Source of the DNA: an uncultured Chlamydiales bacterium
GTDB lineage: Bacteria > Chlamydiota > Chlamydiia > Chlamydiales > FEN-1388
Reading direction: 5' to 3'
Assembly (NCBI GenBank): GCA_963826935.1
Contig: CAWGYH010000002.1
Location: 712,028 to 776,027, forward strand
Length of the DNA stretch: 64,000 nucleotides
Shown: piece after piece, positions 1 through 64,000 of the stretch
How positions within the stretch are numbered: position 1 is the first letter of the stretch
Layout: every line of letters starts with the position of its first letter
The notes under the pieces: model-generated
Databases searched by the model: none
Told to the model about the DNA's origin: nothing
The model's input: the letters and a program-made list of their open reading frames with translations, nothing else
Translations under genes and position numbers: made by a program

Positions 1-843
1 ACACAATCCTTGTAACGGAGTTTCGTGTAATCCCAGCTTTACTAAGCATTCCTGAAACGCCTGGCAGTGAAACGACACCGCTTCCACCGCTTCTTTTACG
101 CCAAAGCGGTTAGCAAAGTTAACTGGGCGGTTAGCATCTAAATCTTTTTGGCTGTCGTCAAGGTCATCTAAAATCTGAAAGGCAAGGCCAAAGTGGTAGG
201 CTGCTTTATGCAGCTCATCCAGTAAAGAGAGCTTTCCGCCGCCAAAGAGCCAGCCAAGGCTCATGCAGAGATCAAATAGAGCGCACGTTTTCATCTCAAG
301 CGTTTTAACGAGCATCTCTTTATCAAGATTTTTTGGGAAAAGGTCATAATACTGGCCTCCAATAAGGCCGGGGGCTCCCATCGTTTTTGATGCCTGAAGT
401 ACTGCAAGACGGGATACCTCAGCATCCTCTACCTCATTTCTTGCGATCTCTTCAAAGCCTGAAGCTATAAGCGCATAGCTTGCTAAAAGGGCAACTGACT
501 CGCCATACACCTTATGGGTGGTTGCACGGCCGCGGCGAAAGTCGTCGTTATCCATGCAGGGAAGATCATCTGCGATCAATGAAGAGGTGTGAAAAAACTC
601 AACTGCCAGGGCCGCGGGCGTCACATTGCGGCCGGTCTTTAACCCATCTGCCACCATGTAGACAAGAGCCGGCCGAAAGCGCTTGCCATCACCTTTTAGG
701 GCATATTCCATAGCATCTCGCACGCTATTTTGCGGCCCAAAAGTAGAAAATGCCTTATACATTTCCTCTTCAAATCGCACTTTGTATGGCTGTAAAATAA
801 GCTTTGCCTGTTCTGAAAAGGCAACTTTAGCACCTGTATGCAT
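1..843 (-). CDS. polyprenyl diphosphate synthase (FPP/GGPP synthase family); 3' end lies outside the window
   Basis: Absent from the ORF track because it runs off the left edge. Manual minus-strand translation from the ATG at 843-841 gives MHTGAKV...FFHTSSLIADDLPCMDNDDFRRGR (first Asp-rich motif) and ...HFGLAFQILDDLDD (second Asp-rich motif). Confidence 0.85.
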   Translation of the reverse strand, partial: MHTGAKVAFSEQAKLILQPYKVRFEEEMYKAFSTFGPQNSVRDAMEYALKGDGKRFRPALVYMVADGLKTGRNVTPAALAVEFFHTSSLIADDLPCMDNDDFRRGRATTHKVYGESVALLASYALIASGFEEIARNEVEDAEVSRLAVLQASKTMGAPGLIGGQYYDLFPKNLDKEMLVKTLEMKTCALFDLCMSLGWLFGGGKLSLLDELHKAAYHFGLAFQILDDLDDSQKDLDANRPVNFANRFGVKEAVEAVSFHCQAFQECLVKLGLHETPLQGLC

Positions 844-1532
844 ATTAACTCTTCTTTTGAATTTGTACTTTTGTCGATGGCTTTACCAGTCATATTTTCT
901 TCGATAAATCCGCCAAAATTAAGGCTCGGATAGCTGTAGACGCCCTTTCCGAGCAGTGTGCCGGGATTCAGCACGCTATTGCAGCCCACCTCAACATGAT
1001 CGCCGATAATGGCGCCAAACTTTCGTCTGTTTGTAGCAATTTTTTGACCGCCTACCGTTATAGCGATTGGAGCGCCATCAAGGCGCAAGTTTGCACACTT
1101 TACGCCGGCGCCAAGGTTAACAAAGCTTCCCACAATAGTGTCTCCAAGGTAGGCAAAATGGGCAGCATTACTTTTGTTCATCATAATAGTATGCTTCATC
1201 TCGGTTGTATGGCCAATTACGCAAGAATCGCCGATAATGCAGTCGCCCCGAATGTAGGCTCCGTGGCGAATATGGCAGTTTTTTCCGATAATGCAGGGAC
1301 CCTTGATATAGGCGCCCGGCTCTATAACTGTTCCCTTTCCAATAGTGATTTGGGCCGGATTTACAAGATAGGCATACTTTTGTTCTTCAGCTTCAATTTT
1401 GCCGAGGGGATAGACTCGTAAATATTCTTGAATCCTATCAAGTGCTTGCCAGACATACTCGCAGCCTTCAAAAAGTGCGGCGTGCTCAAACGCTGTAAGA
1501 TCAAAAAAATGGCTTGGGGACAAACTTTGCAT
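696..1532 (-). CDS. hexapeptide-repeat (left-handed beta-helix) transferase, GlmU C-terminal-like
   Basis: 278-aa ORF with repeated hexapeptide pattern (IGKNCHIRHGAYIRGDCIIGDSCVIGH; IGDHVEVGCNSVLNPGTLLGKG). The last ~49 codons overlap the polyprenyl synthase start in another frame, so the 3' end is uncertain. Confidence 0.7.
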   Translation of the reverse strand: MQSLSPSHFFDLTAFEHAALFEGCEYVWQALDRIQEYLRVYPLGKIEAEEQKYAYLVNPAQITIGKGTVIEPGAYIKGPCIIGKNCHIRHGAYIRGDCIIGDSCVIGHTTEMKHTIMMNKSNAAHFAYLGDTIVGSFVNLGAGVKCANLRLDGAPIAITVGGQKIATNRRKFGAIIGDHVEVGCNSVLNPGTLLGKGVYSYPSLNFGGFIEENMTGKAIDKSTNSKEELICIQVLKLPFQNRQSLFYSHTKCDLKRKCIRHFLLLGRKIACEMLWNMP

Positions 1533-1570
1533 GGTTCACCTCAAAATGGCCGCTAGTATATACTACTCCT

Positions 1571-2701
1571 ATGAATTATGAAATAGATTGTGTACATTTT
1601 GATTACTGTTCCGGTTGCGTACTCAATTCATGCAAAAATCCGCCCCCAATTTTTGATGAGGCAAGCGCCTATTTTGCAAAAAATTGGAACGTAGATCTTA
1701 GTTTTTCGCAGGGAAATATTATCGGCTGGAGAGTTCGGGCAAAGCTTGCCGCGCGCCGCCCAAACGTGATAGGCCTTTTTGAAAAGGGCACTCACAACGT
1801 TGTAAGCATCCCGCAATGCCGCGTGCATCATCCCAAGATTAATGAGGCAGTAGAGCGCCTCCTGCAACATAATTTTTCTTTTTACGATGAAAAAAGCCAT
1901 ACGGGAGACCTTCGCTACGTACAGTGCGTTGTGGAAAGAAAAAGTGAGAAAGTGCAGCTAACAGTTGTTCTCAATATGTCTACAGCCACTCCAGCATGGC
2001 GCGAAATTATAAATAAATTATACGACCCAACACTGTTTCATTCCATCTGGTGCAACTACAACGACAAGCCGACAAACAGCATATTCAGTAAAAATTGGGA
2101 AAAAATATCCGGCCTCGATGTTGTTTGGGAAGAAATTTGCGGCCTTAAAATACCATTCGGGCCATCTCACTTTGGCCAAGCAAACCTTGAGATGTATGAA
2201 AAGCTTGTCCTGGACATCCGGGATAATATTTTGCAAAATAGCGTTGTTGCTGAGCTCTACGCAGGAATTGGCGTTATCGGCCTTGCCTGTGCTAAGAAAA
2301 GTAAAGAGGTGCGCCTGGCAGAACTAGAACCCGCCGCCAAGCACTTTTTTGACCTTGCCGTAGAGCCCCTTCCTGAAAAAAATAGGCTCTCCTACCTCGT
2401 TGGGAAAGCCGAAGAGTGCCTCCACCTTATTGAAGGTGCTGATGTATGCATCGTTGATCCTCCAAGAAAGGGGCTTGGCCGCGTTTCTATGGAGCGCATT
2501 TTATCTACAAAAGGACTCAAGCAGCTGGTCTACGTCTCGTGCGAATATAAATCGCTACAGCGCGATCTAGACTATCTGCTGCGCTATTTTCCCAACTGGA
2601 GGGTTGCAAAAGCAAAAAGCTACCTCTTTTTCCCAGGCACAAACCAGATAGAGACAACAGTTTTTTTAAAATGTTTCAAAATAACTAGCTTTCCCGTATA
2701 A
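1571..2701 (+). CDS. RumA/TrmA-family RNA (uracil-5-)-methyltransferase
   Basis: N-terminal Cys cluster CVHFDYCSGCVLNSC, SAM-binding motif ELYAGIGVIGLA, VDPPRKG, and catalytic-Cys context YVSCEYKS. Start moved to the ATG at 1571 (MNYEIDC) because the TTG at 1514 overlaps the divergent gene. Confidence 0.85.
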   Translation: MNYEIDCVHFDYCSGCVLNSCKNPPPIFDEASAYFAKNWNVDLSFSQGNIIGWRVRAKLAARRPNVIGLFEKGTHNVVSIPQCRVHHPKINEAVERLLQHNFSFYDEKSHTGDLRYVQCVVERKSEKVQLTVVLNMSTATPAWREIINKLYDPTLFHSIWCNYNDKPTNSIFSKNWEKISGLDVVWEEICGLKIPFGPSHFGQANLEMYEKLVLDIRDNILQNSVVAELYAGIGVIGLACAKKSKEVRLAELEPAAKHFFDLAVEPLPEKNRLSYLVGKAEECLHLIEGADVCIVDPPRKGLGRVSMERILSTKGLKQLVYVSCEYKSLQRDLDYLLRYFPNWRVAKAKSYLFFPGTNQIETTVFLKCFKITSFPV

Positions 2702-2730
2702 TGTTTTTTTAATAATAAAAGAGAATTGAG

Positions 2731-4071
2731 ATGGCTTCACTTTTAAAATTTTTTAGTCCCGCTCCACATCTTCCTGAAATTCAAGATGCTACAGTTGTAG
2801 CAAAAGACTATCGCAGATGGCGCATTCGGACGCTCTATTCCATGTTTATCGGGTATGCGCTCTACTACTTCACAAGAAAAAGCTATTCACTCGCTATGCC
2901 AGGCATTATCGCCGACCTTGGCTACACAAAAGCTGAACTTGGCATTTTGGGAAGTATCCTGGCCATAAGCTACGGTTTTAGCAAATTTTTTAGCGGCATT
3001 TTATCCGATAAATCAAGCCCTCGCTACTTTATGGCCTTTGGGCTTATCACAACAGGCCTCATTAATATTTTCTTCGGCATGTCCTCATCTCTTGTCGTCT
3101 TCGCACTTTTATGGGGGCTTAACGGCTGGTTCCAGGGCTTTGGCTGGCCCGCCTGTTCTCGCCTGTTAGTTTCGTGGTATTCAAAATCTGAGCGCGGCTC
3201 ATGGTGGTCTACATGGAATGTCTGCCATAACGTTGGCGCCTTTTCAATTGCAATTCTTGCAGGCTACCTCGTGCAGCATTACGGCTGGAGATCAGGCATG
3301 TATGTACCCGGCCTTATCTGCATTGCCGGTGGTTTTTTCATGATTAACCGCTTACGGGATGCCCCACAAGCAGTGGGTCTGCCGCCAATAGATGTCTATA
3401 GAAATGATGTTGTTCCGGAAAAAGTAAAAGAAAAAAGCAGCTCATCTACCTGGGAAACGCTCGTAAACCATGTCTTTACCAATAAATACCTCTGGCTTTT
3501 GGGCATTGCCTACTTCTTTGTCTACTTTGCCCGCACCGCAATGAACGACTGGACACCCATGTACTTAATCGAAACGCGCAACTACTCGCTCATTGCCGCA
3601 AACAGCATGGCAACGATGATTGAAGTTGGCGGCTTTTTTGGAAACCTTGCAGCAGGCTGGGCATCAGATAAGCTCTTTGGCGCACGCCGCGGCCCTGTAA
3701 ACGTCCTTTTTTCTCTCGGAATGGTATTTGGTATTATGCTTTTTAGCATTGTTCCTGTGGGAGCTGCTTGGCAGGAATCGGCAACACTTGCCCTTATTGG
3801 CTTTATGATTTTCGGCCCGCAGATGCTTATCGGCGTAGCTGCAGTAGAGCTTGCCAATAAAAACGCCATCGCTACCTCATCGGGCTTTGTCTCCTGCATC
3901 TCATATCTTGGCGCGGCCTGTGCAGGCTACCCGCTCGGTCTTATCATCCAAGAATTTGGCTGGAGCGGCCACTTTTCTACCATGATCATAGCTAGCCTTC
4001 TGGCTGTCGCCCTTCTCTTGCCGCTTTGGTCGACAAAAGAAGAGACAGCCAAAGAAGTTCAAGCCGCGTAA
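2731..4071 (+). CDS. uhpC: MFS sugar-phosphate/phosphate antiporter, UhpC/GlpT family
   Basis: 446-aa ORF with about 12 predicted TM segments. The N-terminus (YRRWRIRTLYSMFIGYALYYFTRKS...GILSDK) is typical of the organophosphate:Pi antiporter family. UhpC is characteristic of Chlamydiae. Confidence 0.85.
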   Translation: MASLLKFFSPAPHLPEIQDATVVAKDYRRWRIRTLYSMFIGYALYYFTRKSYSLAMPGIIADLGYTKAELGILGSILAISYGFSKFFSGILSDKSSPRYFMAFGLITTGLINIFFGMSSSLVVFALLWGLNGWFQGFGWPACSRLLVSWYSKSERGSWWSTWNVCHNVGAFSIAILAGYLVQHYGWRSGMYVPGLICIAGGFFMINRLRDAPQAVGLPPIDVYRNDVVPEKVKEKSSSSTWETLVNHVFTNKYLWLLGIAYFFVYFARTAMNDWTPMYLIETRNYSLIAANSMATMIEVGGFFGNLAAGWASDKLFGARRGPVNVLFSLGMVFGIMLFSIVPVGAAWQESATLALIGFMIFGPQMLIGVAAVELANKNAIATSSGFVSCISYLGAACAGYPLGLIIQEFGWSGHFSTMIIASLLAVALLLPLWSTKEETAKEVQAA

Positions 4072-4072
4072 A

Positions 4073-6028
4073 TTACTTTACGTGAATGTATTTGGGCTTC
4101 GAAGGAATGCCGTTTGCAACAACTTCAAGGGTGTATCTGCCTGGAGGGATGTTGCAAGGCACATGAAAGTAGGTATGCACCTTCTTACATGATGCTACGC
4201 CCATATAGCTATGGTTGTGGGTGCGGCAGTAGTAGACATAGCCTGCCTTTTCATTCGTAATACGTACGAGCGGATAGTTGGTAGCTGACTGATAGTTTGC
4301 ACCATACATTGCACCCTGGGACATACCGTTAAAGCGGATGCCTTCGATTTTATAGCTCTTGCCCGACCTCACCTTTTCAGGATGTTCGCAGATCTCAGGC
4401 GCCCAATCCGGGTCATAATTTGTATTGCCTGAGGTGTAGATTTGAACATCTGTTGTCAATGCATCTGTCATCATAATCTGCCCTGTCGGCAACACCAGCA
4501 TATACCCGCCGAACATCTTTTTTGCATGCGGCACTGTGGGCTCCGGATGGAGTTCGTGCCCATCAAATTCAAAAATGTGAACATGTGGATGAGGATGTGG
4601 ATAGGCAGCTACAAGCACATTGCCGTTAGGTAAAAGTGCAGCACCGGTCTCAGCACAGTTTAACTGCCCCTCACCCGGCACATAGGGGAACCTGGGGCCT
4701 CTAGACCATTTATTTCCTTTAGAGCAGTAGATTGCCGTATAGCCAGGAAAAGCTCCCGTACAAAATACTGTCCCATCGGGTCGAAGCACTGCCGGGCCCA
4801 TTTCTTTAGATTCAGGATCCCATAGAGGCACTATGGTATTTCCATGTCCCGCACAATGCCATGTACCCGTTTTAGGATCATAAAGCTCAGCATAGTTTAC
4901 CCTTACCTCTGCATCCGGCTGTTTAATGGTGAGCTTCAGGTGCTTGTGATGTTTCATGGCGTGTACGAGCGACTCTCCATCCTCTTTGCTGATCATGCAG
5001 CTAAACGGCCTGCCGTCTCCACCCTTAGAAACATAGGGTACAGGTTTATCTGAAATTTCAATCACAGCAAGGGCATCGGCTCTAAACATATTTTCAACTA
5101 TTTCGTCACTTCCACACTTTTCACTTCTATAGCATACCCCAATACTATTTCTAAGGTCATGAAGATGATTGCAGCAGGCGTCATGATCTGGTTTTGCAAG
5201 AGCTGCGTGACCTTCAATATGACACCTTGGCGCTCTATTGGTAACAAATGGACCGTTAGCTGGTTTTGCATGAAAGTGTCCAACATCGCGGACATTGGTT
5301 GAAATGATTGTATCTGGCGCATGCACTCCTGTTGTATCTACTGTAAGGACCTTTCCATTTGGAAGAAGCGTCCAGCCCTCGAAGCTGTTTACGTCCCATT
5401 TCGTGCAAGCACCGGTTTCGATCCAGGTAAGGGTGTTGAGGTCTAACAAAGCGGCTTGCCGGGTTAAGGCATTTGCCACCATGTAGGTACCATCTTCGAG
5501 GATTACACACTGAGCATTACCGACAATATCATGAAAAAACGGCGGAGGAGGAAGGCAGTGCCAGCGATTCTCTACAGGGTCATAAATCGCCCCTCTATCC
5601 GTATTTTTAATACAATAATGCGGACCATCAAATGCACCGCCCTGAACGATTACCCTACCATCTGCCAAGACCGCTGAAGCAAAGGCAAATGGCCTATAGT
5701 GTTCTGGAAGTGAAGCAAGCTTTGACCAGGTGCCGTTTACATAGCTTCCATAGACATCCGGAGTTAGCCTCCACACTTCGCCCTCATTAGGCGTGCTAAA
5801 GTTAAATACCATTACAGATCCATCTGTAAGAAGAAGCTGGCTTCCACAAGCAGGATGTTCCGTACAAAGCCCAAAAACTCCCGGATTATTAAGCCCCTGC
5901 CAGTGGCCGTGGCAATGAGATGAATGGGATGAGTGGTGGTGGGATGAATGAGATGAATGCGCTTGGGCAGATACTACTCCAGTGCAGATGCCTGCAAAGG
6001 CAAAAACTGCAAAAAGTGAACGAAACAT
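4073..6028 (-). CDS. secreted Kelch/galactose-oxidase-like beta-propeller protein with an inserted PA-like domain, His/Ser-rich N-terminus and C-terminal Ig-like (DUF1929-like) domain
   Basis: Signal peptide MFRSLFAVFAFAGICTGVVSA (start moved to 6028). It is followed by HSSHSSHHHSSHSSHCHGH, repeated propeller-like segments (DGRVIVQGG, LPNGKVL, RPDGTVF, LPNGNVLV, LPTGQIMM), and a C-terminus like the glyoxal/galactose oxidase E-set domain. Confidence 0.55.
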   Translation of the reverse strand: MFRSLFAVFAFAGICTGVVSAQAHSSHSSHHHSSHSSHCHGHWQGLNNPGVFGLCTEHPACGSQLLLTDGSVMVFNFSTPNEGEVWRLTPDVYGSYVNGTWSKLASLPEHYRPFAFASAVLADGRVIVQGGAFDGPHYCIKNTDRGAIYDPVENRWHCLPPPPFFHDIVGNAQCVILEDGTYMVANALTRQAALLDLNTLTWIETGACTKWDVNSFEGWTLLPNGKVLTVDTTGVHAPDTIISTNVRDVGHFHAKPANGPFVTNRAPRCHIEGHAALAKPDHDACCNHLHDLRNSIGVCYRSEKCGSDEIVENMFRADALAVIEISDKPVPYVSKGGDGRPFSCMISKEDGESLVHAMKHHKHLKLTIKQPDAEVRVNYAELYDPKTGTWHCAGHGNTIVPLWDPESKEMGPAVLRPDGTVFCTGAFPGYTAIYCSKGNKWSRGPRFPYVPGEGQLNCAETGAALLPNGNVLVAAYPHPHPHVHIFEFDGHELHPEPTVPHAKKMFGGYMLVLPTGQIMMTDALTTDVQIYTSGNTNYDPDWAPEICEHPEKVRSGKSYKIEGIRFNGMSQGAMYGANYQSATNYPLVRITNEKAGYVYYCRTHNHSYMGVASCKKVHTYFHVPCNIPPGRYTLEVVANGIPSKPKYIHVK

Positions 6029-6502
6029 GACAGCACCTATAGTAAAAGTTAGACTAATACTTTTTAGTAGCAGGTGCAAAGAAAAATAGCAATAGCCTTT
6101 TTGATTGGGTTATTTGGGCCTACACAAAACCATTCATATGTACTTTCAGTCGGTTACGTTTTGTAATCAACTCCTTACCCCCTCCATCAGGTATTGAATT
6201 AGCTATTGCAACTTTCCGAAAGACGTTGAGCGATTTCTCTATCGCCTTAGTATTAGTCCTTATTGTAAGAAATCCTTTCTCAAATTTTAAGCGCACTAAA
6301 ATAGGGCTCAGACACTGTTGAAAGCCATTTTGTTGAGATCACCGAAATGGTCGAAAAGAACGCCAGGGGCATGCCGAACATCTAATCAAATAGCGAACAA
6401 TCACAGCGGGACACGTAAAAGTCAATCAATGTTTCAACAGATCGAAAGGGGTCGTCAAAAAGGCTCCTTTTTAGAAAAAAATGCGGTTAAAGAAACCCCA
6501 AA

Positions 6503-7411
6503 CTAAAGCCATTCGAATGCCCGAGGTTTAAAATCGAACTCTTGCTTAGCCTTGGTATTCGATGCCGCTCTTAGTTTTGTGGCGTAGTAAACGGCATCTG
6601 GACCTCTTATTTTTAGACCTTCTTCTTCTGTTATATTTGGAGGCGGCGGAGCACCCAAATAATTTGCAAATGCCGACAACCAATTGCGCATTTCTGATGG
6701 ATGATCATTAACGATATTGTAAACTCCCGGTGCACTCTGGATGGCGGATACAATGGCCCTGGCAGCATCTTCAATGTGGACGAAGTTCCAAATCCCTTGC
6801 CCTTTACCAATAATAGGAAATTGTCGCCTATGTATTTGCTCTGCTACGTTTTGTCCGGGATAAAACCATGTCCCAGGTCCATAAAAAAAGCCAAACCGCA
6901 AAGCAATGCCTTCGATTTTGTCAGACTCCAACACTCGCTTTTCTATTTCAGCATCCAAACGTGTTCCAGATGCAATGCCTGGACTTGCATCAAATGCAAA
7001 GGCAGTCCTTTCGTCAGCTAACCCCGCTCCAGGCGCATACCAAAAAGCACTGGATTGCGCGATATAACGTATTACTCCATACATTTCTGCAGCTGCCAGT
7101 AAAAGGGCTCCCCCTTCACGTCGAAGCCTTGCATTCATTTCAGCAGATTTACGCATGGATTCGGGAGTATACTCTTTGGGCAACCGGGTCAACATGTCAA
7201 TCAAAATGTCTGGTCTGATATCCGCAATAACAGAAAAAACTGCCTCACGTTCAAGAACATTCAAAAGCAGAGGTTTTGCACCTTTTGCGGCAATTACTTG
7301 AGCTCTCTCTTTAGATTGAGTAATTCCATAGACATCATAGCCCTGTGCAATCAAGAGACTGACTAATGGTTGGCCGATAGCACCAGATGCTCCAGCAATA
7401 AGAATTTTCAT
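6503..7411 (-). CDS. NAD(P)-dependent epimerase/dehydratase (extended SDR family)
   Basis: 302-aa ORF with an N-terminal Rossmann motif, MKILIAGASGAIGQPLV. Confidence 0.8.
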   Translation of the reverse strand: MKILIAGASGAIGQPLVSLLIAQGYDVYGITQSKERAQVIAAKGAKPLLLNVLEREAVFSVIADIRPDILIDMLTRLPKEYTPESMRKSAEMNARLRREGGALLLAAAEMYGVIRYIAQSSAFWYAPGAGLADERTAFAFDASPGIASGTRLDAEIEKRVLESDKIEGIALRFGFFYGPGTWFYPGQNVAEQIHRRQFPIIGKGQGIWNFVHIEDAARAIVSAIQSAPGVYNIVNDHPSEMRNWLSAFANYLGAPPPPNITEEEGLKIRGPDAVYYATKLRAASNTKAKQEFDFKPRAFEWL

Positions 7412-7646
7412 TAAAAAGCCCGCTCACAATTAGGATGCCATTTATAGGCAACAAATGTCTTACTATATTCTCTATATGCAAAAACAGTCCTGCAAGCAAG
7501 GAAAAAAGAAAAGGATCGAGTAATAGGACATATCGCAAACAGGGCCGTGTGTGTAGCATTTACACGCCACATACCTACCACAGGATCGTAAACACAAAAA
7601 TAACCCTGCATGCTAGAATGCATGCAAGTAATTAAGAAAAAAAGAA

Positions 7647-7721
7647 TCTGGGTGAGAGGATTCGAACCTCCGACCCCTTACACCCCATGCAAGTGCGCTA
7701 GCCAAGCTGCGCTACACCCAG
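7647..7721 (-). tRNA. tRNA-Pro (anticodon GGG)
   Basis: Hand-folded cloverleaf: acceptor CTGGGTG/CACCCAG, D arm GCGC-AGCTTGGCTA-GCGC, anticodon loop AT-GGG-GT, T arm GGAGG-TTCGAAT-CCTCT, discriminator A. No encoded CCA. Confidence 0.9.
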
Positions 7722-7742
7722 ATAAAGGAACTATAATAGCAG

Positions 7743-9422
7743 ATGATGGACATTTCACAAAAGTGGCGATTGGAGGGTTTGCTCCAAGGTTTTGATATTG
7801 AAAAATGGAAAAAAGACCTGGAGGTGCTGTGTAAGGAGAAAGACCTTGTTAAAAGTATTTTAGGTTTTCAAGAATTAAGTGCTGGGTTTCGGCAGTTTTC
7901 ATCCTATGCAAACTGTCTTTTTTCTGAAAATGTCTCAAATCCTGAAGGGGTTAAGCTTTGCTCAAAGGCTATTGAACTAGAGACCCTGCTGCAAAAGGCC
8001 AAAGCTATTATTGACTTAAAACTTCTTGAAATAGGCGATTTAGATGCATTTATAAAGGAAAATAGGCTTGAGGGGATCGCCTTTGCTCTTAAGAGAAGCC
8101 AAAAAGTGGCAAAAGAGAAAATGAGCCTTGAAAAGGAGGCCTTAAGTACGGACCTGTCTCTTAACGGCTACCACAGCTGGTATGAGCTTTATAAGCAGCT
8201 GATAGCATCCCTAAGATGCAGCGTAGATGGCCAAAGCTATTCTTGCAGCCAGATAGAAAATATGCTTTCAGACGGCGATAGAGGCATGCGAAAAAAGGCA
8301 TTTTTAGCTCTAGAAGAGGCGTGCCGGCAGCATGAAGCGATCTTTTCACAGGCCCTTCGATCAATTTTAGGCTTCAGGCTTGACCTTTATCGACATCGGG
8401 GCTGGAAAAACCCGCTGCACGATGCCCTAACCATTAATCACATGACCGAAAAGACCCTTTCGACTATGTGGCAAAAGGTGGGCGAGGCGCTGCCTGTTTT
8501 TCATCGCTTTTTAGATAAAAAGGCAGAGCTATTTTGCCTCGAAAAAATATCCTGGTATGACTTTGATGCGCCCTATCCAAATGCTCTAAGCCGGTTTTCA
8601 TATAATGATGCAGCATCTGATATTGTCGAATTTTTTAGCAAAAAATGCCCCCAACTTGGCGCTTTTGCTAACAAGTGCTTTGAAGAGAGGTGGGTAGAAG
8701 CTGAAAACAGGGAAGGAAAAGCCCCTGGAGGATTCTGTACGCCGCTTCCGCTATCAAAAGAGTCGCGCGTCTACATGAATTACGCCGACACCATGCATAA
8801 CGTTTTGGTGCTGGCGCATGAGCTAGGACACGCCTATCACGATCATGTGGCATTTGAACTGCCGGAACTTAGCCAACACTATCCTATGAGCCTTGCTGAA
8901 GCTGCCTCAACAACTTGCGAGCTTATTGTACTTGACGGGCTTATTGAAAAAGCAAAGTCAAAAGAAGAAAAAAAGCGGCTCTACTACGAAAAGGCGCATC
9001 GCCACACCACCTTTTTTGTAAATATGCTGGCGCGCTTTTCCTTTGAACAAGATGCCTTTCAAATGATATCCAGCGCCCAGTTTTTAGACGCAAATACGCT
9101 TTCAACGATGATGCTGAAAGCGCAAGATGCAGCCTACGGAGGCCGTCTTGAGCAGTACCACCCCTATTTTTGGATATCCAAGGTGCACTTTTATATCACC
9201 GACATGCCAAGCTACAACTTTCCCTACACCTTTGGCTATCTTGTAAGCCAGGCCATAAGCAGAAAAGAGCCATCCTGGTTTCAAAGCCACTACAAGCGCT
9301 TTTTACAAGATACAGGAAGAATGATGGTTGAAGAGCTTATTGAGAAGTACTTTGGGCAAAACTTCTGGAATGAATCAATAGCCGCCGCCACAAAAGACGT
9401 TGAGGAGTTTTTAGCCTTATGA
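7743..9422 (+). CDS. pepF: oligoendopeptidase F-like M3 family metallopeptidase
   Basis: 559-aa ORF with zinc-binding HEXXH (VLAHELGHAYHD) in the expected position and M3B-like length. Confidence 0.8.
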   Translation: MMDISQKWRLEGLLQGFDIEKWKKDLEVLCKEKDLVKSILGFQELSAGFRQFSSYANCLFSENVSNPEGVKLCSKAIELETLLQKAKAIIDLKLLEIGDLDAFIKENRLEGIAFALKRSQKVAKEKMSLEKEALSTDLSLNGYHSWYELYKQLIASLRCSVDGQSYSCSQIENMLSDGDRGMRKKAFLALEEACRQHEAIFSQALRSILGFRLDLYRHRGWKNPLHDALTINHMTEKTLSTMWQKVGEALPVFHRFLDKKAELFCLEKISWYDFDAPYPNALSRFSYNDAASDIVEFFSKKCPQLGAFANKCFEERWVEAENREGKAPGGFCTPLPLSKESRVYMNYADTMHNVLVLAHELGHAYHDHVAFELPELSQHYPMSLAEAASTTCELIVLDGLIEKAKSKEEKKRLYYEKAHRHTTFFVNMLARFSFEQDAFQMISSAQFLDANTLSTMMLKAQDAAYGGRLEQYHPYFWISKVHFYITDMPSYNFPYTFGYLVSQAISRKEPSWFQSHYKRFLQDTGRMMVEELIEKYFGQNFWNESIAAATKDVEEFLAL

Positions 9423-10093
9423 CCTTTACACTTGAGCCAACGTGGCAAAAAGCCCTCGAAGATGAGCTGCACAAACCCTATATTGCTAAACTTGCTAACT
9501 TTATCGAGAGCGAAAGAGCAAAAAACGAGCCTGTATACCCGCCCCAAGAACTTGTTTTTAATGCCCTAAGCGAGACGCCATTTGATGAGGTTCGCGTCTG
9601 TATTGTCGGGCAAGACCCCTACCATGGCCCAGGGCAAGCTCACGGCCTTGCTTTTAGCGTACCAAAGGGTGTAAAGCCGCCGCCATCATTAAAAAACATC
9701 TTCAAAGAGCTTCAGAATGACCTGCTGCTAGCAATACCCAGTCATGGATGCCTTGTCAAGTGGGCAAAACAGGGCGTTCTGCTCCTTAATGCAACGCTTA
9801 CCGTAAAAATGAGCGAACCACTTTCACACCACAACCACGGCTGGGAAAGCTTTACCGATGCTATCATTAGAAAACTTGCTGAGAAAAAAGAACCTATCAT
9901 CTTTGTTCTTTGGGGAAATAATGCGCAAAAAAAGTGCAGCCACATTGAAGAGCTCTCTATAAATGGCCAGCACACCATCTTAAAAGCTGCCCACCCATCG
10001 CCATTTTCGGCCCACAATGGCTTTTTTGGCTGCCGCCATTTTTCTAAGATAAACGCCCTTTTAAAAGAGCCTATCGACTGGCAGCTCGACTGA
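9419..10093 (+). CDS. ung: uracil-DNA glycosylase
   Basis: Family 1 UDG motifs GQDPYHGPGQAHGLAFSV and HPSPFSA. 4-nt overlap with the pepF stop. Confidence 0.95.
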   Translation: MTFTLEPTWQKALEDELHKPYIAKLANFIESERAKNEPVYPPQELVFNALSETPFDEVRVCIVGQDPYHGPGQAHGLAFSVPKGVKPPPSLKNIFKELQNDLLLAIPSHGCLVKWAKQGVLLLNATLTVKMSEPLSHHNHGWESFTDAIIRKLAEKKEPIIFVLWGNNAQKKCSHIEELSINGQHTILKAAHPSPFSAHNGFFGCRHFSKINALLKEPIDWQLD

Positions 10094-10991
10094 GGCGCTC
10101 ATGTATAGTTTTCCAGAGGCCATGGCGTGGAAAGTCCATATCAACCCACGCTTCACCCACCCCTTCAATATCGAGCTGGCGAAGAACGTTATAGAGGCTA
10201 TGGGCTGCCTCTTGTTCGTTTTCGCCAAGTAAAAAGAGGCGTTTTGCTCCGGGATAGTCTCGCCCTTTAAAGCCAACAACGTAGGGGCTTGCTCCACATG
10301 GTGCGCTAAGATGCAGCCTTGCCTTCGGAGCGTAGTGCGCCAAAAGCTGGCCCGGACAGACGATACTATCTGAAATTTGCTCTGAAAGCGGGGGCAGATA
10401 TCCTATGGCGGCGGCTATTTCTTCTTGCGATAAAGCACCAAGACGTGCGATCTGCCAGATATTGTCACGATAAATAATAATTGTAGACTCCACGCCGTGT
10501 ACACATGCTTGACCGTCAAGGATGGGAAACTGCAGGCCAAAGTCCTGCTCTACATGTTCAGGTTTGGTACTAGATGGCGAGCCGCTGAGGTTTGCAGATG
10601 GTGCAACAAGCGGCGATATGTGGGATAGCAGCTCAACTGTTTGGCTATGGTTCGGCATGCGGAAGGCAGCAGTCGATAGGTTTGCCCGCACAAGGGGCAA
10701 TATCCTCTCCTCCTTGATCGGAAGAACAACGGTAAGGGGTCCGGGCCAAAAGCGCGCAATAAGCGATTCTAGGCCGGCAGGACGCGATGTGAGATAGGGA
10801 TAGATCTCTTCATGGCAGCCGACATGAAGAATAAGCGGATTGTGAGAGGGTCGGCCTTTAAGGGTGAAAATTTTTTGAACAGCTGAAGGAAGGGCGCTTG
10901 ATGCGGCCAGACCATAGACGGTCTCAGTGGGAATGGCTACAACTTCGCCTTTTTGTAGAAGCTCTATTGCCTGTTCAAGAGTAATTTTCAT
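10071..10991 (-). CDS. tsaC: L-threonylcarbamoyladenylate synthase (TsaC/Sua5 family, long form)
   Basis: MKITLEQAIELLQKGEVVAIPTETVYGLAA... plus a C-terminal Sua5-like domain. Start moved to the ATG at 10991; the upstream 27 codons are AT-rich promoter-like sequence. The 3' end overlaps ung by 23 nt (convergent). Confidence 0.9.
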   Translation of the reverse strand: MKITLEQAIELLQKGEVVAIPTETVYGLAASSALPSAVQKIFTLKGRPSHNPLILHVGCHEEIYPYLTSRPAGLESLIARFWPGPLTVVLPIKEERILPLVRANLSTAAFRMPNHSQTVELLSHISPLVAPSANLSGSPSSTKPEHVEQDFGLQFPILDGQACVHGVESTIIIYRDNIWQIARLGALSQEEIAAAIGYLPPLSEQISDSIVCPGQLLAHYAPKARLHLSAPCGASPYVVGFKGRDYPGAKRLFLLGENEQEAAHSLYNVLRQLDIEGVGEAWVDMDFPRHGLWKTIHERLSRAASR

Positions 10992-11066
10992 GCGATTATT
11001 GTAGCGGATATTAGGAAAATATGTAACATAAAATAATTTTAATATATAATAGAAGTATAGGGTGAG

Positions 11067-11477
11067 GTGCATATGGTAACAAAAGAGGAAGCAAAGGTGG
11101 CGTTTTCCCGGCTTTCCGCTCTTCGCATAGCGAGAATCGGCGATGAGTCACAAGCCCTTTTTTTACAACCTGTCGATTTTGGAACAAAGCTACACCTTAC
11201 CGCCCAAGTCTATCATGGCGATAAGTTTATTCCGCCAGGAGTACGAGAAGCAGTTCACTTTCACCTGGAAACTCCCTACACTAAAATACATACCTGGTTA
11301 AGTGTTGATGAAGAGCTTTATGAAATTACCCTTCACCATATAGGCAACTTCACAAGCGATGTCGATGAACTTCAGGAGGTGAGTTCCGAGTTTGAAGATG
11401 CTGCTTTCAAGTGGAGAGAAATATTTGAAGAGAGAGATCGCCAAGATTTAGTCCATATCCCAATAAAATCCAAATAA
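11067..11477 (+). CDS. hypothetical small acidic protein
   Basis: 136-aa ORF divergent from tsaC with no recognisable motif. Size and charge are compatible with a secretion chaperone, but this is not supported further. Confidence 0.45.
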   Translation: MHMVTKEEAKVAFSRLSALRIARIGDESQALFLQPVDFGTKLHLTAQVYHGDKFIPPGVREAVHFHLETPYTKIHTWLSVDEELYEITLHHIGNFTSDVDELQEVSSEFEDAAFKWREIFEERDRQDLVHIPIKSK

Positions 11478-11698
11478 CCAACATCCACAAAGGAGAATAA
11501 GAAGATACTTATATAGCTATATTCTTCTTCTTCTTCTTCAGAGGGTGTGGATCTGTTCATAACAGCCTTTTTGAGAGACCGCCCTTCTGTCGATAGTCTG
11601 ATCATAATTGTGTCGACAAAATGTTCACCCTGTCTATAACTTCACTTTTTGTCGAAAGTTGCATACTTATGAACAGCATCCATCAAAGTTATGAACAA

Positions 11699-13948
11699 TT
11701 ACACCATATCTATCATATCAAGGAGCCATTGATCGGTAGTGAAGGTAGATGGCGCGTTTTCGTAGGCCAATTTTGTAGAGGAAAAGACCGGCTTTTCAAG
11801 CGAGGCGAGCATGCGGATGACGCCTAGCTCTTTTACTTTACCTTGATCGTCTAGAAGTTCTTGTTCTCGATAGACTTGCCTGCGCCTTTTTTCAATTGCC
11901 TCTTCAAAGTTTAACTTATCAGGTTCAACTACAACGCCATTTCGTTTTAAAAATTCCCTTTTTTCTTCTTCGGATTTAGCACTAATGGTGCCAAAGTTAT
12001 TGTGAACTTCTGCGCCCCACTCTTGTGGAATTTTATTTTCCATCCAGCTAAGAAATTGCTCCTTACGCTGAGGAGTATGTTCGAAATGATTGATGAGGCA
12101 ATCTCTTACAATCGTTTGTGGAGTATAGAGCCTAAAAAACTTTTCCTTCACCGCTTTAAGGTCGCATTGTCCTTTTGTTGCCTTGTAAAGAGATCTTGCA
12201 TCATGTCCCGGAATGGCAAGTTCCTCTCCTAAGTGATGAAGAGCTTCATTGTAGTCATCTGTCAGTTTCACAATAGCGCGTAAGAGCCTTTCTCGAAGCT
12301 CGGCGAGGAACATAATGATCTCTTCTTCGAAGGTTTTAGGCTTTTCAGAGCAGATTGTGCGATAGGCCTTCGTGATGGTATCAAAGTATTTTCCGGATGA
12401 GACCTCTCCTCCATCAAGAGAGGTTATGAGGCGCAAAAACTCCTCTTTTTCTGTGTCAGAGCGGCTTTGAAGAGAGATGATACAATTTTTCAGGCATGTT
12501 TCAAGAAGCTCATAGAATTTTAGTTTTGCCGTATCGGTATTGAGGAGCCCGGGAATGGCAGCTCTATTTTGTATTGTCGCCAGAACGCGGCGTAGTGTGA
12601 TTTCTTGCGATCTATCGTAGGTGAGAATCTCTTCAAGAGAGACCTCTTTTGTAGGCGCGCGTATCATGAAAGGCTGAAGCTCTTCCTGAAGGTGTTCAGA
12701 AGAGAGGTTGAGGAAGCAAAATTCAATAATATCTAAGGAGCATGTTGGATATTTTACTTTAAGTGCTTCGAAATACTCATAAAATTGGCTAAGTGTCATC
12801 TTCTCAGCCAGTTTTTGCGCAAGTTCAGAGTCTTGAAAAAGCAGGGCAAGTTCAAATGGGTTGTGTTCACCATGTTCTTGCAAAAGCTTTTCAGGCTTTT
12901 CTTTGCAGTCATTAAGATATGCTTGCATTCCCTCATCGGGGATCGCATAGCCAGGAAGAAGCTTTCGGAAGAATGTGAGGGTATCTCCCGGCGCGCTTTG
13001 AGCAAGAACGAGCGCGCAAGCTCCCTGCCTTTTAGCATTTGATGCAGGGTCGATTTGGAGATTTATCTGTGCAACGTTTGTGCCCGCATGGATAAGTGCA
13101 AGGGCTACATCAGCATGAAGCTTTTGGCATGCAAGATGAAGGCTCGTGCTGCAATCGAGATCAAGCGAGGAGCTATTTACCTTTTTTTCCAGCATCTTTT
13201 CCACAACGGCAAGAAAACCAGCTTCAGCTGCTATGTGAAGGGGAGTTTTTCCCAATTTTTGAGCGTGAAGATCGGCCCCTAGTTCTACAAGTTTTAAGGC
13301 AAGCTCTTCCTTTTTTTCTTCTAGAGCATAAAAGAGAAGTTTAGATTTGCTGGCTGCATCCGGCGCCGCGCCAAGGGTTATTAAATCGCAGGCGATTTTA
13401 TCATCTCCGTCTGCGCAAGCAAGAGCAAGAAGGGGCTGGTAGTAGCCTTCTGCTTCCGTAATTTGTTCCCCCTGCCTGATGAAGTAGAGGGCAGCACGAA
13501 GTGTATCATTTTCACATGCGGCTTTAACGCAGGAAATTGAACGGCGCTTTGCCTCCTGTTGTAAAAATGTACGGCCTAGTTCAAAGAGCTCATCATGTAG
13601 TCCCTTCAATTCAGGCGTGAAGGAGCGCATGACTATTCTATCGATAAAGAGGCATGTGCGGCTTGCCGCTTGACAGGCTCTTATGGAACGAATCTTGTCA
13701 GCCGTATCATCTAATGAAATCTGTGTAAGCCTTGCCTTGGCTGCCTCTACGATCAGTTTTGCATTTTTGGATATGTCGAATGTGGTGCTAATGCGCAGCC
13801 ACTGAGGCATCCTGCCCGGAAGCTCTAAGGCAACGCCATCGCTTGTGGAAACCAGGTTGCAGCTATCTATATCTTTTGTGTGGTTTGCTATATGCAGCTC
13901 GCTAAATCGCTCAAAAAAATCTAAAGCTGCGGGCTTAATATAGGTCAT
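11699..13948 (-). CDS. ankyrin-repeat protein (candidate secreted effector)
   Basis: Ankyrin consensus segments (GKTPLHIAAEAGFLAVVEKMLEKKVN; TSLHLACQKLHADVALALIHAGTNV). Start placed at the ATG at 13948 (MTYIKPAAL), which forms an ATGA overlap with the upstream gene stop. Confidence 0.8.
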   Translation of the reverse strand: MTYIKPAALDFFERFSELHIANHTKDIDSCNLVSTSDGVALELPGRMPQWLRISTTFDISKNAKLIVEAAKARLTQISLDDTADKIRSIRACQAASRTCLFIDRIVMRSFTPELKGLHDELFELGRTFLQQEAKRRSISCVKAACENDTLRAALYFIRQGEQITEAEGYYQPLLALACADGDDKIACDLITLGAAPDAASKSKLLFYALEEKKEELALKLVELGADLHAQKLGKTPLHIAAEAGFLAVVEKMLEKKVNSSSLDLDCSTSLHLACQKLHADVALALIHAGTNVAQINLQIDPASNAKRQGACALVLAQSAPGDTLTFFRKLLPGYAIPDEGMQAYLNDCKEKPEKLLQEHGEHNPFELALLFQDSELAQKLAEKMTLSQFYEYFEALKVKYPTCSLDIIEFCFLNLSSEHLQEELQPFMIRAPTKEVSLEEILTYDRSQEITLRRVLATIQNRAAIPGLLNTDTAKLKFYELLETCLKNCIISLQSRSDTEKEEFLRLITSLDGGEVSSGKYFDTITKAYRTICSEKPKTFEEEIIMFLAELRERLLRAIVKLTDDYNEALHHLGEELAIPGHDARSLYKATKGQCDLKAVKEKFFRLYTPQTIVRDCLINHFEHTPQRKEQFLSWMENKIPQEWGAEVHNNFGTISAKSEEEKREFLKRNGVVVEPDKLNFEEAIEKRRRQVYREQELLDDQGKVKELGVIRMLASLEKPVFSSTKLAYENAPSTFTTDQWLLDMIDMV

Positions 13949-14256
13949 CTCTCTTTTTTCCAGACATATGCTAAAGAGCCTACTACCAGTGAAAGTATGC
14001 AAAGCATTCCGGAGGGCATAAATTTAATCGTATACCAGCGGTATGCAAAAAAAAGTGTGAGAAGCGCCAAAAGTGAAAAAATGCACGTATAGGCTATTGT
14101 AGGCTTTACGCGAATAAGATAGAGCGATCCGATAAGTAAAATGGCAAAGATAGAGCTCATAAAAAGAGACGCCTGGCTTCCGGCAATAACATAGCCGATT
14201 ACCCCGCCGATAAGAAGTAAGAGACTATATCCTGTGATCAAGTTGTCAAAGCGCGT
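13945..14256 (-). CDS. TMEM14/UPF0136-family small membrane protein
   Basis: About 103 aa with 4 hydrophobic segments. Motifs GGVIGYVIAGSQASL and KFMPSG match the TMEM14 family signature (GGxIGYxKAGSxxSL ... GKFMPAG). Start moved to MTRFDN. Confidence 0.7.
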   Translation of the reverse strand, partial: TRFDNLITGYSLLLLIGGVIGYVIAGSQASLFMSSIFAILLIGSLYLIRVKPTIAYTCIFSLLALLTLFFAYRWYTIKFMPSGMLCILSLVVGSLAYVWKKER

Positions 14257-14346
14257 CATACTGCATCTCCATTTTTTAAGTAAATTCATTCTGGCTAAAA
14301 ACAAGTTTCATTGGCAAGATTTAATTATCAATCCAAGGGTAAATGT

Positions 14347-15360
14347 ATGACGGGACCTGTTTTTACGACAACGCAATTTCCAACGATTAGGCCAAGAAGG
14401 CTTAGGCGCCACAGCTGGCTTCGCAATATGGTGCAGGAAAACGGTGTAACACCTCACGATCTAGTTTGGACAGTGATAATTCGAGAAGATCATGTCGACC
14501 CAAATATTCCAGGTATGCCAGGGTCTCCCCGATTAAGCATAAAAGAGCTTGTAGAAGCAGCAATAGAAGCGACAGATCTTGGCATTCCGGCCATTGCCTT
14601 TTTTCCCTTTGTCGAGCAGGAATATAAAGATGAACAGGCTCGAGAAGCGTTAAATCCTCGATCTCTTACTGTTCGTGCTATAGAGGCGTTAAAGGCTGCA
14701 GCACCGAGCATTGGCGTTATCTCGGATGTTGCCCTGGATCCCTTTACGATACATGGCTTTGATGGCATCATGAGGGGTGATCAAGTTGACAATGATAAAA
14801 CTCTCGAAGTGCTTGCGAAAAGTGTTCTTTTGCATGTACAGGCCGGTGCCGACATTGTAGCGCCTTCTGAGATGATGGATGGACGCATCAAGGTGCTAAG
14901 AGATACACTAGATAGGGCCGGTTTTCACGATGTAAGCCTGCTCTCATACTCTGCAAAGTATGCTTCGAGCTTTTATGGGCCCTATAGGGGCGGTATTGGC
15001 TCGTTAAAAAACTTAGGAAAAGGCGATAAAAAGACCTTCTATCTAAACCCAGCAAACAAGCATGAAGCCCTTCGCGAAGTATCGCAAGACCTTTTAGAGG
15101 GAGCGGACATGGTGATGGTAAAACCTGGACTTCCTTACCTGGATGTAATAGCGGCAATTAAAGAGACCTTTCTTGTGCCGACCTTTGCTTTTCATGTAAG
15201 CGGCGAATATGGCTGCTTAAAGCTTATGCATGAAGCGGGCCTTTTGGACTTTCATAGAGCTTTCCATGAAGTTTTGGTATCCTTTAAACGGGCAGGCTGT
15301 GACGGCATTTTCACCTATGGCGCACTAGAATATGCTCGTAAGATGGGTAAAGGTTCTTGA
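14347..15360 (+). CDS. hemB: porphobilinogen synthase (delta-aminolevulinic acid dehydratase)
   Basis: N-terminal RPRRLRRHSWLRNMVQE, active-site region PSEMMDGR..., MVKPGLPYLD, HVSGEY. Start moved to the ATG at 14347. Confidence 0.9.
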   Translation: MTGPVFTTTQFPTIRPRRLRRHSWLRNMVQENGVTPHDLVWTVIIREDHVDPNIPGMPGSPRLSIKELVEAAIEATDLGIPAIAFFPFVEQEYKDEQAREALNPRSLTVRAIEALKAAAPSIGVISDVALDPFTIHGFDGIMRGDQVDNDKTLEVLAKSVLLHVQAGADIVAPSEMMDGRIKVLRDTLDRAGFHDVSLLSYSAKYASSFYGPYRGGIGSLKNLGKGDKKTFYLNPANKHEALREVSQDLLEGADMVMVKPGLPYLDVIAAIKETFLVPTFAFHVSGEYGCLKLMHEAGLLDFHRAFHEVLVSFKRAGCDGIFTYGALEYARKMGKGS

Positions 15361-15415
15361 CATTTAAATAAATATTATGTATAATAATGGTCTAAAAAGT
15401 AAAAAAGGAGGTTAA

Positions 15416-15730
15416 ATGTTTTCAGGTTCAACATCAGGAGCAAGTCCTGTTCAACCAACAGTTGCCTCTACTGTAGTGGCAAGTAATGAAGGTTTTGTAA
15501 AGCAAGACCCATCACTATTACTAAAAATGGGAGTTGCCGCCCAAATAATCGGCGCCCCTAATACCCTCGTTTATATCGTCACAGTAAACAAAAATATTGT
15601 TGCCCGCATGGCTCCCCCGGCCCTTTCACGCGACGATGAAACCTTTAGCGAAAAGCGCAAAAAAGGCATCATCCGCAGCCTCAAAACCGAACAATCAGAA
15701 TCCCCCAACGACCAGCGCCCAGACAGTTAA
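15416..15730 (+). CDS. hypothetical protein
   Basis: 104-aa ORF preceded by a strong RBS (aaaaggaggttaaATG). No recognisable domain. Confidence 0.5.
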   Translation: MFSGSTSGASPVQPTVASTVVASNEGFVKQDPSLLLKMGVAAQIIGAPNTLVYIVTVNKNIVARMAPPALSRDDETFSEKRKKGIIRSLKTEQSESPNDQRPDS

Positions 15731-16153
15731 ATGTAAAGCTGGTGTACATTCATGCCTGTGCGCGTATTCTATTCCCGATTAGACAATGAAAAAAAGAGTG
15801 TGCAGACTATGCATCAGCCTAACGACAAGTAAAAAACGGAATAGGCAGGTATACGCATCAGGCTAAAAGCAAGCAGTGATCTTATGTAGTTGTTTGTTAA
15901 TAATATAAAAAACAGGATCACACCAGGATCGGGCAGGATAAATACAAAACGATAAAAAAATAAAAGAAATGCATTTAATATATCGTTTATCATTATTATC
16001 ATTTTGTATTTATCCTGCCCGATCCTGCCAGCGCAGCGGATCCTGTTTATTATTTTTATTTGCCTTTTGTCCCTGATGCGTATGCTTGCATATCTTGTTT
16101 TTTGTACATATGAGGAATAGGATGCGTGCTCTAAATGTAAAGCAGGTTTACAT
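15731..16153. repeat. ~420-bp imperfect palindromic element between convergent genes
   Basis: A perfect 25-bp inverted repeat (15925-15949, aggatcgggcaggataaatacaaaa, with 16002-16026) lies around an AT-rich centre. It is nested inside further matching arms (15911-15919/16038-16048; 15845-15863/16071-16089). The element is bounded by near-identical 19-24-mers, atgtaaagc(t/a)ggt(g/t)tacat, at 15731 and 16135. Confidence 0.8.
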
Positions 16154-16207
16154 CAGTTAGTCTCTTTAGGTGCCAAGCCCGGTAGGAGTTGTTGACAGGA
16201 TCCACTG

Positions 16208-18571
16208 TCATTTTTGGAGAGGTTTTAATGAGGAAAAGATCAACAAAAGCGTGCTCATAGTTTCCTGTATTTCCCGAAGGGATTCTGCAATGATTTTATT
16301 TGCATAAAACGCTTTTAGCGTGCGGAACCTCATTGATTCGGCCTTGGACTGGGTTTTGAGAAAATCTTTCTCAATCTCCACAAGCTTTTGTGCCTGATCT
16401 GGGGTGAAGACCTTTTGCTTCAAGGTTTTGGCCATCCAAAGTGAAATAAAACTCTGCCTGAGCAAGCGGGTATCTAGGCCCTTTTTGATTCCCTTTTCCA
16501 AAAAATCCATCCCTACAGCAATCTGCCAATTGGAAAATATCACTTCAAGAGAATTTTTAAGTTGCTGCTTTTGCGAATCATCAGTTGGCAATTGCGTACC
16601 GCCGAGTTCTTTAAAGAGGAAAAGGGCTTTTACAATGCCCTCTGTTGATGCCCAGGTGCAATTACTTACAGTTTGGTTGGGAATACCCAAAAGCTCGATA
16701 ATCGCCTTTTCGTTGGGTGCCTGTTCAAAGCTCAACATTTTCGGCAGTTCATTTGATACGAAGTTGAGATATTCTTTTTTGGGCATATAGGCTAAAGCGC
16801 GAAGCTGCTCTATAGTTTGTTCATTAAGTTTAGATGGATCAAATTTGTGGACAAGAAGCGGTGCCGAAAAACTTCTTCCTCTATCACAAAGCATAAAAAG
16901 CTCTCCCTGCACCAGCACCGTTGCGGCGTGGCCTACGTTGCGGTCGCTGTAGCCTGTGAGGATGCAGGTAGGCTTGCCCTGTTTGATTCTTTCGAGGGTC
17001 TCCTGTGGGCTATGGCTGTTTTGCTCTGCTGCAAACTCTAAGGCCTCTTGTAGGGGAGCGGGGCAGGATTTTGCCATCTTAGCAGCTGCAATTTCCCGCT
17101 GCCCAAACTCAAACGGTATTTTTTGACCCCCAATATTTGCAGTACCTCTAAGAGAAAATACATGAGTAAGCAGTTTGGTAGCTTTGAGCTTTTGTGCAAA
17201 CCGTTCTATATGAAAAGATGATTTTACTAAGACCAGCTGCCTCATTATTTTCCAGTGTTCGGGCCGCTTAGTTTGTAAGAGATAAAGAAGCACATCCCCA
17301 TCTTTCGTTACGATATCGGGGTTAGCTCCAGCTCGTAGCAGCATTTGAAATACTTCAAGTTGGCCTGAGAGGGCTGATAATAACAGTGGTGTAAAACCAG
17401 CAGCATCCTGAACATCTAATCGAGCGCCGCATTTCAGAAGAAGCTGCACAGCGTCTTTATTGCCTATACTTGCCGCATGATAAAGTGCGCATCTCCCATT
17501 TTTATCCTGCTCATTTACATCAACACCACGCTCTAATAAAAATTTCATGGCATCGAGGTTGTTTGAGAACGCAGCATGGGAAATTGCACCTATGCCAAAA
17601 TTGTCTTTTGCCTGTATATCTGCTCCGCGGTCGATAAAATACTGCATTGCATCGATATTTTGACTATGAATGGCGCACAAAAACGCTTCATCCAGCCTTG
17701 GATTTGCACCTTCTTTGAGCAAAAATTGCGCCATCCGGAGATCACCTGCTATGGCTGCCTGAAGCAAGGGAGGGCGATCTCCCTTATTGAGATCTGCTCC
17801 TGCTTGAATGAGCGTTTTTGCAATAGAAACATCGCCTAAAAAGCTTGCCCATTGCAGAGCTGTTAAACCATTTTTATCGGGGGTATCGACCTGGATATTT
17901 CGCAAGTCCTCTTCAATCAGATCTTTTCTTCCGGCGATGATATGCTGATGCAAAAGGGAATAATTAGACTCGTTACAGTCATTAACAAATAGTAAGGTTT
18001 TAGAAAGCTTCTCTACAAATTTTCGAAGCTTCGAAGGGGCTGTTGATACTTCAAGATGTACCAAAGTCTCAAGCTGCTGCCTGGAGAATCTTCCCTGGCC
18101 TTCGACGTCAATATGCTCTATCTTTGGGTCTTTCACTACATCCACCATGCATTCCCAAAAATCTCGTGTCGACATGATCTTTAGCTGCTCCGAGCTGAGC
18201 TTATAGACTGCCTCTCGGGGAACATTTTTATGCAGTGCTACTTTAAAACCAACCCCCAGCGCATGTATTTCCCGAGCAGCCCGTTTAACGGCATGACTAT
18301 CTGATCCTGCTGCCCTTTGGAGCTTTTCTTGAATAATGGCAAGAGAGGCCATTTGGGTTGCATCAAGCGTTTCTCTTTTTGCTTTACATTGGGAGTAGAT
18401 GAAGTTGATAGACTTCGTGATATCGGACAGGTTCTTGTTAAATTCGCCCTGCGGGAGCGCTGCCATGTACTGCACAGTATGCATGGTGCCAATGAATGCG
18501 ACCTTGGCTTTTTCTTCCGGTACCCCTCGCACCCACGAAAGGCTTTGCGGCATATCATGAATTTCTGACAT
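16208..18571 (-). CDS. ankyrin-repeat protein (candidate secreted effector)
   Basis: 787-aa ORF with about 7 consecutive ankyrin repeats in the centre (NGLTALQWASFLGDVSIAKTLIQAGADLN ... DAAGFTPLLLSALSGQLEVFQMLLRAGANPD). The N- and C-terminal domains are uncharacterised. Confidence 0.8.
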   Translation of the reverse strand: MSEIHDMPQSLSWVRGVPEEKAKVAFIGTMHTVQYMAALPQGEFNKNLSDITKSINFIYSQCKAKRETLDATQMASLAIIQEKLQRAAGSDSHAVKRAAREIHALGVGFKVALHKNVPREAVYKLSSEQLKIMSTRDFWECMVDVVKDPKIEHIDVEGQGRFSRQQLETLVHLEVSTAPSKLRKFVEKLSKTLLFVNDCNESNYSLLHQHIIAGRKDLIEEDLRNIQVDTPDKNGLTALQWASFLGDVSIAKTLIQAGADLNKGDRPPLLQAAIAGDLRMAQFLLKEGANPRLDEAFLCAIHSQNIDAMQYFIDRGADIQAKDNFGIGAISHAAFSNNLDAMKFLLERGVDVNEQDKNGRCALYHAASIGNKDAVQLLLKCGARLDVQDAAGFTPLLLSALSGQLEVFQMLLRAGANPDIVTKDGDVLLYLLQTKRPEHWKIMRQLVLVKSSFHIERFAQKLKATKLLTHVFSLRGTANIGGQKIPFEFGQREIAAAKMAKSCPAPLQEALEFAAEQNSHSPQETLERIKQGKPTCILTGYSDRNVGHAATVLVQGELFMLCDRGRSFSAPLLVHKFDPSKLNEQTIEQLRALAYMPKKEYLNFVSNELPKMLSFEQAPNEKAIIELLGIPNQTVSNCTWASTEGIVKALFLFKELGGTQLPTDDSQKQQLKNSLEVIFSNWQIAVGMDFLEKGIKKGLDTRLLRQSFISLWMAKTLKQKVFTPDQAQKLVEIEKDFLKTQSKAESMRFRTLKAFYANKIIAESLREIQETMSTLLLIFSSLKPLQK

Positions 18572-18652
18572 TATGCACCCCCTGCTTCGTTATGTTAAAA
18601 TAAATAATATAAGTCAAGTGGGTGGATAACGTGCCCTCGTGCAAAAGGCTCT

Positions 18653-19135
18653 CTAGTCTTTCCAGATACCGAGCCAGCCTCTTAACAGGATGATCTGGCC
18701 AATGTGGTAGGAGTTATGGTCTGCTACCAGGAGGATTTCTCGCAGAATTGTTGGACCATTTGGAAGGTGCGGGATTGGTTCTAAGAGTTTTGTTTTTTTG
18801 TTTTTAACGATTTTCTTTAGTTCGCTTAAATCGCTTCTAAATTCTTCTACTTTTTGGGCCCAGCAGTCCTTTGTGGGAGGCGACTTTTCTTTTGGCCAGT
18901 ACTCTTCGGGCCACTCTTTTTCTTTGTAGTTTGGGTCTTGGATGTACTCAAGAATGTCGCGCTGGGAAAGCTGCATATGCTGTAAAACGCGCCAGAGCGT
19001 ATAGGGAAGGCCTGTTACTTCTTGACCGTAGCACTTTTTTGGGATTCCTTTTATTGCAGTATCGAAGTCGCTATGGGCGTTGCCCCCATCAAGTAACCAA
19101 AGCAGCTCAGTGCGTAAGATATCTTTAGTTGTCAT
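18653..19135 (-). CDS. DinB-superfamily protein
   Basis: 160-aa ORF. The C-terminal HNSYHIGQIILLRGWLG and overall four-helix pattern are typical of DinB_2. Confidence 0.7.
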   Translation of the reverse strand: MTTKDILRTELLWLLDGGNAHSDFDTAIKGIPKKCYGQEVTGLPYTLWRVLQHMQLSQRDILEYIQDPNYKEKEWPEEYWPKEKSPPTKDCWAQKVEEFRSDLSELKKIVKNKKTKLLEPIPHLPNGPTILREILLVADHNSYHIGQIILLRGWLGIWKD

Positions 19136-19872
19136 GTTTTGGTCACAAAGAAGAGGTATTTCTTAAGGCAGGCGGCAATTTCAGAGCGCTCTTCGGTGTC
19201 GATTTCATCCTCGTGGCGTTTGTAGTAGCCGATCAGCCTTTCAAGGTTTGTAAGGAGGTTTTGGGCGTAGCGGACGCTTCGCTTATCTTTTAGGGGCAAA
19301 GGAAATGTAAGGCGGATTCTTTCCAGCATTTCCTGCTTTGTTTCACCGTTATAGGAAGAGATGATAGATTTTTTCTTTTCGAGGGGGGCTTGGCGGCTTG
19401 CAAGGGTGTACATAACTTGCCTTGGAAGGGTTTCTGCCTTTGATTTAAGATCGTGCGGGAGCGTCTCTATAAGCTCATAGTACATCAGGAAGTTATAGGG
19501 TGTCTGGCGGTTGCCGTAGGTGGAAATAAGCCACGCAGTAAAGGCGCCTTCCTTGTAGGCTTTTAAGATCTTTTGGGCGCGCATGATCCGCTCGCCATGC
19601 AAGATGGCAGCTTGGTTTGTAATGGCTTTAATTTCGGAGGTAATATTTGAAAGGACCTGAAGGTCTTGGGAAATATCTTTACCCTCTTCAGGGGTGTGCT
19701 TAAATAGGATATCTTCAAGGCGCATCTTTTCGGCATCAGCCAGTTCCACTGCCTTAAAAAGGCCTGAAAAGCCCGTCAGGCGCCCGTCATTTGACTGTTT
19801 TGCAAGTGCCTTTACCTTTTGTGAACCGCTTGAATTAAAGCGTCCTTCTAAGAGCTCTTCTAGTTTATCCAT
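19132..19872 (-). CDS. pGP6-D-family protein (chromosomal paralog of the chlamydial plasmid protein)
   Basis: The core ITSEIKAITNQAAILHGERIMRAQKIL...GAFTAWL...YNFLMYYELIETLP...YTLASR matches the recalled pGP6-D pattern (IKSITKQS..GERV..A..IL...G.FSSWL...YN.LSYYEL...LP...Y.LASR). It follows a ParA gene and thrS, as in C. trachomatis CT581-583. Confidence 0.75.
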   Translation of the reverse strand: MDKLEELLEGRFNSSGSQKVKALAKQSNDGRLTGFSGLFKAVELADAEKMRLEDILFKHTPEEGKDISQDLQVLSNITSEIKAITNQAAILHGERIMRAQKILKAYKEGAFTAWLISTYGNRQTPYNFLMYYELIETLPHDLKSKAETLPRQVMYTLASRQAPLEKKKSIISSYNGETKQEMLERIRLTFPLPLKDKRSVRYAQNLLTNLERLIGYYKRHEDEIDTEERSEIAACLKKYLFFVTKT

Positions 19873-20642
19873 TATTTCAACCTTTTGGAGATTTCTTTGG
19901 CGAGGTTTATATAGTCCTCAGCGGCTCTACTTGTCTTCTCAAGCTTTGGAATTTCAAAAAGAGGCCTTCCAAATACTGTAGCTGAACTTACGCTCACATC
20001 CCGGCGCACTTTAGTATCAAAGCAGGCTCCCGGGAAGCTCTTATCGATAATTTTTAAAAATCCGCTGTTATTTTTAGCGCGAGCGTTCCAGAACGATATG
20101 ACAACACCCAAAATCCCCATAGGATGGCGCTCGGCTATTGTGGTCATAAATTCAGAAAGCCTCTCTAGCCCTTTTACGCTGTAAAATTCACATGTGGCGC
20201 AGACGATGGCATGGTTTGCAGCAATGAGCGCAGACTCTGTCAGCCAGCAAAGCGACGGGGGCGTATCTATGATGATAATGTCATAGTTTACGGTCTCTAA
20301 AATCTGCTTGAGCCTTTCATGGGAGTAGCGGTCGGCCGCTAATGCGCCGGTAACTTCTACCCGCTCCAGCCAGGTATCTGCGGGAACAAGGTCAAGGTTT
20401 GCAACGCTTGTCTTCTGGATAACATCTTGAATCTCTTTTGTTCCCAAAAGTACGGGGGCCAGGCTATCGACCTCATCCGGGTCAAGACCTAAGCCCATAG
20501 TGAGGTTTGCTTGGGCATCAAAGTCAATTAAGAGCACCTTTTTCTTATGATACTTTGCAAAAGCGGCTCCAAGGTGCAGGCTGGTGGAAGTTTTTGCAGT
20601 TCCACCTTTAAAGCTCGACACCGCGAGAATCTGTTTTTTCAT
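19872..20642 (-). CDS. ParA/MinD-family partition ATPase (pGP5-D-like)
   Basis: Deviant Walker A SSFKGGTAKTSTS and Walker B IIIIDTPP. Overlaps neighbours by 1 and 4 nt, an operon-like arrangement. Confidence 0.9.
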   Translation of the reverse strand: MKKQILAVSSFKGGTAKTSTSLHLGAAFAKYHKKKVLLIDFDAQANLTMGLGLDPDEVDSLAPVLLGTKEIQDVIQKTSVANLDLVPADTWLERVEVTGALAADRYSHERLKQILETVNYDIIIIDTPPSLCWLTESALIAANHAIVCATCEFYSVKGLERLSEFMTTIAERHPMGILGVVISFWNARAKNNSGFLKIIDKSFPGACFDTKVRRDVSVSSATVFGRPLFEIPKLEKTSRAAEDYINLAKEISKRLK

Positions 20643-22597
20643 TTGGCAACCTCTTCGCCTGTTTTTTTGTTAGAAAGGGGGGATGCGAGGCTTTTTGAGG
20701 CTCGTTCTTGTCTCAAGAGCTCTTGAAGATCTGAAAGCTTCATCTCTCCGTGTACTTCGTTGTCGCGAGTACGAACGTTGACAGTTTTGTTTTCTACTTC
20801 CTTATCGCCTATTGTGAGAATGTAGTTAAACTGCATAAGCTGCGCTTCTCGCACCTTTTTGGAGACAGATTCGTTTGTGTCATCAACATGCACTTCAAAG
20901 CCATCATTTTGGAACATCTTGGCAACTTCTTCTCCAAACGGAACATGCCTGTCGGCGACGGTGATGATGGCAATTTGCGAAGGGCTTAGCCAGAGAGGGA
21001 ATTTTCCGGTATAAAACTCTATCAACGAGCCAAAGAAGCGCTCGACAGAGCCATAAATTACCCTGTGAAGCATAATTGGCCTGGCGTGAGAGCCGTCAGA
21101 TGCTGTGTATTCCAGTTCAAAACGCTCCGGAAGCGACATATCTAGCTGAATTGTACCGCACTGCCAGCTTCTTCCAAGTGCATCGTGGACGCGAAGGTCG
21201 ATCTTGGGGCCATAGAAGGCGCCATCTCCCTCTTGGATAATATAGGGCTTGCCAAAGCTGTTAAGGGCGTCTTTTAAAGAGTTTGTTGTCATCTCCCACG
21301 CTTCGTCTGAGCCTATAGTATTCTTATCAGGTCGTGTTGAGAGAGCAATATCATAGGTAAGGCCAAAGGTTGAATAGATCTCGTCGACAAGCTTTAAGAT
21401 ATTAAAGATTTCACTCTGGATATCTTCCGGCTGCATAAAAATGTGAGCGTCATCTTGGTGGAAGCAGCGCACGCGAAAGAGCCCGGAAAGTGAGCCGGAG
21501 GGCTCGAAGCGGTGCACGAGTCCAATTTCTGCAACGCGCCATGGAAGCTCGCGATAGCTATGTTTTTTAGACTTATAAAAGAGCATAGCGCCCGGGCAGT
21601 TCATGGGCTTTACAGCAAAATCGCGCTCTTCAACGCAGCAGGTGTACATATGCTCGCGGTAGTTTTGCCAGTGGCCGGATCGCTCCCACAGCTCGCGGAC
21701 CATTAAACTAGGAGTCTTAATTTCAACGTAGTTTGCCCTTTTATGGCACTCTCGCCAGTATTCAAGCATCCTATTCCATATAATCATCCCTTTTGGGTGA
21801 ATAAAGGGCATGCCCGGCCCCTCTTCTTTTAAAGAAAAGAGGTCAAGTTTTGGGCCTATGATCTTATGGTCGCGCTTTTTTGCCTCTTCAAGCCTATGAA
21901 GATAGTCTTTAAGCAACTTTTTATCCGGGAAGGAGATGCCGTAAATGCGGGTGAGCATTTCGTTGTTTGAATCGCCTCTCCAGTAAGCGCCCGATGTTTT
22001 CAGGATTTTGAGGGCGCGAATCTTGCCAAGGCGGCCAAGGTGCGGGCCGCGGCAAAAGTCAAAAAATTCACCCTGAGAGTATCCAGAAAGCTCTTCTCCA
22101 TCAGGAATTCCCTGGATGAGCTCCTGTTTGTATTTGTTGTTGGCAAAGCGAGAGACAGCTTCTTGCTTTGATGCAAAGACATAGCGTTTACTTGTGAAAT
22201 TTTCTTCACAAATAGACTGCATCTCTTTTTCAATGCGTTCAAAGTCGGCATCTGAAATAGTGAGGTTTGCAAAGTCGTAGTAAAAACCATTTTCTATGGG
22301 CGGCCCGATTGTTGGTTTGGCATTGGGGTAGAGCCGTAAAATAGCCTGAGCAAGTACGTGCGCTGTAGTGTGCCAAAAGACCTCCTTTCCTTCAGGATCG
22401 TCAAAGGAGTAAAACTGAACGCTATCCCCTTCGTTTAAGGTTGCATCAATGTCAGTGAGCTTATTGTTGACCTTAAGGGAAATGGCAAGGTGCGGGCCCT
22501 TGAGATTAAGCTTGTCAGCAAGCTCATAGGCCTTTGTTCCTTCCGGAACATCTATAGTAGAAATGCCGTTTTTGGCATCTGAATATCGTAGTTGCAT
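20639..22597 (-). CDS. thrS: threonine--tRNA ligase
   Basis: TGS-like N-terminus, class II aaRS motifs (FRVRCFHQDDAHIF, GAFYGPKID, RPIMLHRVIYGSVERF), and an anticodon-binding C-terminus. Start moved to the ATG at 22597 (MQLRYSD). Confidence 0.95.
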   Translation of the reverse strand: MQLRYSDAKNGISTIDVPEGTKAYELADKLNLKGPHLAISLKVNNKLTDIDATLNEGDSVQFYSFDDPEGKEVFWHTTAHVLAQAILRLYPNAKPTIGPPIENGFYYDFANLTISDADFERIEKEMQSICEENFTSKRYVFASKQEAVSRFANNKYKQELIQGIPDGEELSGYSQGEFFDFCRGPHLGRLGKIRALKILKTSGAYWRGDSNNEMLTRIYGISFPDKKLLKDYLHRLEEAKKRDHKIIGPKLDLFSLKEEGPGMPFIHPKGMIIWNRMLEYWRECHKRANYVEIKTPSLMVRELWERSGHWQNYREHMYTCCVEERDFAVKPMNCPGAMLFYKSKKHSYRELPWRVAEIGLVHRFEPSGSLSGLFRVRCFHQDDAHIFMQPEDIQSEIFNILKLVDEIYSTFGLTYDIALSTRPDKNTIGSDEAWEMTTNSLKDALNSFGKPYIIQEGDGAFYGPKIDLRVHDALGRSWQCGTIQLDMSLPERFELEYTASDGSHARPIMLHRVIYGSVERFFGSLIEFYTGKFPLWLSPSQIAIITVADRHVPFGEEVAKMFQNDGFEVHVDDTNESVSKKVREAQLMQFNYILTIGDKEVENKTVNVRTRDNEVHGEMKLSDLQELLRQERASKSLASPLSNKKTGEEVAK

Positions 22598-22639
22598 GAG
22601 GGTACCTTTATTGCTAAAAGAGAATAAGTATCGCAAATC

Positions 22640-25639
22640 GTGGATTTTTTTTGCATTTTTGGTTATGGTAAGGAAAATATTGAAGAGAGGAAGCGGTCGT
22701 TGGCCAGCATTGATGATATTATAAATAGTGCCTCTGTAGGAGCGGAGCATCCCTTTTTCTATCCAAGAATTTGCACCTATCTGATTCGCGCAAATAACAA
22801 AAAAAATGATGTAATTGCTGAAATATGTTCAGAAGAATTTGACGATCTATCGAGGCGGCTGGATAGAACGGGCATTCAAGAGGCAACTTCCGTTCGAAAT
22901 GTTTTGAAGGCTCGCCTCATTGCTACAAGACTTATTGGCGATGATGGAGAGCTAAGAGTTGATGAAATACCGCTTTTTATAGAGGCAATGAAGCAAAACC
23001 TTTATTCAATGGCGCCAGCGCGGCAATTTGATGCTGTTAGAGACAGGCACATTTTAGCAGTACTTGAGCAATTACAGACCAGTAAAGATGCAGTGAGAAT
23101 TTTACGATTCATGACGCGGCCTGTTTCTAACCGCTTGGCAGAGCAGATTATTCGCGATACCCTCATTGTGCCCGCAAACGTCCCTATAAATGATATGCAT
23201 GTGCGCCGCGCTGTGCTAACTGCCTGGTTTACAACGCTAAGACAGAGCTTAGGATCCTGCTTTGCAACGGCTCCAGCAATTATGGTGCACGAGGAACAGC
23301 CGCTTGTTTTCTTGCGCGATCTTGACGATATGATGAACACAGGCTACATGAGGCGAACCTATGCCGGAAAGGAGCATAGCGTGCCCATGAGCATAACGTG
23401 GGGAAATGGCGATCTTCGACGGCCTCTTGTGCTTGAAAGAGACTTAAATCATAATGAAAATAGAGTTTGGATGTCTCCCGGGATACTTGCTGCACTTGAT
23501 TCCGTAGATTTTTTTGCAGAAGGTCTTGAGCCAAAACAAAAAATTCATGAGCTTCATGAAAAGCTTCAGAAGGCTGTCGATCAGATTGAAGGGTCCGGGC
23601 ACATTGTTGTAACAAATGCAGAAGAGCTTATTCGCAAGCTCTTAATGATGCGCTATGATTTAACAGAAGAGCGCGTTCAAGAGTATGTAAATAGACCCAA
23701 AAGCATGATGCAGGGAGATATTATGATGCATGTTGCCCGTTCCGGGTCAAGCGGACGGGCAAAAGAGGATCTCATCCCCCTCTTTTTCAAAAACTTTGAA
23801 ATTGCAAAAACAGCTTTTCGAACGCTTGCCGACAATGCCCTATTAAAGTCGTGGGAGTTTACCCTTGCTTCATTTTCTGAGATAAACCTCAATTTTACCC
23901 GCTGGAATCTCTACTCAAGCCTTGGAGTCAACTTCGACGATAGGGGGGGTATCGGAGAGTGTTTATATAAAATACTTTCAGACAAGGTTGAGCAGGCAAA
24001 TAATGCTTTGAAAGAGCTGCAGGAGGAGTATGACCAGCTATGGACGCAGCTTGAATACTTGATGAGGCGCTCGCAAACGGCAAGCACTGAAAAAGAGATA
24101 AACTGGTTAAAAATGGAGTATCAATCGCGTCAGACGGAGCTCTATCATATTGACAAACTTCGTCAAATGGCTCATGAAAAGGCGGTAAAACTGGCGGGCC
24201 TTCATGAATTTTTGATCGGAACATATGATACGCTCTTTTTTGACTTTTTCCAGGAAATTTATGATGCTGACATTCACGATGTGGCAAGCGGCCCTTTTGA
24301 CGACTGCCCTGCCGGCTTTCGGCTTGTTTTCAAACATGGAAGGGCAAATCCATCGCTCTGGACGCGCGTAAACTCGCTTCCTGAATTTATTGAAACGCTG
24401 GTTTCTTTCTTTACCATTACAGAAAACGAACTTCGCACAAGCCCCGAAATAAAGGGTATAGAAACAGAGTTTAGCTACATCACCACCCAACTGATAGGTC
24501 ATGTCAGAAGCGATGAGTTCATTGAATCTGCCTTTTACCGCATGGCAAAGGCGCACAACGTAGCGCCGGTTGCTCATCCTTTGGAAAATCTCGATAAAAT
24601 AGAAAAAAAGCCGTGGGTATATACTTCAGGAGGCTCAATGAGCACTTTAGTATCTGCCTACTTCAGGCGCGAGGAGAAGCCTACGGAGGTCGCCCGATGG
24701 GTTGAAAATGAAACTGAACTTTTAGCCTTTTTTATCGACACTGTAAAGCAGCTTCCGGCACAGGTCTCTGAGCTTTATGCGAAAGAGTGCAACAAATCGA
24801 TGCTGATGCACTCGCCCACCCATGCTTTCTTGCTAAAGCCCGGCTTATTTAAAGAGGCGTGGCAAAGCGACATCTACACCTATTCCTGGATAAAGAATAA
24901 GCTTGTGGAGCCTGCGCTGGCAGATATCGATCGAATCACAGTTGAAGATGTGATGGCAGAAGATATAGCTCAATCGCTCCAATTATTAGTTCCGCAAGAC
25001 TTCAGGCCAAGGTTTAAGCAGGTGTTTCAAAACTTTTCCTACAGATCAAGTCCCCAAAACTTTCGAGGCTATATTGTAGACACGTTTCACACGGATCGCG
25101 GATTAAGGACGCCCCGCGGACCTGTGCTAGAATTAGATTCGATAGATTCTGTTATCTATTCGCACCTTCCCTATATTTCGATAGATAGTCTGGAAGAAGT
25201 ACTTCATGAGGTGCTTGCAGCCGTATTTCCTGATCGCTCGGCGCAAGTTGACGAAGTAGTCAAGAAGGTGCTCTATAAACTTCAGGCAAGGGGCTTTTTG
25301 TCGGCAAAAAGGCTTTTAGAACTTGCTAAAGCATGCTCATGCTTAATTCTCGGAACGACACGATGCTCTAAAAATATCCATAAAGCACTTGTTGATGAGT
25401 TTCGTGTAAGAAAGCGAATGCTTGCAGCTCCCTTAATTCTTGCCGATTCAAACTGGGTAAAGGACTATTTTTCGTTTGTGGTAAATCCGGGAACTGGTGA
25501 TTTAGAATTTTGGAGCACAGATTTTTGGGGCGTAGAAGGACGGCCCATTAACTACTGGAAAATGTGGATAAATGGGTCGAGGCGCACTCCTCAATGGGGA
25601 ATTTTTTCTAAGCCTTTTGAATATGTTGCAAAAATCTAA
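22640..25639 (+). CDS. large hypothetical protein (up to ~999 aa)
   Basis: Long uninterrupted ORF divergent from thrS with no domain recognised by eye. Start uncertain: GTG at 22640, or TTG at 22700 preceded by gagagg. Confidence 0.6.
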   Translation: MDFFCIFGYGKENIEERKRSLASIDDIINSASVGAEHPFFYPRICTYLIRANNKKNDVIAEICSEEFDDLSRRLDRTGIQEATSVRNVLKARLIATRLIGDDGELRVDEIPLFIEAMKQNLYSMAPARQFDAVRDRHILAVLEQLQTSKDAVRILRFMTRPVSNRLAEQIIRDTLIVPANVPINDMHVRRAVLTAWFTTLRQSLGSCFATAPAIMVHEEQPLVFLRDLDDMMNTGYMRRTYAGKEHSVPMSITWGNGDLRRPLVLERDLNHNENRVWMSPGILAALDSVDFFAEGLEPKQKIHELHEKLQKAVDQIEGSGHIVVTNAEELIRKLLMMRYDLTEERVQEYVNRPKSMMQGDIMMHVARSGSSGRAKEDLIPLFFKNFEIAKTAFRTLADNALLKSWEFTLASFSEINLNFTRWNLYSSLGVNFDDRGGIGECLYKILSDKVEQANNALKELQEEYDQLWTQLEYLMRRSQTASTEKEINWLKMEYQSRQTELYHIDKLRQMAHEKAVKLAGLHEFLIGTYDTLFFDFFQEIYDADIHDVASGPFDDCPAGFRLVFKHGRANPSLWTRVNSLPEFIETLVSFFTITENELRTSPEIKGIETEFSYITTQLIGHVRSDEFIESAFYRMAKAHNVAPVAHPLENLDKIEKKPWVYTSGGSMSTLVSAYFRREEKPTEVARWVENETELLAFFIDTVKQLPAQVSELYAKECNKSMLMHSPTHAFLLKPGLFKEAWQSDIYTYSWIKNKLVEPALADIDRITVEDVMAEDIAQSLQLLVPQDFRPRFKQVFQNFSYRSSPQNFRGYIVDTFHTDRGLRTPRGPVLELDSIDSVIYSHLPYISIDSLEEVLHEVLAAVFPDRSAQVDEVVKKVLYKLQARGFLSAKRLLELAKACSCLILGTTRCSKNIHKALVDEFRVRKRMLAAPLILADSNWVKDYFSFVVNPGTGDLEFWSTDFWGVEGRPINYWKMWINGSRRTPQWGIFSKPFEYVAKI

Positions 25640-25908
25640 CTTTTTTGCAAATTTTTCTTGAGTATAAAAAGTAAATTATGATAACTCATTCTTTTAGTTT
25701 ATTAAACCGAAAATCCTTTACGGTAACGGTGACTTTGGAAGAGTCGGAAAATTTTTTGCAGAAGTCGTTAAACATAACGTACTTAGGAATCCGGCACGGA
25801 TAATGTGTTTACAAAAAAGCCAACTCTCAATATACACTGTGCTCAAACTCATAAAAGAGCATGACGTAAGTCGGTTGAAAAAAGAATTTTTTTAGGGAAC
25901 TTGCAACA

Positions 25909-27226
25909 ATGGAGAAAACCATGAAACTTTTGAAATACTTGCTGCCACTCGCAATGGCAACATGTGGCATTGCTGTCACACTAAACGCCGCGGACTTTTC
26001 AACAGTCCAGGAAGCACGCGAAAGGGATCCAGACGCTGTTCTAGATTACCTTAAGTCAAAGCGCGCTATCACAATGGCGGAAAAAGGCGGAAACTTAAAC
26101 ATCAGCGGCGATATCCAAGCTGAGTGGGATTATATGCATTGCTGGAGCGACCATAAGCGTCAGCGCGGCAGCAAATCACAAAGAGCCAAATCATATAACA
26201 AGAACGAGGGCACGCCCTACGCAACAAGCGAATTTAACATTGAAGTTAACTTGATGCTTGACTACAAAACCGATCGTACTTGGGCTGGTATCCAGTTCCA
26301 ATTCGACAACCCAATGGGTATTCGCGAAGCTCATGCACCGCATGATCATAAGCCAAAACATAAAGAGCGCAACAAGCTCTGGGGTAGCGGTGAAGAAGAC
26401 AACATCGTAATGCGTAAAGCGTACTTCGGCTACAACTTTATGGATGCCGGAACATCGCGCTTAGACCTCGAAGTTCGTCATAGCCGTCTTTATGATGTCT
26501 TTGACTCAGAAGTTCAGTTCTACAACTTTTTCGATGGTCTCTTGCTCAAGTATGCTCATAGTTTCGAAGGACTTACTGACTTGACCGTTAAAGCAGCAGC
26601 TTTTGTAGTTGACTACACAGTTAACCACTTCGGCTATGTTGGTGAAGTTGGATTCCTCAATATTGCAGATAGCGGCGTTGACCTCAAATATTCCATCATT
26701 GACTGGGATAGAGATGGTGCAAACCGTTACGGACATAAGCATTCTCGTGGTGCTGAGTTCCTCGTGTCACAATACACAGCTGCATATACACTTCCAGCTG
26801 ACTGGCTACGTTGGAGAACTCAAGTTTATGGTGCCTTCCTCCATAACAGCCGCGCTAGAGAAAACCGCTACACACATCACGACGGCAAAAAAGCTAACGC
26901 TTGGTATGCTGGCGCGAGAATGGGCGAAGTTCGCAAGAAAGGCGACTGGGCAGTAGACGCTCGATTATGAGTGGGTAGCTCAGCAAGCTGTTCCAGAATC
27001 CGATTGTTCTGGTATCAAGCGCGACAACCCAACCAACACATCCATGTATACACATAGATGGGGTGGATTTGCGAACTACAAAGGTTATGTATTCGATGCA
27101 TTCTACGCTTTCACTGACAACCTCACATTGAACTGCTCTTTCGAGCGTGTTCATGAAGAGTCAAAGAGAATCGGTGGCAAGCATCGCTCATACCAGTTCC
27201 AACTCTCTGCAATTTACGCCTTCTAA
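25909..27226 (+). pseudogene. MOMP-like outer-membrane beta-barrel porin, interrupted by a 1-nt frameshift
   Basis: Signal peptide MKLLKYLLPLAMATCGIAVTLNA. ORF 25909-26970 ends ...GDWAVDARL*. The +1 frame, open from 26957, continues YEWVAQQAVPESD...SYQFQLSAIYAF with a terminal aromatic residue typical of OMPs. Removing one t at 26965/26966 restores DARYEWVA. Confidence 0.7.
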
Positions 27227-27255
27227 TCTGTACTAACAGAAAACGTAGGTTTCTC

Positions 27256-27290
27256 AAAAGGGCTCCCAAAAGGAGCCCTTTTTCTTTTCT
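27256..27290 (+). terminator. rho-independent terminator of the porin gene
   Basis: Stem aaaagggctcc / ggagccctttt with loop caaaa, followed by tttcttttct. Confidence 0.7.
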
Positions 27291-27295
27291 TGTAA

Positions 27296-27860
27296 AGTCC
27301 GTCTAGTCCTACTACGAGGCTGTGAATAAGCGTTTTTTCCGACCGCAGGTCTTTGGAGTGCTGCGATTATTCGCAGCTTTAGATTTTGTACAGACCTTTA
27401 CTTCCTTACCGCCCAAGCTTACATAATAGATCTAGATGAATCTGTAGAGGTGCTTTGTGAGCCTTAAGCGATCTTGTGATTAAGGTGTGTGCAAAATCTA
27501 AAGCTGCGAATAATCGCAGCACTCCATAGAGGATGTGAAAAAATTAGACCATCCAAGCGCACACCCCCGAATGGGGGTGTTGGCGATTAGCCCAGGCCGC
27601 CGAAGGCGCCCTGGGAATCACGTGTGGATAGAAAAATGCACGCCCGAAGGGTGTGCTGGAATCGATTGCTTCTCCAGCACACCCTTCGGGCGTGCGATAT
27701 GTTCGTACAACATATTCCCAGGGCGCCTTCGGCGACCTGGGCTAATCGCCGTCACCCCCATTCGGGGGTGAACTTCAGGGCATTTTTTCACAGCCTCATA
27801 GACCTGCGGTCGAATAAACGCTTTTTCACAGCCTCTACGGAGGACGGGCTTGTGCGACTC
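27296..27860. repeat. ~560-bp nested-palindrome element (GC-rich stem-loops) between convergent genes
   Basis: Perfect 34-bp inverted repeat 27355-27388/27492-27525. 57-bp inverted repeat with 3 mismatches, 27562-27618/27714-27770. Perfect 23-bp inverted repeat 27638-27660/27673-27695. Outer arms 27317-27353/27800-27836. Confidence 0.85.
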
Positions 27861-27881
27861 AGTGGTGAATGATCCACAGCC

Positions 27882-29630
27882 TTACAGCTGTGTGAGCTCG
27901 GCTTCGAAATGCTGTTGGACAGGATAGCCTTCAGGAAAGTGGATCTCTTTTTGTTTGAAGCTAAAGAAAGCAACGGGAAGGTGATGTTGCCAGGCAGCCT
28001 TTAAGGGGCGAATGCTTTCGGCATGTGCTGCCGGTAAAAAGATGGCGATGGAGGTGCCTCGCTCTATTGCTGCGCGGATCGTGTTGCCTAGCTGAGAGTT
28101 TGGGTCAAGTTCAGCTTCAGAGTCGATTTCATGCCTTAAGCTAAAGCGATTCAATAGCTTTTTATACCATGGATGCATAAGCTTTTGTTCATTAAGTACG
28201 ATGCAGCGCATGCGCCGCGACTGCGATCCTGACAGAATGGCTGCCCAAGGCCACACAGGAAGTGTTGAAAAGAATACTGAAGGAGCATGTCCCTGCAGAT
28301 TTGCTTTTCCGTAGACTATAGCCTTAAATTTAAGCTTGGAGAGGACCATATTGAAAAAGCGCGTTACATAGCCTGAAATAGCGATCGTGATTCCTGTTAC
28401 AAACGCAAGGGCAATCATGCCCATCGCAAAAAATCCTTGGGAAGCACGAAGCTGTAGTATTTCACTTAAAAAGTAGAGCATTCCGGCCGATAAGAGCACG
28501 CCGAAGAAGCCTAAAAAGTTGGTTGTAGCTATTACCTGGCCGCGGATAGTCTTTGGACTTGCAAGCTGGATATAGGAATCCAGAGGCACAAGATAAATTC
28601 CGCCAAACACGCCGATTAACGCAACAAGTGCGATTTCAATCGCCATGTAGTTGTGGCAAAGGCTTAGAAGCGTAAAACAGGCTGCAATGCCAAAGCCGCC
28701 AATAGGAACAAGGCCAAGCTCTACTGTTCTGCCCGACAATTTACCCGCTAGGAGTGATCCTGCGCCAATTCCAAGGGCTGTAAGCAGAAAGAGGTAGCCG
28801 CCCTGCACATCGCTAAGGCCAAGCGTTTGGAGGGCAAAGGGGATCATGTTTAGCTGTGCGTAGGAGCCGACAAAGAGAAAAAAGGCCGATCCAAGCACTG
28901 CTGTGAGAAGTGAGGGCTGCTTGACTATGAGTTTTAAGTTTATAAGCAGCTCGGAGATAAAGCGCGGGCTAATTGCCTTTTCAGAGCCCGAGGGAGCTGT
29001 TTTTGGAATCTGTAGGCTGAAAAAGATGCCCAAAAGGGCAAAAAAGATTGCCGAAGAGGAAGCCAAGATAAAATTGTGGCCGCTGATGTCAGTAAGAAAA
29101 GAGGCAAGAAAGGTTCCGACAATGATGGCGGTATAGGTGCAGGATGTTAAGATGCCATTTGCCTTTGATATCTGTTCTCGAGGAACAATTTCAGGCACAA
29201 TTCCATATTTACAGGGTGCAAAGATTGCACTATGGCAGGCAAGTAAAAAGAGGGCGCTATAGGCCAGCATTTTGCTTCCAAGGTAAAAGGAGGTAAGTCC
29301 CAGAACCATTACAGAGCATTCTACAAACTTTACAGCGACGATGATCGATCTTTTGCTAAAGCGGTCTGCCATAGTCCCGGCAGTGGATGAAAGAAATAAA
29401 AAGGGCAGCACATAGATCGCGCCGACAGATGCCAAGATCCTGTTGCTGGCATCTTTTCCTTCTATTGCAATAAAGCAGTAGACGATAAGCAGTTTATAGA
29501 TGTTGTCATTCATCGCGCCTAAAAACTGCGTACAGTTTAAATAGCCGAATGGGCCAAGTCGCAGGCCGTCGACAAGGCGCTTGAGAAAAGTAAAACGAGA
29601 TTTTGTCACATCGCACGCAGGTTTATTCAT
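27882..29630 (-). CDS. LplT-like MFS transporter with a C-terminal acyltransferase-like extension
   Basis: 582-aa ORF. About 400 aa form a 12-TM MFS region similar to lysophospholipid transporters. The ~170-aa C-terminal soluble domain has no recognisable HX4D motif. Confidence 0.6.
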   Translation of the reverse strand: MNKPACDVTKSRFTFLKRLVDGLRLGPFGYLNCTQFLGAMNDNIYKLLIVYCFIAIEGKDASNRILASVGAIYVLPFLFLSSTAGTMADRFSKRSIIVAVKFVECSVMVLGLTSFYLGSKMLAYSALFLLACHSAIFAPCKYGIVPEIVPREQISKANGILTSCTYTAIIVGTFLASFLTDISGHNFILASSSAIFFALLGIFFSLQIPKTAPSGSEKAISPRFISELLINLKLIVKQPSLLTAVLGSAFFLFVGSYAQLNMIPFALQTLGLSDVQGGYLFLLTALGIGAGSLLAGKLSGRTVELGLVPIGGFGIAACFTLLSLCHNYMAIEIALVALIGVFGGIYLVPLDSYIQLASPKTIRGQVIATTNFLGFFGVLLSAGMLYFLSEILQLRASQGFFAMGMIALAFVTGITIAISGYVTRFFNMVLSKLKFKAIVYGKANLQGHAPSVFFSTLPVWPWAAILSGSQSRRMRCIVLNEQKLMHPWYKKLLNRFSLRHEIDSEAELDPNSQLGNTIRAAIERGTSIAIFLPAAHAESIRPLKAAWQHHLPVAFFSFKQKEIHFPEGYPVQQHFEAELTQL

Positions 29631-29686
29631 AACCCTATTTTAGAAAATTACTGACATAGAAGTAAAGAGACACTATAATTATCCTC

Positions 29687-32218
29687 ATGACAGCCCCAGA
29701 AGTGTTAATAAGTAATGATTTAGATAGACTCTATGCCCGCCTTAGGCAAAACTTTGCCCTATTGCCGCAGAATCCATTCTTAAAATGCTATGTAGTCGTA
29801 TCTGATATACACATGAAAACAGTGGTTCAGGTAGAGCTTGCAAAGTCGTCAGGCGTCATGTTTAACCAAAAAATCGTAACGCTGGAAGATGATATCCCCT
29901 CTGATGCCGACGCTGTCCATCTTTTTGCTGTGACAACAGGTAAGGATGACTTTTTTACAAAGTGGCCTAATGCAAAAGTATTTTTCTATATGCTATCGCC
30001 CTGTATGCACTTTTTCAGCGACATCTGTTCAGATCGCGAGGTAAAGCGGCTTAAAAAACGGCTCACTGAAAAGCAGGCAAAAGCACTTCAAGGCTATCTT
30101 TTGGACCGCTCAAAACTTCTTGCAAACCACTGCATCCTCTTTAGAGAGTCTATAAGCACTATCGACGAAAAACTGGCCGATTTTGAAGAGGAGTATGTAG
30201 TAAAAAAATGGGTTCTGGATGATCCGAGCCTGTCTAATTGTATCCGCCACGATGTTGTAAAAGAGGTGATCAATTCTCCAAGGCGCTGTTTGGACCTTAT
30301 CCACAACGAGCTGCTGCTGCTTGCGCCGCCTCAGATGGCCTGTGAGCCTGATAGTTCGTTTGAGCTGCATAAAGCCCCGACAGTGCAGCGTGAAGTAGAG
30401 GTGCTCTATCACTATATTCAAAAAATAGAGCCGGAAGTTTCCGGCCAGATCGTTGTCTATGCTCCAGATATTGAGCTCTACAGGCCCTACATAAAAAGCC
30501 TCTTTACCCACTCCTATCAGATCATAGGGACAAAAGAAAATGAGCTGTTAGAGCCCTTTTTAAAGATCTGCGACCTCCACTATACTCCGAAGCGAGTTAT
30601 TGAACTTTTTCAAAACAGTTCATTTATGAAAAAGTGCGGGGTCGATTCCTCGGTTTTGCCGCTCGTTGCAGCCTGTCTTGAGCGCTTCTCTAAAGAAGAG
30701 ATAGTTATGTCTTTTATCACCACCTCAAAAGGTGAAATAGCTATTGGCAGTAGCGACTCTGAGGCCATAGGAAAATGCCTTGCAACCCGAGATATGCTTT
30801 ATAGCGATATTCAAGTGCTTGCATCTGAAAAGCTGCGCAGCAATCTGGAATGGCAAAAACTTTTTATAGCTATACTAGAGCGCTATTTTGAGCCGTCTAG
30901 CGACTTTTATCTTCTCAAAAATGCCCTTATCAAATGCTCAAGAAGGGCCTCTGAGGCAATCGACATGGATAAAGCGATTGAACTATTTCAAGAAGAGCTT
31001 TGCGCCATGCAGCTGCCTGCCCTTGCCAACGCCTCCATTATCTTTACCTCGATAGGCGCCCTGCGATCCCTTCCAAAGGATGCCGTCTGCTTTTTGGGGA
31101 TGAATGAAGAGGCTCGCATTGATAGCCACCTTTTCATAGAGGCTATTCTTACTGCAAAAAAATTCCTGCACATAAGCTACAGAAGCTATTCATTTAAAGA
31201 GCGAAGCTATTTAGCGCCTGCAAAAATAGTTTTAGACTTGCTTGAGGTGGTGAAAGTGCCGATCATTGATCATCCTCTCGCATCATCAAGTGAGGATGTT
31301 TATTTTCCTGTAGAAAACTCTAAAAACCTGCTGCACATTTCACGCGAGGTTGAACTGCCGGATATCGTCTACATCCACGAGCTTACTCAGGCGGCAAAAT
31401 ATCCATTAAAAACCTACCTGCAGCAGCACCTTGGGCTCTACCTGCAAGAACATAGGCGCGATGCTCCGGCAACTGAATTTGAAGTGCTGGACCCCAAAAC
31501 GTTTAAGCCGTTGCAACGGCAGGCTTTTACCCTCTCGAAGCCGCGGGCTGATGCACTTGCCGCGGCAGAGTATAAGTTTTTGCCTCCTGCTGTCCAAAGG
31601 GCAGCCTGCATGCTGTTAGATGAAGAGGTGTCGCTTTTCCTTGATACTGCAAAAGAGCTTGGCTTAAAAAATGATGCTGCGATTACTGTGGAGCTATCGG
31701 TTGCTTGTAAAAAGATGTATGAAGCAATGCCAAACCACTACAGGATTCCGGCTATTACCGTAGAGATACAGGGTAAACCGGTAACTATTGCCGGTACACT
31801 TACCCACATCTATCCTGAAGGCATAGTACTCTTTGAAAAGAAGACGGCAGGCGCACTCTATAAAGCGTGGCCTGAAATTCTTTTGCTCAACATGTTAAAA
31901 AGCCACCTTCCTATAGAATCAAATGTCCATTTTTTAAAAGATGGTAAAAAGCAGGCCATTTCTCTTGATAATCCCCTTCAGCTACTTCAGGAGTATGTTT
32001 CCTATGCTATAGAGTGCAAAAGCTCTCCTTCTTGCATCTATCCCGATGTTGTGAATGAGCTTATGCAAAGCAAGACTTGCTCTGCAAAACTTGAAAAACT
32101 TTTTGACCCCTACCTTGCCTTCTACCTTTCAAGAGTTGAGCCGCAAGAGCTTGAAAAAGTGGTAGAGGCCTCCATGGCGCGAGCTTATAGCCTATTTGGA
32201 GTTCTACATGAGCTTTAA
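29687..32218 (+). CDS. recC: RecC-like subunit of the RecBCD-type helicase-nuclease
   Basis: 843-aa ORF immediately upstream of, and overlapping, recB and recD (recC-recB-recD order). The N-terminus resembles RecC (SNDLDRLYARL...NPF...VVV). The assignment rests largely on context. Confidence 0.6.
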   Translation: MTAPEVLISNDLDRLYARLRQNFALLPQNPFLKCYVVVSDIHMKTVVQVELAKSSGVMFNQKIVTLEDDIPSDADAVHLFAVTTGKDDFFTKWPNAKVFFYMLSPCMHFFSDICSDREVKRLKKRLTEKQAKALQGYLLDRSKLLANHCILFRESISTIDEKLADFEEEYVVKKWVLDDPSLSNCIRHDVVKEVINSPRRCLDLIHNELLLLAPPQMACEPDSSFELHKAPTVQREVEVLYHYIQKIEPEVSGQIVVYAPDIELYRPYIKSLFTHSYQIIGTKENELLEPFLKICDLHYTPKRVIELFQNSSFMKKCGVDSSVLPLVAACLERFSKEEIVMSFITTSKGEIAIGSSDSEAIGKCLATRDMLYSDIQVLASEKLRSNLEWQKLFIAILERYFEPSSDFYLLKNALIKCSRRASEAIDMDKAIELFQEELCAMQLPALANASIIFTSIGALRSLPKDAVCFLGMNEEARIDSHLFIEAILTAKKFLHISYRSYSFKERSYLAPAKIVLDLLEVVKVPIIDHPLASSSEDVYFPVENSKNLLHISREVELPDIVYIHELTQAAKYPLKTYLQQHLGLYLQEHRRDAPATEFEVLDPKTFKPLQRQAFTLSKPRADALAAAEYKFLPPAVQRAACMLLDEEVSLFLDTAKELGLKNDAAITVELSVACKKMYEAMPNHYRIPAITVEIQGKPVTIAGTLTHIYPEGIVLFEKKTAGALYKAWPEILLLNMLKSHLPIESNVHFLKDGKKQAISLDNPLQLLQEYVSYAIECKSSPSCIYPDVVNELMQSKTCSAKLEKLFDPYLAFYLSRVEPQELEKVVEASMARAYSLFGVLHEL

Positions 32219-34925
32219 CGTTTTAGCAAGAGCTGTAGAGCTTAACCAAAATATCCTCGTCGAGGCATCGGCGGGAACCGGAAAAACCTTTACCATCGAA
32301 CATCTTTTCATTCGCCGTTTGCTTACCCAGCCGAGACGGTCTGTAAAGGAGATAGCGGTTCTTACCTTTACAAATGCCGTTGCAAAAGAGCTTGCAGCCC
32401 GCCTTAAAAAAGCGGTTGAAAAATCGATAGCTGACCTTCGTTCCAAAAGCGATAGGGCTCCAGACTACCTTTTAGCCTATATAGAACAGGGCAAGCAGGA
32501 TGAAATTATTGCTCTATTAGAGACGGCCCGCGATGAGATAGACTGCGGGGCGATCGACACCATTCACGGCTTTTGCTACAGATGCTTATCTGAATTTACA
32601 ACGGGCTCCTCATCTCAGGAAAATAACGAATTTGTCGAGCCTAGCCAGTACCTCTTTTATATCGAAGAATTTTTCCGCTCTCTTCCTGTTGACGATGGTA
32701 TCGAGCTCAAAGAGCTGCTTAAAAAGCATCACGGACGTTTTTCTGACCTTTTAGAGGAGTTTGCCTCGCGTCTTTGGGATGAGGAGAGCCTTCCTCTTAT
32801 GGTGCGCTGCAGGGAGTTTGTGCGCCGCGAGCTCAAAAAACGCAGCCAGTATGCTATGCAGGAGCTGCTTCTTAGAATGGATGATGAGCTTCAAAATGGC
32901 GCTTTTGTTCACTTTGTAAAACAGAGGTTTTCATGCCTTATAGTGGATGAGTTTCAAGATACTGACCCCGTGCAGTGGAAAATTATCCAAAAGCTATTTA
33001 CAGGCATCTGGAGAGGCTTTTTATATCTTGTTGGCGATCCAAAGCAGGCCATCTACTCCTTCCGAAAGGCCGATGTCTACTGTTATATGCAGGCAAAAAC
33101 TCTGCCACATCTCTTCGTTGCTACCTTAGCGACAAATTTTCGCTCAAGCCAGGAGCTTGTTGCAGCTTTAAATACCCTTTTTCACGAACCGCTCTTTTAT
33201 CTGCCCAAGCTTAAAAGCTATCTTGATGTCCCTAAAATAACATCGGGCGCTCGCTCGGCAAATATCGAAGGCCCCGCAATGCAATTTTTTATTGCAAAGG
33301 GCGCCATTGGAAAAAAGAGAAACTGGCCCACAGAGGAGCTTGAAGAGCACTACTTTTTTCCATTTATTGCAAATGAGATCAAAAATTTACAAGTCGCTAA
33401 GAAAGAGATAGCGATACTTGTAAAAGATCGCTATCAAGCCCATCGGCTTGAAGCCTACTTAGCATCACGCGCACTTAATAGTGTTTCGTGGAAAAAAAAG
33501 AGTCTGGTTGATTCTGAAGCATTTCTCTTTTTAGAGCGCTTTTGTAGAGCGCTGCATTCTGTTCGAAAAAGAGCGTGCCTTATAGATCTTGTACTCCAAA
33601 AGCCTTTCCTATATGCAGCTCAAACCACATCTAGACTTATCGATGACCTTGAATTTTGGGCAGAGCATGTCGCCTGCCTGCTCAATTTAAAAGAAGCGTT
33701 TGATTCCAGAGGCCTGGCGGCATCTGTGCATGCGTTCCTGCAGGGTATCTGGCCTGGTTTTACGCGATGCATGAAGGAGCATCTGTGGGATGATAAGGAG
33801 TTTCTTTATGATCTTGATGCCATAGTGGAACTTGCGCTTGATCATGCAAAAACAGTGGAGGCTCTGCAAGAGTTCCTCTTTGATCTGAAGCGCTATCCTC
33901 AAAGCGAAAAAGAGCACTTTCCGGCAAGAAGCGATCCTGAAGATGACGCTGTACAGATTGTCACGCTCCATTCAAGTAAAGGCCTTGAATTTGACGTAGT
34001 CTTTGCCCTTGGCGTTGTAAACCGTACAAAGGAGCCGGATGAGGGGCAAGATGCGGATGAGCTTGATGCTGAAAAGCTGCGTCAGTTTTACGTTGCAGCA
34101 ACTCGCGCAAGACGAAAGCTCTACCTTGCTGTTGCCCTTCAAGAAGATCTAAAAAAAGTAAAACAGGGCTGCGCCTCGCCAATGGAGCTCTATTTGGCAA
34201 AAAATTCAATAGAGTCGCTTGTTGCAAAATCGTGCGGCACCATATCTGCCACTAACCTTGTAAAGACGAGCTTACTTACTCCTGTAGAGACAATGGTATC
34301 GCCGCAAAAGGCCCCCCTTCTTTTTCAGCCTCTCTATACTCGTGCGAATAAATATTTCATTACATCTTTTACGCAGCTGAACGATAAAGGAGAGGCAACT
34401 TTTGTAAAAAAAGAGGAGACAGTGCCTCCTGCAGGTGTAGAAAGCGGCATCCTCTTTCACGAGCTTATTGCTGAATGCCTGCAATCAGGTCGAGATCCTG
34501 ATGCCAGCTTCTTAGAGGAGAGGCTTAAATCGACAGTCTTAGAGGGATTTGTTGATGATGTGTTAGTCATCCTGCAGCGCGCGTTAGCAGTTGAATTTGG
34601 CTCTTTTTCCTTAAAGGATGTCGATAGAGTGCGTCTTGCTGTTGAAGTGCCCTTTTGCCTTAAAGAAAATGACAAACGCTTTTTGAGGGGCTCCATAGAC
34701 TGCTTGTTTGAACATGAGGAGAAGTACTACCTTGTGGACTGGAAGTCAAACGCTCTTGAAACCTACTGTAAAGCTGCTTTACAGACCGAGGTAAAGACCC
34801 AGGGCTACGACATGCAAGCGGCAATGTATAGCGCGGCCTGCAGTCGGTTTCAAAAGAGCTTCGGCGGTTTTTATTTTGTTTTCTTGCGCGGCCTGCCAAA
34901 CGATGGAGTGCTTCTTTATGAATGA
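32208..34925 (+). CDS. recB: RecB-like UvrD-family helicase with a C-terminal PD-(D/E)XK nuclease
   Basis: Walker A EASAGTGKTFT, motifs VDEFQDTDP, GDPKQAIYSFR, TLHSSKGLEF, YVAATRAR, and nuclease motif GSIDCLFEHEEKYYLVDWKS. Start moved to MSFNVL at 32208. Confidence 0.85.
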   Translation: MSFNVLARAVELNQNILVEASAGTGKTFTIEHLFIRRLLTQPRRSVKEIAVLTFTNAVAKELAARLKKAVEKSIADLRSKSDRAPDYLLAYIEQGKQDEIIALLETARDEIDCGAIDTIHGFCYRCLSEFTTGSSSQENNEFVEPSQYLFYIEEFFRSLPVDDGIELKELLKKHHGRFSDLLEEFASRLWDEESLPLMVRCREFVRRELKKRSQYAMQELLLRMDDELQNGAFVHFVKQRFSCLIVDEFQDTDPVQWKIIQKLFTGIWRGFLYLVGDPKQAIYSFRKADVYCYMQAKTLPHLFVATLATNFRSSQELVAALNTLFHEPLFYLPKLKSYLDVPKITSGARSANIEGPAMQFFIAKGAIGKKRNWPTEELEEHYFFPFIANEIKNLQVAKKEIAILVKDRYQAHRLEAYLASRALNSVSWKKKSLVDSEAFLFLERFCRALHSVRKRACLIDLVLQKPFLYAAQTTSRLIDDLEFWAEHVACLLNLKEAFDSRGLAASVHAFLQGIWPGFTRCMKEHLWDDKEFLYDLDAIVELALDHAKTVEALQEFLFDLKRYPQSEKEHFPARSDPEDDAVQIVTLHSSKGLEFDVVFALGVVNRTKEPDEGQDADELDAEKLRQFYVAATRARRKLYLAVALQEDLKKVKQGCASPMELYLAKNSIESLVAKSCGTISATNLVKTSLLTPVETMVSPQKAPLLFQPLYTRANKYFITSFTQLNDKGEATFVKKEETVPPAGVESGILFHELIAECLQSGRDPDASFLEERLKSTVLEGFVDDVLVILQRALAVEFGSFSLKDVDRVRLAVEVPFCLKENDKRFLRGSIDCLFEHEEKYYLVDWKSNALETYCKAALQTEVKTQGYDMQAAMYSAACSRFQKSFGGFYFVFLRGLPNDGVLLYE

Positions 34926-36408
34926 AGCTGTAGCTACAGTATTATCTTCTCTTTATAAAACCGACGATAAAGATCTTCACGCCTTTTTTAGCTATCTATC
35001 TGAAAGCTATAGCCAGGGACATCTCTTTGTCGAAAAAACAGACAAAGGGCTCATCCCCCATCTCGAAGAGCTTGATCGTGATGCAGCGTTAAAAGGCTAC
35101 GAAAAGCTTACAACTTCTCCCTATATTTTTGTTAAAGGTAATAGAGTCTATTTTGAACATGCCTACACACTCACATCCGAATGTCAGGCTCTTATAGAGA
35201 AGTTACAAACAAAAGCTCCCCATTTACACGTAGATCAAGTGCAGCTCTTAGCAAAAGTAGAAGCCCTGATTTGTGCAAAAACGCTACTTCCCGAGCAGGG
35301 CTCAGCAATTTGTGAAGCCTTAAAAAAATGCCTCTCCTGTATTTGGGGAGGGCCCGGAACCGGAAAAACCTATACCGCCGGCTGGCTTGTAAAGCTTTTC
35401 TTAGAAGATCACCCAAACGCACACATAGTACTTGCGGCCCCAACAGGCAAAGCTGCAGCCAACCTTCTGTCTAGCATTAATAAAGTGCTGCCAGGCGCAC
35501 CTCTTCAGGCAAAAACGCTCCATTCCCTGCTCGGCGTAAAGCGCATTGAAACAAAGCGAAAAAGAGAGGAGCTCCCCTACGACCTCATCTTAGTTGATGA
35601 AAGCTCGATGATCGACATAGCTCTTTATGTAAAGCTGCTTTACTCTGTTGCAGAGGGTGCCCGCATCATCTTTTTGGGCGACCCCTTTCAGCTTCCCCCC
35701 ATCGAGCCGGGCCAGCCCTTTGCAGACCTGGTCGCCGAACAGATCAAGAAGGGACTTCCAGGAGGCCTTGTAACAACTAAACGCCAAGAAAACCGCACCA
35801 TTGTCGACCTTGCCGAAGCTGTAAGAACGGGCCAAACAGATCAAGTTCTTTCCCATCTTCAGTCAAACCTGAAGCCAATAGATTCCTTAAATGTAAAGCA
35901 GCTGTACAACAACCCAGCCTCTACCGTGGAAAGCTTTTTTCAACTGCTCCTGGAAACACGCCTTCTCTCGCCCATGCGCCTGGGCCCCTACGGCACTCAA
36001 GTTATCAATCAACAAATGCTGGACGCCTCCAAAAGCCCATTCGAGCCTATCATCATAACGAGGAACGACTACACCCTAAACCTTACAAACGGCTCTATCG
36101 GCATCATCTTCGGCCCCTACGCCTACTTCGAAAACTACGAAACCCCAAACGTCCTTCGCAAAATCCCCAAAGTGCTCCTCTCTTCCTATGAAACGGCCTA
36201 CTGCCTCTCCGTCCACAAAAGCCAAGGCAGCGAATTTGGCAATGTCATCCTGCTTCTGCCCGAAGGCTCCGAACGCTTCGGCCGAAAGCTCCTCTACACC
36301 GCCATCACCCGCGCCAAAAAATCGCTCACCATCTACTCCACTCCCGCCATCATCTCCAATTGCCTTGAAACCTCACTTTATTCTACAATAACGCCCATGC
36401 CTGAATAG
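34918..36408 (+). CDS. recD: RecD-like SF1 helicase subunit
   Basis: Walker A WGGPGTGKTYT, LILVDESSMID, FLGDPFQLPP, SVHKSQGSEF, YTAITRAK. The ATG at 34918 overlaps the recB stop. The last 10 nt overlap tRNA-Thr. Confidence 0.85.
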   Translation: MNEAVATVLSSLYKTDDKDLHAFFSYLSESYSQGHLFVEKTDKGLIPHLEELDRDAALKGYEKLTTSPYIFVKGNRVYFEHAYTLTSECQALIEKLQTKAPHLHVDQVQLLAKVEALICAKTLLPEQGSAICEALKKCLSCIWGGPGTGKTYTAGWLVKLFLEDHPNAHIVLAAPTGKAAANLLSSINKVLPGAPLQAKTLHSLLGVKRIETKRKREELPYDLILVDESSMIDIALYVKLLYSVAEGARIIFLGDPFQLPPIEPGQPFADLVAEQIKKGLPGGLVTTKRQENRTIVDLAEAVRTGQTDQVLSHLQSNLKPIDSLNVKQLYNNPASTVESFFQLLLETRLLSPMRLGPYGTQVINQQMLDASKSPFEPIIITRNDYTLNLTNGSIGIIFGPYAYFENYETPNVLRKIPKVLLSSYETAYCLSVHKSQGSEFGNVILLLPEGSERFGRKLLYTAITRAKKSLTIYSTPAIISNCLETSLYSTITPMPE

Positions 36409-36471
36409 CTCAGTTGGTAGAGCAGCGCATTCGTAATGCGGAGGTCGTCGGTTCGACTCCGGCTTCAGGCA
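36399..36471 (+). tRNA. tRNA-Thr (anticodon CGT)
   Basis: Hand-folded: GCCTGAA-TA-GCTC-AGTTGGTA-GAGC-A-GCGCA-TTCGTAA-TGCGG-AGGTC-GTCGG-TTCGACT-CCGGC-TTCAGGC-A. Closely resembles the recalled E. coli thrW sequence. No encoded CCA. Confidence 0.9.
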
Positions 36472-36481
36472 TATTTTCAAG

Positions 36482-36518
36482 CCGTTTAAGGTTAAAAACT
36501 TAAACGGGTTTTGTTTTT
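36482..36518 (+). terminator. rho-independent terminator after tRNA-Thr
   Basis: Stem ccgtttaag / cttaaacgg with loop gttaaaaa, then gttttgttttt. Confidence 0.6.
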
Positions 36519-36544
36519 CTTAGATTTTTGAAAACGCGTGCCGT

Positions 36545-36563
36545 GGGGGAGTTTTGGGGGAAT
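36545..36563 (+). promoter_or_regulatory. paired GGGGGA(G/A)T motifs with 11-nt spacing near the island I left end
   Basis: gggggagt at 36545 and gggggaat at 36556. The same motif pair occurs at 44801/44812 and 49146/49157. Confidence 0.45.
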
Positions 36564-36608
36564 TGTCTGCAACAAATCATCACACAATACAACTACTTAC
36601 AGAATGGA

Positions 36609-36638
36609 TTGACTTGTCAGTCGCCCTCTTGCTATTTT
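36609..36638 (+). promoter_or_regulatory. candidate sigma70/66-type promoter of the AlbA_2 gene
   Basis: TTGACT, 18 nt, TATTTT, about 30 nt upstream of the RBS and ATG. Consensus match only. Confidence 0.35.
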
Positions 36639-36667
36639 CTTTCTGGACTGACTAACGACTGAGGTCA

Positions 36668-38305
36668 ATGATGAATGCACTGATAGATGAACTGTATGCC
36701 TGGATGAAACTACCTGAAAGTGCTCATCTTGAGTTTAAAGAAGCCAAAAGCAATTATGACAGTGAGAAGTTGACTCAATACTGCTGTGCACTTGCAAATG
36801 AAGGCGGTGGAAAGTTTATTTTAGGCGTATCAGATAAACCGCGTGCAATTGTGGGAAGTCAAGCATGTTCTAATTTAGAGAAAACGAAATCAGATCTAAT
36901 TACAAGGCTTCAGCTTCGAATTGAGGTAGATGAAATACATCCTGAAGGCAAAAGAGTTGTTATTTTCCATGTTCCTGCAAGGCCTATTGGAGTTCCTATT
37001 CAAATTAAGGGTTTATATTGGATGAGGCGAGGAGAGGAACTTGTGCATATGACTCAAGATATGCTCAAGAGAATCTTTGAGGAAGGAGTGCCTGATTTTT
37101 CTGCTCAAGTTTGCAAGCATGCAAAATTTGAGGATTTGGATTCTAAGGCCATCTCGCGGTTTCGTGAGTTGTGGCATAAACAGACTGGAAATGGAGCATT
37201 GAGAAACAGCTCTGATGAACAACTACTTAAGGATTGCGAAGCTGTTGTGCAAAAGGGTATTACATATGCCGCGCTCATACTATTTGGAACGTCGAAAGCC
37301 CTTGGAGAGCATCTTGCGCAAGCAGAAGTTGTTTTCGAGTACCGCTCAGGATATGTTATAGGGCCTGCGCAGCAGCGAGTAGAATATAGACAAGGATTTT
37401 TCTCATATTATGACGAACTTTGGGAAACGGTAAATCTGCGAAACGATATTCAGCATTTTCAGGACGGTCTTTTTATCTGGAAAATACCCACCTTCAATGA
37501 AAAAGTGGTTCGAGAAGCTGTCTTAAACGCTATTTCCCACCGTGATTATAGAGCTTCTGGTTCCATATGGGTAAAACAGTACCCCCGAAAAATTATTATT
37601 TCTAGCCCTGGCGGGCTCCCTCCGGGCATTACTCCTGAGAATATCCTTTGGAGGCAAGACCCGCGCAATAGACGAATTGCTGAGATTTTTTCTAAATGTG
37701 GGTTAGTTGAGAGAGCCGGTCAGGGCACAGATAGGATTTTTGAGGAAAGTATAAGACAGGGAAAATCCTTACCTGATTTTGCTCATACAGATGAATATCA
37801 AGTGGTATTGACATTGGATGGTGAAATTCAAGATGAGCGATTTTTGAGGTTTTTGGAAAAGGTAGGCAAGGAGAGAGTGGCCTCTTTTAGAACGGAGGAC
37901 TTTTTGGTTTTGGACTATGTACATAAGGAGCGACGTCTCCCTTCTGAACCCCCAGAGCTGAAAGTTCGTTTAAAGCAATTAGTTGATTTAGGCATTATTG
38001 AACAACTGGGCCGCGGGCGGGGCACTCGCTATATTCTTTGCCATCGTTTTTATGAAGAGATGGGCAGAAGCGCAGAATATACGAGAAAGCGAGGGCTTGA
38101 TAAGGAGACAAATAAGCAGCTTTTACTGAGCCATATTCACTCAAATGCCAAAATAGGAGCTAAATTTGCTGAGTTGACTCAGGTTTTGCCAATGCTTTCT
38201 CCTAACCAAGTCAAACAACTGGTTAAAGAGCTAAAGGCTCAGGGTAAAATCTGTTCAATGGGGAACACGAAGGCTAGTTTATGGTATCCGGTGGCTGAAG
38301 GGTAA
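36668..38305 (+). CDS. AlbA_2 (Schlafen-like) domain protein with a RecG-C-terminal-like HATPase_c_4/wHTH region
   Basis: N-terminal ESAHLEFKEAKSNYDSEKLTQYCCALANEGGGKFILGV (AlbA_2 signature). Central AVLNAISHRDYRASGSIWVKQYPRKIIISSPGGLPPGIT and NRRIAEIFSKCGLVERAGQGTDRI. A paralog lies at 52099-53727. Confidence 0.75.
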   Translation: MMNALIDELYAWMKLPESAHLEFKEAKSNYDSEKLTQYCCALANEGGGKFILGVSDKPRAIVGSQACSNLEKTKSDLITRLQLRIEVDEIHPEGKRVVIFHVPARPIGVPIQIKGLYWMRRGEELVHMTQDMLKRIFEEGVPDFSAQVCKHAKFEDLDSKAISRFRELWHKQTGNGALRNSSDEQLLKDCEAVVQKGITYAALILFGTSKALGEHLAQAEVVFEYRSGYVIGPAQQRVEYRQGFFSYYDELWETVNLRNDIQHFQDGLFIWKIPTFNEKVVREAVLNAISHRDYRASGSIWVKQYPRKIIISSPGGLPPGITPENILWRQDPRNRRIAEIFSKCGLVERAGQGTDRIFEESIRQGKSLPDFAHTDEYQVVLTLDGEIQDERFLRFLEKVGKERVASFRTEDFLVLDYVHKERRLPSEPPELKVRLKQLVDLGIIEQLGRGRGTRYILCHRFYEEMGRSAEYTRKRGLDKETNKQLLLSHIHSNAKIGAKFAELTQVLPMLSPNQVKQLVKELKAQGKICSMGNTKASLWYPVAEG

Positions 38306-38314
38306 TAATGGTTT

Positions 38315-45120: not shown

Positions 45121-45906
45121 ATGACCGTGAGAGGTGTTGGATTTGGATCATGTTGGCAACCGAAAATGGCTGATGCTACATCTAGAAATATGTTTGCAGT
45201 GGGCGTCAATCAAGGGTGGGTGGAGCTATCCAAAAATGGGGTTGTCATTGCTCAGGTGGAGTGCCAAAATAGAGAACGAAATTGCCTGATTGGAGATCCC
45301 CAATACGAACAAGACTGCTGCTACTTCACCTTAGTCGATCCGAAGGGCAAGAGGATAAGGGATCATTACTGCTTCAATTTCCATGGCTATATAAATAGAG
45401 TCGGATTTATGTTTTCGGATGATGTTGTGGTGCCGCAACCTCCACAACCTACTAGAACATTTACCTTGAGCAACGTAGAATATGGGCTGCACGTGGGTAA
45501 TGGAGCTATAGAAATCTCCAAAGATGGAGAGGCTATTGCACGCTTAGAATGCACAGACGAAGAGTATAGCCAATTTACAGGCATCACGCATGTCTATAAA
45601 GACTGCTTTTATTTCTTATTAGGGGATGAAAATGGAAAGTGGAAAAAACTTGCTCTCTTTAATCCTCAAACACATTTTTTTTCCCTGAGCGGGGCAGCAG
45701 TGTTTAATCCTCATTTTAAGGAGGATTGCTTGATCAGCGTGAGCTGTGGCGGTCGTGATGTACGCTTTGAAGATGTAATTTACAGATACCAGTTATTGCA
45801 AGGGCCATTCTTTTTACAAAAGCAGGAACACTGTATCACAGATGTTCGAGGCGTTCCTATTAAATATGTTAGACTTAATGATAGGGATAAAGAGCCTTTG
45901 AGGTAG
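45121..45906 (+). CDS. hypothetical protein with an internal tandem duplication
   Basis: 261 aa with two similar ~90-aa units (GWVELSKNGVVIAQVECQ...DCCYFTLVDPKGK and GAIEISKDGEAIARLECT...DCFYFLLGDENGK). Confidence 0.45.
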   Translation: MTVRGVGFGSCWQPKMADATSRNMFAVGVNQGWVELSKNGVVIAQVECQNRERNCLIGDPQYEQDCCYFTLVDPKGKRIRDHYCFNFHGYINRVGFMFSDDVVVPQPPQPTRTFTLSNVEYGLHVGNGAIEISKDGEAIARLECTDEEYSQFTGITHVYKDCFYFLLGDENGKWKKLALFNPQTHFFSLSGAAVFNPHFKEDCLISVSCGGRDVRFEDVIYRYQLLQGPFFLQKQEHCITDVRGVPIKYVRLNDRDKEPLR

Positions 45907-45928
45907 TGCATAGCTCAAGAATTAAATT

Positions 45929-46513
45929 ATGGATAAAGAAGAATACAAGAAAATCAGGAAAAATTTTCATGTCAACGATGATACCTTATTGTATGGGATA
46001 ACTCCTCGACTAGGTAAACATTTAGCGGAAAGATTCAAAGACATGTGCGTTTTAGAAACATGCACAGGAGCTGGATTTCTGACAATTGAACTCGCAAAGG
46101 TTGCCAAGAAGGTTATTACAGTCGATATTAATCTAGAAGCCCTAAATCAGGCTAAACACAATACCAAAATCGAGAATGTTGAGTCCAAGATCATTTTTCT
46201 TCAGGGAGATATTTTAAGTCAGAACATTTTAGATCAGATTCCTGCAATTGATGGAGCTATTTTAGATCCTGTTTGGAATCATCCAGACCTTACTCTTGCT
46301 CATATGTCTCCACCCGCTCCGTTGTTGTATGAAACAATTAAAAGAAAAACCGAAAACATTGCTTTAATATTGCCTCCTACAACTGAACAAAAATCTTTGG
46401 AATGTTTTCCAGAACATGAGCAAGAAATTCTTTACCTAGATGAAATTCCAGCCCTTATGTGCTTGTATTTCGGTCATTTGAAATGCTGCAGAAATAGTAA
46501 ATATCATGCTTAA
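45929..46513 (+). CDS. class I SAM-dependent methyltransferase (Methyltransf_15/TGS1-like)
   Basis: VLETCTGAGFLTIELAKVAKKVITVDIN (motif I plus the acidic post-I residue), FLQGDIL, ILDPVW (motif IV-like). Confidence 0.6.
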   Translation: MDKEEYKKIRKNFHVNDDTLLYGITPRLGKHLAERFKDMCVLETCTGAGFLTIELAKVAKKVITVDINLEALNQAKHNTKIENVESKIIFLQGDILSQNILDQIPAIDGAILDPVWNHPDLTLAHMSPPAPLLYETIKRKTENIALILPPTTEQKSLECFPEHEQEILYLDEIPALMCLYFGHLKCCRNSKYHA

Positions 46514-46605
46514 TAAATTTGGCTTGGGTGATGAGTGCATCAACTTGTCTAATTATACATTTTGATGTTAAACTCATACGTATTTTACGCAAGCAAAGAG
46601 GGTTT

Positions 46606-47066
46606 ATGAATGAATTCAGCGCTCATCCTGCCGGGGAAGAAAATCCAGGATTTCTTTGTGGCAAGTCAGCACATTATGGAGCAGCTCCACTGCAGCTGTT
46701 TTAAAATCATTCGGACTTAGCCATCCACAGTTTGTCATTCTCGCAACCATAGACTGGCTAAAAAATCAAGAGGCCAGCCAAGAGGCGATTGCAAGACACA
46801 TCATACTAGATCCCAAGCCTACCTCGCATCTGCTACGCAGTCTGCAAGTAAAAGGGCTGATCGAACCATCGAACATTTCTGATAAAAAAAGCAAATATCT
46901 ACTCACAATCGCTGGAGCCGAAATGTTGGCAAAAGTTTTGCCAGTAGTAGAGAGTGCCGATGCAGCCTTTTTTGCATCCATTGATCTAAAAAATTCGAAA
47001 ATGGTCACCTCATTGCAAATACTTGCACGCGCCAATCTCTCAAAAAAAGATGCAGATGCATTATAA
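46606..47066 (+). pseudogene. MarR-family regulator with an N-terminal frameshift
   Basis: The RBS-preceded ATG at 46606 gives MNEFSAHPAGEENPGFL. The MarR body (LWQVSTLWSS...GLSHPQFVILATI...) continues in another frame from about 46652. One extra t in tttcttt would join the two frames. Confidence 0.55.
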
Positions 47067-47102
47067 AGTAGAATTTGTCCTTTCTACTAGGTTTGAAATC
47101 AA

Positions 47103-47291
47103 TTGCCGTTATTGCGTTTAAAAGGAAAAGAGGGGTGGGGTGCAAAGACTCTGGAGAGGCTGTCTAAGGATATTATAAGGGACTTTCCAGATATATCAGG
47201 GTTTAGTGTGCGCAACCTTCAATATATGCGGAAATTTGCCGAATCTTACTCTGAGGTAAATTATGCAACAGCTGTTTCACTATTGCCTTAG
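47103..47291 (+). pseudogene. N-terminal fragment of a DUF1016 (YhcG-like nuclease) gene
   Basis: GWGAKTLERLSKDIIRDFPDISGFSVRNLQYMRKFAESY matches the DUF1016 N-terminal domain pattern. Only about 60 of the ~340 expected codons are present. Confidence 0.5.
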
Positions 47292-47420
47292 AGAGAGAAG
47301 CCTGCTCAGATAAAAAGGGCCGAGATCCTTGGCTTTACCCGTGCTAAGGCGCATCCTGGGCATGACGCTAATTAGTATCGCTCAGGATATCTTACAGGGC
47401 CTGCTCAATAGCTAATAAGA

Positions 47421-47520
47421 GATTTATTCAGCTGTACCAAAAAACAGTACAACTGAAATCTGAATCTTAAGAGCCCAAAAAATGCCACAGGCCGTGGTAT
47501 AAATTGATTCCCTGTCATTA
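47421..47520. repeat. ~95-nt conserved noncoding element, copy 1 (partner at 53983-54088)
   Basis: gatttat(t/c)cag(c/t)tgtaccaaaaa..gtacaactgaaat..gaatctta.gag...aaaa.tgccacag.c.gtgg.a.aaattga aligns by eye at roughly 85 percent. The overlapping ORFs are not conserved between the two copies. Confidence 0.75.
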
Positions 47521-47917
47521 TGGCGCCTACCTAAGGAGTGGGGAATGGAATTCCTAGGAGGGCTACCTGAGGGTGTAATAGCTTTCTTGCCCAAGATGAG
47601 GGAGTAATGCTTCACACAGCGTCTCTAGCGGGACATTGATCATACTATAAATAGAAATCCAGTCGTCAATGCTTTCTCTAAAAGACAATTTTTTTGCATT
47701 AGAAAATCCCTATTCAAGATTGCTTAAATAAGGGTCTCAGCTTAGATGATATTGTTCAAGCATTCTTGAATAATCGAACTTGAGCTGTACCATACTAGCC
47801 TTGTGGAGATCATGGGAAAAGCAATTCGTGCCATTCTTACACCGGGTCAGTTTTATCCGAAATTTTAAGGCAAATCACATAAACACTAAACCAAAATGTG
47901 TCTAATTTCTTGAAGAA

Positions 47918-48358
47918 CTAGGCTGGTTTTGCTGTGGGATGTTGTTGCAAAGCTGCAAGTGCCGCCTGATTGGTGGTAGCGTTTGCGATGGCTGCTTCTG
48001 CCTGGGTAAGTTCGTCTGTTGCTTTTCGTTGCTGGTAATAATCATAGATAAGCAGGCCTGCTCCGATTATTCCAAAGACAAGGGCGATTCCGAGAAGAGG
48101 GAAAGTGGCAGGAGTAACACCAACTAGGCCTAAAGTAATGCCAATTCCTATGAACAATCCCGCAGCAGAGCCAAAAAGTAGCAGCGCTGGCTGCGTCCAA
48201 CCTCTTTCCCAAAAACCTTTTATGCGGCTTTTTGCCTTTTCAGTATCGGCTAATTCACTCTTTACATGTGCCGAATCAGTTAATGTGGCGCCTTTTACAC
48301 TCTCGGCTGTGCTAGTTGGATGAAAGTGTGCAGTGCTGCTGCGTTTTGTTGGTTCCAT
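47918..48358 (-). CDS. small protein with a bilobed hydrophobic domain (paralog of 43568-44014)
   Basis: 146 aa with the same architecture. The N-terminal ~30 residues have diverged with indels, while the TM hairpin and C-terminus are conserved. Confidence 0.55.
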   Translation of the reverse strand: MEPTKRSSTAHFHPTSTAESVKGATLTDSAHVKSELADTEKAKSRIKGFWERGWTQPALLLFGSAAGLFIGIGITLGLVGVTPATFPLLGIALVFGIIGAGLLIYDYYQQRKATDELTQAEAAIANATTNQAALAALQQHPTAKPA

Positions 48359-48372
48359 AACAAGTTTCCTCC

Positions 48373-49062
48373 TTATAAAGAGAGCTTTAGTTTTTGCGCC
48401 TGGCTAGTAAAGGCGGCAAATTCGGGCTTATTTTGGTATTGCTGAATGGCGTTATGTAAGAGCTCGCGTGCTTTGTCTATTTCTTTTACTTGTTTTAAGC
48501 AGAGGGCGCTGTTGATGATGGGAAAGGGGTCGTTTTCATTATGTAGTAATGCGATGGCGTAGGCCATGACTGCAGTGTCGTAGCGTTTGTTATTTTCCTC
48601 ACACAGTCCTAATGCTTTCCAAAATGATGCCACAGTGGGATTAAGTACGCATAGAACGAGGAATACGTCAGCAGCGTCTCTGAAATTGTGATGGGCAAAT
48701 AGTTGTTGCCCTATTTCATAACAATGCGTCATATCGCCGTCAGAAATTTGAAGTTCTTTTTGTACTATCATTCCCTCTCTGATTTGTTGGGAATGATTCT
48801 GCTCCACAAACCGGCGCAGCTTTTTGCTATTTAAATGAGACAGCCCGTGAGCATTGTTTACGAGGATTTTCATGCCATGCTCAATACGAGTGCAGTAGTC
48901 TTTCCACCCATGCGCCATTTTTTCTTTAAGTTCGCTTTTGTAGGCATCGAGCGACTTAAATGGATTTTGTTTATAGGTTGTCTTAGCAATATCCGCTGCG
49001 ATTATCGCACATGATTCATCTAAGGGAATATCCTTATCGTCTACTTTGTGGCTTTTGCCCAT
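48373..49062 (-). CDS. T3SS class II (TPR) chaperone, LcrH/SycD family (paralog of 44029-44718)
   Basis: 229 aa, about nine-tenths identical by eye to the island I copy. Confidence 0.75.
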   Translation of the reverse strand: MGKSHKVDDKDIPLDESCAIIAADIAKTTYKQNPFKSLDAYKSELKEKMAHGWKDYCTRIEHGMKILVNNAHGLSHLNSKKLRRFVEQNHSQQIREGMIVQKELQISDGDMTHCYEIGQQLFAHHNFRDAADVFLVLCVLNPTVASFWKALGLCEENNKRYDTAVMAYAIALLHNENDPFPIINSALCLKQVKEIDKARELLHNAIQQYQNKPEFAAFTSQAQKLKLSL

Positions 49063-49336
49063 AAGGCGTATCCTCCGATACTATCTTGTCTTTACCTTAT
49101 ATTAATATTTATTTTAATTTATTGTCACCCCATTTCTTCAGGTGTGGGGGAATGCTGGAGGAATTTCTCACAAAAATAGGCGTACAATACAAAAGATGGC
49201 AAGAACTTGTTATTTTATAAAATGCTTAATTACAATGAGATGGGTACTGCTATGAAAGGGGCCGGATACTGCGATTTAAGTGAGCATTCGGTCTCGGTTC
49301 CGTGTGTAAAGTTCTTATTTCTCCTTGTAGAGGCAT

Positions 49337-49365
49337 TTGACAGAATTGTGGAACATTGGTATCGT
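49337..49365 (+). promoter_or_regulatory. candidate sigma70/66-type promoter
   Basis: TTGACA, 17 nt, TATCGT, about 45 nt upstream of the ATG at 49409. Consensus match only. Confidence 0.4.
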
Positions 49366-49408
49366 TGATATCGTTTGATTCTAAAACAAATTAAATCGAT
49401 GGTATTTT

Positions 49409-49804
49409 ATGCAACCAGCAATTCCAGTTGTTACATCTGTTCAATCAGAAGCATTTATTGTGCAATTAGGACTTACAAATCCAAAAATTGATGACTTTAA
49501 CCTAATCAAGCTATTCAACTGCACAACTCACAAGGTGGAGGTCGCTGCAGGAAAGTGCATCAAGGTCGACGATAGAACTATCCAGAAGCCTAATGGTGGT
49601 TTTGATCCGGGGGCTTCTTATGGGCTAGAGGCCTATCCAACATTTGACTGGGATGTTCTTATATATGAAGCAACTTGTCTTGCTGTACAGGCAAGAGGGG
49701 ATAAACTCAAGATTTCCTGGAGAAATGCAAACAATTCTCAGGCCATGCTTCACACAGCAGAGTTTACATTTGCGCAAAAGTTTAATTGCTGGCTTCATGC
49801 GTAG
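49409..49804 (+). CDS. hypothetical protein
   Basis: 131-aa ORF with no recognisable domain. Confidence 0.4.
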   Translation: MQPAIPVVTSVQSEAFIVQLGLTNPKIDDFNLIKLFNCTTHKVEVAAGKCIKVDDRTIQKPNGGFDPGASYGLEAYPTFDWDVLIYEATCLAVQARGDKLKISWRNANNSQAMLHTAEFTFAQKFNCWLHA

Positions 49805-49960
49805 GCACATCCACTAACCACTTCTTTGCCTCTTCGTCCGTTAGCTATTTGTGGTTTTGGATGAGGATGCGTATTTGGGGAGTCGGAGTCTCGAGATTCC
49901 GGCTCCTTTCATTTTCTATCCGTCTTTAATCGGTAAGCAAAGCGTTGTAAAAGGGGCCAG

Positions 49961-50031
49961 GTAAAAGGGGCCGGGGTCTGCGATGTGCGATTCGTCTCAA
50001 ATTGCACATAGCAGACTCCGGCTCCTTTCAC
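49961..50031 (+). repeat. long imperfect hairpin, member of a local repeat family
   Basis: aaaggggccggggtctgcgatgtgcgatt / aattgcacatagcagactccggctccttt. Related units occur at 49254-49305, 49878-49915 and 51867-51930. Confidence 0.7.
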
Positions 50032-50168
50032 TGAAGAGTGGCTAAAGTGCTTTTCACGCAAAGGCAATATTTTGGGCCCATAAATCCATCGACATGATAT
50101 GATTGGCTCGACTTTGCAGCAAAGTCGAGATTAATCCTCAAATGAAGTAATAGTCGGAGATATAGCCT

Positions 50169-51089
50169 GTGGCTGATTTTGGAAAAATTTCATGGGGTCC
50201 AACAACTCCTGATCAGGCCCATTTGCCAAAAAAAATTAATGATGAAAAGCTTTTCGATAGTTTCTGTGAAATAGCGCAAGAAAAAGTCCCAGGGACTCAT
50301 CTGCTGCATCAATTTAAGGTTTTACAGGAGGAGATGACCCAGTTAAAAGCCAACCATGAAAAGTTTGTTGATACTATAACCACAGTCCCTTTTATATCCT
50401 CTTTTTTGCTTTGGATAAGTGAAGTTTCTAAGGATAATCCCTCGATCATTGATATTGCAAAAGCCCTTCTCCAAAATGATTTCATAGGAACCTATGACAA
50501 CTCAGGTAAAGTGTGGACTATGGAGTCCGCAAAGAACTTTGATCATCAAAAAATCCTGTCTGCAATACGGAGCACGCGTGCATGGACAATTAGACGAAGA
50601 GAGGCCGCTGTAGGTGCATACATAGGCTTCATGAACTGGTTATCCACTGCAACCTATGGATACATGGCCGGTTTAAGCGATCAAGACCCAATTACAGTCA
50701 GGAAGAGATTATTAAGCTTCTCAAAGTTCCTTGATTTTTTAGACGCACTGCCAAACGAAAAATCTCAGCTCGTGGCAAAACTTCTCTATTTTGGAGGAGA
50801 TCGAACACTCGACCCGGTTTTAAACTTAACAATCGAATGTGTTAATTTTGACCAATTATCTGTTGCTTGGAATAGACCAGGGCGCGATTCTGATGTTACG
50901 TACTATCCAGAACACGTTTTCAATGATATAAAGGCCCTCATAGGTAACCGTCGACACGGAAAAATATTTCTGGGAAACCAGAATCAACTCCTAAGCGATG
51001 TGACAATTTTCAGACATTTTAATGAGGCCTCGAAAAAAGCATTAGGATCGTCATTTGGTCCCAAGAAGTTGACCACCAATAAATTATAA
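50169..51089 (+). CDS. hypothetical protein, possibly a degenerate tyrosine-recombinase-like protein
   Basis: 306 aa with a GTG start. LLYFGGDRTLDPVLNLTIECVNF resembles the integrase box containing the first catalytic Arg, and IFRHFNEA resembles the HxxR region. No C-terminal Tyr motif is present. Confidence 0.35.
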   Translation: MADFGKISWGPTTPDQAHLPKKINDEKLFDSFCEIAQEKVPGTHLLHQFKVLQEEMTQLKANHEKFVDTITTVPFISSFLLWISEVSKDNPSIIDIAKALLQNDFIGTYDNSGKVWTMESAKNFDHQKILSAIRSTRAWTIRRREAAVGAYIGFMNWLSTATYGYMAGLSDQDPITVRKRLLSFSKFLDFLDALPNEKSQLVAKLLYFGGDRTLDPVLNLTIECVNFDQLSVAWNRPGRDSDVTYYPEHVFNDIKALIGNRRHGKIFLGNQNQLLSDVTIFRHFNEASKKALGSSFGPKKLTTNKL

Positions 51090-51199
51090 ATCGGTTTTTA
51101 TCAAAAAACCTACACTTTATGTAACCAAAAACAGAAAAAAGTTGCATTAAATCACAAGATCTCGCTACATTTCCTTAAGTGGTGCAAAAGTTAGGATGT

Positions 51200-51230
51200 A
51201 AAAAAAAAGCCCTACGCTGAAACGTAGGGC
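51200..51230 (-). terminator. hairpin plus U-run (minus-strand sense), an orphan or bidirectional terminator
   Basis: gccctacg-ctgaaa-cgtagggc preceded by a9 on the plus strand (a t9 run after the hairpin on the minus strand). No convincing minus-strand gene lies upstream. Confidence 0.35.
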
Positions 51231-51292
51231 ACCTAAATTGAATCACATTTCAGAGCTAAACCTACAAACATGACTCAATAGAGGAAAAAACT

Positions 51293-51868
51293 ATGTTACC
51301 AAACCAAGACAATAGTTCCAAAACAATTTCGCTGTTAGAAATGGCTCGCGAGGACGGCCTAAGACCCGAAAAAGTACCAAACAGCACAAAATCCAAGTGT
51401 ATTTCCTTTTGCCCGGGATGCTGCGGGGAAAATACATTTATCATTTGGGATGTTGATAACCAGTACTACTGCACACAATGCCGGAGGAGAGGCGATCCCA
51501 TACAGTACCTTCGAGACTTTCATGCCATGTCGTACAATGAAGCGTGTACAGCGTTAGGCATGTTTCCGAGGACTACTTCAAGCACGCGTCTTTGGAAAGA
51601 GCCATGCCAAGATGGCTGCTTTCCTTTACCAAATAAACCCATTGTTTTACTCGACTCAGAACTAGAAGCACTAACCGTAGAAAAATTTGCAGGAGACCTT
51701 TGCGTCCCCATTTCTTTGGGCAACATCCCTCCCCTCATTTTAATCTCCGTTCAAACACAAACTCTAGAATGGCCATTAGCTATCGTTTCGCCAGGCATTG
51801 AAATCAGAAGGCAGATTTTAAAAGGAATTCGCTACGGCCTAAAACAGCGACCGATTGCGTCCGGATAA
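51293..51868 (+). CDS. CHC2-like zinc-finger protein (primase N-terminal-domain-like, no catalytic domain)
   Basis: CISFCPGCCGENTFIIWDVDNQYYCTQCRRRGDPIQYLRDFHAMSYNEACTALG follows the DnaG/P4-primase zinc-finger pattern. The remaining ~100 aa are not primase-like. Confidence 0.5.
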   Translation: MLPNQDNSSKTISLLEMAREDGLRPEKVPNSTKSKCISFCPGCCGENTFIIWDVDNQYYCTQCRRRGDPIQYLRDFHAMSYNEACTALGMFPRTTSSTRLWKEPCQDGCFPLPNKPIVLLDSELEALTVEKFAGDLCVPISLGNIPPLILISVQTQTLEWPLAIVSPGIEIRRQILKGIRYGLKQRPIASG

Positions 51869-51930
51869 AAGCGGACGGCTCCTGCAATGTGTGATTCGGT
51901 AAATCGCACATTGCAGGGCACGGCTTTTTC
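51867..51930 (+). terminator. terminator-like hairpin (member of the local hairpin family)
   Basis: cctgcaatgtgtgatt-cggt-aaatcgcacattgcagg, extended by aaaagc/gctttt and followed by a T run. It begins at the stop codon of the preceding ORF (51866-51868). Confidence 0.5.
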
Positions 51931-52037
51931 ATTGTCAACTATTTGAGCGAGTGGGGTGCTCAAAGCGGCTGATTCCTACTCTGCAGCAGTTTGTGCAGCA
52001 ACTGCTGCGCAAATCTTAAAAATATCTGCAGAAGAAA

Positions 52038-52067
52038 TTGACACCCCTGGGCTGCTCTTGTTATGTT
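52038..52067 (+). promoter_or_regulatory. candidate promoter of the second AlbA_2 gene
   Basis: TTGACA, 18 nt, TATGTT. This is the same architecture as upstream of the island I paralog. Confidence 0.35.
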
Positions 52068-52098
52068 TGTGGACGTATTCTTAGCTTGGAGGCTGCTA

Positions 52099-53727
52099 AT
52101 GACTTTGCTTATGGATGAACTGCATACCTGGATGAAATTGCCTGAAAGCGAACATCTTGAGTTCAAAGAGGCAAAAAATGGCTTTGATTCCGATCGGCTA
52201 ACCAAATATTGCTGTGCACTTGCTAATGAAAAAGGCGGCCACTTAATTCTCGGAGTGACCGATAAACGGCCTCGCAAGGTTGTGGGGACTCATGCATTCG
52301 CAAATTTAGAAAAGACAAAATCAGACCTGATGCGCAGGCTGCCTCTGAGAATCGAAATTGATGAAGTGGTCGTAGATGATCATCGTGTGCTTATTTTTGC
52401 CATCCCGTCCAGACCAATAGGCGTGCCTATTCAGTACGAGGATAAGTACTGGATGCGCCGTGGTGAAGAGATGGTTTCGATGACTCCGGACATGCTCAAG
52501 CGTATTTTTATGGAGGCAGAACCTGATTTCTCGGCCCAGATTTGTCCCGAGGCCACGATCGAAGACCTTGATAGTAAGTCTATTGATGTTTTTCGGCAGA
52601 TGTGGATCTATAAAACAGGTAATCATAATCTAAAGAGGCTTTCGGATAAGCAGCTTCTGAAGGATATTGGCGCAATTGTTGATACCAAAATAACCTATGC
52701 AGCACTCATCCTCTTTGGAAAACCCAAGTCGCTTAGAAAGTTCCTCGCCCAGGCAGAAGTGGTCTTTGAGTATCGCTCAAGTGGTGTTACGGGCCCTGCC
52801 CAGCAAAGGATCGAATATACACAAGGGTTTTTCTCATTTTATGATGAATTGTGGGAAAAGATTAATCTAAGAAACGACCTACAGCACTTCCAAGATGGGT
52901 TATTTGTCTGGGACATCCCTACATTTAATGAAAAAGCTATTCGAGAAGCTGTCTTGAACGCTGTAAGCCACCGTGAGTATAGAGCGGGAGGGTCGGTTTG
53001 GGTCAAGCAATATCCTCGTAAGATTGTCATTGCCAGTCCAGGTGGGTTTCTTACGGGAATTACCCCGTCTAATATGCTTTGGAAGCAACATCCGCGCAAC
53101 CGTATGATTGCTGATATATTTAACAAATGCGGACTTGTTGAACGGGCAGGACAAGGTGCAGATCGAATTTTTGAGGAGAGTATCCGGCAAGGAAAGCCTT
53201 TACCGGACTTTTCACACACCGATGACTATGAGGTAGTGTTAACCTTGGATGGCCAGATACAAGACGAAGGCTTTCTTCGATTTTTAGAGAAGATTGGTCA
53301 AGAGCGGTTGGCGTCATTTAATACGGAAGACTTTTTGGTCCTGGATCTTGTTCATAACGAACGGCCTATTCCTTCTTCACCACCAGAATTAAAATTCCGC
53401 CTTAATCATTTAGTCGATTTAGGCATCGTTGAACGCATTGGTAAAGGCCGTGGCGCACGATATATGCTTTGCCAGCAGTATTACACTTTGGCGGGCAAAA
53501 GCGGCGTATACACAAGAAAACGTGGCTTAGATAAAGAGACAAGTAAAGAACTGTTATATAAACATCTCCGTGCTAACGCAAAAAATGGTTCAAAATTTAA
53601 TGCGTTACAACAGGTTTTGCCTTTTCTTTCTAGAAGTCAGGTGCAAAAACTGCTTATAGAGTTAAAGTCGGAAAATAAAATTTACCTCGAAGGCAAGACT
53701 AGTGCAAGCACCTGGTTTCCAGGTTGA
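52099..53727 (+). CDS. AlbA_2 (Schlafen-like) domain protein with a RecG-C-terminal-like region (paralog of 36668-38305)
   Basis: MTLLMDELHTWMKLPESEHLEFKEAKNGFDSDRLTKYCCALANEKGGHLILGV... is collinear with the island I protein over its full length. Start moved to the ATG at 52099 (ggagg 6 nt upstream). Confidence 0.75.
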   Translation: MTLLMDELHTWMKLPESEHLEFKEAKNGFDSDRLTKYCCALANEKGGHLILGVTDKRPRKVVGTHAFANLEKTKSDLMRRLPLRIEIDEVVVDDHRVLIFAIPSRPIGVPIQYEDKYWMRRGEEMVSMTPDMLKRIFMEAEPDFSAQICPEATIEDLDSKSIDVFRQMWIYKTGNHNLKRLSDKQLLKDIGAIVDTKITYAALILFGKPKSLRKFLAQAEVVFEYRSSGVTGPAQQRIEYTQGFFSFYDELWEKINLRNDLQHFQDGLFVWDIPTFNEKAIREAVLNAVSHREYRAGGSVWVKQYPRKIVIASPGGFLTGITPSNMLWKQHPRNRMIADIFNKCGLVERAGQGADRIFEESIRQGKPLPDFSHTDDYEVVLTLDGQIQDEGFLRFLEKIGQERLASFNTEDFLVLDLVHNERPIPSSPPELKFRLNHLVDLGIVERIGKGRGARYMLCQQYYTLAGKSGVYTRKRGLDKETSKELLYKHLRANAKNGSKFNALQQVLPFLSRSQVQKLLIELKSENKIYLEGKTSASTWFPG

Positions 53728-53740
53728 ATCCAACAAACTA

Positions 53741-53925
53741 TGGAGCAAGTTTGGAGCAAGATCGGAGCAAGTTTATGGTGATTGACTGATAAAAATACCC
53801 TCTTCAGCTATGCTAAAGCCAGAAAACATCAAAATGGATTTGGAGCAAGCCTGTGTAATTCGGAGCAATTCTGGCGTAATTCACCCAGGTAGAAATGCGC
53901 TTGAGCTGTGAAATTCTGGCGCAAA
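53741..53925 (+). repeat. 11-bp-period direct repeats (T/C)GGAGCAAG plus AATTC-N5-6 units
   Basis: tggagcaag at 53741 and 53752, cggagcaag at 53763 (period 11). Further copies at 53841 and 53861. aattc at 53857, 53867 and 53878, and gaaattctggcgcaaattt at 53910. The array begins 14 nt after the AlbA_2 stop. Confidence 0.8.
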
Positions 53926-53982
53926 TTTAACTCAGGTTTACCCAAGATTGACAGAGCCTTATGATCTAGTGAGTAATGAGGG

Positions 53983-54088
53983 ATTTATCCAGTTGTACCA
54001 AAAAGCGGTACAACTGAAATGAGAATCTTATGAGTGAGCCTACTAAAAAGTGCCACAGACTGTGGCACAAATTGACTGCCTTGTTAAG
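53983..54088. repeat. ~95-nt conserved noncoding element, copy 2
   Basis: See 47421-47520. Contains the perfect palindrome gtgccacag-a-ctgtggcac and the hairpin cagttgtac/gtacaactg. Confidence 0.75.
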
Positions 54089-54170
54089 CAGGCGAAGCAT
54101 TGTCCGGCTCTTATAAGCCAACAGCTTAAGGGAGTACGTCGGTTATTATTGGATTGACTGGGCTTCTCCC

Positions 54171-54212
54171 GCATTCGTAATGGGGGCGTCAGTTCGGCTC
54201 CGGCTTCAGGCA
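54171..54212 (+). repeat. degenerate third copy of the tRNA-Thr 3' part (distal att remnant)
   Basis: gcattcgtaatgggggcgtcagttcggctccggcttcaggca versus gcattcgtaatgcggaggtcgtcggttcgactccggcttcaggca. Same orientation, with a 3-nt deletion and several substitutions. Confidence 0.7.
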
Positions 54213-54279
54213 TTTTTTTATATTGTACCTTCGGAGAGCTCTGTGAATTACGCAACAGCTGCTGCGCAAATTCTCTAGG

Positions 54280-54534
54280 CTAGAACTTAAAGTGTACAAA
54301 AATACGGCCGAAGTTTTTGCTGTCTTTTTCTATGCGGTGATAGAGCTGTTTAATTTCTTTGCGTTCTAGAAAGCGAAGTACGGTCTTTTTAAGCTGACCG
54401 CTCCCTTTACCTGGAATGATTTCTACAAGCGTGATCTTTTCTTCTACTGCCTGATAGATCACGCGTTGCAGCTCAGCCTCAATAGCTTTGCCTTTATTAA
54501 ATAACTCATGAAGATCTAGTTTGATTTTTGCCAT
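54280..54534 (-). CDS. Smr-domain protein
   Basis: 84 aa. LDLHELF...LVEIIPGKGSGQLKKTVLRFL is typical of small MutS-related (Smr) domains. Confidence 0.75.
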   Translation of the reverse strand: MAKIKLDLHELFNKGKAIEAELQRVIYQAVEEKITLVEIIPGKGSGQLKKTVLRFLERKEIKQLYHRIEKDSKNFGRIFVHFKF

Positions 54535-54605
54535 AATGTTATTAAGAATTCCTTTCTCTATCTGCGTTTCTAGTCGCCGCTTTCGGCAGATTAGCGCTGC
54601 AATAC

Positions 54606-55013
54606 TTAAATACTGGTATCGCTAACCTCGTCGCTATGGTAGAGCCACTTGCCGGCGGTTTTTACGAAGCGGCTTTTTTCTTCGAAGGAACAGTCGTTTC
54701 CGCTTTGGGTAAGGTGCGCTTTGAAGTGGACGAAGGCTTCTGTTTCTCCATTTTGGAAGCTTAGGATGTCAAGGCCTGTGAAATTAGTGGTGTGGCAGAA
54801 CTGGAGGAGGTCGGCTTCGATCTTGCTTTGGCTCTTTTTGAAAAGGGGGTTTGAGGGGTGGGTGGTTTGGATGAGGTAGTGGATGAGGCCTTTGGCGTAG
54901 GCGCTGTAGCGCGAGCGCATAAGCTCTAGCGCTGTTTTGGGCAGGGATATGCCCTTGTGAAAGGGCTCGCAGCAGAGGCTGTAGAGTTTTTTGCTGTGGC
55001 ATGGGCAGATCAT
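54606..55013 (-). CDS. YchJ-family (UPF0225) SEC-C-motif protein
   Basis: N-terminal CPCHSKKLYSLCCEPFHKG and YchJ-like length (135 aa). Confidence 0.75.
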   Translation of the reverse strand: MICPCHSKKLYSLCCEPFHKGISLPKTALELMRSRYSAYAKGLIHYLIQTTHPSNPLFKKSQSKIEADLLQFCHTTNFTGLDILSFQNGETEAFVHFKAHLTQSGNDCSFEEKSRFVKTAGKWLYHSDEVSDTSI

Positions 55014-55876
55014 ATAATTAACCTATGTTGAAATCCTGCAAGGCTTAGGAGGCCTCCGGAGTGGATAAAGAGGACAGGGCCTTTTAGGGCTTGATCTTGC
55101 AGGAGTTTTTCAAGGAGCAAGTAGAGCTTTGCTGAATATATTGGATCAAGTAAAACGCCCTCATACTGTGCTGTGCGAGTTATTGTTTTAAAAATTGTGC
55201 TGTTTGTGGAGCCGAAGGATTTTGCCGTTGTTGGAGTATAGATAGTGGCGTTTGTCTGATCTTGCAAGGTAAAGGGAGCAAGCTGGAGGACATGTATGCG
55301 GGCATTTTTTTGCAGCTTGCGAAATGTTGTGATAAGGCTTTGGGCGGTGGTGCCGGTGCCTGCATCTATGAGGATATCGTTAAAGATGCAGCCGGCCTCC
55401 TTTTCATTTTCCAGGATGTCGTAGGCAAGCGTTGCAAGGCCTTCAGCTACTTCTGGGCAGGCAGCGCCTTCCGGGACGAGATAGGCATTATTTTCTTTTG
55501 CCCAAGAGCCGGCAATAGCGTTTACTTCGTGCCAGGAGGTTCTTGGTATGGTGTGGATCTGTTTTTTTGGGACGAAGAGCTGTATGAAGAGTCCGATTCC
55601 TTGCGGCTTTTCTTTTGACTCTAGTAAAAAGAGGGTGGGCTCTATGCCATTTTCGATGAGAAGGGATGCAAGGCCTAAGATGTTATTTGAGGAGCTGCTT
55701 CCTATAAGGGCTACCTTCTTGCAGCCTTTATTTAGTATGTGAGGGATGAGGGATTGATATTTTCTTAGTTTTGTGCCCGATACCACGCAGCCAAGCTCAT
55801 CTTCGCGCTTTATGTAGCAAGGGATGTTGTAGCGCTGGCCAATTTTTAGGCGATGGACTCTTGAGTGAATAGGCAT
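55010..55876 (-). CDS. PLP-dependent ACC deaminase / D-cysteine desulfhydrase family protein
   Basis: KREDELGCVVSGTKLRKYQSL (PLP-Lys context GxKxRK), a glycine-rich loop, and family-typical length. Confidence 0.7.
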   Translation of the reverse strand: MPIHSRVHRLKIGQRYNIPCYIKREDELGCVVSGTKLRKYQSLIPHILNKGCKKVALIGSSSSNNILGLASLLIENGIEPTLFLLESKEKPQGIGLFIQLFVPKKQIHTIPRTSWHEVNAIAGSWAKENNAYLVPEGAACPEVAEGLATLAYDILENEKEAGCIFNDILIDAGTGTTAQSLITTFRKLQKNARIHVLQLAPFTLQDQTNATIYTPTTAKSFGSTNSTIFKTITRTAQYEGVLLDPIYSAKLYLLLEKLLQDQALKGPVLFIHSGGLLSLAGFQHRLII

Positions 55877-55914
55877 ATCTTCGCTATAGTTTTGGCTCTT
55901 TTACGGTGGTTATT

Positions 55915-56940
55915 ATGACACAATGGCTTATTTATCTTATGGCACTTTTAGTAACGCAGCCTCTTATGGCTATCATGATCCATCACAATGTTGAAAGCTC
56001 AAGTAATGTGTATGAATGGGTGGTTGACAACATAAGCCCCTTTGATGAGCTTGTGGTAAGCTGGAATGGCCTAAGGCCGGTCTCCGGCGAGATTGATATT
56101 GCGATTAGCATAAAGCAGGATGGCTGGACAGAAGAGCTTCCCTATGCTGTTTGGGCAGCAAATGAACAAAAAACCTTTAAAGTGATGGCTAAAAGCGAAA
56201 ATGCGCGAACAAATGAAGATACGCTTGAGCTGTTAAATAAAAGAAAGGCTACCGGTTTTAAAGTAAAGGTAGAGGCAAAAGATGGCGCCTCGCTCAATAA
56301 CTTCTGGAGGCTGCATGCATCATTTTGTGATGTTGCAAGCTACCGCGAAAAAATTGCATCTGATGCTGCCTGGAAGGGGTCTGAATCAATCAGAATACCC
56401 CTTCCCGGAAGGTCGCAGGTTGCGCTGGATCATCCTCGCAATATGCACCTTTGCTCTCCCACTTCAACATCTGCCGTAGTAACCTACCTTGCCGGCAAAA
56501 ATTTTGGGGCTGTAGACTTTGCCCAAAAGGTGTGGGATAAGGGCCATAACATCTATGGCAACTGGATTTTTAACGTAGCTGAGGCATCAAACTGTTTAGG
56601 CAAGGGCTGGAGCATCTATATGGAGCGCTTTGACTCCTTTGATAAAGTTTATAATAATCTCAAGCTGGGAATTCCCACTGTTGTGAGCGTGCGCGGATCT
56701 CTTCCGGGTGCTATTCATCCCTACAAAGAGGGCCACCTCATCGCTGTAATCGGCTACGACAAAGATCAGGATACTATCCTCTGCATGGACCCTGCCTACA
56801 ATCAAGATAACGACACCTTGGTCTCCTATCCGAGGGTCGATTTTTTAAAGGCTTGCGCTGCTCGCGGATACATCGCCTATTGCTTCGATATAGCAAACTC
56901 GGATATGATAGCTTATTTGGAGGCACCACGTGGTAGATAG
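55915..56940 (+). CDS. secreted peptidase C39-like (BtrH_N-like) cysteine peptidase domain protein
   Basis: Signal-like MTQWLIYLMALLVTQPLMA, C-terminal domain with CSPTSTSAV (Cys) and EGHLIAVIGYD (His). Confidence 0.55.
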   Translation: MTQWLIYLMALLVTQPLMAIMIHHNVESSSNVYEWVVDNISPFDELVVSWNGLRPVSGEIDIAISIKQDGWTEELPYAVWAANEQKTFKVMAKSENARTNEDTLELLNKRKATGFKVKVEAKDGASLNNFWRLHASFCDVASYREKIASDAAWKGSESIRIPLPGRSQVALDHPRNMHLCSPTSTSAVVTYLAGKNFGAVDFAQKVWDKGHNIYGNWIFNVAEASNCLGKGWSIYMERFDSFDKVYNNLKLGIPTVVSVRGSLPGAIHPYKEGHLIAVIGYDKDQDTILCMDPAYNQDNDTLVSYPRVDFLKACAARGYIAYCFDIANSDMIAYLEAPRGR

Positions 56941-57490
56941 ATTCATTCGCAATATTAACAAAACCGGTGCCATTACCTGCTGTTCTGAAGAGGTGGCAAA
57001 TGCTCTTGCTTCTAAAGCTAATCTAGCAAGGGCTAAAACCGTTGTAGAGCTTGGTTCCGGAACTGGTGCAATCACAGAAAAAATCTTAGAAAATCTCCAA
57101 AAAGATGCCCTTTTTCTAGCTTTAGAGCTTAACGAGCACTTCGTTGAAGAGACAAAAAAGCGCTGCCCCGCAGCCAACGTCTATCACGATACAGCGGAAA
57201 ATGTAAAAATATACCTCAATAAGCATGGCCAAGAGACCTGCGACTGCGTTATTTCGACACTTCCCTGGACCCTTTTTGATAAAGAATTGCAAGAGAGCAT
57301 CTTAAACGCCATTTGGGATGTACTGCCGGAAGGCGGCGAATTTCTTACTGTAGCCTATACATTTGCTCCGCTTCTTCCCGGAGGCAAGCGCTTTAAAAAC
57401 CTTATCCAAAAACGCTTTGCTCACGTAACAAGAACAAAACCTATCTGGAAAAACCTCCCTCCTGTATATGTCTATTATTGTAAAAAATAG
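56930..57490 (+). CDS. class I SAM-dependent methyltransferase (COG3963 phospholipid N-methyltransferase-like)
   Basis: FIRNINKTGAITCCSEEVANALA...VVELGSGTGAITEKIL. GTG start with ggagg upstream. Confidence 0.7.
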   Translation: MVDRFIRNINKTGAITCCSEEVANALASKANLARAKTVVELGSGTGAITEKILENLQKDALFLALELNEHFVEETKKRCPAANVYHDTAENVKIYLNKHGQETCDCVISTLPWTLFDKELQESILNAIWDVLPEGGEFLTVAYTFAPLLPGGKRFKNLIQKRFAHVTRTKPIWKNLPPVYVYYCKK

Positions 57491-57501
57491 TAGGCAAATC
57501 G

Positions 57502-58143
57502 ATGAAAGAGCAAGAAGTTCTTATTCAGGTTGGCGAGAACAATCTGAATGGTATCCTTTCCATTCCTGAAAAGGCAAAGGGCATAGTTCTCTTTGCACAC
57601 GGCTCAGGAAGCGGCCGTTTAAGCCCAAGAAATCAGTTTGTAGCTAAAAAGCTCCAAAAAGCTGGCCTTGCAACGCTTTTGATGGACCTTCTTACAGAAG
57701 AAGAAGATCTGATCGATGAGCGTACGCGCCAGTTTCGTTTTGATATCGCCCTTTTAGCTCAACGCCTTATTGGCTGTGTAGAATGGCTTGAAAAGCAAAA
57801 AGAGACGAATGGGCTCTCTGTTGGCTACTTTGGAGCCTCTACAGGAGCGGCTGCCGCCCTTATGGCGGCATCAGAACAGGGCAGTAAAATTAAAGCCATA
57901 GTCTCGCGCGGCGGAAGGCCCGACCTTGCTATCGATCAACTTGACCAGGTGACATGCCCGACACTTCTCATCGTAGGCGGCAACGACCTTGCCGTCATCG
58001 AAATGAACGAAAGAGCATTAGAGGCCTTAAGCGTTGAGAAAAAGATTGAAATCGTGCCGGGCGCTACACATCTTTTCGAGGAGCCGGGAACATTGGAAGC
58101 TGTCGCCGACCTTGCCTCAAAATGGTTTGTGCAGCATTTGTAG
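57502..58143 (+). CDS. dienelactone hydrolase-family alpha/beta hydrolase
   Basis: LFAHGSGSGRLSPRN, nucleophile elbow YFGASTGAAAAL, LIVGGNDL, PGATHLFEEPG. Confidence 0.8.
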   Translation: MKEQEVLIQVGENNLNGILSIPEKAKGIVLFAHGSGSGRLSPRNQFVAKKLQKAGLATLLMDLLTEEEDLIDERTRQFRFDIALLAQRLIGCVEWLEKQKETNGLSVGYFGASTGAAAALMAASEQGSKIKAIVSRGGRPDLAIDQLDQVTCPTLLIVGGNDLAVIEMNERALEALSVEKKIEIVPGATHLFEEPGTLEAVADLASKWFVQHL

Positions 58144-58337
58144 AAGAGCTGCAACCTTGCTGTTTTCTGTTTGGCCAATGTCTCCTGACTTTGACCTAAA
58201 AATGAGCCGATTGAGTCAATGTGTTTTAACGCATCGGCTCAATCGGCTCATGAATCGCTGGGTGAGCCGATGAAGAAATGGCTGTTTCCTTTGCACTTTC
58301 AACATCTAGGTAGCTTTGTGATACGGCAAGTGTAGAT
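58117..58337 (-). pseudogene. decayed, internally deleted copy of the phosphoribosyltransferase gene
   Basis: Two blocks match the intact gene: 58122-58186 with 60313-60377, and 58281-58337 with 60644-60700. The remnant still translates as ...LAVSQSYLDVESAKETA... and ...DIGQTENSKVAALLQMLHKPF*, compared with LGVSQKYLDAECAKEKA and DFGQTEDSEVVALLQIVHKPL in the intact copy. Confidence 0.6.
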
Positions 58338-58400
58338 TAAATAAAAGGTTTACAATCTGCCCCTAATATGTTACTTGTTAGTATTAGGTTGGAGGTGGAT

Positions 58401-60263
58401 ATGAATATTGTAGATCCCGGGGTTGGCCCTGAAGACCAAGTTGGCCCTAAGGAAAAAGTTGAAAAGGGAGAGTTTAGTGGGCATAAGGTTCGTCGCAAAA
58501 AAAGCGATAAGGCAGATGCGCTACTAGATAAACAAAAAGAGGCCCCCACGACCGATCAGGTTCCTGATCGCATCAGGCACAAGGTCACCCCTTCCCTCAA
58601 GCGCACGAGGTCACTACCGGATCTAAAGCCACTTCAGGCAAAAGATAAAGCAAAAGCAGAGCGACATGGGGAACTTTGGGAATGTATTGATAGAGTCGAG
58701 GGCCAGCATGGCGGATTTATCTACAAGTACAGAATACGTGAAGAGTTTGTGATCGGCAAAAGCGATCAGGAAATTCTGAATGCGGTAACCGAAAATCTGC
58801 AAGTGGTAACCGAAAAGATCTTACAGATATTTCCTGCCGTCGAAGCTATCCCGTTTCATCCCGGTGGCCAGCTAAACCTTGTCCCTATCCTTTTTGATAG
58901 GGACACCGGAGAGTTATTTCCTTTGCTCAAAGAGCTTGGCTACTCCTATGAAAATGGCATTCTCTCATTGCCGGATCTTGAGGCTTTGAAAAAGGGGTGG
59001 AAAGAGCTGCAAAGTCGCTATCCCAATCTTCCGGATTTTGATATTGTCTCGTCAGAAGGTATTGCAGATGATATCACATTTGCAACAAGCTCCCTCTCGT
59101 TTGATGCGCTGCTTTCTCGTGGCAAAGAGTTTGTGCACGATCACCTCTTTCACGTGATTCCTGTCATTAAGCTTTTATCAGCTACCCTTGTGAGTGACCC
59201 AGGAAATCTCAAATATCAGGATATCAAAATTAACCTTGTAAAGGGTACGTTAGCAGCACTGCGCCGATTCGCTTGGGCAGAAGAGCTGCTTAACCGAACA
59301 TGGCCCAGCGGTGCCGATGAGGTGACAAGCCGAAACGTGCGTATAACAAGGCTTGATCTTGAACAGCTTGCAAAGGGGCTTGGAGCAGTTGTTGATGATA
59401 CATCGACAGAGGATACCCTTAGGAGGCTTGAAGCTAAAGTTGAGAGCTTTGGTGATGTGCCTCGTAAATTAGAGATACAGTACTGGAAGATTTTACAAGA
59501 GCGGTTGTATCCAGAAAATACATACAATACCGCCCATTTAGAAGAGGTGTGGCGTGAGCTTGGCCGGTTAGAAATTGACTACCTGAATGAACTTCTTGCA
59601 GATAAGCCGCTTGAAAAGATGAACAATCCATTCTATCGATGTATCTCTGAATCCAAAACTGAGCAAGGCACGTTTTATACATTTCAGGTTAATGATCGCT
59701 ATACAAAAGCAGATGAAAAAACAAATTTGGACATCAGGAGTGCCCTTTACCGAATGCAAGATCCATCGCCTAAAACGTTCTTGGCACTAAAGTTAATGGC
59801 TCCTAATAAACTACAGCTTGAACTTACACCTCCAAAAGAGTTCGATAAATATAAAGAAGAATATTTGAAGATAAAGCGATTGGATTACAGTCTAGTTGGG
59901 TTTTCTGAAAAAAAGATAGATGAATTGATTGGAGATTTACTTGATGACCCTGAATCGATGAAGCGCATTCAGAAAAGCCACTCAAGTGCCCTGCAGGCAG
60001 CATCGCTCTTCCAAGCGCTTGGCTACCGCTATCAAAAAACTGAGGAAGGTATAGTATTTACAGCACCAAATCGCCAAACAGTGCAGCGAAATTGGGAACA
60101 GGTCCAGAAGATTTATCCAAAAATCGCCTCTTTTGAGGAAATCATTACCGATCTTACAAAGGATCACGGAGAGGGCAGCCAACCACTTACTGACCAATAT
60201 TTCCTTTCAGATCATTTCAGAGGCCCCATCCAAGCAATCTTATTTCAAGCAGGATTATTTTGA
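58401..60263 (+). CDS. hypothetical ~620-aa protein (candidate effector) with a basic N-terminal region and an internal two-fold repeat
   Basis: Start placed at the ATG at 58401 (ggaggtgg RBS). N-terminal K/R-rich disordered region (HKVRRKKSDK, LKRTRSLPDLK). Repeated units GGFIYKYRI...LGYSYENGILSLPD...W.ELQSRYPNLPDF and GTFYTFQV...LGYRYQKTEEGIVFTAPN...WEQVQKIYPKIASF. Confidence 0.5.
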   Translation: MNIVDPGVGPEDQVGPKEKVEKGEFSGHKVRRKKSDKADALLDKQKEAPTTDQVPDRIRHKVTPSLKRTRSLPDLKPLQAKDKAKAERHGELWECIDRVEGQHGGFIYKYRIREEFVIGKSDQEILNAVTENLQVVTEKILQIFPAVEAIPFHPGGQLNLVPILFDRDTGELFPLLKELGYSYENGILSLPDLEALKKGWKELQSRYPNLPDFDIVSSEGIADDITFATSSLSFDALLSRGKEFVHDHLFHVIPVIKLLSATLVSDPGNLKYQDIKINLVKGTLAALRRFAWAEELLNRTWPSGADEVTSRNVRITRLDLEQLAKGLGAVVDDTSTEDTLRRLEAKVESFGDVPRKLEIQYWKILQERLYPENTYNTAHLEEVWRELGRLEIDYLNELLADKPLEKMNNPFYRCISESKTEQGTFYTFQVNDRYTKADEKTNLDIRSALYRMQDPSPKTFLALKLMAPNKLQLELTPPKEFDKYKEEYLKIKRLDYSLVGFSEKKIDELIGDLLDDPESMKRIQKSHSSALQAASLFQALGYRYQKTEEGIVFTAPNRQTVQRNWEQVQKIYPKIASFEEIITDLTKDHGEGSQPLTDQYFLSDHFRGPIQAILFQAGLF

Positions 60264-60296
60264 TCGGCTAGTTTCAAGCTGCTTCGTGAAATTTCA

Positions 60297-60950
60297 TCAA
60301 CTACTACCAGAAAGTGGTTTGTGCACTATTTGTAGAAGAGCTACCACTTCGCTGTCTTCTGTTTGGCCAAAGTCTTGGTAGAACTGTCCCACAGCCTGAA
60401 AGCCCCATGGGGTTTCTATACAGATACATTCATCGCACATCGCTTGTATTTCGCTAGCAGTGTCAGGGGGTGCAACCGGGACGGCAACGACAATTTTGGT
60501 GGGATTTTGGCTTTTTATGGACTGGATGGCGGCTTTCATTGTGGCGCCTGTTGCAAGGCCGTCGTCGACGATGATCACGGTTTTATGGGTAAAATCTAGG
60601 GGTTTTAACCCTTTTCGGAAGAGGGCCATACGACGCTGGGCAACTGCTTTTTCCTTTGCACACTCAGCATCTAGGTACTTTTGGGATACGCCAAGAGATC
60701 TGATAAGATCATTGTTAAAATAGCCCTCGCCTGTTTCGGTGATGGCTCCAAGGGCAAGTTCCGGGTTGAAGGGTGCACCCACTTTTCTTGGGCAGATCAC
60801 ATCAAGAGGCTGGTTGAGCTGCTTTGCGATTTCAAAGCCGAGCACAACACCGCCTCTTGGAAGGGCAATGATTATAACATCTTTTTTGTCTTTGTAGCCC
60901 TCAAGACGAGCGGCAAGTTTTTTTCCTGCATCTTGGCGGTTGAGGAACAT
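60297..60950 (-). CDS. phosphoribosyltransferase-family protein
   Basis: MFLNRQDAGKKLA...IIALPRGGVVLGFEIA...PRPP motif VIIVDDGLATGATM. Confidence 0.85.
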   Translation of the reverse strand: MFLNRQDAGKKLAARLEGYKDKKDVIIIALPRGGVVLGFEIAKQLNQPLDVICPRKVGAPFNPELALGAITETGEGYFNNDLIRSLGVSQKYLDAECAKEKAVAQRRMALFRKGLKPLDFTHKTVIIVDDGLATGATMKAAIQSIKSQNPTKIVVAVPVAPPDTASEIQAMCDECICIETPWGFQAVGQFYQDFGQTEDSEVVALLQIVHKPLSGSS

Positions 60951-60969
60951 ATAGATTGACCCTTAGATG

Positions 60970-61269
60970 TTATTTTTTTGCATCCATGGCGCTTTTAATG
61001 TAGGTGATAATGGCTGTTAACACAGCGCCGCTTCCGCCGCTTGCTCCAATATTGGCAAGTAGCGAGCTCCAGTCAAACTGGCCGGATCCTGAAGTTACTG
61101 CTGTAATGATTCCGAGCGCCTGTAAGATATAGGTGGCGGCAGTTCCGCCAATCAGGCCAGAAATGGTGTTGGCTAAAACGCCAAGGTTTTTATCTTGTGT
61201 AGCAGGTCCTGCAATGTTGCCGCCTACAGCTCCGCTAATGAGTGTCGTAATCAGGTTAAGGATATCCAT
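60970..61269 (-). CDS. small glycine-rich membrane-associated protein
   Basis: 99 aa with GxxxG-rich hydrophobic segments (ISGAVGGNIAG, ISGLIGGTAATYIL, IGASGGSGAVLTAII). Confidence 0.45.
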   Translation of the reverse strand: MDILNLITTLISGAVGGNIAGPATQDKNLGVLANTISGLIGGTAATYILQALGIITAVTSGSGQFDWSSLLANIGASGGSGAVLTAIITYIKSAMDAKK

Positions 61270-61339
61270 AAATTTCTCCCGTACATGGATTTTATATAAA
61301 AAACCCTATATGACAAATGGTCGTTTTTAAATACAAGAA

Positions 61340-64000: not shown

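Follow-up and report, generated by a model that had tools for sequence, protein, structure and literature searches.

A probable tandem array of integrative elements at the tRNA-Thr(CGT) gene of a chlamydia-like genome

Introduction

The question raised by this locus was how some 18 kb of DNA came to lie between a tRNA-Thr(CGT) gene and the core genes downstream of it in a chlamydia-like genome, and whether any of it could still move. The initial annotation of the window (the whole 64-kb stretch of DNA that was analysed) had proposed repeated integration into one tRNA gene followed by decay of the older element, and our analysis supported this in outline. Site-specific integrative elements very probably form a tandem array here, at the 3′ part of the tRNA-Thr(CGT) gene, with one apparently complete small element followed by what remains of no fewer than two or three older relatives (Table 1).

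Table 1. Positions of the features of the array and its flanks in the window
Feature	Position	Strand	Evidence or remark
recD, left core flank	34918-36408	+	RecD-type helicase domains in homologues; end within ~10 bp of tRNA start
tRNA-Thr(CGT), integration target	36398-36472	+	ARAGORN; Rfam tRNA, 66.3 bits
att copy 1, tRNA 3′ 43 nt	36429-36471	+	exact repeat
Hairpin then T-run just 3′ of tRNA, within island	36479-36510	+	self-complementary match; sequence reading
TGGGGGART pair, spaced 11 bp, on the right side of att copy 1	36544-36563	+	candidate integrase arm-type sites
AlbA_2 (Schlafen-type) + HATPase_c_4 protein, 545 aa, cargo between attL and int	36668-38305	+	Pfam E 3e-14, 3e-15
TGACCYAAT array, four at 11-bp spacing plus one extra copy	38316-38414	+	between AlbA_2 and int
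Tyrosine integrase, 357 aa from ATG	38647-39720	+	Pfam, PHROG; ORF opens at 38614
230-aa protein, conserved position, fast-evolving	39720-40412	+	31-34% identity to same-position L011, L012 proteins
80-aa winged-helix protein	40745-40987	+	conserved in L006, L011, L012, L015
117-aa core protein, winged HTH, HTH_39-like	40980-41333	+	49-60% identity to L011, L012, L015
DUF3987 helicase gene	41337-42826	+	ORFs of 115 aa (41337-41684) and 380 aa (41684-42826)
210-aa Cys-rich protein, cargo	42841-43473	-	39% identity to 187-aa L015-element protein
148-aa protein, one ~50-aa hydrophobic block, cargo	43568-44014	-	hydropathy; adjoins chaperone gene
229-aa TPR protein, SycD/LcrH-like type III secretion chaperone domain, cargo	44029-44718	-	
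TGGGGGAAT pair, 11 bp apart, left of att copy 2	44800-44819	+	candidate arm-type sites
att copy 2, exact 43-nt tRNA 3′ copy	44957-44999	+	proximal/distal boundary
ORFs of 261 aa, 194 aa (SAM methyltransferase) and 136 aa (MarR-like)	45121-47066	+	Pfam
Third AlbA_2 gene remnant (44 nt) fused to downstream-type sequence of the 554-aa copy	47374-47513	+	deleted "right end"
1.4-kb paralogue of proximal unit's right end	47843-49251	-	88% nt identity; 146-aa membrane protein 47918-48358, 229-aa chaperone-like protein 48373-49062, one TGGGGGAAT site at 49145
Decayed/truncated tyrosine recombinase, 306 aa	50169-51089	+	only positions 93-207 of the 263 in NCBIfam XerA matched, E 2e-6
Primase stub, CHC2 zinc ribbon only, 191 aa	51293-51868	+	Pfam Zn_ribbon_DnaG E 6.8e-5, below cut-off
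Second full-length AlbA_2 + HATPase_c_4 protein, 554 aa	52063-53727	+	68% identical to first
GGAGCAAG-type repeats, three spaced 11 bp and additional copies	53742-53879	+	just 3′ of second AlbA_2
att copy 3, degenerate tRNA 3′ copy	54170-54212	+	outer boundary of array
Right core flank: smr, ychJ, PALP enzyme	54280-55876	-	Pfam; 54280-54534, 54606-55013, 55010-55876

Results and Discussion

Repeats and Flanks of the Array

The window contained just two exact copies of the 43-mer formed by the 3′ part of the tRNA, both on the + strand and starting at 36429 and 44957, as had been claimed, with no copies expected in shuffled sequence; the match between these copies extended to 50 nt with one mismatch. 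The third, degenerate repeat of the initial annotation was also recovered in the same orientation as the other two, aligning over 54170-54218 at 85-88% identity (blastn E about 2e-9); it was 3 nt shorter and carried 2 further substitutions within the 43 nt. Its left flank was similar to that of an attR in L011. Searches by word-7 blastn, and by local alignment of the stretches at 38.3-38.7, 47.5-47.9, and 49.2-49.5 kb, revealed no other att copies. The array lay between core genes, as first described, with recB and recD on the left and genes for Smr, YchJ, and the PALP enzyme on the right. Composition set the island apart from these flanks only modestly, both in tetranucleotide distance (0.0195 vs. 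0.0156 in the flanks, with overlapping sliding windows) and in GC content (0.44 and 0.42 vs. 0.455). The hairpin and T-run just 3′ of the tRNA looked like a terminator, and may have been brought by the element.

Proximal Unit

The proximal unit (36472-44999, 8.5 kb) had a conserved core encoding an integrase, a variable protein of ~230 aa, a small winged-helix protein, a winged HTH protein, and a DUF3987 helicase. It had been annotated as holding intact int, xis-like, and DUF3987 genes, which was upheld for int, weakly so for the xis-like gene, and contradicted in the window for DUF3987. The integrase matched Pfam Phage_integrase (E 3e-32, covering positions 2-171 of 172) and the phrog_1 integrase (E 6e-64), its R, HxxR, H, and Y motifs were legible in the translation, and it was 67-77% identical over its full length to the integrases of L011, L012, and L015. 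The DUF3987 gene was split by a frameshift at an A8 run (41670-41677) into ORFs corresponding to Pfam DUF3987 positions 2-67 and 72-363 of 364, with a match to the phrog_2373 DNA helicase (E 1e-49); intact relatives were 494-497 aa by alignment. An Illumina-derived short-read contig of the proximal element (L098, 99.92% identical) carried A9 at this run and a single intact 496-aa ORF. The helicase was frameshifted, as in the window, in L014, a separate 8.5-kb contig spanning exactly 36472-44961, i.e., the DNA between att copies 1 and 2. Near-identical copies of the element (~99.5% in L014 and ~99.9% in L098, outside the AlbA_2 gene) occurred in at least two other samples, and in L014 the AlbA_2 allele was swapped (~75% nucleotide identity) while the rest was ~99.5% identical.

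The 80-aa protein is probably an excisionase/AlpA-like recombination directionality factor, a reading to which weak family matches and a non-significant fold match point. The window protein itself had no Pfam, PHROG, or PDB sequence match; HTH_17 was matched weakly by 17 of the 60 members of its family (best E 0.0015), and its AF2 model (pLDDT 86.7) had a b-a-a-b-b-a fold, for which the top Foldseek match by probability and TM-score was Tn916 Xis (1y6u) at a non-significant E of 0.41. Among its neighbors, the 117-aa protein belonged to a family in which HTH_39 was matched by 3 of 4 members (best E 6.6e-4), and the 230-aa protein gave no match in family searches, PHROG included.

Cargo was found at both ends. 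The 545-aa AlbA_2 protein had PADLOC matches at the domain level only, and family searches with the 210-aa Cys-rich protein gave no match. The 229-aa chaperone-like protein carried an N-terminal extension of ~94 aa and matched NCBIfam TIGR02552 (E 3.9e-26; 91.4 bits vs. a cut-off of 104.8; profile positions 2-135 of 136); its only word-index matches in 5.8 billion proteins were its own two copies. The 148-aa protein was 72% identical to its distal paralogue (47918-48358), with a dN/dS of 0.53. All five occurrences of TGGGGGART in the 64 kb fell within the island (0.76 expected), with pairs in both arms of the proximal unit, and a similar pair, TTTGGGGGAT twice, adjoined the tRNA in L015; these pairs are candidate arm-type sites of the integrase. 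TGACCYAAT was likewise confined to its array (5 of 5 window occurrences), and was also present 3′ of the L034 AlbA_2 gene. With paired candidate arm sites in both arms, an intact integrase, a probable excisionase, and its cargo, the proximal unit looked complete.

Distal Part

According to the initial annotation, the distal 9.2 kb contained nothing but pseudogenes and mobility genes in decay. An integrase in decay and a primase stub were indeed present; however, full-length ORFs were also found, some of them apparently under purifying selection, and the "nothing but" did not hold. The distal part is a mosaic of three right-end-like structures (at about 47.5, 49.25, and 54.2 kb), the decayed integrase, and the primase stub, together with intact genes for the second AlbA_2 protein and for a SycD/LcrH-like chaperone and its membrane-protein partner. 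The 306-aa recombinase had no Pfam match and the C-terminal HxxR...Y region was absent from its translation, while the 191-aa stub matched DNA primase in PHROG (E 4e-4), where the profiles are 577-667 positions long. The 194-aa methyltransferase had a domain-level PADLOC match to mad2. Two Logan contigs matched distal sequence, L097 at 100% identity over 44957-46096 and L002 in carrying the second AlbA_2 gene.

In the first right-end-like structure, 47374-47417 was 82% identical to 37338-37381, and 47413-47513 was 79% identical to 53974-54081. In the second, the chaperone gene diverged from its proximal counterpart with a dN/dS of 0.20 and a dS of 0.31, and the distal chaperone and membrane-protein pair appear, from these codon comparisons, to be under purifying selection. 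The GGAGCAAG-type motif that follows the second AlbA_2 gene was also found 3′ of an AlbA_2 remnant in L038. Since word-7 blastn and local alignment found no att remnants inside the distal part, the number of older events was judged from the homologous right ends, which suggest that more than one is recorded here.

Integration Site in Related Genomes

The order recC-recB-recD-tRNA-Thr(CGT) was kept, in some form, at all six related loci (L004-L006, L011, L012/L013, L015); in L011 the tRNA was truncated, with a deletion fusing it to int. The 18 kb was not invariant core, as the site was polymorphic among these loci. L005 was near-empty, with the tRNA and one gene followed by orthologues of the window's right flank (55-78% amino acid identity to 55019-57487); PALP, C39 peptidase, and methyltransferase orthologues adjoined the tRNA region. 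In L006 the site was occupied by another integrase island, whose cargo was a type I R-M system (integrase 38% identical), and L004 carried unrelated cargo. In L011, L012/L013, and L015, the core module of the proximal island directly followed recD/tRNA-Thr, and the element proteins (integrase 67-77%, DUF3987 42-69% identity) were much closer than the host flanks in the same genome pairs (RecD 34-39%, RecB 30-37%). The nearest relatives of the window (RecD 53-58%) were without the element. The same element family was thus found at the same tRNA in distant hosts.

The tRNA and a downstream repeat of 45-57 nt bounded units of 7.5 and 11.4 kb in L015 and L038, and further tandem arrays were found in L011 and L031. 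In the wider family, all ten metagenome loci examined had a repeat that started at tRNA nt 23-32 and ended at the 3′ end or a few nt past it.

Proposed Mechanism and Known Systems

Under the tandem-array reading, the attP of each element would carry a copy of the tRNA sequence between the anticodon loop and the 3′ end, and the element's tyrosine integrase would recombine attP with the tRNA gene. Integration would rebuild the tRNA, and the 3′ part that it displaces would remain at the far end as a direct repeat; a later arrival at the intact tRNA would push older elements outward. The DUF3987 helicase, with the winged HTH protein, may serve replication after excision. The older distal elements would have had their internal att copies deleted, and the distal part, having no working integrase, could move only via that of its neighbor, like a cis-mobilizable element. 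For this strain, neither an excised circle nor an attP junction nor a restored empty site was observed. The short-read Logan contigs of the same organism end in or near the repeats and were uninformative on junctions. The island showed no genes for a relaxase, T4SS, or capsid, and its route between cells is therefore conjectural.

Tandem accretion of integrative elements and CIMEs at tRNA 3′ ends is documented for ICESt1/ICESt3-type elements and IMEs (PMC5704250). Our array resembled it in its three direct att copies, in an integrase-bearing element beside att-bounded DNA without an integrase, and in an intact target at one end with the most degenerate, presumably oldest, copy at the other. 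It differed in having no conjugation or mobilization module, in the mosaic distal part with internal att copies lost, and in that cis-mobilization is only a candidate. PICMI satellites combine an integrase, AlpA, and a DUF3987/DUF5906 primase, and the model used to search for them includes DUF3987 (PMC10803314). The proximal unit shared their small size, variable cargo, and minimal core of integrase, small HTH protein, and DUF3987; its target, however, was a tRNA and not the fis neighborhood, its 80-aa protein fell below AlpA/HTH_17 thresholds, and no helper phage or viral-contig relatives were found. P4-like and CP4-57-type integrative elements carry int-alpA-yfjI[DUF3987]. This order of integrase, small regulator, and DUF3987 and the insertion in the 3′ part of a small RNA gene were shared, whereas psu, delta, sid, and cos-related functions were not detected in the island. 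AgaPH, a PriCT-DUF3987 protein of the replication module of a pAgo-associated MGE, is a demonstrated 5′-3′ helicase (PMC11724360). The proximal unit likewise placed a DUF3987 protein beside an integrase in a tRNA-integrated element, but without a primase-polymerase partner or PriCT domain, the CHC2 zinc ribbon being present only in the distal stub.

Alternative Explanations

The array could be immobile today, a reading that we regard as possible but doubtful. It would then be a relic of past insertions, retained for the usefulness of some of its cargo, and the exactness of the repeat would be owed solely to the youth of the insertion and to one copy being the functioning tRNA. The helicase was frameshifted in both the window and L014, no junction variants were seen, distal cargo was under purifying selection, and the L011 fusion of tRNA to int showed how such elements become fixed. 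However, the integrase and the small proteins were intact, as were the two arms and the two exact core copies, and so was the helicase in the short-read copy. The near-identical copies in two or more other samples, of which one carried the swapped AlbA_2 allele, also argued against immobility.

Conjugative systems are known in environmental chlamydiae, which favors a somewhat unlikely reading in which an integrative mobilizable element, able to excise and moved by a conjugative system encoded elsewhere, accreted onto decayed elements. Such accretion of IMEs and CIMEs at tRNA 3′ ends is a standard pattern (PMC5704250); however, none of the island ORFs, several of which were unassigned, was found to encode a relaxase, an oriT-associated protein, a coupling protein, or a T4SS component.

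Segmental duplication within one large island, instead of separate integrations, is an improbable source of the similarity seen within the array, in the 1.4-kb block and among the AlbA_2 copies. The 1.4-kb block was not att-bounded, its similarity ending 50 bp short of the expected att position, and internal att remnants were not found, in keeping with duplication. Nevertheless, divergence was high (dS was 0.31 between the two chaperone genes and saturated between the two AlbA_2 genes), and every copy sat at an element right-end position with its arm-site or downstream sequence. In L038, where a complete element occupies the same tRNA, an AlbA_2 remnant with the same downstream sequence lay past the attR of that element.

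We know of no suitable dsDNA helper phage for chlamydiae, whose known phages are small ssDNA microviruses; this counted against the least probable reading. That the proximal unit is a phage satellite, a minimalist PICMI or P4-like element that excises and replicates by its own Int, AlpA-like protein, and DUF3987 and spreads in helper-phage particles, would suit its three PICMI core functions (PMC10803314), its size class (7.5-8.5 kb), and cargo resembling defence proteins at the domain level, but is quite improbable given that PICMIs insert beside fis and not in a tRNA (PMC10803314), that Pfam and PHROGs gave no P4/PICI marker, capsid, packaging, or redirecting gene, and that one viral-contig scan gave no helicase relative.

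The preferred reading therefore remains a tandem array of site-specific integrative elements. Stacked islands next to a tRNA are a well-known type of genome scar; this array is notable mainly because relatives of its element lie at the same tRNA in very distant chlamydia-like genomes.

Integration at tRNA-Thr(CGT) and occupancy of the site

Tandem accretion of tRNA-specific integrative elements was the best-supported reading of the island, with a probably competent element adjoining integrase-less remnants in a tandem array at tRNA-Thr(CGT). Integrase-less remnants beside a competent element have been described for IMEs, ICEs and CIMEs (PMC5704250). The tandem integration proposed in the initial annotation was supported in outline, and was extended here to more than two integration events and to a cross-lineage element family.

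A 43-nt stretch of the tRNA, reaching from the anticodon loop to its 3' end, occurred exactly once more in the window, on the same strand, and the match between these two copies continued over 50 nt with one mismatch; no exact second copy occurred in shuffled sequence. The third copy aligned over 54170-54218 at 85-88% identity (blastn E about 2e-9), was 3 bases shorter and carried 2 further substitutions, a degeneracy that may block recombination. No further copy above chance was found in the distal part or between AlbA_2 and int by word-7 blastn or by local alignment with shuffles. ARAGORN, Rfam, an exact-repeat search and an alignment of the three copies agreed with the repeats and coordinates first annotated, as did the core flanks, recB and recD on the left and smr, ychJ and a PALP enzyme on the right. 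Direct repeats of the tRNA 3' part thus bounded the element at both ends while the tRNA gene stayed intact, as in a tRNA-targeting integrative element. When metagenomes were scanned with a DUF3987 alignment, the same architecture was recovered at tRNAs for Asn, Phe, Met, Leu, Lys, Tyr, Gly and Thr. The repeat started at tRNA nt 23-32 and ended at the 3' end or a few nt past it in the 10 metagenome loci with a downstream repeat; the att site of the window therefore has the form usual for the element family.

Positions of tRNA genes, att copies and repeat features in the window
Feature	Position	Remarks
tRNA-Pro(GGG)	7646-7722	second tRNA of the window, minus strand
tRNA-Thr(CGT)	36398-36472	ARAGORN; Rfam agrees, 66 bits
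att copy 1	36429-36471	tRNA 3' part
TGGGGGART pair, 11 bp apart	36544-36563	about 75 bp right of att copy 1
TGACCYAAT array	38316-38414	after first AlbA_2 gene; all 5 window occurrences
TATTGTGTTG pair, 30 bp apart	38582-38621	directly upstream of integrase start
TGGGGGART pair, 11 bp apart	44800-44819	about 140 bp left of att copy 2
att copy 2	44957-44999	exact
Right-end-like structure 1	47374-47513	44-nt AlbA_2 piece fused to sequence downstream of the 554-aa copy
TGGGGGART, single	49145-49153	in duplicated 1.4-kb block
Right-end-like structure 2	ending 49251	1.4-kb block with TGGGGGAAT site
GGAGCAAG array	53742-53879	after second AlbA_2 gene
Right-end-like structure 3		att copy 3 with the preceding 554-aa AlbA_2 gene and the sequence that follows this gene
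att copy 3	54170-54212	degenerate

The RecD of the window lies on a contig of 1.6 Mb. Its closest named homologues were labelled Chlamydiales, Chlamydiia or Parachlamydiaceae, and the nearest relative was only 58% identical, so the lineage is poorly sampled; the relatives compared were 53-58% identical in RecD, and the comparison is not one within a single species. The order recC-recB-recD followed by tRNA-Thr(CGT) was kept at all related loci fetched, the tRNA being truncated in L011. In a second relative, L005, a single beta-helix gene separated the tRNA from orthologues of the window's right flank (a PALP enzyme, a C39 peptidase and a methyltransferase, at 55-78% identity to 55019-57487); this is a nearly empty site. 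In L006, a different integrase, 38% identical to that of the window, directly followed the tRNA; the island there also encoded an AAA_25 protein, a type I restriction system and, at 43% identity, a homologue of the 80-aa protein. L004 carried other cargo at the site. The site was therefore nearly empty or otherwise occupied among relatives, and the 18 kb was not invariant core. Composition, which had been suggested as a check, gave modest support, with a tetranucleotide distance of 0.0195 inside against 0.0156 outside, and a GC content of 0.44 and 0.42 in the island against 0.455 outside.

Some of these loci showed further changes. The tRNA beside the different island of L006 (11463-11537) has CCTGT for CCGGC in the 3' T-stem, creating a mismatch, and the element may be the source of its 3' half. 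In L011 (9960-10016), tRNA-Thr(CGT) breaks off at nucleotide 58 and runs directly into about codon 7 of the integrase, a deletion that ruins both; ARAGORN calls no tRNA there, and two copies of the 3' part persist downstream. The methyltransferase and the ABC transporter, adjacent in L005 (17230-17365), are separated in the window (57490-63769) by about 6 kb of extra genes (a hydrolase, a 620-aa protein and a phosphoribosyltransferase), which is another variable spot.

Core proteins of the proximal unit

The proximal unit (36472-44999, 8.5 kb) encoded, in order, a 545-aa protein with AlbA_2 and HATPase_c_4 domains, a tyrosine integrase, a 230-aa unknown protein, an 80-aa protein, a 117-aa protein and a DUF3987 protein; the other strand carried genes for a 210-aa Cys-rich protein, a 148-aa protein with one hydrophobic block of about 50 aa, and a 229-aa TPR protein. 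The integrase had been called intact, and this was borne out: its catalytic domain was complete (Pfam Phage_integrase 2-171/172, E 3e-32), its translation showed the R, HxxR, H and Y motifs, and it aligned to relatives over its full length. The TATTGTGTTG motif occurred twice, 30 bp apart, at the same place in the related locus L012 (9936-9977), whose integrase was 75% identical; the pair is possibly a conserved int promoter or operator.

DUF3987 proteins of a tRNA-integrated element have been shown to be 5'-3' helicases (PMC11724360), and the DUF3987 protein of the window matched a PHROG helicase family (E 1e-49). Its gene was split at an A8 run at 41670-41677 (CAT AAA AAA AAG AGC TGA, 41667-41684), and one added A would restore a protein colinear with relatives of 494-497 aa. 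L014, a contig with a near-identical element from another sample, also had A8 at this position. The Logan contig L098 (Illumina run ERR10755938), 99.92% identical over 38344-43522, had A9 and a single 496-aa DUF3987 ORF. This makes a homopolymer miscall, or a slippage or length polymorphism, the most likely cause of the split, rather than decay, and other apparent frameshifts in the source genome may have the same origin. The A9 run and intact gene of L098 disfavored a true frameshift or a -1 slippery site (A AAA AAG). The annotation of this gene as intact accordingly failed for the sequence as given and is probably right biologically.

The 80-aa protein was likely excisionase- or AlpA-like, as its earlier label "xis-like" had implied, judging from its relatives and a modeled fold. 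Weak matches to the excisionase-type HTH_17 (PF12728) occurred in 17 of 60 sampled members of its family, which numbered 766 representatives at E up to 0.001, and an MSA-based model confidently predicted a winged-helix fold (b-a-a-b-b-a) whose best structural neighbor by probability and TM-score was the Tn916 excisionase. Against the label, that fold match was not statistically significant, and the protein on its own had no match in family-profile searches, both AlpA models included, or in a PDB sequence search. The 117-aa family weakly matched the winged helix HTH_39, and a profile search of PDB sequences with the 80-aa and 117-aa proteins returned nothing meaningful.

Population variation of the proximal unit

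The 8508-bp contig L014 corresponded exactly to 36472-44961, the stretch bounded by the two exact att copies, and was about 99.5% identical to the window from 38.2 kb on, apart from a divergent patch at the integrase 3' end, around 39472-39730. Its AlbA_2 gene (L014 1-1850, window 36472-38220) showed only about 75% DNA identity, and about 60% protein identity in the N-terminal part, and therefore represented a third allele, different from both window copies. The reading frames of this allele were broken, by either a true allele swap or long-read noise. The AlbA_2 swap indicated that the gene between attL and int occupies a replaceable slot; the slot held two small unrelated genes in L012 and no gene in L015.

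Logan contigs ended at or near the att repeats. L097 (44957-46096) starts exactly at the first base of the att repeat and crosses its right edge to enter the distal unit; L003 breaks off within the tRNA anticodon, at 36433. Such ends may mean that different junctions coexist in the sample, or simply that species share the tRNA, and a reading of island presence or absence from these breaks was dropped because the ends are ambiguous.

The distal part and the number of integrations

The distal part (45000-54212, 9.2 kb) had been described as holding only decayed mobility genes and pseudogenes. This applied to its mobility genes, a 306-aa recombinase remnant that matched only the middle of an XerA-type profile, without the C-terminal catalytic region, and a 191-aa primase stub reduced to the CHC2 zinc ribbon. 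It did not apply to a second, full-length AlbA_2 protein (554 aa, 68% identical to the first), nor to a 1.4-kb paralogue (88% nt) of the proximal right end, which carries further copies of the membrane-protein and TPR genes. The TPR pair had a dN/dS of 0.20 at a dS of 0.31 and the membrane-protein pair a dN/dS of 0.53, indicating that both cargo copies are maintained by selection. The distal part also held a methyltransferase, a MarR-like ORF and two ORFs without an assigned family. Lying between att copies 2 and 3, with a truncated remnant as its only recombinase and an intact integrase next to it, the distal part has the makeup of a CIME.

We concluded that at least three integrations, and probably four, are recorded in the array, two att copies inside it having been lost, because it contains three right-end-like structures, the left flank of att copy 3 is similar to that of an attR in L011, and a comparable AlbA_2 remnant stands in L038, a metagenome locus at tRNA-Thr(CGT) (5856-19842). 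L038 holds a complete 11.4-kb element between exact 45-nt repeats and, past attR, a deleted AlbA_2 gene joined to downstream sequence 80-82% identical to that of the window. Segmental duplication within one island, which would place the paralogous blocks without separate integrations, is less likely.

The same element family in distant hosts

The block from integrase to DUF3987 stood in the same order directly after recD and the tRNA-Thr in L011, L012/L013 and L015, and was missing from the nearest relatives of the window. Between these genomes, identities were 67-77% for the integrase, 42-69% for DUF3987, 66-74% for the 80-aa protein and 49-60% for the 117-aa protein, whereas the neighboring host RecD and RecB were just 30-39% identical in the same genome pairs. 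Transfer between distant hosts would fit this pattern better than vertical descent. The integrases, however, are unusually conserved as a family, at about 60% identity to proteins of Nitrosomonas, Methylococcaceae and Nitrospirae, so that the pattern is no proof of transfer. An integrase scan of a genome collection from which the source genome is evidently absent returned only 4 loci, all non-chlamydial, and a scan of viral contigs found nothing. In L015, the tRNA was accompanied by a 57-nt repeat 7.5 kb downstream, and L011, with two further att copies, is therefore also a tandem array. L031 (4625-14112), another member of the element family, at tRNA-Leu(TAA), has two downstream repeats in a tandem array.

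Short repeats and cargo

All five occurrences of TGGGGGART in the 64 kb lay within the island, and a similar pair stood beside the tRNA in L015 (9555-9575). The pairs are good candidates for integrase arm-type sites; since they occur in both arms, both arms of the proximal unit appear intact if that role holds. Every AlbA_2 gene or remnant directly preceded a short-repeat array whose leading three or four copies were spaced at 11 bp, an arrangement shared by L034 (6805-6926) and the metagenome locus L038 (19709-19846). The TGACCYAAT and GGAGCAAG arrays are iteron- or operator-like. AlbA_2 was rejected as a known defense system, as PADLOC matches arose only through shared domains.

The 229-aa proteins matched TIGR02552, the model for SycD/LcrH class II chaperones of type III secretion (positions 2-135/136, E 3.9e-26) with a score of 91.4 bits, below the curated cut-off of 104.8, and carried an N-terminal extension of about 94 aa. 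A word-index search for relatives found none beyond the two window copies. Downstream of each 229-aa gene lay a gene whose small product has one long hydrophobic block, and we take these pairs, as a lead, to resemble chlamydial chaperone/translocator or chaperone/inclusion-membrane-protein pairs.

Classification and significance

The proximal core resembles int-alpA-DUF3987 elements of the CP4-57/P4 type. P4-like satellites combine int and the alpha primase with genes for capsid size and helper exploitation (psu, delta, sid); families of the latter kind were not found among the island ORFs with Pfam, NCBIfam and PHROGs, and no relaxase, T4SS or coupling protein was detected in ORFs of at least 80 aa, five of those scanned having no assignment; the unit is not placed among P4 elements, ICEs or IMEs because these marker genes are absent. 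The PICMI core consists of an integrase, AlpA (PF05930/PF12728) and a DUF3987/DUF5906 primase, with integration next to fis (PMC10803314). The proximal unit is similar to this three-protein excision/replication core, and has the integrase and DUF3987, but it is integrated in tRNA-Thr(CGT) and not next to fis, and so falls outside PICMI.

Tandem islands at tRNA genes are textbook, and the architecture itself teaches little. Tentatively, and with more doubt than confidence, the proximal unit may be a still-active member of an undescribed minimal self-replicating integrative family (int, Xis-like protein, winged HTH, DUF3987 helicase) that would target tRNA-Thr(CGT) every time it moves between chlamydia-like hosts of very distant lineages, and would ferry cassettes of a type III secretion chaperone and a membrane effector as well as swappable AlbA_2/Schlafen-type genes. 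If true, such an element would provide a group of obligate intracellular bacteria that has few genetic tools with a natural system for site-specific integration. The cargo is of interest for the SycD/LcrH-like chaperone and small membrane protein, present in two diverged copies under purifying selection, and for the AlbA_2 genes, each trailed by an 11-bp-spaced array and with one AlbA_2 allele that appears swapped between near-identical elements. The findings offer evidence for exchange of small integrative elements among deeply divergent chlamydia-like lineages, always at the same tRNA, and the defined integrase/att pair is a possible integration tool in chlamydia-like organisms.
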